Assembly: GCA_963640685.1 (NCBI GenBank)
Contig: CAVIAA010000004.1
Location: 543 to 64,542, forward strand
Direction: 5' to 3'
DNA length: 64,000 bases
Source: Acutalibacteraceae bacterium
GTDB taxonomy: Bacteria; Bacillota; Clostridia; Christensenellales; CAG-138
Positions 1 to 64,000 of this stretch are shown here, piece by piece; the first letter of the stretch is position 1; each line of letters opens with the position of its first letter. The translations under genes were made by a program, and so were the position numbers. The notes below the pieces were generated by a model, which saw only the letters and a list, made by a program, of their open reading frames with translations, was not told the origin of the DNA and did no database searches.

Positions 1-538
1 CGAGCGGGCGTATGTTGACGGGCTGTTCCTGCTGACATCAAAGCCGGTGATATACGTTGCGAATATTTCGGAGGACGACATAGGAAGCGAGCTTTCGCAG
101 GTAGATGCGCTGTACAGGGCCGCGGCGGAGGAGGGCGCAGGCGCGCTCACCATCTGCGCAAAGGTCGAGGAGGAGATTGCCGAGCTTTCGCCGGAGGAAA
201 AGCAGGACTTCCTGAATGAAATGGGCATTGGCGAGAGCGGGCTGGATAAGCTGGTAAAGGAATGCTACTCGCTGCTCGGGCTGATAAGCTACCTTACGGC
301 GGGGCCAAAGGAGGTCCGCGCATGGACGATAGTCAAGGGAACAAAGGCGCCGCAGGCTGCGGGAAAGATACATACCGACTTTGAAAAGGGCTTTATCCGC
401 GCCGAGGTCGTGAACTTCAACACTCTCGTTGAGCACGGCAGCATGGCGGCCTGCAAGGAAAAGGGACTCATACGCAGCGAGGGCAAGGACTACGTTATGC
501 AGGACGGCGACATAGTCGTTTTCCGCTTTAATGTATAG
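1..538 (+). CDS. ychF: Ribosome-binding/redox-regulated ATPase YchF, C-terminal fragment (5' end outside window)
   Basis: Frame is open from nt 2. Translation LLTSKPVIYVANISEDD...YLTAGPKEVRAWTIVKGTKAPQAAGKIHTDFEKGFIRAEV...DGDIVVFRFNV matches the conserved YchF/OLA1 C-terminus. A hairpin plus T-run follows. Confidence 0.9.
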   Translation, partial: ERAYVDGLFLLTSKPVIYVANISEDDIGSELSQVDALYRAAAEEGAGALTICAKVEEEIAELSPEEKQDFLNEMGIGESGLDKLVKECYSLLGLISYLTAGPKEVRAWTIVKGTKAPQAAGKIHTDFEKGFIRAEVVNFNTLVEHGSMAACKEKGLIRSEGKDYVMQDGDIVVFRFNV

Positions 539-576
539 TATTTGGTACAGTGTTTCGCATAAAGCTTCAAAAACAG

Positions 577-606
577 AGGCGCCCCGGCTTTCGGAGCGCC
601 TTTTTG
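577..606. terminator. Bidirectional rho-independent terminator between convergent ychF and SDR genes
   Basis: AGGCGCCCCGgctttCGGAGCGCCT stem-loop with an A-run upstream and TTTTT downstream. Confidence 0.6.
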
Positions 607-619
607 CTTGGCATTATGT

Positions 620-1420
620 TTACGGGCGCAGACCCATGCCGCCCTCCAGCGTCAGCGTTTCGCCGGACATATACTTGAAATCCGGCGAGGCAAGCTGAAC
701 GCACACCCGGCCTATCTCGGTCTCAACGTTGCCGTAGTGACCCATCGGCGGCATCCTTACGTTTGCCTTGAAAGCATCCGGATACTGCGCCTGAAACTGT
801 TCCAGCTTCGCCGTCCAGGCGAGCGGGCATATCACGTTTACGTTTATGCCGTCCTGGCCCCATTCCGTGGCCGCAACCCGGCTCAGTCCCCGTATGCCCT
901 CCTTTGCGGCGGCGTAGGCGCACTGGCCAAAGTTTCCGAAGAGCCCCGCGCCGGAGGCAAAGTTGATTACGCTGCCCTTTGACGCGGCGAGGTACGGGTA
1001 GCAGGTCTTCATGTAATAAAACGCGGCGTAAAGGCCGGAATACAGCGCAAGGTCGAACTGCTCCGTCGTGTGCTCCGCAAGGGGAACGCCGGAGGCGGAG
1101 GCCTGCGCGTTGTTTATGAGCACCTGTATGCCGCCAAACTCCTCAACGGCCTTTTCAACGACGTTCCTTACCGTTGCCTCGTTGTCGCCTCCTGCGAAAA
1201 CGTCCGCCTGAACCGCAAGCACCCTTATGCCGTATCTCTCCTCAAGCTCCTGCCTTGCCGCCTCGAGCTTTTTAAGGTTGCGCCCGGTTATAACGAGGTT
1301 CGCGCCCTCCTTTGCATACGCGGTGGCAATGCCGTAGCCTATCGATCCGCAGCTTCCGTCGCTCAAAGTTGCACGGCCTGCGCCTGTTATTATCGCCGTC
1401 TTTCCCTGTAAGAATCCCAT
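620..1420 (-). CDS. SDR-family NAD(P)-dependent oxidoreductase
   Basis: MGFLQGKTAIITGAG glycine-rich dinucleotide loop, NNAQ, and YxxxK catalytic motif (CAYAAAKEG). ATG at 1420 is preceded by GAAGGGAGAG. The longer ORF start at 1441 is less likely. Confidence 0.85.
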   Translation of the reverse strand: MGFLQGKTAIITGAGRATLSDGSCGSIGYGIATAYAKEGANLVITGRNLKKLEAARQELEERYGIRVLAVQADVFAGGDNEATVRNVVEKAVEEFGGIQVLINNAQASASGVPLAEHTTEQFDLALYSGLYAAFYYMKTCYPYLAASKGSVINFASGAGLFGNFGQCAYAAAKEGIRGLSRVAATEWGQDGINVNVICPLAWTAKLEQFQAQYPDAFKANVRMPPMGHYGNVETEIGRVCVQLASPDFKYMSGETLTLEGGMGLRP

Positions 1421-1726
1421 TGTAAAGCTCTCCCTTCGCAAGATGTGATTTTATAGCGTCGCCTTTTGTTAAAAGTATTTTAGCATAATATCCCGATATT
1501 TCAAGCCTTTTTTTGTTAGACAATATTACAGCTTTGCACAACGAAAAGGTGTTAATTTAATAACGTTTTCACCGTGTGCCGGGTCGATGCCGCTCCCGCG
1601 CCCGCCGCGGTGCGCCAATGCTGCGCACGCCGGTTTTGCATTTTTTGTAGCATAATTATTCATTCGTGGTGTAAAAAAAGGCCGCTGCCCCGTTGCCGGA
1701 GCTGCGGCCCTTGCTATGCTTATTTC

Positions 1727-3208
1727 TTATTTGTGATACAGCTTCTTGGTCTGGTACCTTGGCTCGCAGGTAAGGTTCATGCCGAGCTTGCGGAAGGTGC
1801 TGGCATCTACGCCGGAGAGTATCACGGAGGAATGTGCCTCGCAGCCCTTGAGCTTGTCAAGCTGCCGCATTGCGGCCTCCGCCGTCGGGTTGGTCGCGGC
1901 GGATATCGAGAGTGCGATGAGCACCTCGTCCATGTGCAGCCTCGGGTTGTGGTTGCCGAGGTGGTTCACCTTGAGGTCCTGTATAGGCTCTATGACTATC
2001 GGGGAAATAAGGTGCATGTCCTTGTTTATCCCGCCGAGCTTCTTGAGGGCGTTTAGCAGAACGGCCGAGGACGCGCCGAGCAGCTTTGTCGTTTTGCCGG
2101 TAACGATGCTGCCGTCCGGAAGCTGTATCGCCGCCGCAGGCTCTCCGGTTTCCTCCGCCCGCTTTAAGGCCGCGCCGACCACCGGCCTGTCCTTTACCGT
2201 CAGGCCGAGCTGGTTTATGAGCAGCTTTATCTTTTCCGCCGGCCTGCTGTCGCTCATGCCCTGCCGCGCCGTGCAGAGCGCGGCGTAGTAGCGGCGTATT
2301 ATTTCCTGCCTTGAGGCCTCGCAGCAGGCCTCGTCATCGATTATGCAGTTGCCCGCCATGTTCACCCCCATGTCGGTCGGGGATTTATACGGCGATTCGC
2401 CGTATATCTGGCGGAACATCGCGTTGAGCACCGGGAATATCTCGACGTCGCGGTTGTAGTTTACGGTGGTCACGCCGTAGCTTTCAAGGTGAAAGGGGTC
2501 TATCATGTTCACATCGTTGAGGTCCGCCGTCGCGGCCTCGTATGCAACGTTTACCGGGTGCTTTAGCGGCAGGTTCCATATCGGGAAGGTCTCAAACTTG
2601 GCGTAGCCTGCGCGTATGCCCCGCTTGTTCTCGTGGTAAAGCTGGGAAAGGCAGGTCGCCATCTTTCCGCTGCCGGGGCCCGGCGCTGTCACGACGACTA
2701 TGGAGCGGGTGGTCTCGATGTACTCGTTGCGGCCGTAGCCCTCGTCGCTAACTATTGTGTCTATGTCGTTCGGGTAGTCGGGTATCGGGTAATGGCGGTA
2801 TACCTTTATATCCAGCTGCTCAAGCCGCCGCTGAAAGGCGTCCGCCGCGCTCTGCCCGCGGTACTGTGTGAGCACTACGCTGCCGACGTACAGCCCGATG
2901 CCGCGGAACGCATCGATGAGCCGCAGCACGTCCAGATCGTAGGTTATGCCAAGGTCGCCCCTGACCTTGTTTTTTTCAATGTCCGCCGCGTTTATCGCTA
3001 TTACTATCTCAGCCTTGTCCTTTAGCTGAAGCAGCATGCGCACCTTGCTGTCCGGCGCAAAGCCGGGCAAAACGCGGGATGCGTGGTAGTCGTCAAACAG
3101 CTTTCCGCCAAACTCCAGATACAGCTTACCGCCAAAGCGGGCGAGCCGCTCCATTATATGCTCGGACTGCATGGACAGATATTTCTGGTTGTCAAAGCCT
3201 ATCCTCAT
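1727..3208 (-). CDS. DUF1846 (UPF0371) family protein
   Basis: 493-aa ORF. The N-terminus MRIGFDNQKYLSMQSEHIMERL..GGKLYLEFGGKLFDDYHASRVLPGF is characteristic of the UPF0371/DUF1846 family. Confidence 0.85.
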   Translation of the reverse strand: MRIGFDNQKYLSMQSEHIMERLARFGGKLYLEFGGKLFDDYHASRVLPGFAPDSKVRMLLQLKDKAEIVIAINAADIEKNKVRGDLGITYDLDVLRLIDAFRGIGLYVGSVVLTQYRGQSAADAFQRRLEQLDIKVYRHYPIPDYPNDIDTIVSDEGYGRNEYIETTRSIVVVTAPGPGSGKMATCLSQLYHENKRGIRAGYAKFETFPIWNLPLKHPVNVAYEAATADLNDVNMIDPFHLESYGVTTVNYNRDVEIFPVLNAMFRQIYGESPYKSPTDMGVNMAGNCIIDDEACCEASRQEIIRRYYAALCTARQGMSDSRPAEKIKLLINQLGLTVKDRPVVGAALKRAEETGEPAAAIQLPDGSIVTGKTTKLLGASSAVLLNALKKLGGINKDMHLISPIVIEPIQDLKVNHLGNHNPRLHMDEVLIALSISAATNPTAEAAMRQLDKLKGCEAHSSVILSGVDASTFRKLGMNLTCEPRYQTKKLYHK

Positions 3209-3306
3209 TCCTTTTCCCCCTGATGCTCAAAAAAATTCACAACCCGCTTATTTTACCACAAAAAACGCGGAAGGGCTATGCGCTCTTTCGCGTTTGTTTT
3301 TTACCG

Positions 3307-3882
3307 TTATACCGTTCTCGCGTGTGAAAACGGGGTCATTACCCCGCGAACCCTGCCCTTTACCTGCCAGTAGGGTATGAAGCCGACGTGGCGGCTGTCC
3401 CCGCTGTGGTTCCTGTTGTCGCCCATTACGAAGAGGCACCTATCCGGAACCGTCACCTCCGGCATGTCCCCCTCGATGTAGTCGTTCCAGTATTCGCTCT
3501 CGTCCAGCTCCTCGCCGTTCAGGTATACCCTGCCGCCCTGTATGCTTATGGTGTCCCCCGGGGTGGCAATGACCCGCTTGACGCACTTTTCGGTGTGCCC
3601 CGGGTAGCGGCATATGAGTATATCTCCCTTTTCAGGGACGGAAAAGGTGTAGCTCAGCTTTTCGGTAAACATCCCCTCGCCGTCTGTGAGCGTCGGGTAC
3701 ATCGATGAGCCTATGCACTGCACCGGCTCGAATATAAACGTCCGTATGCACAGCGCAAGCGCCATGAGCGTCAGCAGGTATATTATAAAGTCGCCGTTGG
3801 AGGCCTTTTTGTACGGTGCGTCGTTTTTATGCAGCTCCTCCCGCGCCTCCCTGAATTTTTCAAGCTCTTTCTTTTTCAGCAT
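3307..3882 (-). CDS. lepB: Signal peptidase I
   Basis: Catalytic Ser box GSSMYPTL, Lys box VKRVIATPGD, and box E FVMGDNRNHSGDSR. ATG 3882 has a GAGGGA RBS 6 nt upstream. An in-frame ATG at 3978 is an alternative start. Confidence 0.85.
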   Translation of the reverse strand: MLKKKELEKFREAREELHKNDAPYKKASNGDFIIYLLTLMALALCIRTFIFEPVQCIGSSMYPTLTDGEGMFTEKLSYTFSVPEKGDILICRYPGHTEKCVKRVIATPGDTISIQGGRVYLNGEELDESEYWNDYIEGDMPEVTVPDRCLFVMGDNRNHSGDSRHVGFIPYWQVKGRVRGVMTPFSHARTV

Positions 3883-4026
3883 ATCGTATCCCTCGTTTTT
3901 TTCTTTGCCTATTTGTTCATGGTAGCACTCAAGCACGGCGTTGTCAAACCGCGCTCGACGCTTTATCCCATAATTCATCAATATTTCACCGTTGCGGAGG
4001 CGCCGGTTTGTGTTACAATCAAGGCT

Positions 4027-5049
4027 ATGAGAAGAACTGCTTTATTTACCGTAATAATCATAATAATAACGGCTGCGCTGCTGCCGTCGGGCTGCGCCCG
4101 GTCCGCGTCTACCGTTACCCTGACCGCAAAAACGCCGGAGCCTGCCCCGGAGCCGACAGCCGAGCCCGCCGAGGCGCCGCGCTATACCATAGCCTGGATA
4201 AGCGACACGCAGCACTACTCCAACCGCTTTCCGGACACCTTTTACGCCATGACGGAATACCTTCGGGATAATGCCGATTCGCTCGACCTCAGGTATATCG
4301 CACACACCGGCGACCTCGTACACAGAGCCGGCAGCGAGCGGCAGTGGGAGGTCGCTCAAAGGGCGATGGCAGCCATTGCGGACATACCCGCAGGGGTATG
4401 CGCCGGCAACCACGACGTCGGCACCGATGACGCGGACTACTCCGCCTTTTCTCGGTATTTCGGCGAGGCGGAGGCGAGCCTGCGCGAGTGCTATGCCGAC
4501 AGCTTTGAGGATAACCGCGGGCACTGCGACCTTATCGACGCGGGCGAAACAAGGTTTGTGTTTATCTACATCGGCTACCAGATAGAGCAGAGCGGCATCG
4601 AGTGGGTAAAGCAGATGCTGGAAAAATACTCCGACAGGGTAGCCGTAATATGCACCCACGCCTACTTTGACACCGACCTTTCGCTGCTTGAGGACGGGGA
4701 GCTGCTAAAGCGCGAGGTGGTTTCGCAGTATCCGAACGTATACATGGTACTCTCCGGCCACCGCTACAACATCGCCTGCGTTGAGGATAGCTTTGACGAC
4801 GACGGGGACGGCGAGGACGACAGAACTGTATACCAGATGATATGCAACTATCAGGCGGCGGACAGCGAGGGCGGCAGCGGCTACATGATGCTGTTCGGCA
4901 TAGACGAGGCGGCAGGGCTGATCCACTGCAAAACCTATTCGCCGCTGCTCGACGACTACGTTCTCTTTGACGACATTCCAAAAGAAAAAGGGCGCTACGG
5001 CGGCGCCCCGGAATACGAGGATATAACCCTTAAAATACCCTGGCGCTAA
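4027..5049 (+). CDS. Metallophosphoesterase lipoprotein
   Basis: Signal peptide with lipobox (MRRTALFTVIIIIITAALLPSGC). Calcineurin-like phosphoesterase motifs ISDTQH, HTGDLVH, GNHD, SGHRY. The tracked ORF start at 3829 is upstream of the real ATG at 4027. Confidence 0.85.
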   Translation: MRRTALFTVIIIIITAALLPSGCARSASTVTLTAKTPEPAPEPTAEPAEAPRYTIAWISDTQHYSNRFPDTFYAMTEYLRDNADSLDLRYIAHTGDLVHRAGSERQWEVAQRAMAAIADIPAGVCAGNHDVGTDDADYSAFSRYFGEAEASLRECYADSFEDNRGHCDLIDAGETRFVFIYIGYQIEQSGIEWVKQMLEKYSDRVAVICTHAYFDTDLSLLEDGELLKREVVSQYPNVYMVLSGHRYNIACVEDSFDDDGDGEDDRTVYQMICNYQAADSEGGSGYMMLFGIDEAAGLIHCKTYSPLLDDYVLFDDIPKEKGRYGGAPEYEDITLKIPWR

Positions 5050-5981
5050 AGCAGCGCCATGAGTATGGGTATTACTGCAAAGCTGCACAGCAGCGACAGC
5101 GCAGCCCCCTTTGCTGCGTAGCCGTCGTCCGCGCCGTATGCGCCGGAGAGCACAACGACCTGCGTCATGGTCGGCATAGCGGTCTCCGCCGCGAGCACGC
5201 TGCGCCCCAGCCCCTCAATTCCAAAAAGCGCGCATAGCAGCAGGCAGAGCAGTGGGGAGGCCACAAACCGCATCAGCAGCATTGAGGGTATCCCCTTTTC
5301 CGGGCGCAGCGCCCCCCAGCCCAGCTCGTATATGACATAGCCGGAGTATATCAGCCCCATTGCGGAAACTGCGTTTGACATATACCGCGTAAAGCTGAGC
5401 AGCACCTCCGGCAGCCTTATGTTCAGCAGCAGCATTATAAAGCCTGCGATTATCGCTATGACCGGCGGCCTTTTGAGCGTATCCAGCAGCCCCCTTGCGG
5501 GCGAAAAGCTGCCGCTGCCGCCGGAGTACTCGATAAGGCCGCTGACCACGACATACAAGAACGTCGTGTTGCAGAGGTAATACAGCATTATGTAGCTGTT
5601 TGCCGCCTCGCCGAATAGCTCCATGCACATCGGATATCCTATGAAAATCGAATTGGAAAGGCTGCACATTGCGACATACACGCCCAGCCTGCGCCGCGGT
5701 ATGCCTATTATGCGCGCTATGGCGAGCGAAAGCAGCAGCATTGCCGCCATGCAGGCGGCAGGTATCGCCATATAGCTGCCGGAGCCGGAAAGCAGCTCCC
5801 GGGTAAAGCTGGTCTGAAAGTTGTAAACGCACATCATGGGTATCGCAATGCAGGTCATGAAGCGGCCGATAAACAGCTTGACCTCCGGCCCCATCCAGCC
5901 CAGCCTGCCCATAAGCACGCCTGTTCCCGTCAGCAGCATCACCACCAGCACGGCGGATACAGAATCTATAAAGCCCCCCAT
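5046..5981 (-). CDS. AEC (auxin efflux carrier) family permease
   Basis: Polytopic membrane protein of about 10 TM with AEC-like organisation. ATG 5981 is preceded by AAAGGGGA. Confidence 0.75.
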   Translation of the reverse strand: MGGFIDSVSAVLVVMLLTGTGVLMGRLGWMGPEVKLFIGRFMTCIAIPMMCVYNFQTSFTRELLSGSGSYMAIPAACMAAMLLLSLAIARIIGIPRRRLGVYVAMCSLSNSIFIGYPMCMELFGEAANSYIMLYYLCNTTFLYVVVSGLIEYSGGSGSFSPARGLLDTLKRPPVIAIIAGFIMLLLNIRLPEVLLSFTRYMSNAVSAMGLIYSGYVIYELGWGALRPEKGIPSMLLMRFVASPLLCLLLCALFGIEGLGRSVLAAETAMPTMTQVVVLSGAYGADDGYAAKGAALSLLCSFAVIPILMALL

Positions 5982-6071
5982 AATATCCCCTTTGGAAAAT
6001 AAAAAATCGGGGAGCGGAGTCAGCTCCGCCCCCACTTATACGCTCAATTGACCCGCGCGCGGCAGGCCGTT

Positions 6072-7406
6072 TTAGTCGGTTATGCTCCTGCACTCGAGGT
6101 AGTAGCGCTTCTCGTTCGCCTCGCCCATCGAGAAGGTCTTGCGGGGCAGCGCGCCGTCGAATATAACGGTGCGGAAGAACGCGCTCTTGTCCATCGGCGG
6201 CAGCAGGAAGCCCATGTTGCCGGGCTTTGTGCCGAGCTCCATAACGACGTCTGCGCCGTGAATGTAGTCTATGGTCGCGCCCTCGGTCTCCTTGATGAGT
6301 ATATCAAGGGCGTTCTGAAGCGTGCCTACCTCGAGCTGCGCGGCGGGGTGCTCAACGTAGAAGCAGCCGACGCCCTTTTCGCTAACGAAGGGTATGACGT
6401 GGCCGGCCTTGCCGTCCATCTCCTTATGCAGCTCGTCCATGCCGGCAAAGTGCTTTACCTCGCAGCCGCCGTTCTGCTCTGCGAGCTTGCTCTCTATCCA
6501 TTTTTCCGCCTTGTCGCCGACGTTGAATATCACCCTGTGTATGGGCTCGAACACTATGCCGCTGTCGTGAACGTTTTCCAGCTCAACGAGGCAGTACCTT
6601 GCGGGGTGCTCGTCCTTTGCGGTCAGGTTCTGCTCCTTCTTTACCCGCTCCCAGTTTGCCTTTGCAGTCGCAAAGGAATGGTTGCCGTCGCCCATTGCAA
6701 AGAGCAGCGGCGCCTGGTCGGTGTTGTACTTCTTTGCGTATGCGTCCCTGTCGATTAGGGCGGTCAGCGCGGCGATAGCACCCTTTATCTGCCCCTCGTC
6801 CTTAACAAGGTAGCCCTCGATGTGGCCGCCGTTCTGCATCAGCTCAAAGTCGTAGAGCTTCTCGGTCTTGTCCAGCGCCTTGCCGATGGGCTCAATTACC
6901 GTCGCCTCGGGGTCGTCGATGAGCACCAGTATGTGGGGCATCTCCAGCGGCGCGTCCTTCCTTATGCGAAGGCGGGGGGGTATGCGCTCAACTATTGTGC
7001 CCTCGGTAGCGCGTATGAGGGTGGTAGAGCCCTTGGTGTAGTCGTAGTTTTCAAGGTCCAGCGCAACGATGAGCCCCTTGCGGGTCTTGCCGCCAACGGT
7101 GCGCAGGACGTATGCAAAGCCCTCGCCCCTGTTTTCCAGTATGCCCTTTTCAACGTATTCCTTCATGTGGGCGTTAATGGCGGCGATGCGCTCCGCCTCG
7201 TCCGGCTTGTCGAGGTACAGCTCGGGCAGCATTATGCGAAGGGTAGAGGGGGCGCTGCCGACTATGCGCTCGGTCTCGTTCCAGTAATCCGGCTGAGAGG
7301 TAAACTGGTCGCAGGCGACGACCGCCCACTTGGTCATGTCAACGTCCTTGTTCGGGAGCAGCAGCTCCGGCACCTTAACGCCTATGTCGTTTGCATACTT
7401 AGTCAT
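6072..7406 (-). CDS. DUF1015 domain-containing protein
   Basis: 444-aa ORF. VPELLLPNKDVDMTKWAVVACDQFTSQPDYW...MLPELYL is the typical DUF1015 N-terminus. Confidence 0.85.
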   Translation of the reverse strand: MTKYANDIGVKVPELLLPNKDVDMTKWAVVACDQFTSQPDYWNETERIVGSAPSTLRIMLPELYLDKPDEAERIAAINAHMKEYVEKGILENRGEGFAYVLRTVGGKTRKGLIVALDLENYDYTKGSTTLIRATEGTIVERIPPRLRIRKDAPLEMPHILVLIDDPEATVIEPIGKALDKTEKLYDFELMQNGGHIEGYLVKDEGQIKGAIAALTALIDRDAYAKKYNTDQAPLLFAMGDGNHSFATAKANWERVKKEQNLTAKDEHPARYCLVELENVHDSGIVFEPIHRVIFNVGDKAEKWIESKLAEQNGGCEVKHFAGMDELHKEMDGKAGHVIPFVSEKGVGCFYVEHPAAQLEVGTLQNALDILIKETEGATIDYIHGADVVMELGTKPGNMGFLLPPMDKSAFFRTVIFDGALPRKTFSMGEANEKRYYLECRSITD

Positions 7407-7611
7407 GAAAAGCCTCCGTAAATGATTTTGTTTGGGTAAAGCTCATGGGTAAAGCTCAAATGAATTTTCTGATGCCATAACTTTCTTTTTATATCATACA
7501 TCACCGCCGCCCGTCAGGTCAATGCAAAAAGGCTTATATTGTTTGGGCTTTTCCCCCGCAGGCTGAATCTTTTAACCCTGCGTTTTATTGCTTTAAATTG
7601 CTAAAGCGGCG

Positions 7612-7620
7612 TGGTATAAT
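7612..7620 (+). promoter_or_regulatory. Extended -10 promoter element (TGgTATAAT) for the yerC-like gene
   Basis: TGGTATAAT lies 33 nt upstream of ATG 7653. RBS GAGGGAGGAA follows. Confidence 0.45.
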
Positions 7621-7652
7621 ATTTACCGATAAGCAGAGAGGGAGGAATACAC

Positions 7653-7943
7653 ATGTACCGCAGCAAGCTCACTACACCGGAGACGGAGGAGTTCTTCAAG
7701 GCACTGCTGACGCTCAGGACCGAGGAGGACTGCGCCCGCTTTTTTGAGGACGTCGCCACGATAGGCGAGGTACAGGCTATGGCACAGCGGCTGCAGGTTG
7801 CAAAGCTGCTCAACGACGGCCGCAAGTACGCCGAGGTCGCGGAGCAGACCGGCGCATCGACCGCCACCATATCGAGGGTGAGCCGCTGCCTTTCCTACGG
7901 TGCGGACGGCTACCGTCTGGTGCTGGAGCGGCTGGGCGAATAG
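7653..7943 (+). CDS. YerC/YecD-family TrpR-like DNA-binding protein
   Basis: 96 aa. FFKALLTLRTEEDCARFFEDVATIGEVQAMAQRLQVAKLL..G..Y.EVAEQTGASTATISRV is the YerC/YecD signature. Confidence 0.9.
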   Translation: MYRSKLTTPETEEFFKALLTLRTEEDCARFFEDVATIGEVQAMAQRLQVAKLLNDGRKYAEVAEQTGASTATISRVSRCLSYGADGYRLVLERLGE

Positions 7944-7982
7944 CAGGATTTACGCAGGCGTATAATTTTTTGCAAAAAACAC

Positions 7983-8011
7983 TTGCATTATGCGGAGGGA
8001 TTGGTTATAAT
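7983..8011 (+). promoter_or_regulatory. Sigma-A type promoter for tRNA-Thr
   Basis: TTGCAT (7983-7988), 17-nt spacer, TATAAT (8006-8011), about 25 nt upstream of the tRNA. Confidence 0.55.
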
Positions 8012-8036
8012 ACTTATCGTTCGCGAGTGAGTTTGC

Positions 8037-8112
8037 GCTGATATAGCTCAGCTGGTAGAGCGCGTCATTGGTAATGACGAGGTCCCCGGTCCGAATCCGG
8101 GTATCAGCTCCA
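8037..8112 (+). tRNA. tRNA-Thr (anticodon GGU), CCA encoded
   Basis: Cloverleaf read by hand. Acceptor GCTGATA/TATCAGC, anticodon stem CGTCA/TGACG with loop TTGGTAA, T-arm CCCGG-TCCGAAT-CCGGG, 3' TCCA. Confidence 0.9.
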
Positions 8113-8114
8113 CG

Positions 8115-8149
8115 TCCGCCCGATCCTGTCGGATCCGGGCGGATTTTTT
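8115..8149 (+). terminator. Rho-independent terminator after tRNA-Thr
   Basis: TCCGCCCGATCC-tgtc-GGATCCGGGCGGA hairpin followed by TTTTTT. Confidence 0.75.
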
Positions 8150-8197
8150 GCGTATAAAAGCAAAGCACGGGCGCCGTGTTCAGCGCCCGATGCGGCT

Positions 8198-9328
8198 TTA
8201 CATTTCCCTCTCCTCGGCGGAGCGCTTTTCCTCAAGGCGGCGGTTCACCCATTCGCCGGTCAGGGTATACAGCACCGCCATTATCGGCACGCAGAGTATC
8301 GCGCCGACGAGGCCGAACAGCCGCGCGCCCAGCAGCACCGCTATCATCACCCAAAGGCCGGATATGCCGACAGCATCGCCGACCACCTTCGGGTATATCA
8401 AATTGCCCTCTATCTGCTGTATTGCAAGCACAAACACCGCGAACCACAGCGCGCTCGGCGGGTCAACGACAAATATTATCGCAAGCCCTATCGCGCCGGA
8501 TACCCAGGGGCCGACTATCGGCACCATTTGGGATACGCCGATTATCACACTTATGAGCACCGGGAACGGGAAGCCGAATATCTGCATGCCTATAAAGCAG
8601 AGCGTTCCCAAAATAAAGCACTCTATCAGCATACCGTAAACGTAGCTGTGCAGCGACTCATTTGTTCGCGCACAAATATAGAGTATCCGCTCCGCGTGCC
8701 TTTCGCTGAACACGGCGCGGATGAGCTTTCTGCACTGGCAGAGCAGCTTTTCCTTGTTGGCAAGGGCGTATATCGCTATTATCAGCGCAAAGAGCAGGTC
8801 AACGACTATGCTGACGGTGCTTACGGTAAAGCGCAGCAGCTTTGAGGCCAGCCTGCTTACAAAGCCGTCAAGGAGCTCCAGCGTGTCCTCCGCGACTTCC
8901 TTTACCTTCAGTGCGATATCCTCGTTCAGGTTGAGCCGCTCCCAGGTCTCGGTTCCCCAGCGAATGAGGCTCTTTGAGTAGCTGTCGTAGTTTTCCGCAA
9001 ACGTGCGAACGCTCTCGACCAGCTTCGGGCCGACTATGACGACCAGCGCCGTCACGACAGCTAACACCAGCAGCAGCGAAAGCACGGCGCAGGCGACCCG
9101 CTTGAGCTTGCAGGGGCGCAGCCGGGCAAACACCTTTCGCTCCAGAAAGCCCATCGGCATATTCGCGATAAAGGCTATCACCGCCGCAATGAATATCGGG
9201 CTTATCTCGCCGAAAAAGCCGCTTATCGCGCTGCGCACGGCAGACAGGTTCTCGATGACCTCATAGAGCACGACGCCAAAGGCGACGACCAATATATATC
9301 TTCTGGAGGACTTCCAGAGCCCCTCCAT
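8198..9328 (-). CDS. AI-2E family transporter (PerM/UPF0118)
   Basis: Polytopic membrane protein. The C-terminal GISGLWVMIAVLLGARLFGLVGAILCVPIMAVLYT pattern is typical of AI-2E transporters. ATG 9328 is preferred over the TTG at 9376, which would overlap udk. Confidence 0.8.
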   Translation of the reverse strand: MEGLWKSSRRYILVVAFGVVLYEVIENLSAVRSAISGFFGEISPIFIAAVIAFIANMPMGFLERKVFARLRPCKLKRVACAVLSLLLVLAVVTALVVIVGPKLVESVRTFAENYDSYSKSLIRWGTETWERLNLNEDIALKVKEVAEDTLELLDGFVSRLASKLLRFTVSTVSIVVDLLFALIIAIYALANKEKLLCQCRKLIRAVFSERHAERILYICARTNESLHSYVYGMLIECFILGTLCFIGMQIFGFPFPVLISVIIGVSQMVPIVGPWVSGAIGLAIIFVVDPPSALWFAVFVLAIQQIEGNLIYPKVVGDAVGISGLWVMIAVLLGARLFGLVGAILCVPIMAVLYTLTGEWVNRRLEEKRSAEEREM

Positions 9329-9335
9329 ATCCTGC

Positions 9336-9977
9336 CTATCCTTCAAGCCTTGCCTCCCGTTCAAACTTTTCCGCAAGCAGCTTTGCGGATATATACGCGG
9401 ATATCGCGTCTATCGCCATGCGGTTCTTGCCGCCGCGCATAACGGCAAAGTCCGCGTCCTTTATGTATTTGCTTATGTACTCCTCGTACATGGGCTTTAC
9501 CGTTGCCAAATACTGCTCGGATATGTTCTCTATCGAGCGGCCGCGGGCGCGTATGTCGCGCTTTATGCGGCGGAGCAGGCAAACGTCGGTATCGACGTGC
9601 ATATACACCTTCAGGCTCATCAGGTCGCTTATGCGCCTGTCCCGGAACATATGTATCCCTTCCAGTATGAGCACATCCATAGGCTGAATGAGCTCGCTGC
9701 TGTCCGCGCGGCGGTGCTCCGCGTAGTCGTAGCCCTTTTTTGTTATGGGCTTGTTTGCGGAAAGCAGCTTTATATCCTCATACAGCTCGTCAAAGTCGAA
9801 TATATTCGGCTCGTCGTAGTTTATGTGTACCCGCTGCTCAAAGGGCAGGTCGGAATGGTCGCGATAGTAGCAGTCCAGCCCAATTATTGCAGAGGTGCAG
9901 GTGAGCGAATCCTGTATCTCCTTTGCGAGAGTGCTCTTCCCGCTGCCGCTTGCGCCGCATATGCCTACGATTATCAT
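9336..9977 (-). CDS. udk: Uridine kinase
   Basis: P-loop GICGASGSGKST, LILEGIH, RRIKRDIRARGRS. Confidence 0.9.
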   Translation of the reverse strand: MIIVGICGASGSGKSTLAKEIQDSLTCTSAIIGLDCYYRDHSDLPFEQRVHINYDEPNIFDFDELYEDIKLLSANKPITKKGYDYAEHRRADSSELIQPMDVLILEGIHMFRDRRISDLMSLKVYMHVDTDVCLLRRIKRDIRARGRSIENISEQYLATVKPMYEEYISKYIKDADFAVMRGGKNRMAIDAISAYISAKLLAEKFEREARLEG

Positions 9978-10160
9978 GCCGTATCCCCCAATGCCGTACT
10001 TTTTACCATTATAACCCCAAGCGGTGCATTTTAACAGACGGAATATGCCGCATATGGCTTAAATTAGCAGCTTATACGGGTTTACTATTTGTTTGATTTT
10101 GCTTTATAATAACTGTGCTATAATGCTTAGTGAATAAAAACGCACGGAGATACCGATATA

Positions 10161-11828
10161 ATGAAAAAAAGCCGCGGCTTATCCAACATAGAAGAAATAC
10201 TCAAAGGGGCGCTCAAGCGGCTGGCCAACAGCCTGCGCCGCTTTAACAAGCGGGGCGGAATAGGCGGCGCCTTTGGCCGGCTTATGCTCAATATACGCAA
10301 GAGGGACAAGCGCACCATAACCTCGCTCGCTGCGGTGCTGGGCTGCGCCGTGCTGCTCATACTCGGCTCAAGGCTCATAGCCAGCCTAAAGCCGGACCCA
10401 AGCATGGAGGGCGTTATAACCTCCTCCGCCGGCATAATCGACCTTACCGGAGACTACGAGGACGCGGAGGCGGACAGGCAGGCAAAGGAGCTTGCAGCGG
10501 GGCCGACGCCGAAGCCGGTATACTACCAGCAGGGCTTTGAGGACGACAACATAGCCGAGATACAGCAGCGGTTGATGGACCTGGGCTATATGGACAACGA
10601 TGAGCCTACCAACTACTACGGCCCGAACACCAAGGAGGCCGTTGAGATATTCCAGCGGCAGCACGGGGTCACCGTAACCGGCGTTGTGGACAGGGCGACC
10701 TACGAAAAGCTCTTCTCGGACGATGCGCTGACCTACATGGCCTCCCTCGGCATAAACGGCACCGACGTTGAGGATATACAGACGCGACTGCGCGAGCTGG
10801 ACTACCTCGACAAGGTAACCGGCTACTTCGGCAAGGAGACGGAGCAGGCGGTAATAGCCTTCCAGCAGAACAACAGGCTGACCGTTGACGGCAAGGTCGG
10901 CACCGAAACGCGAGAAATGCTGTACAGCGAGGACGCGGTGCCAAAGAGCCTTAAATACGGCGAAAAGAGCGACGAGGTGCTCAAGTATCAAAAGCGGCTG
11001 AACAAGCTCGGCTACCTCTCGAGCGAGCCGGACGGCACCTTCGGGCGGGACACCGTGAACGCCGTAAAGAGCTTTCAGCGGCAGAACGGGCTTACTGTGG
11101 ACGGCTACATCGGCCCCTCCACAAAGGATCTGCTAATGAGCAGCAGCGCAAAGGCCAGCGTCATCTCGCTCGGCGAAACGAGCGACACCGTTACCAAGAT
11201 ACAGAAGCGGCTAAAGGAGCTTGGCTACCTCAAGAGCAGCGCAACGGGGTATTTCGGCACCTCTACCGAGACCGCCGTCGCCGCCTTCCAGAAGCGCAAC
11301 AGCCTGAGCTCCGACGGCAAGGTCGGCAAGGGCACCATGTCCGCCCTCTTCTCCAGCAAGGCAAAGAAGGCGCCGAGCAACTACAAGGCATCCTCCAGCA
11401 GCTCCAGCTCCAGCTCCTCGAGCAGCAGCTCGTCCAGCTCCTCCGGCGCGCTCACCGGCACCATGGGCAGCGTGGACAGGTTCATCTCCGCGGCGCAGAG
11501 CAAGATAGGCTGCCGCTACTCAAAGGGCAGCAAGGGGCCGGATAAGTTCGACTGCTCCGGCTTCGTATACTGGTGCCTGAGAGAGGCGGGAGTAAACCAG
11601 AAGTACCTAACCTCCTCCGGCTGGCGCAGCGTATCCGGCTACACAAAGGTAAGCTCGCTTTCCAGCCTGAAGCGGGGCGACATAATCGTATTCAAGGGGC
11701 ACGTCGGCATAGCGATGGGCGACGGCACCATGATAGACGCCTCCAGCGGCAACGGCAAGGTCATACACCGCAGCTGCACGGGCGACTGGTCGCAGAAAAA
11801 CTTCATCTGCGCGTGGAGGATATTCTAA
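10161..11828 (+). CDS. Cell-wall hydrolase: four PG_binding_1 repeats plus C-terminal NlpC/P60 (C40) peptidase
   Basis: N-terminal TM. Four repeats of IQ.RL..LGYL..G.FG..T..AV..FQ. An 18-Ser linker (nt 11391-11444). Catalytic Cys FDCSGFVYW and His KGHVGIAMG. Confidence 0.9.
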   Translation: MKKSRGLSNIEEILKGALKRLANSLRRFNKRGGIGGAFGRLMLNIRKRDKRTITSLAAVLGCAVLLILGSRLIASLKPDPSMEGVITSSAGIIDLTGDYEDAEADRQAKELAAGPTPKPVYYQQGFEDDNIAEIQQRLMDLGYMDNDEPTNYYGPNTKEAVEIFQRQHGVTVTGVVDRATYEKLFSDDALTYMASLGINGTDVEDIQTRLRELDYLDKVTGYFGKETEQAVIAFQQNNRLTVDGKVGTETREMLYSEDAVPKSLKYGEKSDEVLKYQKRLNKLGYLSSEPDGTFGRDTVNAVKSFQRQNGLTVDGYIGPSTKDLLMSSSAKASVISLGETSDTVTKIQKRLKELGYLKSSATGYFGTSTETAVAAFQKRNSLSSDGKVGKGTMSALFSSKAKKAPSNYKASSSSSSSSSSSSSSSSSSGALTGTMGSVDRFISAAQSKIGCRYSKGSKGPDKFDCSGFVYWCLREAGVNQKYLTSSGWRSVSGYTKVSSLSSLKRGDIIVFKGHVGIAMGDGTMIDASSGNGKVIHRSCTGDWSQKNFICAWRIF

Positions 11829-11857
11829 AAAAAGAGTGGCTTTAGCCACTCTTTTTT
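11827..11857. terminator. Bidirectional terminator between convergent genes
   Basis: AAAAAAGAGTGGC-ttta-GCCACTCTTTTTT. Confidence 0.75.
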
Positions 11858-11860
11858 ATG

Positions 11861-13156
11861 TTATTCGTACCTCAGCGCGTTTATGGGATCCATCTTGGCT
11901 GCCTTGTTTGCAGGGTAGTAGCCGAAGAATATGCCTATGGTCATTGAGAACCCAAGCGCTATGACTATGCTCTCTATGCTGGCCTTTGCGGGGAAGCCCA
12001 GCGCGTTGCTGGCAAGGCTGCCCGCGGTCACACCCAGCGCAACGCCTATCGCGCCGCCTATCAGGCATATCACGACCGCCTCGATTATGAACTGCAGCCG
12101 TATGCTGGCATTTGTAGCGCCCAGCGCCTTGCAGGTGCCTATTTCGCGGGTGCGCTCTGTTATGGATACCAGCATTATGTTCATGACCCCTATGCCGCCG
12201 ACCAGCAGCGATATACCGGCTATTACGGATATCGCGGTCTGTATGGTTCCAAGCACCGAGGAAAACTCGGATACCATGCTCTCCATGCTGAAGGCGCTCA
12301 CCTTAAAGTCGCGGTTGCTGCGGTAGTATGCGTTCAAAAACCGCTCAACGCGGCTCGCAAATGTTGTGGAATCCACGCCGGAGGCGGAGATTATCGTTGC
12401 ATATGTGTGCCCCGCCGTGGAGTGCATCGCTGCCTGCGCCGTCGCTATCGGTATGTATACCGTGGTGGATATGTCCTTTTCCGCGCCGGTGCTTATGTTG
12501 TATATGCTCTGCTCGTACTTATACACCCCTATCACGGTGTATTCATAAAAGCTGCCGCCGACCGTCGCCTCGATGCTCTGGCCTATCGCGGCCTCGTTGC
12601 TGCCGCCGAAAAGGTTGTTCACCAGCTTATCCGATACCAGCGCTATCTTGCGGTTGCCGGAAAGCTCCTCGTCGGTGAACGTTCTGCCCGAGAGTATCTC
12701 CGGCGCGTTGGAGAGGAAGTAATCCGAATTTACGCCGGTTACGGATACGTTGGCGTACTGCCTGCCCTTTTCGACCTGACCCGAGCCCACGGTTTCGCTG
12801 AGCGATATGCCCAGCAGCTCGCTGCCGTATTTTTCCCGCAGCGCAGAGAGCATCTCGTCGGTTATGTAGTCCTTTTCCTCCGGCATCTTGGCGTTTCTGA
12901 GGCTTTCAAAGCTCATTCCGCTCTGCTTCTCGTCCTCCTCGTCCTCATCGGACTTCTGCTGCAGCGTTACCTGAACGTTGTTTGCGCCGAGGGACTGCAT
13001 GGAGTCGGTAAACTTGTTCGTAACCGATTGGCCGAGTGTCATTATGGTTATGACCGCGCCTATGCCTATGATTATGCCGAGCATTGTAAGGAAGGTGCGC
13101 ATCTTGTTTGCCAAAAGGCCGCCCAGGGCAAGGCGTATGTTCTCAACTATGAGCAT
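11861..13156 (-). CDS. ABC transporter permease, FtsX/MacB type
   Basis: N-terminal TM, large extracytoplasmic domain, C-terminal FtsX-like TM bundle (REIGTCKALGA). Confidence 0.85.
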   Translation of the reverse strand: MLIVENIRLALGGLLANKMRTFLTMLGIIIGIGAVITIMTLGQSVTNKFTDSMQSLGANNVQVTLQQKSDEDEEDEKQSGMSFESLRNAKMPEEKDYITDEMLSALREKYGSELLGISLSETVGSGQVEKGRQYANVSVTGVNSDYFLSNAPEILSGRTFTDEELSGNRKIALVSDKLVNNLFGGSNEAAIGQSIEATVGGSFYEYTVIGVYKYEQSIYNISTGAEKDISTTVYIPIATAQAAMHSTAGHTYATIISASGVDSTTFASRVERFLNAYYRSNRDFKVSAFSMESMVSEFSSVLGTIQTAISVIAGISLLVGGIGVMNIMLVSITERTREIGTCKALGATNASIRLQFIIEAVVICLIGGAIGVALGVTAGSLASNALGFPAKASIESIVIALGFSMTIGIFFGYYPANKAAKMDPINALRYE

Positions 13157-13857
13157 AGCGTACCCTTCCTTTCGCCGGTTATCTCGCCGTCCATCAGGGT
13201 GAATATGCGCCCCGTCTCCTCCGCAAGGCTGTCGGAATGGGTTATGAGCACTATCGTCATGCCCTGCTCACGGTTGAGCTTGTGGAATATATCCATTATC
13301 AGCCGCCCGGTCTTGCTGTCCAGTGCACCCGTCGGCTCGTCTGCAAGCAGTATCGCGGGGTGGTTCGCCATTGCCCTGGCGATTGCTACCCTCTGCTTCT
13401 GCCCGCCGGAAAGCTCATCCGGGTTGTGCTTCATCCGCTCCCCCATGCCGACCAGCTCCAGCAGCTCCTTTGCCCGCTCCGCCCGCTCCGCGCCCGGCAC
13501 CTTTGCGTACAGCATCGGCCGCTCAACGTTCTTTAGCGCCGTCGTACGCGGAATGAGGTTATAGGTCTGGAACACGAAGCCTATCTTCTTGTTGCGTATG
13601 TGCGAGAGCTCGTCGTCATCTGCCTCGTTTATGTTCACGCCGTCCAGTATGTAGCTGCCCTCGCTGGGCCGGTCCAGTGCGCCGATTATGTTCATCAGGG
13701 TGGATTTTCCGGAGCCGGACGCGCCGACTATGGAAACGAACTCCTTTTCGTATACCGTAAGGTCAATGCCCTTTAGAACCTCTATCTCGTTTTCAGTTCC
13801 CTCAAAGAAGCGCTTTTTTATCCCCTTGAGGTCTATCATTACCTTGCGCTCGTCCAT
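13147..13857 (-). CDS. ABC transporter ATP-binding protein (MacB-type NBD)
   Basis: Walker A GASGSGKST, signature LSGGQKQR, Walker B ILLADEPT. Confidence 0.92.
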   Translation of the reverse strand: MDERKVMIDLKGIKKRFFEGTENEIEVLKGIDLTVYEKEFVSIVGASGSGKSTLMNIIGALDRPSEGSYILDGVNINEADDDELSHIRNKKIGFVFQTYNLIPRTTALKNVERPMLYAKVPGAERAERAKELLELVGMGERMKHNPDELSGGQKQRVAIARAMANHPAILLADEPTGALDSKTGRLIMDIFHKLNREQGMTIVLITHSDSLAEETGRIFTLMDGEITGERKGTLCS

Positions 13858-13858
13858 A

Positions 13859-15508
13859 TTAGCCGCCCATCATCATCATTTGCGAAAAGTCAAACGTCTC
13901 GTCGGAGGGCATGGCTACCTCGTCGCCCTCCTTTATGTCGCCGGTGACCTCGACGTAGTAGTCCCCCTCCGCGCCGACTGTGACGGGCACGGCGGTCCTT
14001 GTCGTTCCGCCGGTCTCGGTTCGGGTAATTACATATACGACATCGTTCCCGTTTTCGTCCTGCTGAACCGCGTCATACGGCACGGTCAGCACGTTTTCCG
14101 TTTCGGAAAGTATTATGTTGAGCTTTGCGTTCATGCCGAGGCGCAGCCTACCGGTGTCGCTATTTATGCGCACCTTTACCTGATAGGTGACGTCGCTGCC
14201 CTGCGTCGGCGTTGGGGAAACGAAAATCACCTCACCCTCAAGCTGCTCGTCCCTCGTTGCGTCTGTCTTGAATATCGCCTTCATGCCGAGCTCAACGTCG
14301 GCTATGTCGTATTCGTCTATCTCGGCGGAGACCACAAAGTCGCTGCAGTCCTGAATGGTAGCTATTACGCCGCCGGCGTAGGTGTCGCCCTCCTTTACGT
14401 TCACCGCGGTTATCGTGCCCGCGATGCTGGCCTTGAGCGTCCCCTTTTCCAGCTGCTCCTGATAGGTATCCACGGCGTTCTCCTGCTGCTGCGTTGCAAC
14501 GCCGGCGCTGGCCTTTGCGGATTTCAGGCCGTCCACGCTGCCGTCGTACTGGCTCTGCTGCGAGGCAACGGTGTATTCATAGCTTGCCTGCGCGTTTTCG
14601 TATGCCGTGCGGGCGCTGCGGACGCTGCTCTCCAGCGAGGAAAGGCTGGAATCCAGCGATTCATAGGTGCTTTTTGCCGCGCTGTATGCGTACTCCGCCT
14701 CGCTGCGCCGCTTGTCGAGGTCGAGGGCGTTGAGCGCCGTTTCGGCTGCGGTAAGAGCCTTCGCCGCTTCTTCAGATGCCTTAAACAATTCCGTCCTTTT
14801 CTCCGTCTGCGCCGTGTCGCTCTCGTCCGTCACGATATAGCTGTTGTAGGCGGCGAGCGCTATGTCATAGGCGTTCTTTGCACTGATATACTTCGCATAT
14901 TCTGTGCTGCCCTCAAGGTTTGCCGGTATGGAATCCAGCGTGCGCCTTGCGTCCTGCATTTCGGTATACGCCTCGCTTGCGCGGCTCTTTGCCCTGTCGT
15001 ATGCATCGCAGGCGCTGGAATACGCCTCGCCCGCGGAGATAATGTTGCGCGCTGCGGATTCTATCTGGTAATTCTGCGTTTCAACGGCCTGCTCAAGCGC
15101 CCGCCGCGCGTTGTTTACGGATACGTTGGTCTGGGTCTTTGCGGCGGAGAGCGACTTTTCCGCGTCCGCAAGGTTATCCTCGATGTCCGAGGTGTCAAAG
15201 CTGCATATTGGGTCGCCGACGGCTACCACATCGCCGACCTCAACGTTTACCGAAAGCACCTCAAGCCCCGTGAGGGAGGCTGTAAGGCTGCGCGTGCTGT
15301 CGCTTATTATGGTGCCGGTGGAGGATACGCTGCTCTGTATGCTGCGCCGCTCGACCGTCGCCGTCTCCTCGGAAAGCTCCGCAAGCTGCGCCATGGCGCG
15401 CTTCGCCCTGCTGCTGACTATTATTATCCCCGCCGCGATGAGCAGCGCCACGCAGAGGAATATCACCAGCTTTTTGTGTTTTTTTACCCAACCCTTTGCC
15501 TTTTTCAT
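13859..15508 (-). CDS. HlyD/MacA-family efflux periplasmic adaptor
   Basis: N-terminal TM anchor, long Ala/Ser/Glu-rich coiled coil, C-terminal beta-barrel domains. Confidence 0.8.
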   Translation of the reverse strand: MKKAKGWVKKHKKLVIFLCVALLIAAGIIIVSSRAKRAMAQLAELSEETATVERRSIQSSVSSTGTIISDSTRSLTASLTGLEVLSVNVEVGDVVAVGDPICSFDTSDIEDNLADAEKSLSAAKTQTNVSVNNARRALEQAVETQNYQIESAARNIISAGEAYSSACDAYDRAKSRASEAYTEMQDARRTLDSIPANLEGSTEYAKYISAKNAYDIALAAYNSYIVTDESDTAQTEKRTELFKASEEAAKALTAAETALNALDLDKRRSEAEYAYSAAKSTYESLDSSLSSLESSVRSARTAYENAQASYEYTVASQQSQYDGSVDGLKSAKASAGVATQQQENAVDTYQEQLEKGTLKASIAGTITAVNVKEGDTYAGGVIATIQDCSDFVVSAEIDEYDIADVELGMKAIFKTDATRDEQLEGEVIFVSPTPTQGSDVTYQVKVRINSDTGRLRLGMNAKLNIILSETENVLTVPYDAVQQDENGNDVVYVITRTETGGTTRTAVPVTVGAEGDYYVEVTGDIKEGDEVAMPSDETFDFSQMMMMGG

Positions 15509-15524
15509 GCAGTCTCCTTTGCTT

Positions 15525-17534
15525 TTAGGCGATCATTCCGGTGTAAAGAGTGTAATACCTGCCGCGCTGGGCGATAAGGTCGTCGTGGTCGCCCCGCTCG
15601 ATTATCCGTCCCTTGTCCATTACCATTATGGCGTTTGCGTTCTGAACCGTGGAGAGCCTGTGGGCGATGACGAACACCGTTCTGCCCGCCATCAGCTTAT
15701 CCATGCCGTTTTGAACGATTGCCTCGGTGCGGGTGTCGATGGAGCTCGTCGCCTCGTCCAGTATCATGACCGGCGCATTCGCGCAGGCGGCGCGGGCGAT
15801 GGATATGAGCTGGCGCTGCCCCTGCGATAGGCCGCTGCCGTCTCCCTCGAGCATGGTGTCGTAGCCCTTTGGCAGGCGCATTATGAAGTCGTGCGCGTTG
15901 GCGAGCTTTGCCGCGGCGATTACCTCCTCGTCCGTTGCGTCGAGCGCGCCGTAGCGTATGTTATCCCGAACCGTGCCGGTAAAGAGGTTGACGTCCTGAA
16001 GCACCATGCCGAGGCTGCGGCGCAGGTCCGCCTTTTTGATGTCACGAACGTCTATGCCGTCGTAGGTTATCTCGCCGTCCTGAATATCGTAAAAGCGGTT
16101 TATGAGGTTGGTTATGGTGGTCTTGCCCGCGCCGGTCGCGCCGACGAAGGCTATCTTCTGCCCCGGCTTTGCAAACAGGCTCACGTCGTGCAGAACGGTC
16201 TTATCCGGCAGGTAGCCGAAGTCAACGTCCTTCAATCGAACGTCGCCGCGCAGCTCGGTAAGCTCGCCCGTGGGCTTCTTCCATGCCCATTTGTCGGTGT
16301 GCTCCGAGGTTTCTCTCAGCGCGCCGCCCTCCTCCTTAACGTTTACGAGGGTTATGGTGCCGTTGTCCTCCTCCGGCTGCTCATCCATCATGGCGAATAT
16401 GCGCTCCGCACCGGAAAGCGCCATGACTATGGAATTGAGCTGCTGCGAAACCTGGCTCACCGGCATATTGAAGCTCTTGGAGAGCTGCAAAAACGATGCT
16501 ATGCCGCCGAGCGTCATTCCGCCTACGCCGCCTATCGCCATAAGCCCGCCCGCTATTGCAAGCAGAACGTACTGGAAGTGGCCGAGGTTGTTGTTTATTG
16601 GACCTATAACGTTGGTAAACTGGTTCGCGGCGGAGGAGTTGTAGCGAAGCTCCTCGTTCAGCTCGTCAAATTCCTCCTTGCACTGCCGCTCGTGGCAGAA
16701 TACGTTTATCACCCGCTGGCCGTTTATCATTTCCTCGATGAAGCCGTTTGCATCGCCCAGCGCCTCCTGCTGCAGGCTGAAGAACCTTGCGCTGTTGCCG
16801 GCGACGTTTGCGGTTATCTTGAGCATGGGGTACATGGTAACTATGGTTATAAGCGTCAGCAGCGGGCTCACTATCACCATTGCGCACAGCACGCCGACTA
16901 TGGTTATTGCAGAGCTCATCATGTTGGGTATGCTCTGGGATATCATCATCTCCAGCGTGTCTATGTCGTTGGTATACCGGCTCATTATGTCACCGTAGGC
17001 GTTGCGGTCAAAGTAGGATATCGGCAGCGTCTGCATATGGTCGAACAGCTCGTCGCGGATGTTCTTCTGCACGCCCTGCGATACCGTTACCATTATGCGG
17101 CTGTATATGAAGGTCGCAAGCATACCCGCAACATATATGCAGGCCATAGTTGCAATAGCCCTGAGCAGGCCGGAAAAATCCGGGCTTGCGCTGCCGATTA
17201 GCGGCTCGATGTAGGTATCTATAAGCGTCTTTGTGAACATGCTGCCGGCTATGCCCGCAAGCGCGCTTATTATAATGCCTATGAACACCGCCGCCATGTG
17301 CAGCCGGTACGGCTTGAACATCGCAGCAAGCCGCTTTATTGTCTTTTTGCTGTTTGCGCCGAGGTTTTTAAGGTCCTGCGCGTTGAGCGGCCTGCGCGGG
17401 CCGGGGCCCTCCTGCTGCTGCGGCTTTGAGGAGCGCCTGCGCCTCTTTTCCTTAAGCTCTATATTTACCTCGACCTCGGCGTGCTTGTTGGTCTTATCCG
17501 TTATCTTTATGTTTCTGCTGTTATTTTTGCTCAT
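15525..17534 (-). CDS. ABC exporter, fused permease/ATPase (heterodimer partner B)
   Basis: 6-TM exporter domain. Walker A GATGAGKTT, signature LSQGQRQ, Walker B MILDEATS. Confidence 0.9.
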   Translation of the reverse strand: MSKNNSRNIKITDKTNKHAEVEVNIELKEKRRRRSSKPQQQEGPGPRRPLNAQDLKNLGANSKKTIKRLAAMFKPYRLHMAAVFIGIIISALAGIAGSMFTKTLIDTYIEPLIGSASPDFSGLLRAIATMACIYVAGMLATFIYSRIMVTVSQGVQKNIRDELFDHMQTLPISYFDRNAYGDIMSRYTNDIDTLEMMISQSIPNMMSSAITIVGVLCAMVIVSPLLTLITIVTMYPMLKITANVAGNSARFFSLQQEALGDANGFIEEMINGQRVINVFCHERQCKEEFDELNEELRYNSSAANQFTNVIGPINNNLGHFQYVLLAIAGGLMAIGGVGGMTLGGIASFLQLSKSFNMPVSQVSQQLNSIVMALSGAERIFAMMDEQPEEDNGTITLVNVKEEGGALRETSEHTDKWAWKKPTGELTELRGDVRLKDVDFGYLPDKTVLHDVSLFAKPGQKIAFVGATGAGKTTITNLINRFYDIQDGEITYDGIDVRDIKKADLRRSLGMVLQDVNLFTGTVRDNIRYGALDATDEEVIAAAKLANAHDFIMRLPKGYDTMLEGDGSGLSQGQRQLISIARAACANAPVMILDEATSSIDTRTEAIVQNGMDKLMAGRTVFVIAHRLSTVQNANAIMVMDKGRIIERGDHDDLIAQRGRYYTLYTGMIA

Positions 17535-19263
17535 CGAAATCTCCGCCCCCCTTCTGCTGGGATTCGTATACCTCGCGGTAGATGCTGCACCGCCCCAGCA
17601 GCTCCTCGTGGCTGCCGAAGTCCGCTATTCTGCCGTTGTCCATAACTATTATCCTGTCCGCCTCCTGAACCGAGCTTATGCGCTGCGCGATGATTATTTT
17701 TGTCACATCCGGCAGCTCCTTTGCGAAGGATTCGCGTATCGCCCTGTCCGTCGCCGTGTCAACGGCGCTGGTCGAGTCGTCCAATATGAGTATCTTGGGC
17801 TTTTTAAGCAGTGCGCGGGCGATGCAGAGCCGCTGCTTCTGCCCGCCGGAGAGGTTTGAGCCGCCCTGCTCAACGAAGGAATCGTAGCCCTCCGGCATTG
17901 CGGATATAAAGCCGTCCGCCTGCGCGACCCTGGCCGCCCTTTTAAGCTCCTCGTCCGTTGCGTTCTCGTCGCCCCAGCGCAGGTTTTCCGCAACGGTGCC
18001 GGAGAACAGCTCGTTCTTTTGCAGAACCATCGACACCGCGCCGCGCAGCGCCTCGATGTCATATTCGCGAACGTCCCGCCCGCCAACGCGGACGCTGCCC
18101 GCCGTAACGTCATACAGCCTCGGTATCAGCTGAACGAGGGTGGATTTGCCGCTGCCGGTTCCGCCTATGAGGCCGATGGTCTCGCCGCTGCTTATGTGCA
18201 GGTCGATGTCGTCAAGGCAGCTTATGCCGCCCTCCCCGCCGTAGCTGAAGGATACGCCGTCAAAGTCTATGCTGCCGCTTTTTATCTCTGTCGCGGCGTT
18301 GTCTGCGTTCGTAATGTCCGTCCTTTCGTTGAGCACCTCGCATATGCGCTCCGCCGAGGCGCGGGAGATTATCACCATCATCAGCACCATCGAGAGCATC
18401 ATAAGGCTGGTAAGTATGCTCATGGCATAGGTCAGCACGCTCATGAGCTGCCCCGTCGTCATGGAGCCCGAAACTATGTACCTTGCGCCTATCCAGCTTG
18501 AAAGCAGTATGCAGGTGTATATGGAAGCCTGCATAAGCGGGGAGGCGTAGGTGGTTATCTTCTCCGCCCTGGAAAAGTCGCGGTATATGGTATCGGATAC
18601 GCGGCCGAACTTCTCCTTCTCGTGCTCCTCGCGAACGAAGGCCTTTACTACCCGTATCCCGCGCAGGTTTTCCTGAACGACGCTGTTCAGCTTATCGTAG
18701 GTTTTGAATACCCGCTCGTATATCGGGTGCGCCTTGGACATCATTATATATATGCCGAGCCCCAGCACAGGCACCGCGCAGAGGAAAACCGTCGCTATCC
18801 TGGCGTTTATCCTGAAGGACATTATGAGCGAGAACACCAGCATCAGCGGGCTCCTTATCGCCGTGCGTATTATCATCATATACGCCTGCTGAAGCCTTGT
18901 AACGTCCGTCGTAAGCCTCGTTATAAGGCTTGCGGTGGAGAATTTGTCGATATTTGCAAAGGAAAAGGTCTGTATGTTGTAGTACATATCCTGCCTTACG
19001 TTCTTTGCAAAGCCTGTTGAGGCGATCGCCGCGCTGCGGCCGGAAAGCACGCCGAAGGCAAGCGATATCACCGCGCAGAGCAGCAGCAGACCGCCGATGC
19101 GCAGTATCGCCCCCATATCGCCGGGGGTTATGCCGTCGTCGATGAGCTTTGAGAGCACATAGGTTATCGCGACCTCCATGCCGACCTCGCCCACCATAAA
19201 CAGCGGGGTGAGCAGCGAATCCTTCTTATATTCCCTTATACACCTTGAAAGGGTCTTTATCAT
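17521..19263 (-). CDS. ABC exporter, fused permease/ATPase (heterodimer partner A)
   Basis: 6-TM exporter domain. Walker A GGTGSGKST, signature LSGGQKQR, Walker B ILILDDSTS. Overlaps its neighbours by 14 nt and 4 nt. Confidence 0.9.
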   Translation of the reverse strand: MIKTLSRCIREYKKDSLLTPLFMVGEVGMEVAITYVLSKLIDDGITPGDMGAILRIGGLLLLCAVISLAFGVLSGRSAAIASTGFAKNVRQDMYYNIQTFSFANIDKFSTASLITRLTTDVTRLQQAYMMIIRTAIRSPLMLVFSLIMSFRINARIATVFLCAVPVLGLGIYIMMSKAHPIYERVFKTYDKLNSVVQENLRGIRVVKAFVREEHEKEKFGRVSDTIYRDFSRAEKITTYASPLMQASIYTCILLSSWIGARYIVSGSMTTGQLMSVLTYAMSILTSLMMLSMVLMMVIISRASAERICEVLNERTDITNADNAATEIKSGSIDFDGVSFSYGGEGGISCLDDIDLHISSGETIGLIGGTGSGKSTLVQLIPRLYDVTAGSVRVGGRDVREYDIEALRGAVSMVLQKNELFSGTVAENLRWGDENATDEELKRAARVAQADGFISAMPEGYDSFVEQGGSNLSGGQKQRLCIARALLKKPKILILDDSTSAVDTATDRAIRESFAKELPDVTKIIIAQRISSVQEADRIIVMDNGRIADFGSHEELLGRCSIYREVYESQQKGGGDFDEQK

Positions 19264-19709
19264 ATTCCCTTCGCCTCCTGTTCCCTCGCGTTCTCACATA
19301 TGCGCTCGCATATCTCGTGAAACGCCTTTTTCTCCTCCTCGGTTATCCCGTATGACAGCTCCCGCTCAATTTCGCTCAGCCGCTCTATGGTGGAAAGGCT
19401 GCGCTGCCGAGTCGCCGCCGTCACTGATATTCGCTTCAGCCGCGCGTCGTTTTCCTCCGCAAGCCGCATTATCAGCCCCTTGCGCTCCATTGCCTGAAGC
19501 AGCTTGGTCGCGGTGCTGCGGCGAATGTTGAACTCCGCCTCGATGTCCTTCTGATATATCGGCCTGTCGCCGTTGTCCATCAAAAAGCCCATTATCCTGC
19601 ACTGGCTCGCGGTCAGCCCCATCGGCATGCCTATTCCCATAGCCTCAAAGCTGCGGCGAATCGCCTGATGCGCCGATTTTATATCGGCACACGGGTTGTA
19701 GTTTTCCAT
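19260..19709 (-). CDS. MarR family transcriptional regulator
   Basis: Winged-helix pattern QCRIMGFLMDNGDRPIYQKDIEAEFNIRRSTATKLLQAMERKGLI. ATG 19709 is preferred to the TTG at 19748. Confidence 0.85.
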   Translation of the reverse strand: MENYNPCADIKSAHQAIRRSFEAMGIGMPMGLTASQCRIMGFLMDNGDRPIYQKDIEAEFNIRRSTATKLLQAMERKGLIMRLAEENDARLKRISVTAATRQRSLSTIERLSEIERELSYGITEEEKKAFHEICERICENAREQEAKGI

Positions 19710-19740
19710 ATAGTTTTCCGCCTGTTCAATAGTATAAAAA

Positions 19741-19754
19741 GTTAGCAAGCTAAC
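19741..19754. promoter_or_regulatory. Palindromic operator candidate GTTAGCaaGCTAAC (MarR box 1)
   Basis: Perfect 6+2+6 inverted repeat about 32 nt upstream of the marR ATG, next to a TATACT -10-like hexamer on the minus strand. Confidence 0.5.
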
Positions 19755-19817
19755 AGTAATGTATTATACCTGCGGGTTTTTTCAAAGTCAACGGAGTACA
19801 CAAAAAAGACACAAATT

Positions 19818-19831
19818 GTTAGCCTGCTAAC
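19818..19831. promoter_or_regulatory. Palindromic operator candidate GTTAGCctGCTAAC (MarR box 2)
   Basis: Second copy of the same half-sites, 77 nt from box 1 in the divergent intergenic region. Confidence 0.5.
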
Positions 19832-19954
19832 AGTTTTTTAACGGCGTATCTATTTGTATACTTTTCGTAAAAACGGCAAATTTCCCCGTGACAGCGGGGC
19901 CGCCGATAAGGTATTATATCACCATTAAATAAAAGGGAGCATTAAGATCTTATT

Positions 19955-20575
19955 ATGAAAAAGCTGATAATCGTACTTTGCATACTGCTTGCGCTGCCGC
20001 TCTCCGCCTGCGGCACAAAAAGGACCGAGGCCGAGGCGGAAAAGCAGGACGCCTCAGCCGAGCTGGACCCCGAATACCAGACCGGCGACACCTCCGAAAT
20101 ATCCTTCAGCTTTACCGACGACAGCGAGAGCCTTGAGTTTACCTCATACGACCTTGACGGCAACGAGATAAGCAGCAGTGACGTGTTCGCCGCGGCAGAT
20201 GTTACGATGGTAAACATATGGGGCACCTTCTGTTCCCCCTGCATATCCGAAATGCCGGATCTCGGCGAGCTGTCCAGGGAATACGCGGAGCGCGGCTTCC
20301 AGATACTCGGCGTTGTGTTTGACGTGACCGAGATAGGCAGCAGCACCGCAAAGGACGCGAAGGAGATAATCGAGGGCACGGGGGCGGACTACACCCACGT
20401 CATACTCAACGATGAGCTTGCAAAGCTCATGGGCAGCGAGGTGTTTGCAATACCCTCAACGCTGTTTGTGGATAAGGACGGCAGGATACTCACCTCGATG
20501 ATACTCGGCAGCAACTCAAAGGATCGCTGGGCAGCCGCCGCGGATAAGGTGCTGGAAAAGGCAAAGGCTGAATAA
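19955..20575 (+). CDS. TlpA-family thiol-disulfide oxidoreductase lipoprotein
   Basis: Lipoprotein signal LLALPLSAC. Thioredoxin-fold active site WGTFCSPC. Confidence 0.85.
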   Translation: MKKLIIVLCILLALPLSACGTKRTEAEAEKQDASAELDPEYQTGDTSEISFSFTDDSESLEFTSYDLDGNEISSSDVFAAADVTMVNIWGTFCSPCISEMPDLGELSREYAERGFQILGVVFDVTEIGSSTAKDAKEIIEGTGADYTHVILNDELAKLMGSEVFAIPSTLFVDKDGRILTSMILGSNSKDRWAAAADKVLEKAKAE

Positions 20576-20581
20576 AAAGCA

Positions 20582-20627
20582 TTGACAAAGCGATTATCCC
20601 TCTGTAATATGAGACTGACTCTCATAT
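20582..20627 (+). promoter_or_regulatory. Promoter (TTGACA-17-TAATAT) overlapped by palindrome ATATGAGA-N5-TCTCATAT
   Basis: -35 at 20582-20587 and -10 at 20605-20610. A perfect 8-bp inverted repeat at 20607-20627 spans the -10 and the start site of the fur-family/znu operon. Confidence 0.6.
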
Positions 20628-20642
20628 TCGGAGGGATTTTTT

Positions 20643-21047
20643 GTGTATAAGACCATACAGTATAAGAGCCTGTGCGATTTCTTTGAGCGGGGGGAAAAGG
20701 AGCAGTACACCTCGGAGGAGATAGCAACGGCGCTTGAGCAGTGCGGGGTCAGCCGCAGCACGGTATACCGCCAGCTCACGAAAATGACCGAGGCAGGGGA
20801 GCTTAGAAGGTTCCAGAGCGGCAGGCAGACGCTGTATCAATACGCCAACGCGACCGAGAGCTGCGGCAGCCACTTCCACTTAAAGTGCGAGAGCTGCGGC
20901 CGGCTCATTCACCTTGACTGCGAGAGCGCGGCGGAGTTTGCGCGGCACATTGCGGCAGGGCACGGGTTTGAACTGGATATGAAGCGGACGGTGCTGTACG
21001 GCGTATGCCGCCGCTGCGCCGAAAAAAAGGGGGATTTAAGTGAATAA
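20643..21047 (+). CDS. zur: Fur-family metalloregulator (probable Zur)
   Basis: GTG start after GGAGGGA. N-terminal winged helix (VSRSTVYRQLTKMTEAGEL). HFHLKCESCG and CRRC metal-site motifs. First gene of a znuABC-type operon. Confidence 0.8.
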   Translation: MYKTIQYKSLCDFFERGEKEQYTSEEIATALEQCGVSRSTVYRQLTKMTEAGELRRFQSGRQTLYQYANATESCGSHFHLKCESCGRLIHLDCESAAEFARHIAAGHGFELDMKRTVLYGVCRRCAEKKGDLSE

Positions 21048-21999
21048 CAGCATAAAAATAAAAAGGGGGCTGCTCTGTGCGGTGCTGTGCCTTGCGCTGC
21101 TCTGTGCGGGCTGCGCGGCAAATGAGGCGGAAGCAGCAACGACCTGTGGCCTTTCCATAGTTGCCGCAAACTTCCCCGCGTATGACTTTGCGCGCTCGGT
21201 CGCGGGCGCGGAGCAGGTTCGGCTGCTGCTGCCGCCGGGGAGCGAGGCGCACAGCTACGAGCCGACGCCAAAGGACGTAATAGCCATTCAGAGCTGCGAT
21301 CTGTTCATTTATGCCGGCGGGGAAAACGAGGAATGGGCGACGGACATGATACAGAGCCTTGAGCTGGGCAGCGAAAAAACCATCGCCATGCTGAACGTCG
21401 TTGAGCCGCTGGAGGAGGAGCGTGTCGAGGGCATGGAGCCGGAAAAGGGACACGAGCACGAAGACCACGAGGAATACGACGAGCACGTTTGGACATCACC
21501 AAAAAACGCCGCGCTGATAGTTCAGGCGATATGCGACAGGCTATGCGAAATATGCCCGGGCGAGGCGGAGCGGTTCAAGGCCGGCTGCGATGAGTACAAA
21601 GCTGAGCTTAGCAGGCTGGGCGGGGAATTTCGCACGGCGATAAGCAGCGCAAAGCGCAGAACGCTGGTATTTGCGGACAGGTTCCCCGCAAGGTACTTTA
21701 CCGAGGAATACGGCCTTAAGTACTACGCCGCCTTCCCCGGCTGCTCCGCCGAGAGCGAGGCCAGCCCAAAGACCGTCGCCTTCCTTATAGACAGGGTGCG
21801 CGAGGAGGGCATACCCGTCGTGTTCAAGGTTGAGCTCTCCAACGGCAGGATAGCCGAGGCGGTTGCGGAATCCACCGGCGCGAGGGTTCTGACATTCACA
21901 AGCTGTCATAACCTTACGAAGGAGGAGTTTGACTCCGGCGCAACGTACATATCCCTTATGAAACAAAACCTCGAGAGCATAAAGGAGGCGCTGAACTGA
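21040..21999 (+). CDS. znuA: Zinc ABC transporter substrate-binding protein (ZnuA/TroA cluster 9)
   Basis: Signal peptide with Cys. His/Asp/Glu-rich loop EKGHEHEDHEEYDEHVW typical of zinc-specific SBPs. Confidence 0.88.
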   Translation: MNNSIKIKRGLLCAVLCLALLCAGCAANEAEAATTCGLSIVAANFPAYDFARSVAGAEQVRLLLPPGSEAHSYEPTPKDVIAIQSCDLFIYAGGENEEWATDMIQSLELGSEKTIAMLNVVEPLEEERVEGMEPEKGHEHEDHEEYDEHVWTSPKNAALIVQAICDRLCEICPGEAERFKAGCDEYKAELSRLGGEFRTAISSAKRRTLVFADRFPARYFTEEYGLKYYAAFPGCSAESEASPKTVAFLIDRVREEGIPVVFKVELSNGRIAEAVAESTGARVLTFTSCHNLTKEEFDSGATYISLMKQNLESIKEALN

Positions 22000-22002
22000 A
22001 AA

Positions 22003-22701
22003 ATGGCACTTATAAGCTGCAAAAACGCCGCCTTTGCCTATGACGGGCACAAGGTGGTATCAAGCCTCAGCTTTTCTGTTGAGCCGGGGGATTATCTCTG
22101 CATAGTCGGCGAAAACGGGGCGGGCAAGAGCACCCTCGTAAAGGGGCTTTTAGGCTTTATAAGGCCTGTTGAGGGCAGCGTTGAGCGGGGCTGCGGCCTT
22201 AAGGAAAACGAGATAGGCTACCTTCCTCAGCAGACCGACCTTCAGCGGGATTTCCCCGCGAGCGTATACGAGGTGGTGCTTTCCGGCTGCCTTAACAGCC
22301 TTGGCAGCCGCCCGTTTTACTCCCGCGACCAGAAGGAGCGCGCGGAGGCGATGATGGATAGGCTGGGCATAGGCAATATAAGCCGCGCCTGCTACCGGGA
22401 GCTTTCCGGCGGGCAGCAGCGCCGCGCCCTGCTTGCCCGTGCGCTCTGCGCAACCCGCAAGCTGATACTCTTAGACGAGCCGACGACCGGGCTGGATCCG
22501 CTGGTAACGCTGGATATGTACCGGCTGATAGCCGACATAAACCACCACGACGGAATAACCGTAATTATGGTCTCGCACGACATACCCGCGGCGGTGAGCT
22601 ACGGCAGGCATATACTGCACCTAAGCTCTGGCGGTGCATACTGGGCAACGGCAGAGGAATACAAAAACAGCGCGCTCGGCCGCGCCTTTCTTGGGAGGTA
22701 G
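22003..22701 (+). CDS. znuC: Metal ABC transporter ATP-binding protein
   Basis: Walker A GENGAGKST, signature LSGGQQRR, Walker B LLDEPT. Confidence 0.9.
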   Translation: MALISCKNAAFAYDGHKVVSSLSFSVEPGDYLCIVGENGAGKSTLVKGLLGFIRPVEGSVERGCGLKENEIGYLPQQTDLQRDFPASVYEVVLSGCLNSLGSRPFYSRDQKERAEAMMDRLGIGNISRACYRELSGGQQRRALLARALCATRKLILLDEPTTGLDPLVTLDMYRLIADINHHDGITVIMVSHDIPAAVSYGRHILHLSSGGAYWATAEEYKNSALGRAFLGR

Positions 22702-22706
22702 CGCAG

Positions 22707-23543
22707 ATGGGCTATATACTGAACATGTTTTCCTATACATTTATGGTGCGGGCGCTGGTGGTTGGGCTGTTGGTCTCGCTCTGCGCCGCGCTGCTCGGCG
22801 TCAGCCTCGTGCTGAAGCGCTATTCAATGATAGGCGACGGGCTTTCCCACGTCGGCTTCGGGGCGCTTGCTGTCGCCTCGGTGCTGGGGCTGAATGAGCT
22901 CGGCGTTGCGATACCCGTCGTGATAGCGGCGGCGATACTGCTGCTTCGGCTGAGCAATACCGCGGCGATAAAGGGGGACGCGGCGATAGCGCTGATATCG
23001 ACCGGGGCGCTGGCGCTGGGCGTTCTGGTCATATCCGTGACCTCCGGCATGAATACCGACGTTATGAACTTCCTCTTCGGCAGCATACTCGCGATGAGCG
23101 AAGGCGACGTCGTTTTGAGCATTATTCTTTCGGCTGCGGTGCTGGTGCTCTTCGTGCTGTTTTACTGCCGAATGTTCGCCGTTACCTTTGACGAGAGCTT
23201 TGCAAGGGCGACCGGCGCAAACACCGGCCTGTACAACACCCTGCTCGCCTGCCTTACCGCCCTCACGATAGTGCTCGGCATGAGGATGATGGGGGCGCTG
23301 CTGATATCCAGCCTTATAATATTCCCGCCGCTCACCGCAATGCGGCTGTGCAAGACCTTTAAGAGCGTCGTCATATGCGCAGGTGCGCTCTCGGCGTTCT
23401 GCTTTACCGCGGGCATTATCATAAGCTTTGCCTGCTCAACGCCGACGGGGCCCAGCGTCGTTGCGGTAAATATACTCTGCTTCGGCGTGTTTTCGGCGCT
23501 TCGCGCCTTGCAAAAGGCGCCGCGCCGCGCTAAAATCAGGTAA
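22707..23543 (+). CDS. znuB: Metal ABC transporter permease (ABC-3 family)
   Basis: Polytopic membrane protein directly after znuC, with ABC-3-like organisation. Confidence 0.88.
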   Translation: MGYILNMFSYTFMVRALVVGLLVSLCAALLGVSLVLKRYSMIGDGLSHVGFGALAVASVLGLNELGVAIPVVIAAAILLLRLSNTAAIKGDAAIALISTGALALGVLVISVTSGMNTDVMNFLFGSILAMSEGDVVLSIILSAAVLVLFVLFYCRMFAVTFDESFARATGANTGLYNTLLACLTALTIVLGMRMMGALLISSLIIFPPLTAMRLCKTFKSVVICAGALSAFCFTAGIIISFACSTPTGPSVVAVNILCFGVFSALRALQKAPRRAKIR

Positions 23544-23575
23544 GAACGAATAAACACACAAAAGGAGAGGCTGAA

Positions 23576-24031
23576 ATGATAAACCACGAGGAAAAGACGC
23601 GGGAGCTGTTCCGCGAGGGGTATAACTGCGCGCAGGCCGTTTTCGGCGCGTTTTGCGATGTTACCGGGGTGGACTTTGAAACGGCGATAAAGCTGACCTC
23701 CGGCTTCGGCGCCGGAATGGGCGGAATGCGGGATACCTGCGGCGCCGTCAGCGGCATGTTCATGGTCGCGGATATGCTATACGGCTACACCGACCCCAAG
23801 GCCACGACGGAAAAGGCGGCGCACTATGCGACGATACGCAAGCTCGCGGAGGACTTTAAGGCGGAAAACGAAAGCCTTATGTGCCGCGACCTGCTCGCCT
23901 TCTGCAAAAAGGCGCAGCAGCCGATGGAGCGCACCGACGCATACTACGGCGAGCGCCCCTGCACCCGGCTGGTAATGGACGCGGCAAAGCTGCTGGATGC
24001 GCTAATCGCCGAGCGGGGGCTGAATAAATAA
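23576..24031 (+). CDS. C_GCAxxG_C_C family (putative redox-active) protein
   Basis: EGYNCAQAVFGAF motif plus downstream GG..DTCGAVSG and conserved Cys residues. Confidence 0.8.
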   Translation: MINHEEKTRELFREGYNCAQAVFGAFCDVTGVDFETAIKLTSGFGAGMGGMRDTCGAVSGMFMVADMLYGYTDPKATTEKAAHYATIRKLAEDFKAENESLMCRDLLAFCKKAQQPMERTDAYYGERPCTRLVMDAAKLLDALIAERGLNK

Positions 24032-24732
24032 TGCTCATAAACGGCCTTCAGACCCTTACCCTGCTGGATTACCCGGGCAGGGTGGCCTGCACCGTGTTCA
24101 CCGGCGGCTGCAACCTGCGCTGCCCCTTTTGCCACAACGGCAGCCTTGTTCTGCACCCCGACGAGGGGGAGCAGATACCCGAGGAGAGCTTCTTTGAGCT
24201 GCTCAAAAGGCGGCGCGGGGTGCTTGAGGGGGTATGCATAACCGGCGGGGAGCCTACTATGGCATTCGGCCTTGAGCCGTTCATGGCGAAAATTAAGGAG
24301 CTCGGCTTTCTGGTAAAGCTGGATACCAACGGCACCCGACCGAGGGCGATAAGGCGGATACTGGACGCAGGACTTGCGGATATGATTGCCATGGACATAA
24401 AAAACAGCCTTGAAAAGTACCCGCTCACCTGCGGCGTTCCGGGCTTTGACACGGCGCCCGTGCGCGAGAGCATTTCGCTCATAATGCAGAGCGGGGTGAG
24501 CCACGAGTTTCGGACTACCGTAGTACGCGAGCTGCACACGCCGGAGGATATACGCTCCATTGCGCGGCTGATACAGGGCGCGGAGGGGTACTTCCTTCAG
24601 CCGTACCGCGATTCCGGCGACATACTGCGCGGCGGCTGCACCCGCCACACGGATAACGAGCTGCGCGCGCTGCTCTCTGCCGCGCGGGAATATATGCCCA
24701 ATGCAAAGCTGCGCGGCGTTGAGCTGCCATAA
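24031..24732 (+). CDS. nrdG: Anaerobic ribonucleoside-triphosphate reductase activating protein (radical SAM)
   Basis: LLDYPGRVACTVFTGGCNLRCPFCHN cluster motif. The ATG overlaps the preceding stop (TAATG). Confidence 0.9.
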   Translation: MLINGLQTLTLLDYPGRVACTVFTGGCNLRCPFCHNGSLVLHPDEGEQIPEESFFELLKRRRGVLEGVCITGGEPTMAFGLEPFMAKIKELGFLVKLDTNGTRPRAIRRILDAGLADMIAMDIKNSLEKYPLTCGVPGFDTAPVRESISLIMQSGVSHEFRTTVVRELHTPEDIRSIARLIQGAEGYFLQPYRDSGDILRGGCTRHTDNELRALLSAAREYMPNAKLRGVELP

Positions 24733-24742
24733 GCAAACAGCA

Positions 24743-24819
24743 CCACTATATGTTGTGGTGCTGTTTTTATATATACAATATCTTGTTTTATACTATTGCC
24801 AACGCACTATATATATGTT
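24743..24819 (+). promoter_or_regulatory. Three candidate NrdR boxes upstream of nrdD
   Basis: CCACTATATGTTGTGG (24743-58), ATACAATATCTTGTTT (24773-88) and GCACTATATATATGTT (24804-19) resemble the acaCwAtATaTwGtgt NrdR consensus. Centres are 30 and 31 bp apart. Confidence 0.6.
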
Positions 24820-24891
24820 ATGATGTAATTGTTCTTATATTGATAATCATTTAGTGATTTCTGTCTTTGGCAGAGAAAGGGCTGTTTTAAA

Positions 24892-27255
24892 ATGTATCGG
24901 GTAATAAAAAGGGATAATTCCGTTGCGGAATTTGACATCAATAAAATAAGGGACGCTATAATCAAGGCGTTTGAGGCGACCGAGAAGCAATACAACAGCA
25001 GCGTCATAGACCTGCTTGCGCTGAAGGTCACGGCGGACTTTGAGCCCAAGATAAAGGACGGCCTCATAGCGGTTGAGGACGTTCAGGACAGTGTTGAGGC
25101 GGTGCTCAGTCAGGCGGGGTATATAGACGTTGCCAAGGCGTACATACTCTACCGCAAGCAGCGGGAAAAGCTGCGCAACATGAAGTCCACAATACTGGAC
25201 TATAAGGAGACGGTAAACAACTACCTCAACATAACCGACTGGCGGGTAAAGGAGAACTCGACCGTTACCTACTCCGTAGGCGGGCTGATACTCTCCAACA
25301 GCGGCGCGATAACCGCGAACTACTGGCTCTCCGAGGTATACGACGAGGAGATAGCCAACGCGCACAGGAACGCCGATATACACATACACGACCTTTCCAT
25401 GCTTACGGGGTACTGTGCCGGCTGGTCGCTCCGTCAGCTCATAAAAGAGGGATTGGGCGGCGTTACCGGCAAGATAAACAGCAAGCCGGCAAAGCACCTT
25501 GCCTCGCTCTGCAACCAGATGGTGAACTTCCTCGGCATAATGCAGAACGAATGGGCGGGGGCGCAGGCCTTCAGCTCCTTCGATACCTACCTTGCCCCCT
25601 TTGTAAAGGCGGACGATATGCCGTATGACTCTGTAAAGAAGTGCATCGAGTCCTTCATATACGGCGTGAACACCCCGAGCCGCTGGGGAACGCAGGCGCC
25701 CTTCAGCAACATCACGCTGGACTGGACTGTTCCCGCGGACCTTGCGGAGCAGTATGCGATAGTCGGCGGCGAGGAGATGCCGTTTAAGTACAAGGACTGC
25801 AAGAAGGAAATGGACATGGTGAACAAGGCGTTCATCGAGACCATGATAGAGGGGGACGCAAACGGCCGCGGCTTCCAGTACCCCATACCGACCTACTCCA
25901 TAACCCGCGACTTTGACTGGAGCCCGACCGAGAACAACCGCCTGCTCTTTGAAATGACCGCAAAGTACGGCACGCCGTACTTCAGCAACTATATAAACAG
26001 CGATATGGAGCCCTCGGATGTGCGAAGCATGTGCTGCCGCCTCCGGCTTGACCTGCGTGAGCTTCGCAAAAAGAGCGGCGGCTTCTTCGGCAGCGGCGAA
26101 TCCACCGGCTCGGTCGGCGTGGTGACCATAAACCTGCCGAGGATCGCCTACCTTTCGCAAAACGAGGAGGAGTTCTATCAGCGTCTTGATCGCATGATGG
26201 ACATTTCCGCCCGCAGCCTGCATACAAAGCGCCAGATAATAACAAGGCTTATGAACGAGGGGCTGTATCCCTATACCAAGCGCTACCTCGGCAGCTTTGA
26301 CAACCACTTTTCCACCATCGGCCTCGTCGGCATGAACGAGGCAGGGCTCAACGCCAAGTGGATACGCGCAGACATGACCGACCCCAGGACGCAGCAGTTT
26401 GCAAAGAACGTGCTCAACCACATGCGGGAGCGGCTCAGCGACTACCAGGAGCAGTACGGCGGCGAGCTGTATAACCTCGAGGCGACGCCTGCCGAGTCCA
26501 CCGCCTTCCGCCTTGCAAAGCACGACAGGAAGCGCTACCCCGATATCATCACCGCCGGCGGCAAAAACGGCGACGCGCCGTACTACACCAACAGCTCGCA
26601 CCTGCCTGTCGGCTTCTCGGAGGATATATTCGCAGCGCTGGATATTCAGGACGAGCTGCAGACGCTGTACACCAGCGGAACGGTATTCCACGCCTTCCTC
26701 GGTGAAAAGCTGCCGAGCTGGGAATCCGCGGCAAAGCTGGTAAAGACCATTGCCGAGAACTACAGGCTGCCCTATTATACCCTCTCACCCACCTACTCCG
26801 TTTGCCCAACGCACGGCTACCTTGCGGGCGAGCACTTCACCTGCCCGCACTGCGGCCACAATGCCGAGGTATACAGCCGCATCACCGGCTACTACCGCCC
26901 CGTTCAAAACTGGAACGACGGCAAAAGCCAGGAATACCGCGAGCGCAGGGAGTATGACGTTGCGGGCGGCTCGACGTGGCCCGCAGAAAAAAATCAGGCG
27001 GAGCAGAAGGCCGCGCCGGCAGCCGGCCGGATGATGCTCTTTACCACCAGAACCTGCCCGAACTGCGCGGCGGCAAAGGAGCGGCTCAACGCCGCAGGTA
27101 TCCGCTATGAGATAATAGACGCGGAGGAGAACCCCGAGCTTGCGGCAAAATACGGCCTCAGGCAGGCGCCGACCCTCATCATCGAGGGCGAAGCCGGGGT
27201 GCAGAAGCTATCCGGCATCGCAAGCGTGCTCAAGTTTACCGAGCAGGCAGTATAA
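24892..27255 (+). CDS. nrdD: Anaerobic (class III) ribonucleoside-triphosphate reductase with fused C-terminal thioredoxin/NrdH-like CPNC domain
   Basis: ATP-cone MYRVIKRDNSVAEFDINKI. Zn ribbon CPTHGY..CPHCG. Glycyl-radical motif SRITGYYRPV. A 74-aa extension MMLFTTRTCPNCAAAKERL...APTLII occupies nt 27031-27252. Confidence 0.92.
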   Translation: MYRVIKRDNSVAEFDINKIRDAIIKAFEATEKQYNSSVIDLLALKVTADFEPKIKDGLIAVEDVQDSVEAVLSQAGYIDVAKAYILYRKQREKLRNMKSTILDYKETVNNYLNITDWRVKENSTVTYSVGGLILSNSGAITANYWLSEVYDEEIANAHRNADIHIHDLSMLTGYCAGWSLRQLIKEGLGGVTGKINSKPAKHLASLCNQMVNFLGIMQNEWAGAQAFSSFDTYLAPFVKADDMPYDSVKKCIESFIYGVNTPSRWGTQAPFSNITLDWTVPADLAEQYAIVGGEEMPFKYKDCKKEMDMVNKAFIETMIEGDANGRGFQYPIPTYSITRDFDWSPTENNRLLFEMTAKYGTPYFSNYINSDMEPSDVRSMCCRLRLDLRELRKKSGGFFGSGESTGSVGVVTINLPRIAYLSQNEEEFYQRLDRMMDISARSLHTKRQIITRLMNEGLYPYTKRYLGSFDNHFSTIGLVGMNEAGLNAKWIRADMTDPRTQQFAKNVLNHMRERLSDYQEQYGGELYNLEATPAESTAFRLAKHDRKRYPDIITAGGKNGDAPYYTNSSHLPVGFSEDIFAALDIQDELQTLYTSGTVFHAFLGEKLPSWESAAKLVKTIAENYRLPYYTLSPTYSVCPTHGYLAGEHFTCPHCGHNAEVYSRITGYYRPVQNWNDGKSQEYRERREYDVAGGSTWPAEKNQAEQKAAPAAGRMMLFTTRTCPNCAAAKERLNAAGIRYEIIDAEENPELAAKYGLRQAPTLIIEGEAGVQKLSGIASVLKFTEQAV

Positions 27256-27294
27256 TAAGCAAAGCAAAAGGCCGGGCATCATAAGACAGCTAGC

Positions 27295-27328
27295 GGGAAC
27301 GGCAGTATGCTCTGCTGTTCCCGTTCTT
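27295..27328 (+). terminator. Rho-independent terminator after nrdD
   Basis: GGGAACGGCAG-tatgct-CTGCTGTTCCC followed by GTTCTTGT. Confidence 0.55.
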
Positions 27329-27350
27329 GTATCATTTGATTTCGCGTGAG

Positions 27351-27490
27351 CCTCCCCTTACCTCTCCCTTTGGGAGAGGTGGCCGAGCGCAGCGAGGACG
27401 GAGAGGGCAAACCGTGATCATTCCAAACCAAATAAGCCTGCAAGACCCTCTCAGTCACCTGCGGTGACAGCTCTCCCAACGGGAGAGCCA
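27351..27490. repeat. MITE/REP-like intergenic hairpin element
   Basis: Two copies of the CTCTCCC-N3-GGGAGAG hairpin (27362-27378 and 27471-27487), plus GTCACC-tgc-GGTGAC (27454-27468). No credible coding potential. Confidence 0.45.
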
Positions 27491-27615
27491 GGGGGCTGTA
27501 CCCCGTATAGCATGTTGGCATGAGAAATGGAGCGTATCTGTACCGATACGCTCCATTAACTGTTTTACGACCGCCTGTCTAAAGGGAACAGCCTTATTTT
27601 ATCAGTTCAAAAGTG

Positions 27616-28353
27616 TCAATGCCCGGCAGGCTTGCGCTCCATCTGATCCTTTTCAAACGTCAGGTCTGCCCGAAGCAGGTCTGTGAATATCACCAGCAGC
27701 ACCAGCACCGCGCCCCAGACTGCCCTGCCGTAGAACACGCCGCAGAGTATAGTCGATATGACCCCGCCCACGACGAACGCCGAGAGCATCATCACATGCA
27801 GCAGAAACCTGTGCCGGTATACCGGGTTTTCGCCGTGCCGCCGCCACTTTACAAAGTTTACGCCGGTCTGCCGCAGGTGGTTGGTGCAGAAGGTGGTAGC
27901 CATAGGCACGCTGTCCGTCTGGCGGAAGGTATTATACTGCATCGAGCAGATGAGGTTTATGGTCACCTGAGATATCTGAAACGGCGCGCTGTCAGGTATA
28001 AAGCCCAGCAGCAGCAGCACCAGCGCCTCAATGCCGACCAGCACGGTATCCCACCTGAGCAGGTGAAGGCGGTTTACCCTTTTCGGTATCCACTCCGAAA
28101 GCACCGTGCCCGTAAAGTATGCGGTCATGGGTATTATGTAATACGCCGCCTGCGCCCATTTTCCGCCGCCCAGCGCCATTGCGAAGAGCACAAAGTTTGC
28201 GGTCTGCGCGTTGCAGAATACGCCGCCGCGAACGGCGTAGGTGTATGCACCGAGATACCCGCCGGTAAGCATCAGCAGCAGGTATATCCATGTCTTTTCG
28301 CATTCCAGCCTGGTATCCTCCGAGCTGTGAATGATCTTAGCGAATTGCTTCAT
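27616..28353 (-). CDS. YoaK/DUF1275 family membrane protein
   Basis: LLLMLTGGYLGAYTYAVRGGVFCNAQTANFVLF is the typical DUF1275 N-terminal pattern. About 6 TM. Confidence 0.8.
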   Translation of the reverse strand: MKQFAKIIHSSEDTRLECEKTWIYLLLMLTGGYLGAYTYAVRGGVFCNAQTANFVLFAMALGGGKWAQAAYYIIPMTAYFTGTVLSEWIPKRVNRLHLLRWDTVLVGIEALVLLLLGFIPDSAPFQISQVTINLICSMQYNTFRQTDSVPMATTFCTNHLRQTGVNFVKWRRHGENPVYRHRFLLHVMMLSAFVVGGVISTILCGVFYGRAVWGAVLVLLVIFTDLLRADLTFEKDQMERKPAGH

Positions 28354-28373
28354 TTTCGTTTGCCAAAGCCCCG

Positions 28374-29264
28374 TTAGAACTTCCTGCCCCCGCCGCCGTG
28401 GTGCATGCCGCCGGAGGACATGTGTACGCCGCTGGTGCTGACGCCGCCGCCACCGCTGCGCGAGCCGTTGTTGTTGTTATTATTGCGGGGTATAACGCGG
28501 GTGGTAACGAACTTATTGACCAGCTTGGAGTCGTTCACCTGAAGGTCAAGGCTGCTCTTGCTCTGCCAGTCGTAGCTGGTGGGCTTGAATTTTTTGGAGT
28601 AGCTCTTTTTTATGGAGCCCTTGGCAATCGCCCCCGCGGCGAGGCCAACCAGCCCTCCGCCGCCGCCCATTATGGCTGCGGTCGCCGCCCGCTCGCCGGC
28701 TGTCGCCGGTGTGTCGGGAACGTAGGTGCTGCCGTATTCCGAGGGGTCCATCACCTCGCCGGTCTCCTCATCGTAGCCGTAGTGCCCGGCCTCAACGCCC
28801 GCGTTGATGTATTCCTCGGTGTAGTCCAGCGCGCCCATGAAGGCGCTGTAATAGTCCTCCTCCGCAAGGTAGTATACGACGGTATCCAGTATCACTTCCT
28901 CGCGCTGGTCATCGATTATGTCTATCATATCCCCGGCGGTGGATATATACGCCTCGCGGTTGTACATATCTATGCAGTACAGCACGCCGGTGCGGTTGTC
29001 GCCTGCGCCCATGCCGCTGTCCTCGTAGAAGGCGTCCGCAAATTCCATTGTGCTCGTAACACTATCGTCCTCGATAGTTACGAGGCCTATATCCTGACTG
29101 TACAGCGAAACAAGCTCCTCAATTCGGCTCTCGAGTGCCTGCTCCTCGTCGTCCGTGAGCAGGTCTGCGTAGTCGAATACCCTCTGCTCCCCCGCGGCAA
29201 ACGCCGCAGAGAACAGCCCCAGACACAGCGCAGCCGTAATTATCGCAGTTAAAAGCCTTTTCAT
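28374..29264 (-). CDS. TPM-domain membrane protein
   Basis: Signal peptide MKRLLTAIITAALCLGLFSAAFA. TPM signature VFDYADLLTDDEEQALESRIEEL. One TM and an Asn/Gly-rich tail. The ATG overlaps the upstream stop (ATGA at 29261-29264). Confidence 0.8.
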   Translation of the reverse strand: MKRLLTAIITAALCLGLFSAAFAAGEQRVFDYADLLTDDEEQALESRIEELVSLYSQDIGLVTIEDDSVTSTMEFADAFYEDSGMGAGDNRTGVLYCIDMYNREAYISTAGDMIDIIDDQREEVILDTVVYYLAEEDYYSAFMGALDYTEEYINAGVEAGHYGYDEETGEVMDPSEYGSTYVPDTPATAGERAATAAIMGGGGGLVGLAAGAIAKGSIKKSYSKKFKPTSYDWQSKSSLDLQVNDSKLVNKFVTTRVIPRNNNNNNGSRSGGGGVSTSGVHMSSGGMHHGGGGRKF

Positions 29265-30313
29265 GCGCCAAGCCCTCCTATCAGCGCGCCTATCACGAGG
29301 CAGGCGGCGGTTATTATCCACATAAGCCTGTTTGTCTTTTTGTTGCTCACCGGAACGCGGCCGGCTATCTTGCCGGTCTGCCCGTTCATTGCAAAGTAGT
29401 ACAGCTCACCCTTGTAGCGGTAGGTCATCATCCATGCCGGCATAAGGGCATATTTCCAGTCCGCCTTTACCCCGTTCACGGTCATATTCCTGCCGCTGAC
29501 GCTGCCGTAGCCGGAAAGCGTCCTTTCAAGCTGCTCCTCCGCGGCGGAGCGCATAAGCTCCTTTGCCTCGGGCTCGGCCTTGTCCTTTTCGATGTTGCGC
29601 TTTTCCGCCATAAAGCCGGAGAGGAAGCTCATGTTAAAGTCCTTGAGGCCGGACATATCGTAGGGGTATATTCCGTTGAGCAGCTCGGCGTCCTCGCGAT
29701 CCAGCGCCTTCAGCGTCATTTCGCTCAGCTTAACGCTGCCGCTTCGGGTAAGGTCGTATACGCTGGTTTCGGTGTATTCTATATCGCCAACCACCCAGAC
29801 CTTGAGCGAATTGGCCTTTGCGGTCATGGTCGCCTTAACGTTGCTGTCTATAAGCCAGAAGGGAAAGTATACGCCGGTCAGCTTTTCAAGCTGCATCTCG
29901 CTGAAAAAGCCGTCGTCGATGTATTTTTTGGATTTGCACCAGCTTATCAGCTGCTCCTTTACCTTCTCCCTGGGTATTGCAAAGGGAATGACCTTGTTCG
30001 GCGCCATTTCGCCGGAAAGCCGGCCCTTTAGTATGACGGGGTTGTGGCAGTAGAAGCAGAAGGTCGCCGCCGTCGTGTCGTCGGTTATGACCTCGGCGCC
30101 GCAGCTCGGGCAGGTGTATACCACCGCGTGCTCGTCAAAGGCATTGCCCTCGCTCTCCTTTTGCTCGTCAATAACGCTCTGGTTTTTGACCAGCTCCTTC
30201 AGCTGTTCCTCGGTATAGCTGCTGCCGCAGTATTCGCAGCCAAAGTCCCCCGTTGCCGGGCGGTAGGTAAGGTCTGCGTCGCAGTTTGGGCATTTGTAGG
30301 TAATTGTAGACAT
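29261..30313 (-). CDS. Double zinc-ribbon protein with C-terminal TM anchor
   Basis: Two C4 ribbons (CPNC...CEYC and CPSC...CFYC), a domain of about 230 aa, and C-terminal TM WIITAACLVIGALIGGLGA. Confidence 0.7.
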   Translation of the reverse strand: MSTITYKCPNCDADLTYRPATGDFGCEYCGSSYTEEQLKELVKNQSVIDEQKESEGNAFDEHAVVYTCPSCGAEVITDDTTAATFCFYCHNPVILKGRLSGEMAPNKVIPFAIPREKVKEQLISWCKSKKYIDDGFFSEMQLEKLTGVYFPFWLIDSNVKATMTAKANSLKVWVVGDIEYTETSVYDLTRSGSVKLSEMTLKALDREDAELLNGIYPYDMSGLKDFNMSFLSGFMAEKRNIEKDKAEPEAKELMRSAAEEQLERTLSGYGSVSGRNMTVNGVKADWKYALMPAWMMTYRYKGELYYFAMNGQTGKIAGRVPVSNKKTNRLMWIITAACLVIGALIGGLGA

Positions 30314-30511
30314 GGTTTACCTCCGGATGAGTGTGCTTGTGTATATTCTATTACATATGCGCAGGCGGGGCAAGAGCGGCATTTCATTAAAGTTTTTTAA
30401 TTTTTATTCTGCAACCGCTGTTATTTCAAGTTTTTGTATGATATAATCCATTAGGTTATTTATGTAGAATTTATTTTTTTATTTTTTACGTTTTAGGGAG
30501 GAGTCTTTCAG

Positions 30512-31390
30512 GTGGATGAAAAGATTAAAATAAAAAGGGGCGACAGGAAGGACGGCATATGGCTGCGCGACCTTGACCCGCTGCACGGCTTCATGCCGTA
30601 CATATACCCGAACAGGACGGACAACGAGGCGTTCCTTCAGGAGCAGATAGACATAACCGCCCTCAACGAATACCTTGCGAAAAAGACCGAGAGCGACCCG
30701 GACTTCAAATATACCTACCTGCACGCGATAGTTGCGGCGCTGGTCAGGACGATAACCCTTCGTCCGCGAATGAACCGCTTTATCTCGGGCGACAGGATAT
30801 ACCAGCGGCGCAAGCTGACAATGGCCTTCATGGTAAAGCGCAGGTTTTCCGACGATTCCTCGGAGTCCATGTTCTACCGCGAATTTGGCGCGGCGGACAA
30901 CATAGACAGCATACACGAAATAATAAAGGAGCGGGTCACCGCCTTTAAGCAGACCGATGCGGAGGATAACTCCACCGATATGATGGGTGTGCTGCTAAAG
31001 CTGCCGCACTTTATCATGAGGCTGCTGGCAAAGCTGCTGTTCTTCCTGGACAGGCGGGGCAAGGTTCCGGATTTCCTGATTAAGGAGGACCCGAACCAGG
31101 CGACGGTATTTATAACCAACCTCGGCAGCATAGGACTCCACGCGGGGTACCATCACCTTTCAAACTGGGGAACTACCTCGATATTCGTCGTCATAGGCGA
31201 AAAGCACAAGGTACCGTTTTACAATGACGACGGCTCCTTCGAGCTGCGGGAGGTCATAGACCTCGGCATAACGCTGGACGAGCGCATTGCAGACGGATAC
31301 TACTACTCCAAGACCATGAAGCTGCTCAAGCACCTTTTGCTCAACCCGGAGCTGCTGGAGCAGCGCTCCGACGCCGAGGTGGAATTTTAA
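30512..31390 (+). CDS. 2-oxoacid dehydrogenase acyltransferase / CAT-like catalytic-domain protein
   Basis: GTG start after AGGGAGGA. The C-terminal NLGSIGLHAGYHHLSNWGTTS...TLDERIADG resembles the E2/CAT catalytic H-x3-DG region. Confidence 0.7.
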   Translation: MDEKIKIKRGDRKDGIWLRDLDPLHGFMPYIYPNRTDNEAFLQEQIDITALNEYLAKKTESDPDFKYTYLHAIVAALVRTITLRPRMNRFISGDRIYQRRKLTMAFMVKRRFSDDSSESMFYREFGAADNIDSIHEIIKERVTAFKQTDAEDNSTDMMGVLLKLPHFIMRLLAKLLFFLDRRGKVPDFLIKEDPNQATVFITNLGSIGLHAGYHHLSNWGTTSIFVVIGEKHKVPFYNDDGSFELREVIDLGITLDERIADGYYYSKTMKLLKHLLLNPELLEQRSDAEVEF

Positions 31391-31393
31391 GCC

Positions 31394-33142
31394 ATGAATA
31401 CATATACCTACCGGCCATACGACCTGAGCGGCGTTACCGCAAGCGCGCCATGGCTCAAAAGCTACGACCCGGAATGTCCGCAGCACCTCGACTATTTTAC
31501 CGGCACGCTGGCCGAGGCGTTTGAGTGCGCGGCGGAAAAATACCCAAACTATATCGCCTATGACTTCATGGGCAGCGAAACAAGCTACAAAAGCGCCGTT
31601 GAGGCGATACACGCCTGCGCACGCGCTCTAAGCGCCGCAGGAATCAAAGAAGGGGACAAGGTCACGATATGCATGCCCAACGCCCCGCAGACCGTCACGG
31701 TGTTCTACGCCGTGAACCTCATAGGCGGCATCGCAAACATGGTGCACCCGCTCTCCGCCGTTAAGGAGATCGCCTTTTGCCTGAGGGACTCCGAAAGCGT
31801 TGCGGCGATAACGCTGGATCAGTTTTACGGCAAGTTCAAGGAGGTTCGGCAGGAGGTCGAGCTGCCGCTGCTCATAATAACCTCCGTTGCAGATGCGCTC
31901 TCGCCGCTCATGCGGCTGGGCTACAAGCTCACCGAGGGCAGGAAGATACAAAAGCCGGACGGGGACGACTTCACCTGGTGGAAAGATTTGCTCAAAAAGG
32001 GCGAAAACGCCGCCGACTGCCGCTGCGAAAAGCAGGCGACCGACCCCGCCGCGATACTTTACAGCGGCGGCACGACAGGCACTATGAAGGGCATAAGCCT
32101 TTCCAACCTCAACTTTAACGCGCTCGCGGCGCAGATAATAGCGACCAACAGCTTTTTCCGCCCGGGGGACAAGATGCTCGCGATAATGCCGATGTTCCAC
32201 GGCTTTGGCTTGGGCGTCAGCATACACTCAATGCTTGCAAGCGGCGGCCACTGCATACTTGTTCCGCGCTTTACGCCAAAGAGCTACGCCGGGCTGCTCA
32301 AAAAGCACAGGCCAAACCTCATCGCCGGCGTTCCCTCGCTGTTTGAGGCGCTGCTCCGCGTGCCGGAGGCGGACGAGCTGGAGCTTTCCTGCCTGAAGGG
32401 GGTTTTCTCCGGCGGGGACTCCCTCTCTGTCGAGCTTAAAAAGCGGTTTGACGCCTTCCTTGAGTCGCACGGCGCATCAATAAAGGTTCGCGAGGGCTAC
32501 GGCACTACGGAGTGCGTTACCGCAAGCTGCCTGACGCCCATACACAGGGCAAAGGAGGGCAGCATCGGCCTGCCCTTCCCGGATACCTACTATAAAATAG
32601 TTAAGCCCGGGACGACGGAGGAGATGCCCTACGGCGAGGAGGGCGAAATATGCCTTGCGGGGCCGACGGTCATGCTCTGCTACGTCAACCACCCGCAGGA
32701 AACGGCGGACACGCTGAAGCAGCACGGCGACGGCCTCACCTGGGTACACACCGGCGACCTCGGCAAGATGGACGAGGAGGGCTTCATATACTTCCGCCAG
32801 CGCATAAAGCGCATGATCGTCACCAACGGCTACAACGTATACCCCTCCCAGATAGAGAACGTGCTGGAGGCGCACGAGGCGGTGCACCTCGCCTGCGTAA
32901 TAGGCGTAAAGGACCCGATAAGGGTGCAGCGTGTAAAAGCGTTCGTAATGCTGAAGCCCGGCTACGAGGGCAGCGAGGAGCTTAAAAAGGACATATTGGA
33001 GCACTGCTCAAAGTACGTAGCAAAGTACGCCATGCCACGCGAGCTGGAGTTCCGCCCCGAGCTGCCAAAGACCCTCGTCGGCAAGGTTGCATACCGGGTG
33101 CTGGAGGAGGAAGAGGCGGCAAGGCAAAGCGCCGCAGAATAA
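31394..33142 (+). CDS. AMP-dependent synthetase/ligase (acyl-CoA ligase-like)
   Basis: AMP-binding motifs YSGGTTGTMKGI, GYGTTE, TGDLGKMDEEGF and C-terminal LPKTLVGKV. Confidence 0.9.
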   Translation: MNTYTYRPYDLSGVTASAPWLKSYDPECPQHLDYFTGTLAEAFECAAEKYPNYIAYDFMGSETSYKSAVEAIHACARALSAAGIKEGDKVTICMPNAPQTVTVFYAVNLIGGIANMVHPLSAVKEIAFCLRDSESVAAITLDQFYGKFKEVRQEVELPLLIITSVADALSPLMRLGYKLTEGRKIQKPDGDDFTWWKDLLKKGENAADCRCEKQATDPAAILYSGGTTGTMKGISLSNLNFNALAAQIIATNSFFRPGDKMLAIMPMFHGFGLGVSIHSMLASGGHCILVPRFTPKSYAGLLKKHRPNLIAGVPSLFEALLRVPEADELELSCLKGVFSGGDSLSVELKKRFDAFLESHGASIKVREGYGTTECVTASCLTPIHRAKEGSIGLPFPDTYYKIVKPGTTEEMPYGEEGEICLAGPTVMLCYVNHPQETADTLKQHGDGLTWVHTGDLGKMDEEGFIYFRQRIKRMIVTNGYNVYPSQIENVLEAHEAVHLACVIGVKDPIRVQRVKAFVMLKPGYEGSEELKKDILEHCSKYVAKYAMPRELEFRPELPKTLVGKVAYRVLEEEEAARQSAAE

Positions 33143-33151
33143 AGGCAGCAG

Positions 33152-33182
33152 AAAAGCGCCGCTCAGGTAGAGCGGCGCTTTT
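33152..33182. terminator. Bidirectional terminator between convergent acyl-CoA ligase and glmS
   Basis: AAAAGCGCCGCTC-aggta-GAGCGGCGCTTTT. Confidence 0.8.
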
Positions 33183-33198
33183 AGTATATCGCCTGTTT

Positions 33199-35031
33199 TT
33201 ATTCAACAGTTACGGACTTTGCAAGGTTGCGGGGCTTGTCGATATCGCAGCCCTTGAGCAGCGCAACGTAGTACGCAAGCAGCTGAAGCGGCAGTATCGC
33301 CAGCGAGGGCTTAACGAAGGGATCCGCTTCGGGTATCCACATTACCTGATCCGCCGTTTCCGCAACGCCGGGCGTGCCCTCTGTTGCAAGAGCCAAAACC
33401 ACCGCGCCGCGCGCCTTTACCTCGCGCATGTTGCTTATCATCTTATCCGCAAGCGGCGCATAGGTGCAGAGCGCAACAACCAGCGAGCCGGGCTCGATAA
33501 GCGATATCGTGCCGTGCTTGAGCTCCCCCGCAGGGTATGCCTCAGAGAATATGTAGGATATCTCCTTTAGCTTGAGCGAGCCCTCCATCGCCAGCGCGTG
33601 GTCGACGTTCCTGCCTATGAAGTATATATTGCGGCAGTTAAAGTGCAGCGATGCAAGGTACTTGATGTAATCGGACTTTTCCAGCAGGCCGCGCATGAGC
33701 TCCGGCAGCTCCTCGATCCTGTCGAGCGCCGCGCGCACCTCGGCCTCTGTCGCCGTCCCGCGGCAAAGCCCCATATACAGCGAAAGCAGATAGCACACCG
33801 AAAGCTGCGCGCTGTATGCCTTTGTGGTCGCAACGGCTATCTCGGGACCCGCCCAGGTGTATATTACGTCCTCGCTCTCGTTTGCAATGCTGCTGCCAAC
33901 CACGTTTACTATGGATATCACCCTTGCGCCCCGCGCCCTGGCCTCGCGCAGCGCAAGCAGCGTGTCGATGGTCTCGCCGGACTGGCTTATGACTATCGCA
34001 ATGGTCTTATCCGTAACTATCGGGTCGCTGTAACGGAACTCCGAGGCAAGCTCGACCGTTACCGGTACTCTCGCATAGCGCTCGATGTAGTGCTTTGCAA
34101 CCTGACCCACATAGCTTGCGGAGCCGCAGGCTATTATGAATACCCTGTCGCACCGGCGTATATCCTCTTTTGAAAGGTGCTTCAGCTCAAGGTCTATCCT
34201 GCCGCCCTTTACCCGGGGGCGAACGGTATTGCGTATGACGTCCGGCTGCTCCATTATTTCCTTGAGCATAAAGTGCGGGTAGCCGCCCTTTTCCGCCGCG
34301 TCCGCGTTCCATTCGATGTGCTCGACCGGCTTATTCAGCTCCTCGCCGTAGCGGCTGTATATCCTTACCGAATCCGCCGTAAGCACCGCCATTTCGTATT
34401 CCTCGAGCCGTATCACCTCGCGGGTGTGCCTGAGTATCGCCGGAACGTCGGATGCTATGAAGTTTTCGCCGCGGCCGACGCCGACTATGAGCGGGCTGTC
34501 CTTGCGCACGGCGTATATGGCGTTTGGCCTGTCGCGGAATATTATGCCGAAGGCAAACGCGCCGGATATCAGGCTGAGCGCCTCGCGTATCGCGTTTTCC
34601 GGCTCGCGGCAGCTCATGTAAAGGTACTCAACGAGGTTGCAGGCTATCTCGGTGTCGGTCTCCGACATAAAGGAATAGCCGCGCTCGGTAAGGAAATCCC
34701 GAAGCTCGATGTAGTTTTCAACTATGCCGTTATGCACGAGGGCGACCTCGCCATGCCGGCTGAGATGGGGGTGCGCGTTTACGTCATTGGGCTCGCCGTG
34801 CGTTGCCCAGCGTGTATGGCCTATGCCGAGGCAGCCGGGCAGCGTTTTCCCGCCCTCCGTCATATCCTCAAGCACCTTCAGCCTGCCCTTTGCCTTTACA
34901 ACGCCTATGTCCTCTCCGTTTGAAATCGCTATTCCCGAGGAGTCATAGCCGCGGTATTCCAGCTTTTCCAGCGCTTCAAGTATCAGCGGGGCGGCCTGCT
35001 TCGGGCCGATATAGCCAACTATTCCACACAT
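33199..35031 (-). CDS. glmS: Glutamine--fructose-6-phosphate aminotransferase
   Basis: N-terminal MCGIVGYIG (Ntn Cys), two SIS domains, C-terminal NLAKSVTVE. Confidence 0.95.
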   Translation of the reverse strand: MCGIVGYIGPKQAAPLILEALEKLEYRGYDSSGIAISNGEDIGVVKAKGRLKVLEDMTEGGKTLPGCLGIGHTRWATHGEPNDVNAHPHLSRHGEVALVHNGIVENYIELRDFLTERGYSFMSETDTEIACNLVEYLYMSCREPENAIREALSLISGAFAFGIIFRDRPNAIYAVRKDSPLIVGVGRGENFIASDVPAILRHTREVIRLEEYEMAVLTADSVRIYSRYGEELNKPVEHIEWNADAAEKGGYPHFMLKEIMEQPDVIRNTVRPRVKGGRIDLELKHLSKEDIRRCDRVFIIACGSASYVGQVAKHYIERYARVPVTVELASEFRYSDPIVTDKTIAIVISQSGETIDTLLALREARARGARVISIVNVVGSSIANESEDVIYTWAGPEIAVATTKAYSAQLSVCYLLSLYMGLCRGTATEAEVRAALDRIEELPELMRGLLEKSDYIKYLASLHFNCRNIYFIGRNVDHALAMEGSLKLKEISYIFSEAYPAGELKHGTISLIEPGSLVVALCTYAPLADKMISNMREVKARGAVVLALATEGTPGVAETADQVMWIPEADPFVKPSLAILPLQLLAYYVALLKGCDIDKPRNLAKSVTVE

Positions 35032-35072
35032 ATATGCTTAAAACACGTCTCCTTTTCGGTTTTGGGGGAGCG

Positions 35073-35993
35073 TCAGCTCCAGAGGTTCTCGGAGTATACC
35101 CCTTTCGCCTTTATCTCGGCGATGCTTCTCATAACCTCCGGCTTATCCTCCCTGTATGTCACGCCGAACCAGCGGTCGGTGCTCTCCTCGACCCTTACGC
35201 GAACCTTTCCCTCGGCCATGAGCTGCTGAACGGCGTTCGGCAGCAGATCCTCGTACTTTGCCGGGTCGGCTGCTATGCCTGCTGCAAAGTTCTGCTTGAA
35301 AGTATCCTCCAGCATGGGCAGTATGCTCGGCTTAAAGCCCCAGCAGTTCATGGATACCGGCGTTCCCTCGGGCAGGTCGGTAAAGGTTCTGCCGTCATCC
35401 TCGGTGAATGCGCCGCCGTGCTCGCGCTTGAATATCTTGCGCCGCTCGACTATGTGGGTGAGGAAGCCGTCCTCATCCACCTCGCACACTCCCCTTGCAA
35501 CACTGCCGTGCTCGGTAAGCGTGTTTTCCAGCCTGTAGCCTATCATGAGCTGCTCGTCCTCCGGGGAATCGGCGCTCAAAAAGGCGTAGAGCTTCCGGAA
35601 GGCCTCGGGGCCGTAGTAGTCGTCGGAATTTATTACGGCAAACGGGCGGCCGGCGATCTCGTCCCTTGCGCAGAGCAGCGCATGAGTAGTGCCAAGGGGC
35701 TTTGTCCGCCCCTCCGGCGCCTTAAGACCCGCCGGCAGCTTATCCATCTCCTGAAAGGCACAGGTAACGCCCGCGTATTTGGATATCCTGTCGCCGATGG
35801 CCTCCATAAAGTCATGCTCTATTTCGTGCTTTATTATGAACACGAGGTCGTGGAAGCCGGCGCGTATCGCGTCGTATATCGAGAAGTCGATTATAAGGTT
35901 GCCCGCCGCATCGATAGGGTCTATCTGCTTGAGCCCGCCGTAGCGGCTGCCCATTCCCGCGGCAAGAAGCACCAGCACAGGCTGCTTTTTCAT
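35073..35993 (-). CDS. Sugar-phosphate nucleotidyltransferase family protein
   Basis: LLAAGMGSRYGGLKQ NTP-binding loop, GTTHALL, INSDDYYG. 41 nt upstream of glmS, so probably co-transcribed. Confidence 0.8.
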   Translation of the reverse strand: MKKQPVLVLLAAGMGSRYGGLKQIDPIDAAGNLIIDFSIYDAIRAGFHDLVFIIKHEIEHDFMEAIGDRISKYAGVTCAFQEMDKLPAGLKAPEGRTKPLGTTHALLCARDEIAGRPFAVINSDDYYGPEAFRKLYAFLSADSPEDEQLMIGYRLENTLTEHGSVARGVCEVDEDGFLTHIVERRKIFKREHGGAFTEDDGRTFTDLPEGTPVSMNCWGFKPSILPMLEDTFKQNFAAGIAADPAKYEDLLPNAVQQLMAEGKVRVRVEESTDRWFGVTYREDKPEVMRSIAEIKAKGVYSENLWS

Positions 35994-36072
35994 GTTGACG
36001 ATACCTCCGTGTTCTATAAAGTATTTTTAAGGCTTGGGTTTTATGCTCTATTCTTTATGCTCTGTTAAGCCA

Positions 36073-36792
36073 TCAGGCATCGCCCATGGGTATGCCGCGG
36101 CCGGTGCGGTCGATATAGAAGGCGGCTGATGCTGCATCCATATAGGGATTCAGCCAGAGGTAGCCTATGCCGCAGGTGAGGGATGCGAGAATGCCCCAGC
36201 CGATGAAGGAAAGGTCGAGGCAGAACAGACGCCACTTGTGACCCTTCATGAGCTCCTTGCTCATGTTCACCGCCTGCCTTATGCCAAGCTCGGGGTTCTC
36301 CGCCATGAGGTAGTGCGCAAGGCGATAGCGATAGGTGGCGACGATGCCGGGGATTACGAAGAGCAGACCCCAGAGGAAGGTGAAGAGCGTCATGAACAGC
36401 TCGAGGCCGACGGTCTTAAGGAATATATCGAACCTTGAGAACAGCACAGAGACCTCATCTGCCTTGCCGCTGAGGGTAAGGTTGGTGTAGTAGCGGTTGC
36501 AGCCCTGGGTGATGGCGCCGGTGAGCAGTATCACGGCGATACCGACGATGAGCGCAAGTATCGGCGAGCCGGTCATAACTCCGTCGAGAGATTCATACTG
36601 GGCGATGAGCGCCTCGGCATCGCCGGCGATGAGCGCCTCAACGTCAAGGCTCGCCAGCTTGGATATGGTCTCGTATATTCCGCCCAGACCGCAGATGACT
36701 GCGGCAATGAAGGATACGAGTATGGAGCGTCCCCAGTTCCCGCGCAGCTTTGTGCGGGCGATCTTCCTAAATTCTTTTGCAGTGAATGTCAT
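36073..36792 (-). CDS. DUF975 family membrane protein
   Basis: MTFTAKEFRKIARTKLRGNWGRSILVSFIAAVI is the typical DUF975 start. ATG 36792 is preceded by AGAGGAAGAA. Confidence 0.8.
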   Translation of the reverse strand: MTFTAKEFRKIARTKLRGNWGRSILVSFIAAVICGLGGIYETISKLASLDVEALIAGDAEALIAQYESLDGVMTGSPILALIVGIAVILLTGAITQGCNRYYTNLTLSGKADEVSVLFSRFDIFLKTVGLELFMTLFTFLWGLLFVIPGIVATYRYRLAHYLMAENPELGIRQAVNMSKELMKGHKWRLFCLDLSFIGWGILASLTCGIGYLWLNPYMDAASAAFYIDRTGRGIPMGDA

Positions 36793-36833
36793 GGTTTTCT
36801 TCCTCTCTATTATATATAAATTTGCTTGGGGTA

Positions 36834-37136
36834 TCAATCGTTTATCTTGCAGCCGGAGCAGCCCTCGCAGCTCTCCGCGTCGCAATCCATCCGCGCCTCA
36901 ACTATCTTTGAGAGCACATCCATCTTGTCCTCGTCCGCGGGGAGGAACTCCTCGTATTCGCCGTCGGTCTGTATGCGGAAAACGAAAAGATCCTGCTCCT
37001 CGTCGTCGCCCGCGGCGGGGTCTACCATAACGGCGTACTCGTCGTTTTCGTAGTCAAAGTAATCCACGACCTCGAGCTCTATCTCGTTGCCCTCCTCGTC
37101 GTTGAATACTACTATATCCCTATCCAGCTCTTCCAT
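36834..37136 (-). CDS. DUF1292 domain protein with Cys-rich tail
   Basis: IVVFNDEEGNEIELEVVDYFDYENDEYAVM...DLFVFRI is the DUF1292 pattern. C-terminal CDAESCEGCSGC. Confidence 0.8.
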   Translation of the reverse strand: MEELDRDIVVFNDEEGNEIELEVVDYFDYENDEYAVMVDPAAGDDEEQDLFVFRIQTDGEYEEFLPADEDKMDVLSKIVEARMDCDAESCEGCSGCKIND

Positions 37137-37314
37137 CTGTCAGTATCTCCTTTGCGAAAATTTAGCACATACATTCTACTCCATGAACCGGCATACTGCA
37201 AGGAAAAATTCCGACAAATTCCATATTTTTATCACATTCATACGTTTGGTTATGCTTTAATTATCTTCACTTATGGTTTTGTTCATGCTGCGTTCATATA
37301 TTGGGCAAGTGCGC

Positions 37315-37345
37315 ATAAAAAAAGCCGCCCGGCAGGTGGGCGGCT
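37315..37345 (-). terminator. Rho-independent terminator (minus strand) in an otherwise gene-poor 500-bp gap
   Basis: On the minus strand, AGCCGCCC-acctgcc-GGGCGGCT followed by TTTTTTT. Confidence 0.6.
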
Positions 37346-37636
37346 CAGTTATCTGGAGTTTTATATGAAAAAACCGGAAGAAATCCTACAAAAGATACTG
37401 TGTATCGCTCTCTGGTCTTATCGGCATCACCTCCCCCTCGGGCAGCTCGCCGGTCTTATCGGAGGTGGTACGCCCGGCTTCGGTGGGTTTGCCGGGGACT
37501 GTCTGGTGGTGTTCTTTGTCATTGGGCTTTCTGCGCCTCCTTTCTTTGAAGTGATTACATCTTACCAGAGAAAGACGGCGCAAGTTTGGCCGAAACTTAT
37601 AACATTGGGGCGTTTATATTAACAGACGCCATATAA

Positions 37637-38341
37637 TTATTTAAGCCGCTGTGAACCCGCGGGCTCTGCGGCAAAGACCGTCAGCACGCCGCCTGATACA
37701 GAAAAGCGTATATCGAGGCCGGAAAACTCCAGCCCGTAGGGTTCGCCGTCCGCCTGATATGCGGGGCGGGGATCCTGCGAGAGCGCCTCTATAAGCGCCG
37801 CGCGCTTCTGCTCAGGAACGCGGCAGAGCAGCTCATCTGGAAACTGCACCTCAAGCCGCTTGTTCAGCTTTTCCCCGGCAAAGCCGCTCCTTGCCTCCGG
37901 GTGGCTGTCGGTAAACGGCAGATACGGCTTTATGTCGTATATCGGCGAGCCGTCCATGAGGTCTGCGCCGCGAACCAGCAGCACGGTGCCCAGCCCCGCC
38001 CGCTTTTCCGCCCGAATAAGCTCCACGGAGGACAGCCCTATCGGGTTCGGCCGGTACGGCGAGCGGGTCGCAAACACCCCCATGCGGGTGTTTCCGCCGA
38101 GGCGGGGCGGCTTGACCGTTGGCCGCCAGCCCTGCCGCTCAACCCTTGAAAAGCCCCAGAGCAGCCACAAATGGGAATACCCCTCGATGCCGCGCAGCGC
38201 GTTTGCGTCGCGGTATTCCGGCTCAAATATTATCTCGGAGGTCTGCCCCGCGCCGAGGCCGCTCTGCCTCGGTATGCCGAACTTCTCGGTAAAGTCGCTT
38301 TTTATCCGCGCAACAACGCTAAGCTCAAAGGTATCTGCCAT
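37637..38341 (-). CDS. trmO: tRNA (t6A37-N6)-methyltransferase TrmO/TsaA family
   Basis: VARIKSDFTEKFGIPRQSG, YSHLWLLWGF, RSPYRPNPIGLS. The start is uncertain (ATG 38341 or 38389). Confidence 0.8.
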   Translation of the reverse strand: MADTFELSVVARIKSDFTEKFGIPRQSGLGAGQTSEIIFEPEYRDANALRGIEGYSHLWLLWGFSRVERQGWRPTVKPPRLGGNTRMGVFATRSPYRPNPIGLSSVELIRAEKRAGLGTVLLVRGADLMDGSPIYDIKPYLPFTDSHPEARSGFAGEKLNKRLEVQFPDELLCRVPEQKRAALIEALSQDPRPAYQADGEPYGLEFSGLDIRFSVSGGVLTVFAAEPAGSQRLK

Positions 38342-38403
38342 GGTAAACCGAAAAATGCCCGTCCCTTCGTTGTGAAGTATTACGGGCATTATTATATCAC
38401 ACT

Positions 38404-39273
38404 CTATATGTTCCTGTCGCTGCCCATAAAGAACAGCGCAACGGTATCCGGCCCTACGTGGCTGCCGGTGACCGGCTCGTAGCAAACTGTCATTATGCCC
38501 TTTGGCGGGGCTGCGCGGTTTATAAGCGAAATAAGGTAGTTTGCGTCCTCCAGGCAGTCCGCATGCGCAATGCCTATCACCTGCTGCTCAGGGTCAACGG
38601 CGTGCTCGGCGTATCTGTCCGCAAGCGCCTTCAGCGAGGAGCGGCGGCCGCGCACCTTTGCGCAGCAGACTATCTTGCCCTCGTCGTCCCCCTTGAGTAT
38701 CGGCCTTATATCCAGCGCCGCGCCTATGAACGCCTTTACGTTGGATATCCTGCCGGTTCGGGCAAGGTGGCGTATATCCCCGACCGTAAACACCTGATCC
38801 ATCCTGAACCGCTCCGAAAGCAGCGTATCCGCAATTTCGTCCAGCCCTGCGCCGGCGTTTTTCATCTCCCGCGCCCTCAGCACGAGTATGCCCTCGCCGA
38901 GAGATGCGCTCAGGGTATCCACAAGGCGAATTTTTCTTTCGGGGTAAAGCTCGCGCAGCTCCCGCGCCGCGCTCTCCGCGGAGTGATACGAGCCGCTTAT
39001 GCCGGAGGACATGCCGACGTAGAGCAAATCCTGCCCGCTTTCCAGTATCGGGGTAAACACCTCTTTATACATATGCGGCGTCACCTGCGAGGTAACGGCA
39101 ATCGCGCCGTTTCTTATCGCGCCGTAATACGCCGCGCCGTCAAAGCTGTCGGGCGGCGGGCAGTGCAGGCTCTCGGAGCCTGTGGAATAGCTGAACGGAG
39201 CGACGGTTATATCGTCTATGCCCAGCGCACTGTAATCCAGATTGGCGGATGAGTCGGTAACAATTGCAAACAT
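38404..39273 (-). CDS. DegV family fatty-acid-binding protein
   Basis: MFAIVTDSSANL...TSQ...SSGISGSY pattern typical of DegV. Confidence 0.88.
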   Translation of the reverse strand: MFAIVTDSSANLDYSALGIDDITVAPFSYSTGSESLHCPPPDSFDGAAYYGAIRNGAIAVTSQVTPHMYKEVFTPILESGQDLLYVGMSSGISGSYHSAESAARELRELYPERKIRLVDTLSASLGEGILVLRAREMKNAGAGLDEIADTLLSERFRMDQVFTVGDIRHLARTGRISNVKAFIGAALDIRPILKGDDEGKIVCCAKVRGRRSSLKALADRYAEHAVDPEQQVIGIAHADCLEDANYLISLINRAAPPKGIMTVCYEPVTGSHVGPDTVALFFMGSDRNI

Positions 39274-39414
39274 ATTGCGCCTCCAGTAATCTAATATGCA
39301 ATATTATATTAGCGCATACGTCATAAAGCGTCAAGCGGTATATAATAAAGTATCGTTGCGGGAATGTGAATTTAATGGTAAAATGGCGTATATTAAAGAA
39401 AAGGAGAATGGCTC

Positions 39415-40050
39415 TTGGCATACGATAAGGAGCTTATCGCGGGCAAGCTGCGCCGCTGGGACAAATACCTGACCGGCTTTCGCCTGCCGGAATGGGAGAG
39501 CATACCCGACATGGGACTGTATATGGAGCAGACGGTCGCGCTGCTCAGGCAGTATATAGACTACCTGCCGCCGGAGATGAAGGGCGGGCAGGTCATAACC
39601 GCAACGGCCATAAACAACTACATCCGGCTAAAGCTGATGCCGCGGCCGGTAAAGCGGCGGTACTACCGCGAGCACATCGCTTACCTTATTATAATATGTA
39701 CGCTCAAGCAGAACCTGAGCCTCTCGATGCTGCCGAAAATAATACCGACCGGCATGACCCGCGACGAGGTTCGGGAGGTATACACCGCCTACGCAAAACG
39801 GCACGCCATGGCGGCGCGCTACTTCGTTGAGCAGGTCAGGAGCCTCGCAGCGCCGATACTTGAAAACGGGCAGGAGAGCGAGCTTTCAACCGGCGACACA
39901 GGGGAGATGATAATCACCTCCGCCATCATGGGCAGCTTTGCAAGGCTGCTTTCCGAAAAGCTGATACCGCTGGACGACCGAACGCTTGCAAACGGCGGCA
40001 GCATCGAAGACCCGCCGGCACGGAATCAGGCCGCGTCGCCGGAATACTGA
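39415..40050 (+). CDS. DUF1836 domain protein
   Basis: TTG start. LPEWESIPDMGLYMEQTVALL...ITATAINNYIRLKLMPRPVKRRY...HIAYLIIICTLKQ. Confidence 0.75.
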   Translation: MAYDKELIAGKLRRWDKYLTGFRLPEWESIPDMGLYMEQTVALLRQYIDYLPPEMKGGQVITATAINNYIRLKLMPRPVKRRYYREHIAYLIIICTLKQNLSLSMLPKIIPTGMTRDEVREVYTAYAKRHAMAARYFVEQVRSLAAPILENGQESELSTGDTGEMIITSAIMGSFARLLSEKLIPLDDRTLANGGSIEDPPARNQAASPEY

Positions 40051-40901
40051 CGCTTTACGATATACACGCCGGCTATAACGACCGCCATTCCGCAAAGCTC
40101 CATGAGCGTGAGCCGCTCGCCAAAGAGCACAAAGGAGTATATCGCCGCAAAGACCGGCTCGGAAAGGCATATGACCGAGGAAAGGTTAACGTTTATCCTG
40201 CTCTGGCAGTGCGCAAGCAGGTTCTGGCCTATCACCTGAACCGCAAAGGTCATGCCGAGTATCGGCCACAGCTCGCCAAAGCTGCGCGGCACGGCAAACC
40301 CCTCAACGGCGCAGCCGACGATGAGCAGCCCAATCAGGGTGGATATGGTGCAGACGAACATTATCGCGCTGGAGGGTATCCTGCCGCTTTCGCGGTAGAT
40401 GATGAGCATATAGGTCGAATAGAAGAAGCAGGCGAGGAACGCCAGCGCGTCCCCCTTGTAGCCGGAGGCGCCGCCCTCCGCCTTGCCGAGCATAAGCAGC
40501 ACGAGGCCGGCCACCGCAACGGCGAGCCCAGGCAGGAACAGCCTCGGCAGCTTCTCCTTAAACATAAAGTAAGACACCGGAACTATCACAAACGGTGTAA
40601 GGTTTACCAGCAGCGTCGCGTTTGCAACCGAGGTATAGCCAAAGGAAACATTAAAGAACGCAACGTCCCCCGCGAGCATAAAGCCCGCCGCAAGCAGCGT
40701 TATCCAGTCCTTTTTTGTGAGCAGCGGCAGCTCTCTGCGGCACATCAGATACAGCACCGGCAGCGCGAACACGCAGCGCCACATGCCCGCGATTATCGGC
40801 GATATAACGCTGTAGCGCACGAAAATGCCCGAGCCGGCGAGGAATGCCATTGAAAGCAGCTCCAGCAGCACATACTTCGTTTCGTTTTGACGGGATCCCA
40901 T
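40026..40901 (-). CDS. DMT-superfamily (EamA) transporter
   Basis: 10-TM protein with two EamA-like halves. The 3' end overlaps the convergent DUF1836 gene by 25 nt. Confidence 0.8.
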   Translation of the reverse strand: MGSRQNETKYVLLELLSMAFLAGSGIFVRYSVISPIIAGMWRCVFALPVLYLMCRRELPLLTKKDWITLLAAGFMLAGDVAFFNVSFGYTSVANATLLVNLTPFVIVPVSYFMFKEKLPRLFLPGLAVAVAGLVLLMLGKAEGGASGYKGDALAFLACFFYSTYMLIIYRESGRIPSSAIMFVCTISTLIGLLIVGCAVEGFAVPRSFGELWPILGMTFAVQVIGQNLLAHCQSRINVNLSSVICLSEPVFAAIYSFVLFGERLTLMELCGMAVVIAGVYIVKRQYSGDAA

Positions 40902-41010
40902 AGTTTTTAATGCCTCTCATTGTGTGTTTATATTCTTTGCGTATGCGGACGGGTTCATTCTGCAAAAGCCAATATATTCTAACACACAATGCGGCAAATT
41001 TACATCTTTT

Positions 41011-41637
41011 TTACTCGCCGAAGAAGCGCTTTTTGTAGTAGCTCTCGGCTATGTATATCGCGGCGAGCGGGTTGTGCCCGGTCACCCTGTCCTTAACCGC
41101 AAGCACGGTCGCGGGCGCCTCAAGGTACTTCATAACGAGGCTGTCGTGCCCGACGCAGAGGCCGAGTATTATGTTGAGCTCTGTGTTTTCGGAGTTCATA
41201 AGCAGCGCCTGCCCTATCGGGTTGCACATTATCTCATCTGCGCAGCCGGAGAGGGTCTCCCCGTCGCTTATGCCTATCGTGGACTTGGGGTCAACGCCGT
41301 TTTTGCATACCGCTGAGACCACCTCAAAGCCGTTGTGCCTGAGTATTTTGCTGACCTCCCGCGCTTCGCTGGAAAAGCCGACGCAGAACACCAGCCCGAG
41401 CTTATGAAAGCCGCACTTTTTGCAGAAGAGCATTATCTCCTCCATTCGGCACAGCCTGCCATACCCCTCCGCCTCAACCAGCGCGGCGTTATGCGCCAGC
41501 TTGTAGTTCTCCTCCTCGCCGTACAGCTCCCGCGCCTCCGCCTGAAGCTCCTCGTCCCTGCTTGGGCAGCAGCTCATAGCGTCCTTGATGTCGTTTACCT
41601 GACAGCCGTGGCTTGCACATTCGGCACATTTTATCAT
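41011..41637 (-). CDS. DUF1847 domain protein (Cys-rich)
   Basis: MIKCAECASHGC...CCPS N-terminus and the FCKKCGFHKLGLVFCVG block, typical of DUF1847. Confidence 0.75.
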   Translation of the reverse strand: MIKCAECASHGCQVNDIKDAMSCCPSRDEELQAEARELYGEEENYKLAHNAALVEAEGYGRLCRMEEIMLFCKKCGFHKLGLVFCVGFSSEAREVSKILRHNGFEVVSAVCKNGVDPKSTIGISDGETLSGCADEIMCNPIGQALLMNSENTELNIILGLCVGHDSLVMKYLEAPATVLAVKDRVTGHNPLAAIYIAESYYKKRFFGE

Positions 41638-41667
41638 ATCGTTATTCTCCTTTTTTGTTTTTCCCCT

Positions 41668-42339
41668 TTACAGCTTTCTCGCCCGGTAATCCTCCATCGT
41701 TCGGGCAAACAGCTCCTTGGTTGTCGGCGGGGTGTAGCTTATCGAGTTTGCGCCCGCCTCGATCGTCCTTGCAATGCTCTCGGGCGTTGGCCCGCCGGTC
41801 GCGATTATCGGCACCGTCGGGAATTTTTTGCGTATCGTGCGTACCAGCTCCGGCGTTTGCGCCGCGGCGGATACGTTCAAAATCGATACCCCCGCATCCA
41901 GCCGCGCCTGAATATCGCTGTTTTCGCTCGGCACGGTCGCTATCACGGGTATGTCTATTGCGGCGGCGATGTCGCGTATTATCTCGTTTGGCATGGGTGC
42001 GTTGACGACGACGCCATAGGCGCCCTGCGCCTCAGCGTCCCACGCGAGGCGAACCGAGCGCTGCCCGCCGGTCATTCCGCCGCCGACCCCGCAAAGCACC
42101 GGTATGCTGGAGGCCTGAATTATGGCGTGAGATATCGCCTGCTGCGGGGTAAAGGGGTACACCGCCAGCACCGCGTCCGCGTTGCAGTTGCGTATTATCG
42201 CAATGTCGGTCGTAAATACCAGCGACTTTACCCGCCGGCCGAGCAGAACTATGCCGCTGCACTTCCATACCTCCTGCGGGAGCTTGATTATATGCGATCT
42301 AAGGTCGCCGGTTATATGCGGCAGATGCCGTTCTTCCAT
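41668..42339 (-). CDS. TIM-barrel-like protein of uncertain function
   Basis: Alternating beta/alpha pattern with VLCGVGGG and IIATGGP phosphate-binding-like loops. ATG 42339 follows AGGAAGGAG. I cannot assign a family by eye. Confidence 0.45.
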   Translation of the reverse strand: MEERHLPHITGDLRSHIIKLPQEVWKCSGIVLLGRRVKSLVFTTDIAIIRNCNADAVLAVYPFTPQQAISHAIIQASSIPVLCGVGGGMTGGQRSVRLAWDAEAQGAYGVVVNAPMPNEIIRDIAAAIDIPVIATVPSENSDIQARLDAGVSILNVSAAAQTPELVRTIRKKFPTVPIIATGGPTPESIARTIEAGANSISYTPPTTKELFARTMEDYRARKL

Positions 42340-42549
42340 GTTTTCAGTGCGCTCCTTCCTGTTTTGCTTCCTGCTTTTTTGCCTTTTGCTTTTACGAAAT
42401 GCCTTCAAAAAAAATTATACACGGCGACCGCTCCCCTCTTCAAGCAAAAAGCATTATTTTTACGCTATCTTAACCCCTTCCCCCTTTGATATATTGCAAA
42501 AAATGTTATAACATAATATAAATCATACAAACTGGCGGGGGAACGGGCT

Positions 42550-43386
42550 ATGGAGATGATAAACAAGCGGGGATACCTGAGGGAGGATTTCAGGCTGTTC
42601 CATACGAGGGATCAGGTGGAGCTTGAATTGGGCTATCACTACCACGAGTTTGACAAAATAGTCGTGTTCATGACCGGCAGCGTTACCTATGTCGTTGAGG
42701 GCAAGGCGTATTTTCTGAAGCCGTGGGATATACTTTTAGTTCCGCACAACCAGATACACCGGCCGATAATCGACCCGAGCGAGCCGTATGAGCGCATAAT
42801 ACTCTGGATAAACGCGGATTATTTGCAGAAGAACTGCCTTGACGGCGACGACCTGCGCAGCTGCTTTACCGCGGCGGAGCAGAAGAGCTTTGGCCTGATA
42901 CGCCCCGAGAGCGGGGACAGGGTGACACTCATGAAGCAGCTCAACACCGTTGAGTCCGCAATGGCCTCGCGCGAGTTTGGGCACGAGCTGCTGAGCCGAA
43001 CGACGTTTTTGCAGTTTATGGTCGATCTCAACAGGATAGCGATAAAGGATCACACCTCAATGGTGCAGGAGGCGTTCCGCAGCGACCCGAAGCTGGAGGA
43101 GATAATCGCCTACGTAAACGCAAACCTCGACAAGGACCTGACGCTCGGCTCGATCGCCCGGCGGTTCTATATGAGCAAATCCTATCTGATGCATAAATTC
43201 AAGGAGATGACCGGTTACAGCGCACACAGGTACATTCAGCAGAAGCGGCTCATTCAGGCGGCGGAGCTCATAAAAGAGGGCGTGCCGGTGGTCGAAGCGG
43301 GTCAGCGCAGCGGCTACGGCGACTACTCCGCCTTCCTCCGCGCCTTCAAAAAGTTCTACGGCGTCAATCCGAGCGATGTGGGGTAG
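42550..43386 (+). CDS. AraC-family transcriptional regulator (cupin + HTH)
   Basis: N-terminal cupin (HYHEFDKIVVF). C-terminal HTH YLMHKFKEMTGYSAHRYIQQKRL...SGYGDYSAFLRAFKKFYG. Confidence 0.88.
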   Translation: MEMINKRGYLREDFRLFHTRDQVELELGYHYHEFDKIVVFMTGSVTYVVEGKAYFLKPWDILLVPHNQIHRPIIDPSEPYERIILWINADYLQKNCLDGDDLRSCFTAAEQKSFGLIRPESGDRVTLMKQLNTVESAMASREFGHELLSRTTFLQFMVDLNRIAIKDHTSMVQEAFRSDPKLEEIIAYVNANLDKDLTLGSIARRFYMSKSYLMHKFKEMTGYSAHRYIQQKRLIQAAELIKEGVPVVEAGQRSGYGDYSAFLRAFKKFYGVNPSDVG

Positions 43387-43698
43387 TGTATGGGCAAGCC
43401 GATTTTTGGCGGAAGCCCCGCTAACCGGGCTTTAAGCTGATAAAGCTCCGGCATTCCTCCGCTTCCCGCCACCTTTATATTTGTTTCATTTCTTATTGAT
43501 TGCCCTCCCTTTTGCAGCTTCCCCGCCCTTTTCCGTCAAAAAAATATCATAAGTTACATAACCCCGTTAAGCAATTTATACGCCATTTTACGTCTATATA
43601 CGCTCCTTTGCGGCGCGGATACTTCTGTGTCTGACATAAAAGCCGTAAATTCGGGAGGTTTTGAGAAAAATATTTGAATCTGCTGTGACTAAATGTAT

Positions 43699-43727
43699 TG
43701 ACGGCTTATATAAATCGTGCTAAAATC
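43699..43727 (+). promoter_or_regulatory. Sigma-A promoter TTGACG-17-TAAAAT for the alanine/glycine symporter gene
   Basis: -35 at 43699-43704 and -10 at 43722-43727, giving a leader of about 110 nt before ATG 43847. Confidence 0.55.
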
Positions 43728-43846
43728 TTAGCGTAAAGAATAGCTATATTTACATTTTTCTAACCTCAGATGAAGGGAACGCACTGCAAAGATTCAAAAC
43801 CACTCAAAAAAACTCGAAAAGGATTAAATGTGAAAGGGGAAAATCT

Positions 43847-45253
43847 ATGGAGCTTCTGTTAAAGGTAAATTCCTTCCTTAACGGCGTCGTTTGGGGCTGG
43901 CCCTGCCTGATATTGCTGGTCGGCACCGGCGTGTACTACACATTCCGCACCGGCTTCGTTCAGTTCAGATGGTTCGGCTACATAATGAAGAACACCATCG
44001 GTAAGATATTTGAAAAGAAGGAGGCGGGGGAGGGCTCGGTAACGCCGTTTCAGGCGGTTTGCACCGCGCTTGCCGCAACCGTCGGAACCGGCAACATCGC
44101 GGGCGTGACGGGCGCTATCGCCCTCGGCGGCCCCGGCGCGGTGTTCTGGATGTGGGTATCCGCGCTGTTCGGAATGTGCACCAAGTTCGCCGAGGTGACG
44201 CTGGCGATTCACTTCCGCGAGCGCAACGACAAGGGCGACTGGGTCGGCGGGCCGATGTACTACATTTCAAAGGGACTCGGCAAGAGCTGGGCATGGCTCG
44301 GCATGCTGTTTGCACTGTTTGGAATGCTTGCGGCCTTCGGCATCGGCAACATGACCCAGATAAATTCCATCGTGACCTCGATTTCCGGCACAATAAACAG
44401 CTTTACGCCTGTCAATGAAAACACCGTTCACCTCGTCGTCGGCATAATAATCGCCGTTTTCAGCGCAATAGTGCTCATAGGCGGGCTGCAGCGAATCGGT
44501 CAGGTGACTGAAAAGCTGGTGCCGTTCATGGCGGTCGTGTACATCGTTTCGGCGCTTATAATCTTCTTCAGCCATATCGGCAGCCTCGGCGCGGTGCTGC
44601 GCAGCATATTTGTCGGCGCGTTCACCCCCTCTGCAATAGTCGGCGGCGCTGCGGGCGTGGGTATTTCCGCGGCAATAAAGCGCGGCGTTTCCCGCGGCGT
44701 TTTCTCAAACGAGGCCGGCCTCGGCTCGGCTCCGATAGCCCACGCGGCGGCGGATACCGACTCTGCGGTTCGTCAGGGCTGCTTCGGGGTGTTTGAGGTG
44801 TTTGCGGATACCATCGTCATCTGCACGCTCACAGCCTTGGCTGTGCTGATGTCCGGCACGCCGATAGAATACGGGCAGGCGGCCGGCGCGGATCTCACCA
44901 TCGCGGCGTTTTCCACCACCTTCGGCAGGTTCGGCGGCGTGATAATCTCGGTCGGCATAACCCTCTTTGCAACCTCGACCATACTTTCATGGTGTCTCTA
45001 CGGCACGCGCTGCGCGGAGTTCGTGTTCCGCAGCACAAAGGTGATAAAGCCGTATCAGGTGCTGTTCTGCATAGTCATAGTCATAGGCGCGGTAACCGAG
45101 ATGCAGCTGGTATGGGACATCGCGGACACCCTCAACGGCCTCATGGCGCTGCCCAACCTCGTCGGCCTGCTGGTGCTTTCTCCGCTGGTAATCCGCCTCT
45201 GCCGCGAATACTTCAACGGCGTCCGGCTTGGGCAGGGCAATGCTAAAAAGTAG
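43847..45253 (+). CDS. Alanine/glycine:cation symporter (AGCS) family
   Basis: FQAVCTALAATVGTGNIAGV signature. About 11 TM. Confidence 0.9.
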   Translation: MELLLKVNSFLNGVVWGWPCLILLVGTGVYYTFRTGFVQFRWFGYIMKNTIGKIFEKKEAGEGSVTPFQAVCTALAATVGTGNIAGVTGAIALGGPGAVFWMWVSALFGMCTKFAEVTLAIHFRERNDKGDWVGGPMYYISKGLGKSWAWLGMLFALFGMLAAFGIGNMTQINSIVTSISGTINSFTPVNENTVHLVVGIIIAVFSAIVLIGGLQRIGQVTEKLVPFMAVVYIVSALIIFFSHIGSLGAVLRSIFVGAFTPSAIVGGAAGVGISAAIKRGVSRGVFSNEAGLGSAPIAHAAADTDSAVRQGCFGVFEVFADTIVICTLTALAVLMSGTPIEYGQAAGADLTIAAFSTTFGRFGGVIISVGITLFATSTILSWCLYGTRCAEFVFRSTKVIKPYQVLFCIVIVIGAVTEMQLVWDIADTLNGLMALPNLVGLLVLSPLVIRLCREYFNGVRLGQGNAKK

Positions 45254-45451
45254 TACAGAATATAAAATATAACTTGATAGAAGAAAGATATATATGGAAT
45301 AATGCCGCCTTGGCGATGATAAGCCGGGGCGGCGTTGATTGCACACAACAAAAAAGGGCCGTATTTCTACGATCCTTTTGTTTTTATTGGGAGAGAGTAC
45401 TCTTTACTAATTGCAGTTGTTCCCTTTAGTTTTTTCACTTGTTCCAAAGCT

Positions 45452-47545
45452 CTACTCATCTTCACTTTCTTCGTCGGAGCCTTCAGAAACAACAGAAATA
45501 GAAAATGTCGACTGGTCAACGCCGTATTCTTTTAAGAGATTGTCAATAAAGTGCATAATGCCGGACGCAGAAAGATTAGCCTCTAGATAAATGCCTTCTT
45601 TTACATTCCATGGCAAGCGCATGCCATCAGGTGTTGTTGCTAAATGTGGATGCTTATTTTTCGTTGTATTGCAAGAGTATGTATGCGCTGCAAGCGTTTC
45701 CAACTTTCCAGGCATTTTTTTATCAAGCAGATTGATAACATCCAACAACATAAGAGCGTACTTATTTTGTCGGAAAGTTTCACCATCAAAACGGAAAGCA
45801 ACCAGTTTTTTATTGGTAACCTTATCACAGTCATCAAGCGTAATTTTAGTCAGATATTCAAACTCGATTCTGTCATCAACAACCTTTTCAATTGGATAAC
45901 GACTCATTACAATCGCCGCGAGGCGTTTGCTGCGGTTCTGAATATCTGCAATTGTCCATGTCTCTTTATCCCAGACATCTTTATTAAGGATAACAGCCTT
46001 AGAGTTCTCTTTGATGATTTTTCTCTTTTCAGCGAAGCTCTTATTGGAAAGCTCTGAATTATATCCGGTCACGGAGAGGTTGCCAAGGACATGCAGATAA
46101 GTCTCATGATCCTTCTCAGATATATAATGCCACTCAGCACTGAGCATCTGCGGCATAATATGCTCTATGGTCAGAGTATCAATGACTAATGTTTCTTTGC
46201 CGTCGCCATTCTCAATATCTGTAAGTAGAAATTTGCACAGAGCACTGTTGCCGTATACATTAGCCTGATTCAAAGCTCGATCAAATTCCGCATCGAAAGG
46301 AACAGCATCTTTGGTAGCAAGAGTGTAAAAGAACTTGTTTATGGCCTCATAATACTTTTTCTTGTTTGAGGTAACTTTAAATACGCGACTATAAAGATAG
46401 ATAAACATTCCGCGCAAACTGTTTGAAGGTATGCCGCATACCATGCGGCGTAGCAAATAGGAAAGAATAAACTTCAGAACTTTATCAAGTGTGTTTGCAT
46501 CTATAACGTCTTGCTCATAATCGTCGAAAATATGTAGCAGGAACGGGTAACATGTTGTCTGTTTTAATTGCCGCAGACTCCTGAGCGTTCTTCTGATAGA
46601 GGCAGGATATTTGGAGTCGTCATAAACAAACGCTCTAAAAATATCGGTGTAGTATTTGAGCTCCTTCAAACAGCTCTCCTGCGTATAACCATTGCTTTTG
46701 AAGAGCTGCACAAACTGTGCATATAGACGGTCGGTATTGACAGGAGCATTTGTTTTGTACACGATATATTGCATGAAGAACATATTGATATTGGTATAAT
46801 CATTGCTTTTCTTCAATGCTTTCTCAATGTACAGCCAATAATCCTCATACAGCGTCTCTTGGTTAGGAGCATTCATCAGCAGGAAGTTGCGTATCAGGTC
46901 AGCACTTGACAACTCAAGTCCGGTAGAGTTGATGCTTTCAAAAATAACCTGTGGGTCATCTTCGCCCTTTTTCAGAGATATATAGACTATCTCTAAGAGT
47001 TCCAAAGCTCTGAGAACAGAACCGGCGCTGATGCCAGACTGCACCCATTTTTCAATACGCTTGCGGCAAATATCGTAATTGAGCGCTATATGTCCCTCCG
47101 GGTCCAGCTCATCCTCTTTATCATTGAGTAAGGCGACAAACTGATCATTGTCCGACTTAATCGGTTTCAGCTTTACTTTGTATTCCTCGGCACAGTGTTT
47201 GTTGTGGAGATAGTCCTCCCGAATTTCGGCAACACAGTCGTCCTCACCATTTGCCGCAGCAACATCGGAGAGCGCTTTCAACAGTATCATCATGGTAGTC
47301 AGGCGCTGCTGCCCGTCGATGACAGTATAGGTTTGCAGCGAAAAGCTATGCTCCTTTGTGGACATAAAAACAATGGAGCCAAGAAAATGCTTATCGCCAG
47401 TATCTATTATGGTTTTGACATCATCCAAAAGGCAGTTACAATTTGCCTCCGACCAGTCATAGTTGCGCTGGTAAACTGGAATCTGGAAAAGAACTTTGTT
47501 TGTTCCGATAAATTCGCGTAGCATCCATAGTTTGCCTGCATCCAT
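45452..47545 (-). CDS. DUF262 + DUF1524 (GmrSD-like, putative type IV restriction) protein with extra C-terminal domain
   Basis: N-terminal FQIPVYQRNYDW...FLGSIVF...VIDGQQRLTT (DUF262). TIEHIMPQ...HVLGNLSVTGYNSELSNKSF (His-Me finger, DUF1524). A C-terminal extension of about 130 aa ends in SDEESEDE. G+C is markedly low. Confidence 0.85.
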   Translation of the reverse strand: MDAGKLWMLREFIGTNKVLFQIPVYQRNYDWSEANCNCLLDDVKTIIDTGDKHFLGSIVFMSTKEHSFSLQTYTVIDGQQRLTTMMILLKALSDVAAANGEDDCVAEIREDYLHNKHCAEEYKVKLKPIKSDNDQFVALLNDKEDELDPEGHIALNYDICRKRIEKWVQSGISAGSVLRALELLEIVYISLKKGEDDPQVIFESINSTGLELSSADLIRNFLLMNAPNQETLYEDYWLYIEKALKKSNDYTNINMFFMQYIVYKTNAPVNTDRLYAQFVQLFKSNGYTQESCLKELKYYTDIFRAFVYDDSKYPASIRRTLRSLRQLKQTTCYPFLLHIFDDYEQDVIDANTLDKVLKFILSYLLRRMVCGIPSNSLRGMFIYLYSRVFKVTSNKKKYYEAINKFFYTLATKDAVPFDAEFDRALNQANVYGNSALCKFLLTDIENGDGKETLVIDTLTIEHIMPQMLSAEWHYISEKDHETYLHVLGNLSVTGYNSELSNKSFAEKRKIIKENSKAVILNKDVWDKETWTIADIQNRSKRLAAIVMSRYPIEKVVDDRIEFEYLTKITLDDCDKVTNKKLVAFRFDGETFRQNKYALMLLDVINLLDKKMPGKLETLAAHTYSCNTTKNKHPHLATTPDGMRLPWNVKEGIYLEANLSASGIMHFIDNLLKEYGVDQSTFSISVVSEGSDEESEDE

Positions 47546-47977
47546 ATTCCAATTTCCTCATTTTTTCAAGTTATTAAGATGTTATTTACAACGGAGTCCA
47601 GAAGAAATCTCCAATATATTTTGGCTTACATTTTGCACTATATCATAAAAATCAGCTCGTTACAACATGTATTGCGTACATGTATCAATACAGCTGCTGC
47701 GTTGCATTAAAGCCACGTATGATTTAGTCGAATAGTTTGATTTAGCTGCTACCGGGCATTACCCTATAAACCAATTGCGAAAGCACAATAAACAAAACAA
47801 CTCGATAAAAGTAAAAATGCCTGCTCCGAAAAGAACTCCGAGGCAGGCATAATTCGTAAAAAAGCCCTGAAATCGAAGGATTTGAGCATAAAAAATAAGA
47901 ACGGCCATTCTGTCAAAATAACCGTTCTTATTTGGCGGAGCAAGAAAAAAGGCCACCCTTCGGATGGTCTTTTTTCT

Positions 47978-48111
47978 TGGCGGAGAAGGAGGGATTCGCC
48001 CGGTGCGACTGGGGCAGTCGCACCGCCAGCCCGGGGAACTCGTAAACGATACACTGTATCGTTTACGCCCCTACCGGGGACGACGTTCCCTTCGAATCCC
48101 CTCTTCCCTCC
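47978..48111 (-). other. Duplicate of the tRNA-Ser 3' end embedded in a 134-nt tRNA-like structured element (pseudo-tRNA, att scar or unknown ncRNA)
   Basis: nt 47978-47998 are identical to the 3' 21 nt of tRNA-Ser(GCU) at 48154-48174. The two ends pair imperfectly and enclose three hairpins. Terminator hairpins flank both sides. Confidence 0.4.
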
Positions 48112-48153
48112 ATCAGAAACACAAAAGGACACCGGATGGTGTCCTTTTGCATT

Positions 48154-48246
48154 TGGCGGAGAAGGAGGGATTCGAACCCTCGCGCCAGTCACCCCAGCCT
48201 ACTCCCTTAGCAGGGGAGCCCCTTACAGCCTCTTGGGTACTTCTCC
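48154..48246 (-). tRNA. tRNA-Ser (anticodon GCU), CCA encoded
   Basis: Minus strand GGAGAAG..CTCCC-CTGCTAA-GGGAG..long variable arm..GAGGG-TTCGAAT-CCCTC-CTTCTCC-G-CCA. Confidence 0.9.
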
Positions 48247-48267
48247 ACGGCATTCGCTTTGTTGTTC

Positions 48268-48356
48268 TGGCGGAGAGAGAGGGATTCGAACCCCCGGTGC
48301 CTTGCGGCATCACCGGTTTTCAAGACCGGCTCCATAAACCACTCGGACATCTCTCC
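48268..48356 (-). tRNA. tRNA-Ser (anticodon UGA), CCA encoded
   Basis: Minus strand GGAGAGA..CCGGT-CTTGAAA-ACCGG..variable arm..GGGGG-TTCGAAT-CCCTC-TCTCTCC-G-CCA. Confidence 0.9.
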
Positions 48357-48491
48357 ATGTTTCAAGCCCCATAATTATAGCAAACGCCGCAGCCCATGTC
48401 AAGCCGCAGGTATAGTTTTTTTGCCGGGCGGGAATTACTACCCCTGCGGGCTGGTTTGCGCCCGCACTTTATAAAGGAGAAAAAGTATTAA

Positions 48492-49193
48492 ATGAAGGAC
48501 AGAATACGGCAATTTTTAAACGGCTACGGCATATACGCCGTGCTGCTGCTCTCGGCGGCGATAGTTGGCATAACGGCGCTTACGACCTTCGGCAAAAAAC
48601 AGCCGGAGCTTGGCGCAAGCCAAAGCGGGGCGCAAACGCTTGAGCAGGCGCTTTTGACCGCGCCGACGCCGCGACCCACCCTGCTGCCATCGCCCACGCC
48701 AACGCCCAAAGCCGCGGTTATACCCGACATCACCCCCGCGCCAAACAAAACCGCAGCGCCAACCCCCGCGGCGCAGAAGCTCTCTGCCCCCGTTAAGGGC
48801 AAAATACAGTGGCGCTTTGCGGTGAATGAGCTCATTTACTCCAAAACGCTGGAGCAATGGATGACCCACGGCGGGGTGGATATCACCTGCGCGCTGGGGG
48901 AGGAGGTAGTCTGCCCGCTCAACGGGCGGGTCGAGGAGATACGCTCTGACGACAGTCTCGGCACGCTGGTCAGAATAAGCCATAATGACGGCTTTGAAAC
49001 GGTTTACGCCAACCTGCGCGAGGAGCCGCCGGTAAAGGCCGGTCAGCCGGTCGCAGCCGGTGAGGTCATAGGCTACGTCGGCGAAACGGCGGCGGCGGAG
49101 TGCGGCGAGGGGGCACACCTGCACCTTGAGGCGCATCAGGGCGGGCAGGCGATAGACCCCGAGGCGGCGTTTGAGCTTGCAGGGCAGCGTTAA
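48492..49193 (+). CDS. M23-family peptidoglycan metalloendopeptidase
   Basis: N-terminal TM, Pro/Thr-rich linker, and M23 motifs HGGVDI, GEVIGYVGET, HLHLE. Confidence 0.88.
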   Translation: MKDRIRQFLNGYGIYAVLLLSAAIVGITALTTFGKKQPELGASQSGAQTLEQALLTAPTPRPTLLPSPTPTPKAAVIPDITPAPNKTAAPTPAAQKLSAPVKGKIQWRFAVNELIYSKTLEQWMTHGGVDITCALGEEVVCPLNGRVEEIRSDDSLGTLVRISHNDGFETVYANLREEPPVKAGQPVAAGEVIGYVGETAAAECGEGAHLHLEAHQGGQAIDPEAAFELAGQR

Positions 49194-49798
49194 TCCGCGC
49201 TCACCCTTATGACCGCAACGGCGCCGGAGAATACCTCAACCTCCGCATCGCCGTTCGCCCACTCGTTGCTTATGCCGAGCGGAAAGGAATTTGTAAGCTG
49301 TGCGGAGTCTATCTGGTATTTCGCGTTGTGAATCGACACCGTGCTCTCGTCGCTGAGCGAAAGGACGGAAAAATGCCCCTTCTGCTGCGGCAGGGTGAGC
49401 TTGCCGCCGCACAAAACGTCTATTTTGCATTTCTCCCCGATTATCGCGGCCTTCGCCCTGGCCCTTGCGGCAAACAGCAGCGTTTGCAGGTTGCCGAGCA
49501 GGTGATCCGCCCTGCCGCCCAGCGCGCAGTACAGCGCAATGCTGTCGCACCCCTGCTCCAACGCGAACTTTACGGCGTACATGGTGTCGGTGTCGTCCTT
49601 TTCCTTTGGCAGGCGAATACAGGATACTCCCTTTGGCAGGGGGCCTGTGTACGAGTCAAAATCGCCGACTATAAGGTGCGGCGTAAGCCCTGCCCAGAGG
49701 GTATACAGCACCCCGCGGTCGCAGGCGATGAGCAGCTCGCATTTCCCCGCACCGGAGAGGGTGTCGTGCTCCCCGCCGGTTATTATATTGCAGCGCAT
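49190..49798 (-). CDS. thiN: Thiamine diphosphokinase
   Basis: LIACDRG...HLIVGDFDS...KDDTD pattern. ATG 49798 lies 8 nt after AAGGAGAA. Confidence 0.85.
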   Translation of the reverse strand: MRCNIITGGEHDTLSGAGKCELLIACDRGVLYTLWAGLTPHLIVGDFDSYTGPLPKGVSCIRLPKEKDDTDTMYAVKFALEQGCDSIALYCALGGRADHLLGNLQTLLFAARARAKAAIIGEKCKIDVLCGGKLTLPQQKGHFSVLSLSDESTVSIHNAKYQIDSAQLTNSFPLGISNEWANGDAEVEVFSGAVAVIRVSAD

Positions 49799-49938
49799 AT
49801 GCATTTCTCCTTCTTTATGTATAGGGCTCTTGTTTTTTATTTTATCACATATCAACTCTCTTCGATATAGCTGTTCCAAAAGGCCGACTTGTGTGGTATG
49901 CTGTTAGATATAATAACGCTATGGAGGTTTCAGCCCAA

Positions 49939-50856
49939 ATGCAGCAGCTTAAAAGATATTTTGCCCTCGCGTTGTGCATACTGCTACTCGCGCTGCCGGT
50001 GCTTGCCGGCGCGGACTTCGGCGATTACTCCGGCGACAGCGACTACGGCGGAAGCTGGAGCTCAAGCTCAAGCTCAAGCTATTCCAGCAGCTATGACGAT
50101 TACGGCTCCAGCTATTACGACGACTCCGACGAGGTCACGTTTTTTGACGTATCGCTGGCCTTCGGAATAGTGATGATACTCGCGGCATACGCTACGATAG
50201 GCGACTGGCACAAGTCGAGAAGCGAGAAAAAGAACACGAATGCCGCCCGCGCCGAGGGCGCAAAGCGCACCGACGCTTCAAAGCTCAGCCCGCTTTCAAA
50301 GCTCAAGGCCGCCGACCCCGCCTTTGACGAGGGGGCGCTCGCCGAAAAGCTGTCCAACCTGTATATGCAGATGCAGAGCTGCTGGACGGCAAAGGACATT
50401 GAGCCGCTGAGGCCGTACTTTACCGATGCATTCTTTACCCAGCTGGAGCGGCAGCTAAACGGGCATAAGAGGCGCGGGGTGACAAACTACGTTGAGCGCA
50501 TCGCGGTGCTTGGCGTTGAGCTGCGCGGGTTCTTTACCTCGGGCGGCGAGCAGCACCTCATAGCCGAGCTGCGCACGAGGATAGTCGACTACACGCTGGA
50601 GGACAAATCCGGCGAGCTGGTATCCGGCAATAAGAACAAAGAGAAGTTCATGACCTACGAGTGGGAGCTGACCCGCGCCGAGGGCAGCAAAACGGAGGCG
50701 AGCGCCGGCGTAAAGAGCATCACCTGCCCGGGCTGCGGCGCGCCGATGTCCATAAACACCACCGCAAGGTGCGAATACTGCGGCAGGGTAGTTACGCTGA
50801 ACCACGCAGACTGGGCGATATCCGCCATACGCGGCATATCACAGCGGACGGTATAA
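49939..50856 (+). CDS. Tim44-like domain protein with signal peptide, Ser/Asp/Tyr-rich region and C-terminal zinc ribbon
   Basis: MQQLKRYFALALCILLLALPVLAGA signal. The Tim44-like block FDEGALAEKLSNLYMQMQSCWTAKDIEPLRPYFTD. CPGC...CEYC ribbon. Start is uncertain (GTG 49891, ATG 49921 or ATG 49939). Confidence 0.7.
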   Translation: MQQLKRYFALALCILLLALPVLAGADFGDYSGDSDYGGSWSSSSSSSYSSSYDDYGSSYYDDSDEVTFFDVSLAFGIVMILAAYATIGDWHKSRSEKKNTNAARAEGAKRTDASKLSPLSKLKAADPAFDEGALAEKLSNLYMQMQSCWTAKDIEPLRPYFTDAFFTQLERQLNGHKRRGVTNYVERIAVLGVELRGFFTSGGEQHLIAELRTRIVDYTLEDKSGELVSGNKNKEKFMTYEWELTRAEGSKTEASAGVKSITCPGCGAPMSINTTARCEYCGRVVTLNHADWAISAIRGISQRTV

Positions 50857-50877
50857 GCATTGTTTTGAGGTAAGCAC

Positions 50878-51303
50878 ATGATATCCACACGGGGAAGGTA
50901 TTCCGTAAGAATTTTGCTGGAGCTTGCGGGGCGGCCGGCGGGGGAGTTCATACCCCTGAAGGAGCTTGCCGCGAGGCAGGATATATCGCTCAAGTACGTT
51001 GAAAGGATAATGCCGCCGCTCAAGGCCGCGGGGCTGGTTGAAACCACGCACGGCATCGGCGGCGGTTACCGCCTTGCGGTATCGCCGGACAGCTGCACCA
51101 TCTGGGATATACTGAAGGTTGCGGAGGGGAGCATGGCGCCGGTCGCCTGCCTTGAAAACGGGGTCGAGCCCTGCCCGAGGGCTGCGGAGTGCCGAACCCT
51201 CCCCGTCTGGAAGGGGTACTACGACCTTACGAAGGGCTACTTTTCCTCGCTGACCCTATCCGACGTCATGAAAGCGCCGGAGGGCGGAAGCTATGTGATT
51301 TAG
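50878..51303 (+). CDS. Rrf2-family transcriptional regulator (IscR/CymR-like, three-Cys motif)
   Basis: MISTRGRYSVRILLELA...ISLKYVERIMPPLKAAGLV HTH. C-x7-C-x5-C (ACLENGVEPCPRAAEC) cluster-ligand-like motif. Confidence 0.88.
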   Translation: MISTRGRYSVRILLELAGRPAGEFIPLKELAARQDISLKYVERIMPPLKAAGLVETTHGIGGGYRLAVSPDSCTIWDILKVAEGSMAPVACLENGVEPCPRAAECRTLPVWKGYYDLTKGYFSSLTLSDVMKAPEGGSYVI

Positions 51304-51342
51304 CGCAAAAATCGAAAGGCGCTCCCAAGCGGAGCGCTTTTT

Positions 51343-52170
51343 TTATGCCTGTTTGTCGTAATCATCTAAGAAATGCACCCTTTTGCCCTTTGTCTTGTAG
51401 GCAATTACGGTATCGAGGCTGACGTTTTCCACGCTTTTGAATATGTGCGCTTCGACCGCGGGGTTGGTCTTTTTAAGCTCGCGTATCAGCCGCTTTACCT
51501 CCTGCCGTTTTGAGGCGGATTCGTCCGTTTCCGCGGCCTCGGTCAGCCTGCATGCGCAGCGCAGAAATTTCAGCCCGTTTTCCTCCCTCCAGGCGATTAT
51601 ATCCTCCTCGCGTATGTAGTACAGCGGGCGTATGAGCTCCATTCCTTCAAAATTCGTGCTGTGCAGCTTTGGCATCATGGTCTGTATCTGCGCGCCGTAC
51701 AGCATTCCCATGAGTATGGTCTCGATAACGTCGTCATAGTGGTGCCCTAAGGCTATCTTATTGCAGCCGAGCTGCCGCGCGTAGCGGTAGAGGTAGCCGC
51801 GCCGCATACGCGCACAGAGGTAGCAGGGGGATTTTTCGATGTGGGACACCGACTCGAATATGTCGGTCTCGAATATGCTTATCGGTATGCCGAGCTTTTC
51901 TGCGTTGTGCTCTATCATGGCCCGGTTTGCGGGGCTGTACCCCGGATCCATAACGAGATAGCGCAGCTCAAAGGGGAACTTATGCTGCCGCTCCAGCTCC
52001 TGAAACAGCTTTGCCATGAGCATTGAGTCCTTGCCGCCGGAGATGCACACGGCGATGCTGTCCCCCTCCTTTATCAGCTCATAGTCCCTTATCGCCCTCG
52101 TGAACGGCCGAAAGAGCCGGTTTTTGAACCGGCCCCTTATGCTCTCCTCAACTGTTATCGCCCTGTCCAT
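51343..52170 (-). CDS. TtcA-family tRNA 2-thiolation PP-loop ATPase
   Basis: PP-loop CISGGKDS, CYLCARMRRG, LGHHYDDVIETILM. The ATG overlaps the cysK stop (TGATG). Confidence 0.8.
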   Translation of the reverse strand: MDRAITVEESIRGRFKNRLFRPFTRAIRDYELIKEGDSIAVCISGGKDSMLMAKLFQELERQHKFPFELRYLVMDPGYSPANRAMIEHNAEKLGIPISIFETDIFESVSHIEKSPCYLCARMRRGYLYRYARQLGCNKIALGHHYDDVIETILMGMLYGAQIQTMMPKLHSTNFEGMELIRPLYYIREEDIIAWREENGLKFLRCACRLTEAAETDESASKRQEVKRLIRELKKTNPAVEAHIFKSVENVSLDTVIAYKTKGKRVHFLDDYDKQA

Positions 52171-53102
52171 CAGTCAGCAAACATCGGGGTGGAAAGGTAC
52201 CTGTCGCCGGTATCCGGCAGCAGCGCAACAATGGTCTTGCCCTCGTTTTCCGGCCGCTTTGCAAGCTCAACAGCCGCCCAGAGCGCAGCGCCGGAGGATA
52301 TGCCGACAAGCACCCCCTCGGTGCGGCCTATCTCCTTACCTGTTGCGAATGCGTCCTCGTTTTCAACGGGTATGATCTCGTCGTATATCCCGGTATCCAG
52401 CACCTCCGGCACAAAGCCCGCGCCGATGCCCTGTATCTTGTGCGCGCCTGCAACGCCGGTCGAAAGCACGGCGGAGCTCTTTGGTTCAACGGCGACTATC
52501 TTTATTGCGGGGTTTTTGCCCTTCAAATACCTGCCGACGCCGGTTATTGTGCCGCCGGTACCGACGCCCGCTACGAATATATCCACCTTGCCGTCGGTAT
52601 CCTCGTAAATTTCGGGGCCTGTGGTCTCAATGTGCGCCTCGGGGTTTGCGGGGTTTACGAACTGACCCGGGATAAAGCTGTTCGGAATTTCCCTTGCAAG
52701 CTCGTCCGCCTTTGCTATCGCGCCCTTCATGCCCTTTGCGCCCTCGGTGAGCACAAGCTCCGCGCCGTAGGCCTTCATCAGCTGCCTGCGCTCAACGCTC
52801 ATGCTGTCCGGCATAACTATAATTATGCGGTAGCCCCGCGCCGCGGCGACGGATGCAAGGCCAATGCCTGTGTTGCCGGAGGTCGGCTCGATTATGACGC
52901 TGCCCGCCTTTAGCAGCCCCTTTTGCTCCGCGTCGTCTATCATCTTCCTTGCGATCCTGTCCTTAACGCTGCCTGCGGGGTTGAAATACTCCAGCTTGCC
53001 CAGCAGCCTTGCCTTGAGGCCGTGCTTTTTTTCGAGGTTGGTCAGCTCCAGCAGCGGGGTGTGGCCGATAAGCTGATCGGCCGAGGTGTAGATCTTAGAC
53101 AT
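52170..53102 (-). CDS. cysK: Cysteine synthase A (O-acetylserine sulfhydrylase)
   Basis: HTPLLEL, PLP-lysine motif [17 protein letters not shown] loop. Confidence 0.93.
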
Positions 53103-53136
53103 AGTTGATATCTCCTTTAAAATAAATTCGCTCTAA

Positions 53137-53192
53137 ATACTACCAACTTGGTAGGTTGGTGGTATTATACCGCCGCCCTTTTAGCCTGTCAA
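53137..53192 (-). promoter_or_regulatory. Canonical promoter TTGACA-17-TATAAT plus nested palindromes at the cysK start site
   Basis: On the minus strand, TTGACA (53192-53187) and TATAAT (53169-64). Immediately downstream is ATACCACCAAC-CTACCAAgTTGGTAG-TAT, an overlapping inverted repeat at 53137-53165. Confidence 0.6.
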
Positions 53193-53212
53193 GGGGGGGA
53201 GAGCAGAATTTT

Positions 53213-54049
53213 TCAGTTATCAGAGCTGTTTTTTATCTCCATCGCCAGCCTGTACGCCTCGTTGCGGGGTACGTCCAGCAATGCGCTTGCCTGCTTGGCC
53301 GCGTCCTTGGCGGAAACGCCGTCGCTGAGCAGCCGCTTCAGCGTCTCCTCAAGGCTTGCAGCGGGCGCTTCCTCCCCCGCGCCGGCAACCACCAGCACGG
53401 TCTCGCCCTTTGGCGGCTTTTCGGCGTACCGCTGTGCAATTTCGGTGAGCGTTGCGCGGAAGGTCTCCTCGTGCAGCTTGGTGAGCTCGCGGCAGAGCGC
53501 AGCAGCCCTGTTGCCCCAGGCCACGGAAAGCTCGCCTGCCGTTTCCGCAACCCGCAGCGGGCTTTCGTATATTATAAGCGTTCCTTTTATGCGGGAGAGC
53601 CGCGCAACAGCCTCCCGCCGCTCCTTTCCGGCGCGGGGCAAAAAGCCGACAAAGCAGGCCTCGCCTGTCGGCAGCCCGCTCAAAACCAGCGCCGTGAGCG
53701 ACGCAGACGCCCCGGGCAGCACGAAAAACGGCAGGCCGCGCCTTATAAACGCCGAAACAAGCCGCTCCCCGGGGTCGGATATTCCGGGCAGGCCGGCATC
53801 TGAAACGAAGGCTATCGCCTCGCCCGATTGTACACGCTCAGCAATCTCCGCCGCGCGCTGCTCCTCGTTGTGCTCGTGGCAGGATATAAGCGGCTTTGAT
53901 ATCTCCAGCCGCGAAAGCAGCGCGCCGGTGTTGCGGGTGTCCTCGCAGTATACTCTGCTGCACTCCCTGAGCACCCTCAGCGCCCGCAGCGTTATGTCCT
54001 CCATGTTGCCAATCGGCGTTCCGCAAAGGTAAAGCCCGGCCTCCAGCAT
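53213..54049 (-). CDS. rsmI: 16S rRNA (cytidine1402-2'-O)-methyltransferase
   Basis: LYLCGTPIGNMEDITLRALRVLRECSRVYCEDTR, tetrapyrrole-methylase-fold RsmI signature. Confidence 0.9.
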   Translation of the reverse strand: MLEAGLYLCGTPIGNMEDITLRALRVLRECSRVYCEDTRNTGALLSRLEISKPLISCHEHNEEQRAAEIAERVQSGEAIAFVSDAGLPGISDPGERLVSAFIRRGLPFFVLPGASASLTALVLSGLPTGEACFVGFLPRAGKERREAVARLSRIKGTLIIYESPLRVAETAGELSVAWGNRAAALCRELTKLHEETFRATLTEIAQRYAEKPPKGETVLVVAGAGEEAPAASLEETLKRLLSDGVSAKDAAKQASALLDVPRNEAYRLAMEIKNSSDN

Positions 54050-54061
54050 ATCTTCCCTCCG

Positions 54062-54694
54062 TTATTCTTCAAAAATAAGCCCCGTTTTGCCGCCCTTTGT
54101 GCATTGAATCAGCGCAAGGTACGGGCCGCTTCTGCCGTTTACCAGCCTTATCCGCTTTGGCTCAAGCCTGCTTTCAACCAGCGCGTGGAAGCACTCCGCA
54201 AGGCGGGCGGCGGGGTAGCAGAGCCACAGCCTTCCGCCGTTTTTAAGCAGGCGGGCGGCGCAGCCTGCCGCGTCGTAAATGCTGCAGCTGTCCTGATGCA
54301 CGGCGGCGGCAACCGCGGGGTTTTCGCTGCGCGTTCCGCCGGAAAAGTACGGCGGATTGCATACCGCGCCGTCAAAGCTGCCTGCCCTCAGGGTGAGCGT
54401 GCGTATATCTGCGCAGAGCACCTCGATGTCCTCCTCCTGATGATTCAGCGCAATCGACTCCCGCATCAGCGCGCAGGCCGCAGGCTGAAGCTCCACCGCG
54501 GTGAATTTTGCGCCGGTCTTGCCGTTTATAAGAATCGAGAGTATGCCGTTGCCCGCGCCAAGGTCGAGGCAGCGACTGCCCCGCGCCGGCCGCGCAAAGT
54601 TTGCGAGCAGCACCGCGTCGCTCCCGTATGTAAAGCCCTCCGTGTCAACGACTATCGAGAGCCCGTTGTATTGCAGATCCTCAGTTCGCTTCAT
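54062..54694 (-). CDS. Class I SAM-dependent methyltransferase, YabB/TrmN6-like
   Basis: LDLGAGNGILS SAM loop and CNPPYF motif IV. The position upstream of rsmI matches the Bacillus yabB-yabC arrangement. Confidence 0.8.
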   Translation of the reverse strand: MKRTEDLQYNGLSIVVDTEGFTYGSDAVLLANFARPARGSRCLDLGAGNGILSILINGKTGAKFTAVELQPAACALMRESIALNHQEEDIEVLCADIRTLTLRAGSFDGAVCNPPYFSGGTRSENPAVAAAVHQDSCSIYDAAGCAARLLKNGGRLWLCYPAARLAECFHALVESRLEPKRIRLVNGRSGPYLALIQCTKGGKTGLIFEE

Positions 54695-54720
54695 AGAATA
54701 ATAGTATCATAAAATTGGGG

Positions 54721-54752
54721 AAAATAAAATAAAAAGGGATGCCGTGCATCCC
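54721..54752 (-). terminator. Rho-independent terminator (minus strand)
   Basis: On the minus strand, GGGATGC-acg-GCATCCC followed by a TTTTTATTTTATTTT run. First terminator downstream of the BREX / desulfurase / membrane-protein gene string. Confidence 0.7.
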
Positions 54753-54939
54753 GTGAAAAGCGGCGAAGCGGTCATAGCTTCTCGGCATTTACCCGCTCCC
54801 TTGCCCTTGAAAAAACCTCGCTTGCCGTGTGCCGAGCGGTACCGCAGCGGCTCTGTCCGCCTCGTCCAGCTTAAGCTCGGTTTCGTCGGTCAGCGCAGCA
54901 TACCGCTCAAGGCTCAGCACGACCATTTCCCCCTTCACT

Positions 54940-55620
54940 TCACTTCTCTTCACCCCTGGACAAAAACGACACGAACCGAAGCCGCCGGTCCAGCCTTTCC
55001 CCAACAAGGCCGACGGCCTTGCCGTTCGTAAACGCCGCAATTATGGTGCCTATTCCAAGCCCTTCAAGGTGCCCCAAAAAGACGAGCGTCATGCCCGCAG
55101 TTACCGCAAGGCAGGTCACATCGAATATAATTTTCACCTTTGGGTAACCAACGCCGAGAATGCTTGCAAGCTCCCGCGGGAAGAGGTCCGTCGGTATTAT
55201 CGGCAGCCAGCACCGGTTTGAAAGGGCGATGCCGAAGGCTATGAGCGCGTAGCTGACGGCAAAATACAGCACCCGCCACCAAAGCCCGGTCGGCAAAATG
55301 CCTATCCAAAGCTCGTGAACATCCAGCAGCTCGCCGAAAACAAAGCCTACGACAAAGCTGCCGAGGTACTGCGCAACGAAGCGGCGGCGCAGCAGCATAA
55401 GGCTCAAAACCAGCAGCCCCTGAAAAATATACGTCCAGGTGCCGAGCGAAAGCGCAGGCAGCACCTCGGAAAATGCAAACGGCACGCTGGATATCGCCGA
55501 AATTCCGGCGCCGGAATACAGCATCAGCACCACGCCGAAGCTGTTTATTATCACCGCCAGCAGCAGCGCCAGCTCGCCGCGGCATAGGGTCTTGGGTCGT
55601 TGGTCGTCGATGGGTTCCAC
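54940..55620 (-). CDS. Integral membrane protein (YczE/DUF6198-like, tentative)
   Basis: Six predicted TM. LLAVIINSFGVVLMLYSGAGISAISSVPFAFSEVL resembles YczE-type proteins. GTG 55620 lies 10 nt after GGGAGG. The TTG at 55665 is an alternative start. Confidence 0.55.
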   Translation of the reverse strand: MEPIDDQRPKTLCRGELALLLAVIINSFGVVLMLYSGAGISAISSVPFAFSEVLPALSLGTWTYIFQGLLVLSLMLLRRRFVAQYLGSFVVGFVFGELLDVHELWIGILPTGLWWRVLYFAVSYALIAFGIALSNRCWLPIIPTDLFPRELASILGVGYPKVKIIFDVTCLAVTAGMTLVFLGHLEGLGIGTIIAAFTNGKAVGLVGERLDRRLRFVSFLSRGEEK

Positions 55621-55695
55621 AGAGAATACGCCTCCCGAAAAAATAATACGGGCTGCACCGCCCAAATTGCGGTGCTGCCCCTTTCGCAGGCAAGT

Positions 55696-56838
55696 TTAGC
55701 AAACGGCGGGAGAGATGTCAAGGGTGGGGCACCTCCGCAACGCATCCGCCACCGCCGCCGCGACCTCAACGGCATCCTCCGGCTTATTATCCCGCCCGAA
55801 GGATATGCGTATCGTACCCTCTGCATATTCCAGCGGTACGCCGATCGCGCGGATCACATGCGAAAGGTGGGTGCTTACCGAATCGCAGGCGGAGCCGGTC
55901 GAAATAGATATCCCTTTCAAATCCAGCCGGTGCAGCAGCGCTTCGCCGCTCGCCCCGCGAATGGAGATGTTGATATTTCCCGGGAGCCGTTTTTCCGCGC
56001 CGTTTCTAATAAAGTCAACTCCTCCCCGTCTCAGGGCGTCAATAAAGTTGGCCTCCATTGCGCGCAGCCTTTCGGCGGTCTGATATATTCCGCTGCAGTT
56101 CTTTTTCAGCGCCGTCGCCATGCCCACGATGCCCGCAACGTTCTCCGTGCCGGCGCGCATTCCGCGCTCCTGCACCCCGCCGTCGGCATACGGCACAAGA
56201 AGCGTTCCGCGGCGAACATACAAAAAGCCGGTCCCCTTTGGGCCGTTGAACTTATGCGCCGAGGCCGAGAGCATGTCCACCCCGAGACCGCTTACATCAA
56301 CCGGAATATGGCCAACTGCCTGAACCGCATCGGTGTGGAACAGCGCCCCGCGCGCATGCGCAACAGTGGCCAGCTCTTTAATCGGCTCGATAGTGCCTAT
56401 TTCGTTATTCGCGAGCATGACCGAAACAAGGGTGGGGGAACCCTCTGCGCTCAGCGCTTCCTCCAGCACCGCCGGCAAAAGTATGCCTTTTGTATCGACC
56501 GGCAGGCGTGCTGCGTTCCTGCATGCGTTCAGAACGGCATGGTGCTCTATCGCCGATGTAAAAACCTTACGGCCGCCGCCGCTCAAGCCAGAGCATTTCA
56601 GCGCCCAGTTATCGCTTTCAGTCCCACCCGAAGTAAAAAATATTTCATCCGGCAACGCGCCGATGCAGCCGGCGATAGTCTCTCTCGCCTCAAGGATGGC
56701 CTTTTTCGGCCGGCGCGCAAGGGCGTAGGGCTGCGAGGCGTTGCCGTAATCCTCCAGCAAAAAGGGCTTCATCGCCTCAAAGGCGTCGGCATCCAGCCTT
56801 GTCGTCGCCGCGTTGTCGGCGTAGATAAACCGCTTCAC
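55696..56838 (-). CDS. Cysteine desulfurase (NifS/IscS class V aminotransferase)
   Basis: IYADNAATTR, PLP-lysine SAHKFNGPKG, catalytic Cys STGSACDS. GTG 56838 lies 5 nt after GAGGTG and only 17 nt downstream of the brxL stop. Confidence 0.9.
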   Translation of the reverse strand: MKRFIYADNAATTRLDADAFEAMKPFLLEDYGNASQPYALARRPKKAILEARETIAGCIGALPDEIFFTSGGTESDNWALKCSGLSGGGRKVFTSAIEHHAVLNACRNAARLPVDTKGILLPAVLEEALSAEGSPTLVSVMLANNEIGTIEPIKELATVAHARGALFHTDAVQAVGHIPVDVSGLGVDMLSASAHKFNGPKGTGFLYVRRGTLLVPYADGGVQERGMRAGTENVAGIVGMATALKKNCSGIYQTAERLRAMEANFIDALRRGGVDFIRNGAEKRLPGNINISIRGASGEALLHRLDLKGISISTGSACDSVSTHLSHVIRAIGVPLEYAEGTIRISFGRDNKPEDAVEVAAAVADALRRCPTLDISPAVC

Positions 56839-56855
56839 AGTAACACCTCGGTGCT

Positions 56856-58322
56856 TCAATAGTTATACTGAATATCGGGAATAGCGTTTTTCCCCGGAAC
56901 GTTGAACTCCTTCGGGTCGATGATGCAAAGCTGCTTCTTGATTACGGCCCGCATTTCCTTTGCCGGCTCAAGGCAGTATTCGATAAATTCCTGCGGGTCA
57001 ATGTCTTCTTTTGACCTGGCATGAGGATAGAGGAGCTTTACAAACGCAGTGCAGAGGCGCTTGATCGCAGTAAGATCCCGCTGATCCGCCCCCTTCGGGA
57101 TGCTTAGGCATTCGTCTACGATCGAGCTTTGAGTCAGGTCCTCCCTCAGCTCATGCATCACTTCTGCAAAGTACTCGGTATTGATCGCCCACCCGTTGGC
57201 TATCATGGAAGAGTTCATTCTGGGTATTTCCCAGCCCGGTATGAACCCGTGGAACCTGTCGAGCGTTGCAGACTCGCCGAAAACGCTGCTGATATGCTCG
57301 ACCATGTTGGTATTAACGTTGAATCTTTCTGCGTTGATATTACCCAGAACGATCACGCCGGCATCTGCCGGTGTTTGAGAGTCAAAGCCCTTTATTTCGC
57401 CAAACTCCATATAGTGCTTCAAGGCCTGCTGTATTTGCCCGGGCTGCTCAAAGGTTATGGACTGCACCTCGTCAAAGCCGACATAATCAAACCGCGTCAG
57501 TAAGCCGCCGGTCTTCTTTGCGTTGTCGTAGATGAGCGACGCACGGGAGACCGTGCCGCCGCTGATGAGCCAGCCGCGCTTGCTTATTTTTTCGAATACA
57601 TAGCTTTTCCCGGTGCCCTTTGGAGCCAGCTCTATCAGGTTCACGCGCTTTTCAACGAAGGGCAGCAGGCGGCGCAGGAAGAACAGCTTCTTTTTTTCGC
57701 TCTCTTCGCCGTTTTCGTCGGTATAACCGGCGGGGTTGTAGTCGATGGCGGTCAAAACCACGTCGATCCATTCATGAATATCGAACTCGGCTCTGTATTC
57801 CTTAAAATCGTCCAGGTCAATAGCATAAGGGCAAAACGGCTTATACTCGACCATTGCAACGAAGCCCTTTGGCTTTGACCTTGAAGCCTCCAGTTGCCAC
57901 GACAGCGTGATGATACCCCAGTTTTCGCTCTCCCTAAGCAGCGTATCCTGCCATTTTTCCACGACGTCGTTGTTTACGACGCCCCCGGCGCCGCCGCGGT
58001 TGCCGCCAAAATCGGGCAGCTCAAACTGTGTTTTTCCCGTCTTTATATCGACATTCACGCGCACGCGGGCCAAAAACTGAACATTTTCCCCGTTCACCAT
58101 TCTGAACTTGAATTGTTCATAGTCCTCCCGAGAGGGGATATACTTGTTGATATAGCGCCTTACCGCTTCGTAATCGATCGCTCCGTCCTCATCGGAGAAC
58201 CTCATAACGAGCCAATCCCGCATATACGACGGGATACTGAGCTTGGAGAAGTACTCACTTCTCTGAGGATCCTTGAGCACGACCATGTCCGCAAATACTT
58301 CCCGAATTTTATTCTCTAACAT
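56856..58322 (-). CDS. brxL: BREX BrxL-like AAA+ ATPase, short form without recognisable Lon protease domain
   Basis: N-terminus ENKIREVFADMVVLKDPQRSEYFSKLSIPSYMRDWLVMRF is BrxL-like. Walker A LAPKGTGKS and Walker B YVGFDEVQ. Last gene after pglZ. Confidence 0.75.
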   Translation of the reverse strand: MLENKIREVFADMVVLKDPQRSEYFSKLSIPSYMRDWLVMRFSDEDGAIDYEAVRRYINKYIPSREDYEQFKFRMVNGENVQFLARVRVNVDIKTGKTQFELPDFGGNRGGAGGVVNNDVVEKWQDTLLRESENWGIITLSWQLEASRSKPKGFVAMVEYKPFCPYAIDLDDFKEYRAEFDIHEWIDVVLTAIDYNPAGYTDENGEESEKKKLFFLRRLLPFVEKRVNLIELAPKGTGKSYVFEKISKRGWLISGGTVSRASLIYDNAKKTGGLLTRFDYVGFDEVQSITFEQPGQIQQALKHYMEFGEIKGFDSQTPADAGVIVLGNINAERFNVNTNMVEHISSVFGESATLDRFHGFIPGWEIPRMNSSMIANGWAINTEYFAEVMHELREDLTQSSIVDECLSIPKGADQRDLTAIKRLCTAFVKLLYPHARSKEDIDPQEFIEYCLEPAKEMRAVIKKQLCIIDPKEFNVPGKNAIPDIQYNY

Positions 58323-58333
58323 ATCAAAGCTCC

Positions 58334-58534
58334 TTAGAGGAACAGGGTGCAGCCCTGCTCCTTGAATTCACTGATCTTTATATTCAGGTCTTCTACCTCA
58401 CAGCCGAGAAATTCGGCAAAACAGGCAAGGCAGTAAAATTCTTCCGTGTCTACGTCAACGAGTTTCATCGTGAGCGCGACCTCGTCTTTTGTTAAAGCTC
58501 TTCCGCACTCGCAGCAGGTTTTTTTCTTTGCCAC
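58334..58534 (-). CDS. 66-aa CxxC...CxxC zinc-ribbon-like protein embedded in the BREX operon
   Basis: The GTG start overlaps the pglZ stop (TAGTG). Its stop overlaps the AAGGAG RBS of brxL. Translation contains CCEC and CLAC pairs. Codon usage looks like the neighbouring genes. Confidence 0.6.
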   Translation of the reverse strand: MAKKKTCCECGRALTKDEVALTMKLVDVDTEEFYCLACFAEFLGCEVEDLNIKISEFKEQGCTLFL

Positions 58535-60885
58535 TATATATCACCCCCGCCACCCAGCGCAGATATTATCGTAAGCGGCATATCGACGTTCACGAGCCTT
58601 CCGTCGGCAACGATAACCGGGGCGTATTCTCCGGGCTCTATTTTCTCCAGGGTTATCTCCCATGTTTTTCCGTTGCCGCTGTCGCTGACCGCCGCTTGAA
58701 CTGTGCCGACCTTCACCTCAAGCGTTTTTATCTCCTTGCTGAACTCAAGCGCAGCTCTTGCGGCCTTTCTTTTTAGCCTGACCTCAGCCTTGCCGTTTGC
58801 CCATTTTGCCGTAAGCGGCACGCTGATCCTGCTCTCAAAGACCACCACGGGAACTATCATCTCCTCGGGCGATGCACCCCCGTGCACTTCGCCATAGGTC
58901 GCGCGGTCTTCGTCCTTTCCCGTGGCAAAGCCGCTAAGAGAAAAATGGTCGTACGACGCAAACACGAGGTAATGCCGGCCGGATGGATCGACGACTTCTT
59001 TCATTCCTTCATAAACCGCCTCCGGTTTGGATCCGATGCTGCAGTATCTGCCGTGGCTGCGCGGCTCCGAATCCTTAAACGCCGGCAGGCCCTTTCGAGC
59101 GTGAAAGAATCTAGCGGCAAGGCGGCTCGCCCCGTGATCCCCGGTTATTATCACGCGCTGATGAGTTTTAAGAAGCTCGCTGACCTTGTCCGACACCCCA
59201 TTGAAAAAGCCGAGCTGCTCCTCGATGCAGGCGTAATAATCCGGCTCGTCTACCACCCCTTTATGTGCAAGCTTATCCAGCTTATCGAGCTTTGCGTATG
59301 GCACGTCCATCTGTTTCCATTGTTCGTTAAACTCCGTTTCCGTAGGCAGCAAAGCCTTTGTCAGTGCGCAATGTGAAACGGCTCCGTCCTTGTTCTTCGA
59401 GAGCCGGCCCAGCAGCAGCGAGAGATATTCAAAGCCAAGGCCGTCTATCCACAGCATTGCCGTGCCGCCGGTAAGGCTTTGCTTTATCACAGAATAGCGG
59501 GAGGGCAAGGTTTCCGGCTCAATGCCCCTGAAAAAGGCTTTTTCTGACTCCGGCAGCGTATTGGAAAGCTTATATACCTTGTACTCGGAGATATATTCGT
59601 TATAGACCGCCCCCAATTCGCCCGGCATCGGGCTCAAATATGACCACAGCAGGGGGTAGCGCAGCTTTAGCTCCTCGGAGGCGCAGGCCGCTTTTGCATC
59701 CTGCCTTAGCCATTGCCCGACAGTGCGGAGAGTATACGTGCGTTCCTCGCTCGTTGCATCGCTTAGAAGCGTCAGCCTTTCTTCATAGTTCGCTATGCGG
59801 CTCAGCTTTGCAAAATAGGCATCGCTCTTTTTGATGTTCAGCCCCTGAATAAGCTGCTTATATTCCGCTATCCAGTCGCTATGGAGCTGCATCTCGCCAA
59901 ATATATCCAGCAAAATGTGCTCCTCGAGCTCCTCTATTTCATACTTTTCAAGGCAGCGGCACAGATAGCTCTCGTCCGGGTTAAGCTGATACCAGAGCTT
60001 GAGCAGCTGACGCTTGCCCTTTGAAAGGCTGTTCCATTTAGCCATCACGGCGATGCCGTCAAAGGTCAGCATATTGAACCGGTGGAGTATCGCGTCCCTA
60101 ACCGAGATGTTCTTTAGCGATTCATCAAAGAGCTCGCTCAGCACCTCCTCGCTGCAGGCCTCCTCCCTTAGCTCATGGCCGCCCTGCAAATTTTTGCTGA
60201 CAAACTCATAAATTGTTTTTATCGGGCGGATCGTTATATCTACGTTCACGGGGATCACCGATCCGGCTTGCCTAGTAAGCAGGCAATAATCGTCCGTGAG
60301 CTGCGTCTCGTTCAGCATGCGCCCATACCATTCTCGCAAGCCGACTATCAGATCGTATTTTTTGCTCAGCTTATCGCGATGCTCCTCAAACGCAGAGGAG
60401 AACACCGTTATGCTCTTTTGCTCGTGATCCGGCTCATGATCCATGACCGAATAAACGAAGTCTTTTTGGCGTTCATCGGTCCTCAGCCCGAGGGATGCGT
60501 CGTTCCAGTGTGCATCGCAATTCCACAACGGAATGACGATACGCCCCGTGCTGGAGGCATCGACCATCGCATGCCAAAGCTTTGCAAACCGCCCGGAGCG
60601 CCGCTCACTTTCGTAAAACAGCCGCAGGTATTCGTCGACGCCCGGCAGCAAGACCCATTCATTCGGCTTTACCGTTTCCGGCAGCCTGTCGTATGCGGGC
60701 ATGACATCGGCGCCGGAAAACAGCTCTTCGAGCGACACAACCCTGTCGCACAGCTTTTTAAGCTCCGAAACCGCGCTGCAGTAGTCCTCCCTGCTGTGGA
60801 GCAGGAGCGCGCGGCACGGGAACCGGGAGCTGACCTTATTCTTTTTTCCTGCTCTGAGGTCGTTTATGCTCTCTTGCAGCTTCAT
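58534..60885 (-). CDS. pglZ: BREX alkaline-phosphatase-superfamily protein PglZ
   Basis: PglZ-type motifs WIDGLGFEYLSLLLG and VIITGDHGASRLA. ATG 60885 lies 8 nt after AAGGGGGGG. The in-frame ATG at 60906 would overlap the brxC stop. Confidence 0.85.
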   Translation of the reverse strand: MKLQESINDLRAGKKNKVSSRFPCRALLLHSREDYCSAVSELKKLCDRVVSLEELFSGADVMPAYDRLPETVKPNEWVLLPGVDEYLRLFYESERRSGRFAKLWHAMVDASSTGRIVIPLWNCDAHWNDASLGLRTDERQKDFVYSVMDHEPDHEQKSITVFSSAFEEHRDKLSKKYDLIVGLREWYGRMLNETQLTDDYCLLTRQAGSVIPVNVDITIRPIKTIYEFVSKNLQGGHELREEACSEEVLSELFDESLKNISVRDAILHRFNMLTFDGIAVMAKWNSLSKGKRQLLKLWYQLNPDESYLCRCLEKYEIEELEEHILLDIFGEMQLHSDWIAEYKQLIQGLNIKKSDAYFAKLSRIANYEERLTLLSDATSEERTYTLRTVGQWLRQDAKAACASEELKLRYPLLWSYLSPMPGELGAVYNEYISEYKVYKLSNTLPESEKAFFRGIEPETLPSRYSVIKQSLTGGTAMLWIDGLGFEYLSLLLGRLSKNKDGAVSHCALTKALLPTETEFNEQWKQMDVPYAKLDKLDKLAHKGVVDEPDYYACIEEQLGFFNGVSDKVSELLKTHQRVIITGDHGASRLAARFFHARKGLPAFKDSEPRSHGRYCSIGSKPEAVYEGMKEVVDPSGRHYLVFASYDHFSLSGFATGKDEDRATYGEVHGGASPEEMIVPVVVFESRISVPLTAKWANGKAEVRLKRKAARAALEFSKEIKTLEVKVGTVQAAVSDSGNGKTWEITLEKIEPGEYAPVIVADGRLVNVDMPLTIISALGGGGDI

Positions 60886-60898
60886 GGCAGGCCCCCCC

Positions 60899-63800
60899 TT
60901 AACCATTAAAATCGTCGCAGAACTCAGGGTGTGCGCTCAAAAATACGGACACCTTGTCCTTTAGCGCATCCTCGCTCATGCGCTTAACATGCATCTGAGT
61001 GCTTTGCAGCTTCTCCTTTTTGGCTTTTTCTACCTGATATTCTTTCAGGGTCTTTTGGACCGTCGTCAGGTCGGTGGCGCCCCACCCGCTCACGTCGTTG
61101 CCAAGCTTTAGCTTGAGCCTGGCAACTATCTCATCCCTTTTTTCTTCAAATACATCCTTGTAGTCGCTGCCGATGGCATCCATAAACGCCCGCTCTGCCG
61201 CTGCCCTATCCGTCAGAACCGTATTATCCATCGTATCCAGCATATTTATCGCGGCAAGTACATCCTGATCCAGCGTGCGCTCACCGTTTTGCACCGCGAT
61301 AAGCGTGCTGATAGCCTTTACAGCGTCCTTTGGAACGACCCAGCGAAGCGGTATTCCCCGCGCATTGCTCCAGACCTTTACGGTCTCGGTGCCGCTTAAG
61401 GTCTTCCAGCGCTCCAGCAGTATAGAGCGGTTCCTGCTCTGGCTGATGCGGCCGGTCTGGTTCTTCAGCTCTCTTTCAAAATGGCTCGCCGTTGCATCGC
61501 AGGAAGTGCCCTTTAGGCCTTCGTAGATGGTCTTAAGCTCCTCTTGTGTGCAGTCGATCTGCATATGGTCCAAAATAGCTGAAAGCACGGGCTTGGCGTC
61601 CTGGATGCACTCCCATGCCTGAGTGCCGTGGCTGCGCAGGGTATCGATGTCTTTTTCCCGCTCCTCGCAGCTCATCTGGGCGACGCCCCTTTGCGAAACA
61701 CGGCGCAGCGTGACCAAGGCGCCGTACCACGGCACGTTTAGCGGCTCTATGGCCAGTATCGCGACGCGCATATGTTCAAACGCATTTCTAAGGTCCCTTA
61801 TCGCGTCCTCGTTGCTGTTATATGTATTGCGCATCGTGGCGTTGAGCGCATCCAGATACCTATATTCGGATACTACGCCCTCAAGCTTTTCCTTTACCTG
61901 AGCTTCCGTCCATGTGTATACGGCGTTCTGCATCGAGCCGAAGATCTTATCCCTGAGTCCTTCGGGCCGTATGGACAGCTTTTCTGTAATTTCCTTAAGC
62001 TCCGGCGAGACCTCGAACAGGAATGCGCTGAAGGCCTTTGACATAACGGCTTTGTCCTGAAACGCCTTAGTCATCCGCTCGCGTATCCTGCCGCGCCCGA
62101 TGAAGAGTTGGATCACGTTGGACATCGCCTCGTCTGTATTGCCCTCTTGCGAAATAAACACCTGCATGTTGTCGACGACCTGTACGGCGATATCCTTTGC
62201 CTCCGCCCCGCCGAGCGCTTCCTCCGGAACGTACTTCAAGCACCAGAATGGCGCACCGGCCTGAGTTATCCGCTCGCGAACGGAGCGCATGCCCTCGGTT
62301 TCGTTTGCGGTCTGTCCGTCCTCCAGATCGAACATCTTTTCTACGTATTTGCGGAACTTCTGCCACGTTACGGAGCCTGCGGAAAGGTAGTCCGTCGTCA
62401 TGCTTCCCCGGCAGGTATTTAGCACGAGCGTTTTTAAGTTGGCTTCATTGAGCACAAACGTGCCCTGCGAGCTGTCCGTCCAGCTATATGCGCCGTTCTT
62501 ATAGCAGCTGAACACAAAGCCGAGGAGAACGCCGCAGGCAATGGTGTTATAAAAGCCAAAGGGGGGCTGCTGCAGCTCCGCCCACATATCGCTGAGCACG
62601 ACCTTGCGCCCGGACTCCATCCTTACGCGCAAAAATTTGGCCAGGGCGCTTATGGCGTCGGCCGCCTTGCTGCCGGTAACGCCCTCGATCTCTCCTATCT
62701 TCTTTGCATTTATGATGCCCAGCTGCTTGATGACGTACAGAACGCTTGAAAGCTGAGAATTCTTTGTTTCGCGCTGTATGCCGGCAAGAGGGGCGCTGTC
62801 GTTGCAGCTCTTATAGGCCGTGTTGGTTATTACGACGTTTTCCGGCGCATACGGAAATACCTCATCCAGGACGGCGGTCCTGATGATCTTGCGCAGCTCG
62901 GCAACGCCAAAGATGTTATTCCACTGCTTTTTGCCGCACCATGCGGTGATCTTGCTGCCGCTCACGACGGAGGATACCCAGCGTGTGATCGATAGTGCAG
63001 CGTCGCTGTCATGCCGGCCCGCGTCTGCGGTGTGGCCGCTCTCGCGCGCCATATCCGCCTTGGTGATCGAGGTGAGCAGCTGCCCGCGCATGCTGTCCGT
63101 GAACGGATCGCGTACCAACGCAATTACCAGCCTGTCCTCGCCGGACCTCCGCGCCCGCTCCTCCAGCTCGCTTTGTATGGAGATCGCCTGTATCTCGCTG
63201 GCCACAGTAACGTACACAAGACCAAGCTTATAAGGATACTTTTCCAGCTCATCTGTAACTTCTTTGATGCGGCTATCAAGAGATCTATCTTCCGCGCAGC
63301 AGGCAACTACCTTCATCCTGCGGAAGGTTGCATCGTTCTCGTCCCCTGCCTGCTTTTCCAGCGCTGCGGACAGCTTCCCGTCCTTTGCAAAAAGCTGATA
63401 GCGCGTGTACTTCTTGTCGTTTTGCGCGTAGCGAACGGAAAAGTCGTCGCCGCCGGCCATGCGAAACGGCATCTGCAGCCGCTTTGTTCCGTTTGCCTGC
63501 TCATCGCAGAGCAGTATCTTGCTTTCTTCAAAGGTCGCAAGGTAATCCTTGATCTGAGCCTTGCTCAAAACGCCGCTCAGGCAGTTTTCAAGGCACTCCA
63601 CAGTTGCGGCGATGCCGCTGCTTGACCGCCTCGTGGTGTACAGCCCCTTTGTCGTGGACATGACCGCCATAAGGAGCATTGCTATCTTAAATATGCGGTG
63701 CGCATTTTCGTCGTTTTCAACGAGATAACGGCTCTCCTCGTAGTGGCGGATATACTCCGGCGCCTTTGTTTCCTTGTCGTGGAAGTCGCTTTCCCGCGTG

Positions 63801-64000
63801 AAGAAGTAGTCCCACAGCCAGTCCGGCGTCAGCCAGCATTCCTGATCCATCGGGCCATACTTGTTTATATACCCGAGGAAGCCCTGCGTTTCGTTTGCGG
63901 CGTCCTTCATAAAGCGGAACATTGTACGCTGGGCCGCGGCAAAGTTTTCCGCTACGCTGGAAAGCAGACGTATCGTCATCGGGTGCATTGGGCAAAGCTC
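60899..64000 (-). CDS. brxC: Large BREX protein, BrxC/PglY-like by position (C-terminal ~1030 aa; 5' end outside window)
   Basis: The frame stays open to nt 64000. It is a protein of more than 1030 aa directly upstream of and coupled to pglZ. I see no canonical NPPY/F or GxGxG methyltransferase motifs. The expected N-terminal P-loop would lie outside the window. Confidence 0.55.
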   Translation of the reverse strand, partial: ELCPMHPMTIRLLSSVAENFAAAQRTMFRFMKDAANETQGFLGYINKYGPMDQECWLTPDWLWDYFFTRESDFHDKETKAPEYIRHYEESRYLVENDENAHRIFKIAMLLMAVMSTTKGLYTTRRSSSGIAATVECLENCLSGVLSKAQIKDYLATFEESKILLCDEQANGTKRLQMPFRMAGGDDFSVRYAQNDKKYTRYQLFAKDGKLSAALEKQAGDENDATFRRMKVVACCAEDRSLDSRIKEVTDELEKYPYKLGLVYVTVASEIQAISIQSELEERARRSGEDRLVIALVRDPFTDSMRGQLLTSITKADMARESGHTADAGRHDSDAALSITRWVSSVVSGSKITAWCGKKQWNNIFGVAELRKIIRTAVLDEVFPYAPENVVITNTAYKSCNDSAPLAGIQRETKNSQLSSVLYVIKQLGIINAKKIGEIEGVTGSKAADAISALAKFLRVRMESGRKVVLSDMWAELQQPPFGFYNTIACGVLLGFVFSCYKNGAYSWTDSSQGTFVLNEANLKTLVLNTCRGSMTTDYLSAGSVTWQKFRKYVEKMFDLEDGQTANETEGMRSVRERITQAGAPFWCLKYVPEEALGGAEAKDIAVQVVDNMQVFISQEGNTDEAMSNVIQLFIGRGRIRERMTKAFQDKAVMSKAFSAFLFEVSPELKEITEKLSIRPEGLRDKIFGSMQNAVYTWTEAQVKEKLEGVVSEYRYLDALNATMRNTYNSNEDAIRDLRNAFEHMRVAILAIEPLNVPWYGALVTLRRVSQRGVAQMSCEEREKDIDTLRSHGTQAWECIQDAKPVLSAILDHMQIDCTQEELKTIYEGLKGTSCDATASHFERELKNQTGRISQSRNRSILLERWKTLSGTETVKVWSNARGIPLRWVVPKDAVKAISTLIAVQNGERTLDQDVLAAINMLDTMDNTVLTDRAAAERAFMDAIGSDYKDVFEEKRDEIVARLKLKLGNDVSGWGATDLTTVQKTLKEYQVEKAKKEKLQSTQMHVKRMSEDALKDKVSVFLSAHPEFCDDFNG

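What the first reader, a model, noticed from the sequence alone, without database searches (positions are those of the whole stretch)
56856..64000. BREX-like defence operon with brxC-pglZ-brxL order and no methyltransferase gene in between (type-4-like), cut by the window edge
Seen in the sequence, on the minus strand:
- An ORF of more than 1030 aa, open to the window edge.
- PglZ, with motifs WIDGLGFEYL and VIITGDHGASR.
- A 66-aa CxxC ORF.
- A BrxL-like AAA+ protein with Walker A LAPKGTGKS and Walker B VGFDEVQ.

The four ORFs are packed with overlapping or near-overlapping stops and starts. The AAGGGGGGG RBS for pglZ sits across the brxC stop. TAGTG joins pglZ to the small ORF. An 11-nt gap carrying AAGGAG precedes brxL.

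From established knowledge, the common type 1 BREX order is brxA-brxB-brxC-pglX-pglZ-brxL, with the pglX methyltransferase between brxC and pglZ. A direct brxC-pglZ-brxL order was described only for the rare type 4, which starts with a PAPS-reductase-like brxP and has no pglX. As far as I know type 4 has not been characterised experimentally.

My own counts of three 60-nt lines inside these genes give about 47-55% G+C. Two lines in the adjacent desulfurase and cysK genes give about 65-68%. That is consistent with horizontal acquisition.
Basis: partly seen in the sequence, partly recalled or inferred. Interest (0 to 1): 0.85.

Follow-up and report, generated by a model that had tools for sequence, protein, structure and literature searches.

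The report
Type 4 BREX phosphorothioate defence cassette
This is a real type 4 BREX anti-phage gene cassette, a kind now known to mark host DNA with sulfur instead of methyl groups, so it is a correct call of a known system and not a new one.

Summary
The four minus-strand ORFs, their motifs and their tight junctions are all present as described.
- PglZ matches NCBIfam "BREX-4 system phosphatase PglZ" (285 bits, cut-off 140).
- BrxL matches TIGR02688 (415 bits, cut-off 329).
- The large ORF is residues 367-1399 of a 1399-aa BrxC with Walker A and B motifs.

In relatives, brxP (PAPS reductase) sits directly upstream of brxC, and no pglX is present.

Three corrections:
1. Type 4 is no longer uncharacterised. 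Yuan et al. (bioRxiv 2024, Nat Commun 2026) showed that BrxP plus BrxC make phosphorothioate DNA.
2. The "adjacent" cysteine desulfurase belongs to the cassette. It follows brxL in essentially all related loci long enough to show it, across 23 different downstream contexts. A 2026 NAR survey already reports this desulfurase and the small zinc-finger gene.
3. The G+C contrast is weak (54.8% against 57.6%). Acquisition is shown instead by strains with near-identical flanks (98-99% nt) that lack the island, which starts at 54729.

Verdict: a new member of a known kind, of modest interest. Two leads from relatives, outside the window:
- a conserved, unannotated multi-winged-helix gene upstream of brxP;
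- replacement of the brxP core between otherwise identical cassettes.

The parts
60899..64000 (-). brxC/pglY, 3' part: residues 367-1399 of a 1399-aa P-loop ATPase. The gene would start about 1.1 kb beyond the window edge.
   Evidence: PADLOC BrxC 6.7e-27 for the fragment. The full-length protein of the same contig, P0001, is 100% identical over the fragment and scores 209.7 bits on PADLOC BrxC and hits PF19557/DUF6079. Its Walker A (GSYGTGKS, 67-74) and Walker B (IFFIWDEF, 246-253) lie outside the window.
58534..60885 (-). pglZ (brxZ), type 4 subfamily, 783 aa. The metal-site motifs WIDGLG and TGDHG are intact. About 470 residues precede the catalytic domain.
   Evidence: NCBIfam NF033445 BREX_PglZ_4, 284.7 bits against a cut-off of 140, covering profile positions 1-739 of 741. 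PADLOC PglZ 8e-29. Motifs and the RBS/start junction.
58334..58534 (-). Gene for a 66-aa Cys-rich protein, predicted to be a small zinc-binding three-helix (HTH-like) protein. Its GTG start overlaps the pglZ stop (TAGTG).
   Evidence: Present between pglZ and brxL in 73 of 73 related loci. 601 protein clusters, the 120 listed being 63-68 aa; seven invariant Cys in the 23-sequence alignment A4. AF2 model pLDDT 78 with three helices; only weak HTH-type fold matches. No Pfam, PADLOC or NCBIfam hit.
56856..58322 (-). brxL, short form (488 aa): BrxL_N plus the AAA+ ATPase domain, without the C-terminal Lon-protease-like domain.
   Evidence: TIGR02688 415.3 bits (cut-off 329.3). The longer model TIGR02653 is matched only over positions 4-453 of 675. 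PF20442 and PF13337. PADLOC BrxL 5.5e-185.
55696..56838 (-). DndA/SspA/NifS-type cysteine desulfurase, the last gene of the cassette. The GTG start at 56838 lies 17 nt after the brxL stop and has a GAGGTG RBS; an alternative TTG at 56859 overlaps the stop. The PLP lysine (SASAHK) and the catalytic cysteine (TGSAC) are present.
   Evidence: PADLOC DndA 376.6 bits and SspA 373.5 bits. PF00266. It follows brxL within -28 to +39 nt (tblastn hit ends) in 62 of 64 loci long enough to show it by the strict gap filter; the two missed are most likely the overlapping hits (gaps -28 and -3). The downstream contexts fall into 23 different clusters. Start and motifs.
54729..55695 (-). Distal end of the strain-specific island: a DUF6198 gene (54940-55620), a 45-aa ORF (54789-54926) and a terminator-like hairpin (54736-54752). 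This is island cargo, not part of the conserved cassette.
   Evidence: Homology to strains without the island (L085, 98.2% nt) stops at window 54728. DUF6198 follows the desulfurase only in L001, which is the same strain.

Best explanation
The region is the 3' two-thirds of a type 4 BREX cassette, the BREX variant that marks host DNA with phosphorothioate (PT) instead of N6-methyladenine.

In this gut Bacillota-type lineage the cassette is a fixed seven-gene unit:
1. a large multi-winged-helix protein;
2. brxP;
3. brxC;
4. pglZ;
5. a 66-aa zinc-finger/HTH-like gene;
6. brxL;
7. a cysteine desulfurase.

The window holds the last five genes, with brxC truncated by the edge.

Proposed working:
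- The cassette's own DndA/SspA-like desulfurase takes sulfur from cysteine as a persulfide. This step is inferred from homology.
- BrxP is a PP-loop/PAPS-reductase enzyme with a Cys-rich Fe-S-like region. Together with the SspC-like ATPase BrxC it puts sulfur into the DNA backbone at short motifs. This was shown for Bacteroides salyersiae homologues and is inferred here.
- PglZ, a metal-dependent phosphatase/nuclease-family protein, and the AAA+ protein BrxL block replication of incoming DNA that lacks the mark. This is inferred from type 1 BREX and has not been shown for any type 4 system.
- The small Cys-rich protein is most likely a DNA-binding regulator or adaptor. This inference is weak.

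The cassette lies on a strain-specific island.
For: Identity of the genes in the window:
- PglZ matches the type-4-specific model, and BrxL matches TIGR02688; both are above curated cut-offs.
- BrxC matches PADLOC BrxC and PF19557, and weakly matches SspC models.
- The full-length BrxC has Walker A and B motifs.
- The desulfurase scores equally on PADLOC DndA and SspA.

Architecture in relatives:
- L004, whose BrxC is 79% identical, has brxP directly upstream: PAPS_reduct plus Fer4, PADLOC BrxP 783 bits.
- Counts over the 84 loci then held (80 metagenome loci plus L001-L004), among those long enough to show each gene: BrxP 66/67, the upstream large gene 60/61, PglZ 72/73, the zinc-finger gene 73/73, BrxL 70/70, the desulfurase 62/64. 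Order and tight spacing hold down to about 40% PglZ identity.
- There are 23 distinct downstream contexts.

Acquisition:
- Conspecific contigs L085/L086 are 98-99% identical in the flanks but lack everything beyond window 54728.

Literature:
- BrxP plus BrxC, with a host desulfurase, suffice for PT synthesis. brxZ and brxL are dispensable for it (PMC12914056).
Against: - brxP and the start of brxC are not in the window, and the window's own contig could not be fetched. Their presence is inferred from relatives.
- No PT chemistry or phage assay exists for this lineage. All validated type 4 systems are from Bacteroidota.
- I found no paper reporting phage exclusion by any type 4 system.
- Pfam PglZ (PF08665) did not reach E <= 0.01 in my scan.
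- Pfam DUF4007 was not detected in BrxP at E <= 0.1.
- The role of the small protein rests on non-significant fold matches.
Confidence: 0.85

Rival explanations
1. The cassette only writes a PT epigenetic mark, for example for redox or regulatory purposes, and gives no phage exclusion. PglZ and BrxL would then have another role or none.
For: brxZ and brxL are dispensable for PT synthesis in B. salyersiae. No phage assay for type 4 turned up in the literature searches. PT sites are only partly modified.
Against: - pglZ and brxL are retained in 72/73 and 70/70 loci, and BrxL is the most conserved protein of the set.
- The catalytic motifs are intact.
- The cassette sits on a strain-variable island, as defence genes usually do.
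- Homologous PglZ and BrxL are needed for restriction in type 1 BREX (established knowledge).
Confidence: 0.1
2. It is a decayed or rearranged type 1 BREX that lost pglX, or carries pglX elsewhere in the operon.
For: pglX cannot be excluded for the unseen 5' part of this particular contig.
Against: - PglZ matches the BREX-4-specific model, not the other subtype models.
- Relatives have brxP directly upstream and no methyltransferase within 10 kb.
- The same seven-gene order recurs in more than 60 loci.
- The nearby 210-aa methyltransferase (54062-54694) belongs to the conserved core next to rsmI and is present in strains without the island.
Confidence: 0.02
3. The desulfurase is an ordinary housekeeping NifS/IscS for Fe-S cluster synthesis that merely abuts the operon.
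For: - Its best NCBIfam score is to NifS (389 bits), below every curated cut-off, DndA included.
- Its G+C (59%) is closer to the core than that of the other cassette genes.
Against: - It follows brxL in essentially all loci long enough to show it, in 23 different contexts, at 52-72% identity.
- It is absent from this position in strains that lack the island.
- It is tightly spaced after brxL and has its own RBS.
- The literature lists it as a candidate sixth core component.
Confidence: 0.04
4. It should be filed as an Ssp-type PT system (SspBCD) that has recruited PglZ and BrxL as effectors, and not as BREX.
For: BrxC also matches SspC models (90.7 bits), BrxP matches SspD (32 bits), and the desulfurase matches SspA. 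The literature treats BrxP as an SspD-SspB fusion and BrxC as an SspC homologue.
Against: - The BrxC and BrxP models score far higher: 209.7 against 90.7 bits, and 783 against 32 bits.
- There is no separate sspB gene and no sspE or sspFGH in the cassette.
- This is mainly a question of naming. The two families are homologous.
Confidence: 0.05

Closest known systems
BREX type 4 (brxP-brxC-pglZ-brxL), validated for phosphorothioate synthesis in Bacteroides salyersiae DSM18765 (Yuan et al., Nat Commun 2026, PMC12914056)
   Same: The same four core genes in the same order, with no pglX. PglZ belongs to the NCBIfam BREX-4 subfamily. BrxP is a PAPS-reductase fusion protein. The source is also gut-associated.
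   Different: - The relatives are named Clostridium, Oscillospiraceae, Bulleidia and the like, not Bacteroidota.
- This cassette carries its own cysteine desulfurase, a 66-aa Cys-rich gene and a large winged-helix gene.
- It has no mcrA-like gene.
- The PT motif and any phage protection are untested.
Type 4 BREX with a cysteine desulfurase and a small zinc-finger protein (comparative survey, NAR 2026, PMC12839542)
   Same: The in-window anatomy matches the survey: a desulfurase as a candidate sixth core component (56% of taxa), often with a small zinc-finger/HTH-like protein, and a PglZ with a long N-terminal extension.
   Different: - The main text of that survey, as far as I read it, does not describe the conserved large multi-winged-helix gene upstream of brxP or the brxP core replacements seen here.
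- I did not test whether the N-terminus of PglZ is the inactive STAND domain the survey reports.
SspABCD-SspE / SspFGH phosphorothioate defence
   Same: A homologous modification module: a desulfurase (SspA), a PAPS-reductase-type enzyme (SspD) and a DUF6079/DUF499 ATPase (SspC).
   Different: The effectors are PglZ and BrxL, not SspE or SspFGH. SspB and SspD functions are fused in BrxP. The Ssp profile scores are much weaker than the Brx ones.
Type 1 BREX (brxA-brxB-brxC-pglX-pglZ-brxL)
   Same: BrxC, PglZ and BrxL are homologous, and the logic is presumably the same: mark self DNA and exclude unmarked DNA.
   Different: There is no PglX methyltransferase and no separate brxA or brxB. BrxL is the short form without the Lon-protease-like domain. 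The mark is backbone sulfur, not m6A.

Membership tests
BREX type 4 | PglZ of the type 4 subfamily | tested here: met
   NF033445 BREX_PglZ_4, 284.7 bits against a cut-off of 140, nearly full-length. The DGLG and GDHG metal-site motifs are present.
BREX type 4 | BrxC/PglY P-loop ATPase directly upstream of pglZ | tested here: met
   PADLOC BrxC 209.7 bits and PF19557 for the full-length P0001, which is 100% identical to the window fragment, with Walker A and B motifs. A 13-nt gap separates it from pglZ.
BREX type 4 | BrxL AAA+ (Lon-like) protein | tested here: met
   TIGR02688 415.3 bits against a cut-off of 329.3; PF20442 plus PF13337.
BREX type 4 | brxP (PAPS-reductase-domain protein) in the operon | tested here: inconclusive
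   brxP lies outside the window, and the window's own contig could not be retrieved. It is present directly upstream of brxC in 66 of 67 related loci; PADLOC BrxP 783 bits and PF01507 in L004.
BREX type 4 | No pglX-type N6-adenine methyltransferase in the operon | tested here: met
   No room exists between the genes in the window. There is no methyltransferase in the cassette or within 10 kb upstream in relatives. The 210-aa methyltransferase at 54062-54694 is a core gene next to rsmI.
BREX type 4 | Phosphorothioate modification of host DNA | not testable with these tools
   This needs LC-MS/MS or PT-seq. It has been shown only for Bacteroidota homologues (PMC12914056).
BREX type 4 | Exclusion of phage | not testable with these tools
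SspABCD PT system | Separate sspB nickase gene and an SspE or SspFGH effector | tested here: not met
   No such genes occur in the cassette in the window or in relatives. The SspC and SspD models score well below the BrxC and BrxP models.
Dnd PT system | dndC-dndD-dndE genes with a DndA desulfurase | tested here: not met
   Only the desulfurase resembles DndA: PADLOC 376.6 bits, and NCBIfam DndA 281.5 bits, below its cut-off of 480. BrxP matches DndC only weakly (26.9 bits). No DndD or DndE is present.
BREX type 1 | pglX, brxA and brxB genes | tested here: not met
   These genes are absent from the window and from relatives' cassettes.

The most novel reading that the evidence does not exclude
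In this Bacillota lineage, type 4 BREX is a self-sufficient seven-gene unit with two features that the papers I read do not describe.

(a) A conserved protein of about 700-1140 aa, built from tandem winged-helix domains and encoded just upstream of brxP, may be the DNA-sensing or PT-reading component that type 4 systems otherwise seem to lack.

(b) The catalytic and DNA-binding core of BrxP (roughly residues 150-685) is replaced wholesale between cassettes that are otherwise 97-100% identical. That would make BrxP, not BrxC, the exchangeable determinant of the PT target motif. Which component sets the motif is a question Yuan et al. left open.

Both observations come from related loci, not from the window.
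Probability: 0.3. Interest if true: 0.55.

Novelty: new member of a known kind. Interest (0 to 1): 0.3.

Why it matters
The first-stage call is correct, which shows that type 4 BREX can be recognised from gene order and motifs alone. The system itself is now known to write phosphorothioate marks.

Three things remain open and could be addressed with this cassette:
- whether any type 4 system excludes phage, and how PglZ and BrxL read a sulfur mark;
- whether a cassette-encoded desulfurase makes the system independent of its host and so portable;
- which protein sets the PT motif.

The natural brxP-core replacements seen in relatives offer ready-made material for the last question.

Tried and rejected
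- **Fetching the window's own contig.** Exact look-ups of the 790-aa PglZ and of the full-length BrxC (P0001) found nothing on record. BrxL gave only a 10.9-kb contig of the same strain that also starts inside brxC (L001). So brxP of this contig was not seen.
- **Genome-collection scan with PglZ.** It returned only two short contigs.
- **Pfam.** PF08665 PglZ did not reach E <= 0.01 in my hmmscan. DUF4007 was not found in BrxP at E <= 0.1.
- **The upstream large gene.** No Pfam, PADLOC or PDB-sequence match. Foldseek gave no hit at E <= 0.001, only tandem winged-helix arrays at E about 0.07.
- **The 66-aa protein.** Foldseek found only non-significant HTH matches.
- **Plasmid collection.** Only a 22%-identical Methanosphaera BREX-4 PglZ turned up, so there is no evidence of plasmid carriage.
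- **G+C as evidence of acquisition.** Rejected as too weak: 54.8% against 57.6%, with overlapping GC3 ranges.
- **A link between the nearby GmrSD/SspE-like gene and the cassette.** Rejected: it has no homologue in any of the 84 related loci then held.
- **A link between the cassette and the adjacent sulfur-metabolism genes cysK and ttcA.** Rejected: these are core genes, present in strains without the island.
Full report
**1. Observation**

The ORF listing and direct translation confirm the four co-directional minus-strand ORFs.
- 60899-64000: 1033 codons, open at the window edge.
- 58534-60906: 790 aa.
- 58334-58534: 66 aa.
- 56856-58322: 488 aa.

WIDGLGFEYL and VIITGDHGASR are in the second ORF. 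LAPKGTGKS and VGFDEVQ are in the fourth.

The junctions are also as described.
- The brxC TAA stop is followed by 13 nt before the pglZ ATG, and AAGGGGGGG spans the stop.
- TAGTG gives a 1-nt overlap between pglZ and the small ORF.
- An 11-nt gap carrying AAGGAG precedes brxL.

The G+C contrast is the one weak part of the observation.
- Whole-gene G+C is 47-55% for the four genes.
- It is 59.4% for the desulfurase and 58.9% for cysK, not 65-68%.
- The GC3 ranges overlap.

**2. Identity of the genes**

- PglZ matches the subtype-specific NCBIfam model NF033445, "BREX-4 system phosphatase PglZ". The score is 284.7 bits against a cut-off of 140, over 739 of 741 profile positions.
- BrxL matches TIGR02688 at 415.3 bits (cut-off 329.3), plus PF20442 and PF13337. 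It aligns only to positions 4-453 of the 675-position long-BrxL model. It is therefore the short form without the Lon-protease-like domain.
- The large ORF matches PADLOC BrxC models and, more weakly, SspC models.
- A protein search returned P0001, the 1399-aa full-length product from the window's own 102-kb contig. It is 100% identical over the fragment.
- P0001 carries Walker A (GSYGTGKS, 67-74) and Walker B (IFFIWDEF, 246-253). It scores 209.7 bits on PADLOC BrxC and hits PF19557.
- The window holds residues 367-1399 of P0001.

**3. What lies beyond the edge**

The window's own contig could not be fetched, so I used relatives.

The NCBI assembly locus L004 has a BrxC 79% identical to the window's. 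Its gene order is:
1. an unannotated gene;
2. a 778-aa PAPS_reduct/Fer4 protein, PADLOC BrxP 783 bits over its full length;
3. brxC;
4. pglZ;
5. a 66-aa ORF;
6. brxL;
7. a class-V aminotransferase.

A metagenome scan with a BrxC alignment gave 80 further loci. I ran tblastn with the window proteins and the two upstream proteins of L004. The same seven-gene order appears wherever the contig is long enough:

| Gene | Loci with the gene / loci long enough |
|---|---|
| Upstream large gene | 60/61 |
| BrxP | 66/67 |
| PglZ | 72/73 |
| Small ORF | 73/73 |
| BrxL | 70/70 |
| Desulfurase | 62/64 (strict filter) |

The two desulfurase misses are most likely the two pairs whose tblastn hits overlap (gaps of -28 and -3 nt), which the filter excluded. 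The order holds down to about 40% PglZ identity. No methyltransferase occurs in or upstream of these cassettes.

**4. The desulfurase belongs to the cassette**

The evidence says otherwise.
- It scores 376.6 bits on PADLOC DndA and 373.5 bits on SspA.
- It keeps the PLP lysine and the catalytic cysteine.
- It starts 17 nt after the brxL stop, behind a GAGGTG RBS.
- It follows brxL in every related locus, although the DNA downstream of it falls into 23 unrelated contexts among 55 loci.
- The next gene in the window, DUF6198, is found only in the same-strain contig L001.

**5. Acquisition**

Contigs from conspecific strains (L085 and L086, with an identical RsmI) align to the window as follows:

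| Window segment | Identity to L085 |
|---|---|
| 47677-54728 | 98.2% |
| 40893-45407 | 99.3% |

They have nothing homologous beyond 54728. At that position L085 carries hicB, an acetyltransferase gene and a V-ATPase operon.

The BREX cassette, together with DUF6198 and a 45-aa ORF, is therefore a strain-specific island whose visible boundary is at 54729, just after a terminator-like hairpin. cysK, ttcA, rsmI and the 210-aa methyltransferase belong to the shared core.

Island G+C is 54.8% against 57.6% for the core.

**6. Mechanism and what is known**

Yuan et al. (bioRxiv June 2024; Nat Commun 2026, PMC12914056) reported:
- Bacteroides salyersiae carrying brxPCZL has PT dinucleotides.
- Deleting brxC abolishes them.
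- brxP plus brxC (cloned together with the intervening mcrA) confer PT on a host that has SufS.
- brxZ, brxL and mcrA are not needed for PT synthesis.

A comparative survey (NAR 2026, PMC12839542) reported:
- a cysteine desulfurase in 56% of type 4 taxa, as a candidate sixth core component;
- DUF4007 (BrxA/SspB-like) is fused to BrxP;
- an inactive STAND domain sits at the N-terminus of PglZ in 64% of type 4 taxa.

The in-window anatomy is thus already described.

The most likely working, with the basis for each step:
- The desulfurase supplies persulfide sulfur. Inferred from homology.
- BrxP and BrxC install PT at short motifs. Shown for homologues, inferred here.
- PglZ and BrxL exclude unmarked DNA. 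By analogy with type 1 BREX; not shown for any type 4 system.

I found no paper with a phage assay for type 4. Yuan et al. say that anti-phage activity of their variants awaits investigation.

**7. The small ORF**

It is a real gene.
- A protein search found 601 clusters; the 120 listed are all 63-68 aa.
- Seven Cys are invariant in the 23-sequence alignment A4: C7, C8, C10, C35, C38, C45 and C62.
- The C-terminus, EFKEQGCTLFL, is almost invariant.
- The AF2 model (pLDDT 78) has three helices after a Cys knuckle.
- Foldseek finds only non-significant HTH-type matches such as KorA, sigma region 4 and DeoR.

This fits the literature's description but does not fix a function.

**8. Leads outside the window**

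(a) The gene upstream of brxP.
- It encodes a protein of about 700-1140 aa with a variable N-terminal part and a conserved C-terminal ~370 residues.
- It has no Pfam, PADLOC or PDB-sequence match.
- An AF2 model (pLDDT 78.7; domains mostly 85-90) is a string of domains.
- Its best fold matches are tandem winged-helix arrays: SelB WH1-4 at probability 0.9-0.99 and E about 0.07, and TFIIIC tauB.
- I propose a nucleic-acid-binding role. No nuclease fold was recognised.

(b) Replacement of the brxP core.
- In three separate lineages (L055/L052, L041/L042, L026/L030) the cassettes are 97-100% identical in DNA on both sides. The exception is a sharply bounded ~1.5-kb segment inside brxP, from about nt 450-600 to nt 2050.
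- That segment corresponds to roughly residues 150-685. It shows 45-77% nt and 49-58% aa identity.
- This looks like allelic replacement of the enzyme and DNA-binding core. It is a candidate explanation for how PT motif specificity changes.

**9. Verdict**

However, the system is a new member of a known, recently characterised kind, and its extra genes in the window have been reported. Interest is modest at 0.3. The remaining value lies in the untested restriction arm of type 4 BREX and in the two leads from relatives.

Noticed in passing
window 45408-47676 (gene 45452-47545, minus strand): A 2.27-kb islet of 40.6% G+C lies about 0.5 kb from two tRNA-Ser genes (48154-48356). It encodes a 697-aa GmrSD-type (DUF262 + DUF1524) type IV restriction-like protein. 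Its best PADLOC matches are 'Orf5' (440 bits) and HEC-06, with weak SspE matches in the N-terminal domain. The islet is cleanly absent from the conspecific contig L085, and no homologue occurs in the BREX-4 loci, so it appears to be independent of the cassette.
   Followed up: partly
L055/L052, L041/L042 and L026/L030: brxP, about nt 450-2050 of the gene: Cassettes that are otherwise 97-100% identical differ by wholesale replacement of the BrxP core (about residues 150-685; 49-58% aa identity). This is seen in three lineages and 60 locus pairs. It may be a switch of PT motif specificity.
   Followed up: partly
Relatives, upstream of brxP (e.g. L010:4000-6948; L004:5999-7558 is a short 519-aa form): A conserved but unannotated gene of about 700-1140 aa, present in 60 of 61 loci. 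The N-terminal part is variable and the C-terminal ~370 residues are conserved. The AF2 model is a chain of domains that resemble tandem winged helices (SelB-like). No known family matches.
   Followed up: partly
window 54789-55620: A DUF6198 gene and a 45-aa ORF lie inside the strain-specific island but are not conserved with the cassette elsewhere. A sigma-70-like promoter (55693-55721) at the end of the desulfurase gene may drive them.
   Followed up: no
window 51343-54694: The sulfur-related core genes cysK, ttcA and a divergently transcribed Rrf2-family regulator gene (about 50878-51303, + strand) lie just beyond the trmN6-like methyltransferase and rsmI, close to a sulfur-inserting DNA modification island. 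They are present unchanged in strains without the island, so the proximity looks coincidental.
   Followed up: yes
L083 (10001-15482), L082, L069: brxC, or the brxC-pglZ interval, is 1.3-2.5 kb longer than normal in these loci. This suggests insertions (possibly IS elements) that disrupt the cassette in some strains.
   Followed up: no
All related loci: Evolutionary rates within the cassette are very uneven. At 80% identity BrxL falls into only 2 clusters, against 18-22 clusters for BrxC, PglZ and the BrxP core. A minority of loci carry a second BrxL class, about 50% identical to the window's.
   Followed up: no
L085 8832-9194: In strains without the island, the equivalent position holds a hicB antitoxin-like gene next to an acetyltransferase gene. 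The site may therefore be a recurrent integration or variable spot.
   Followed up: no
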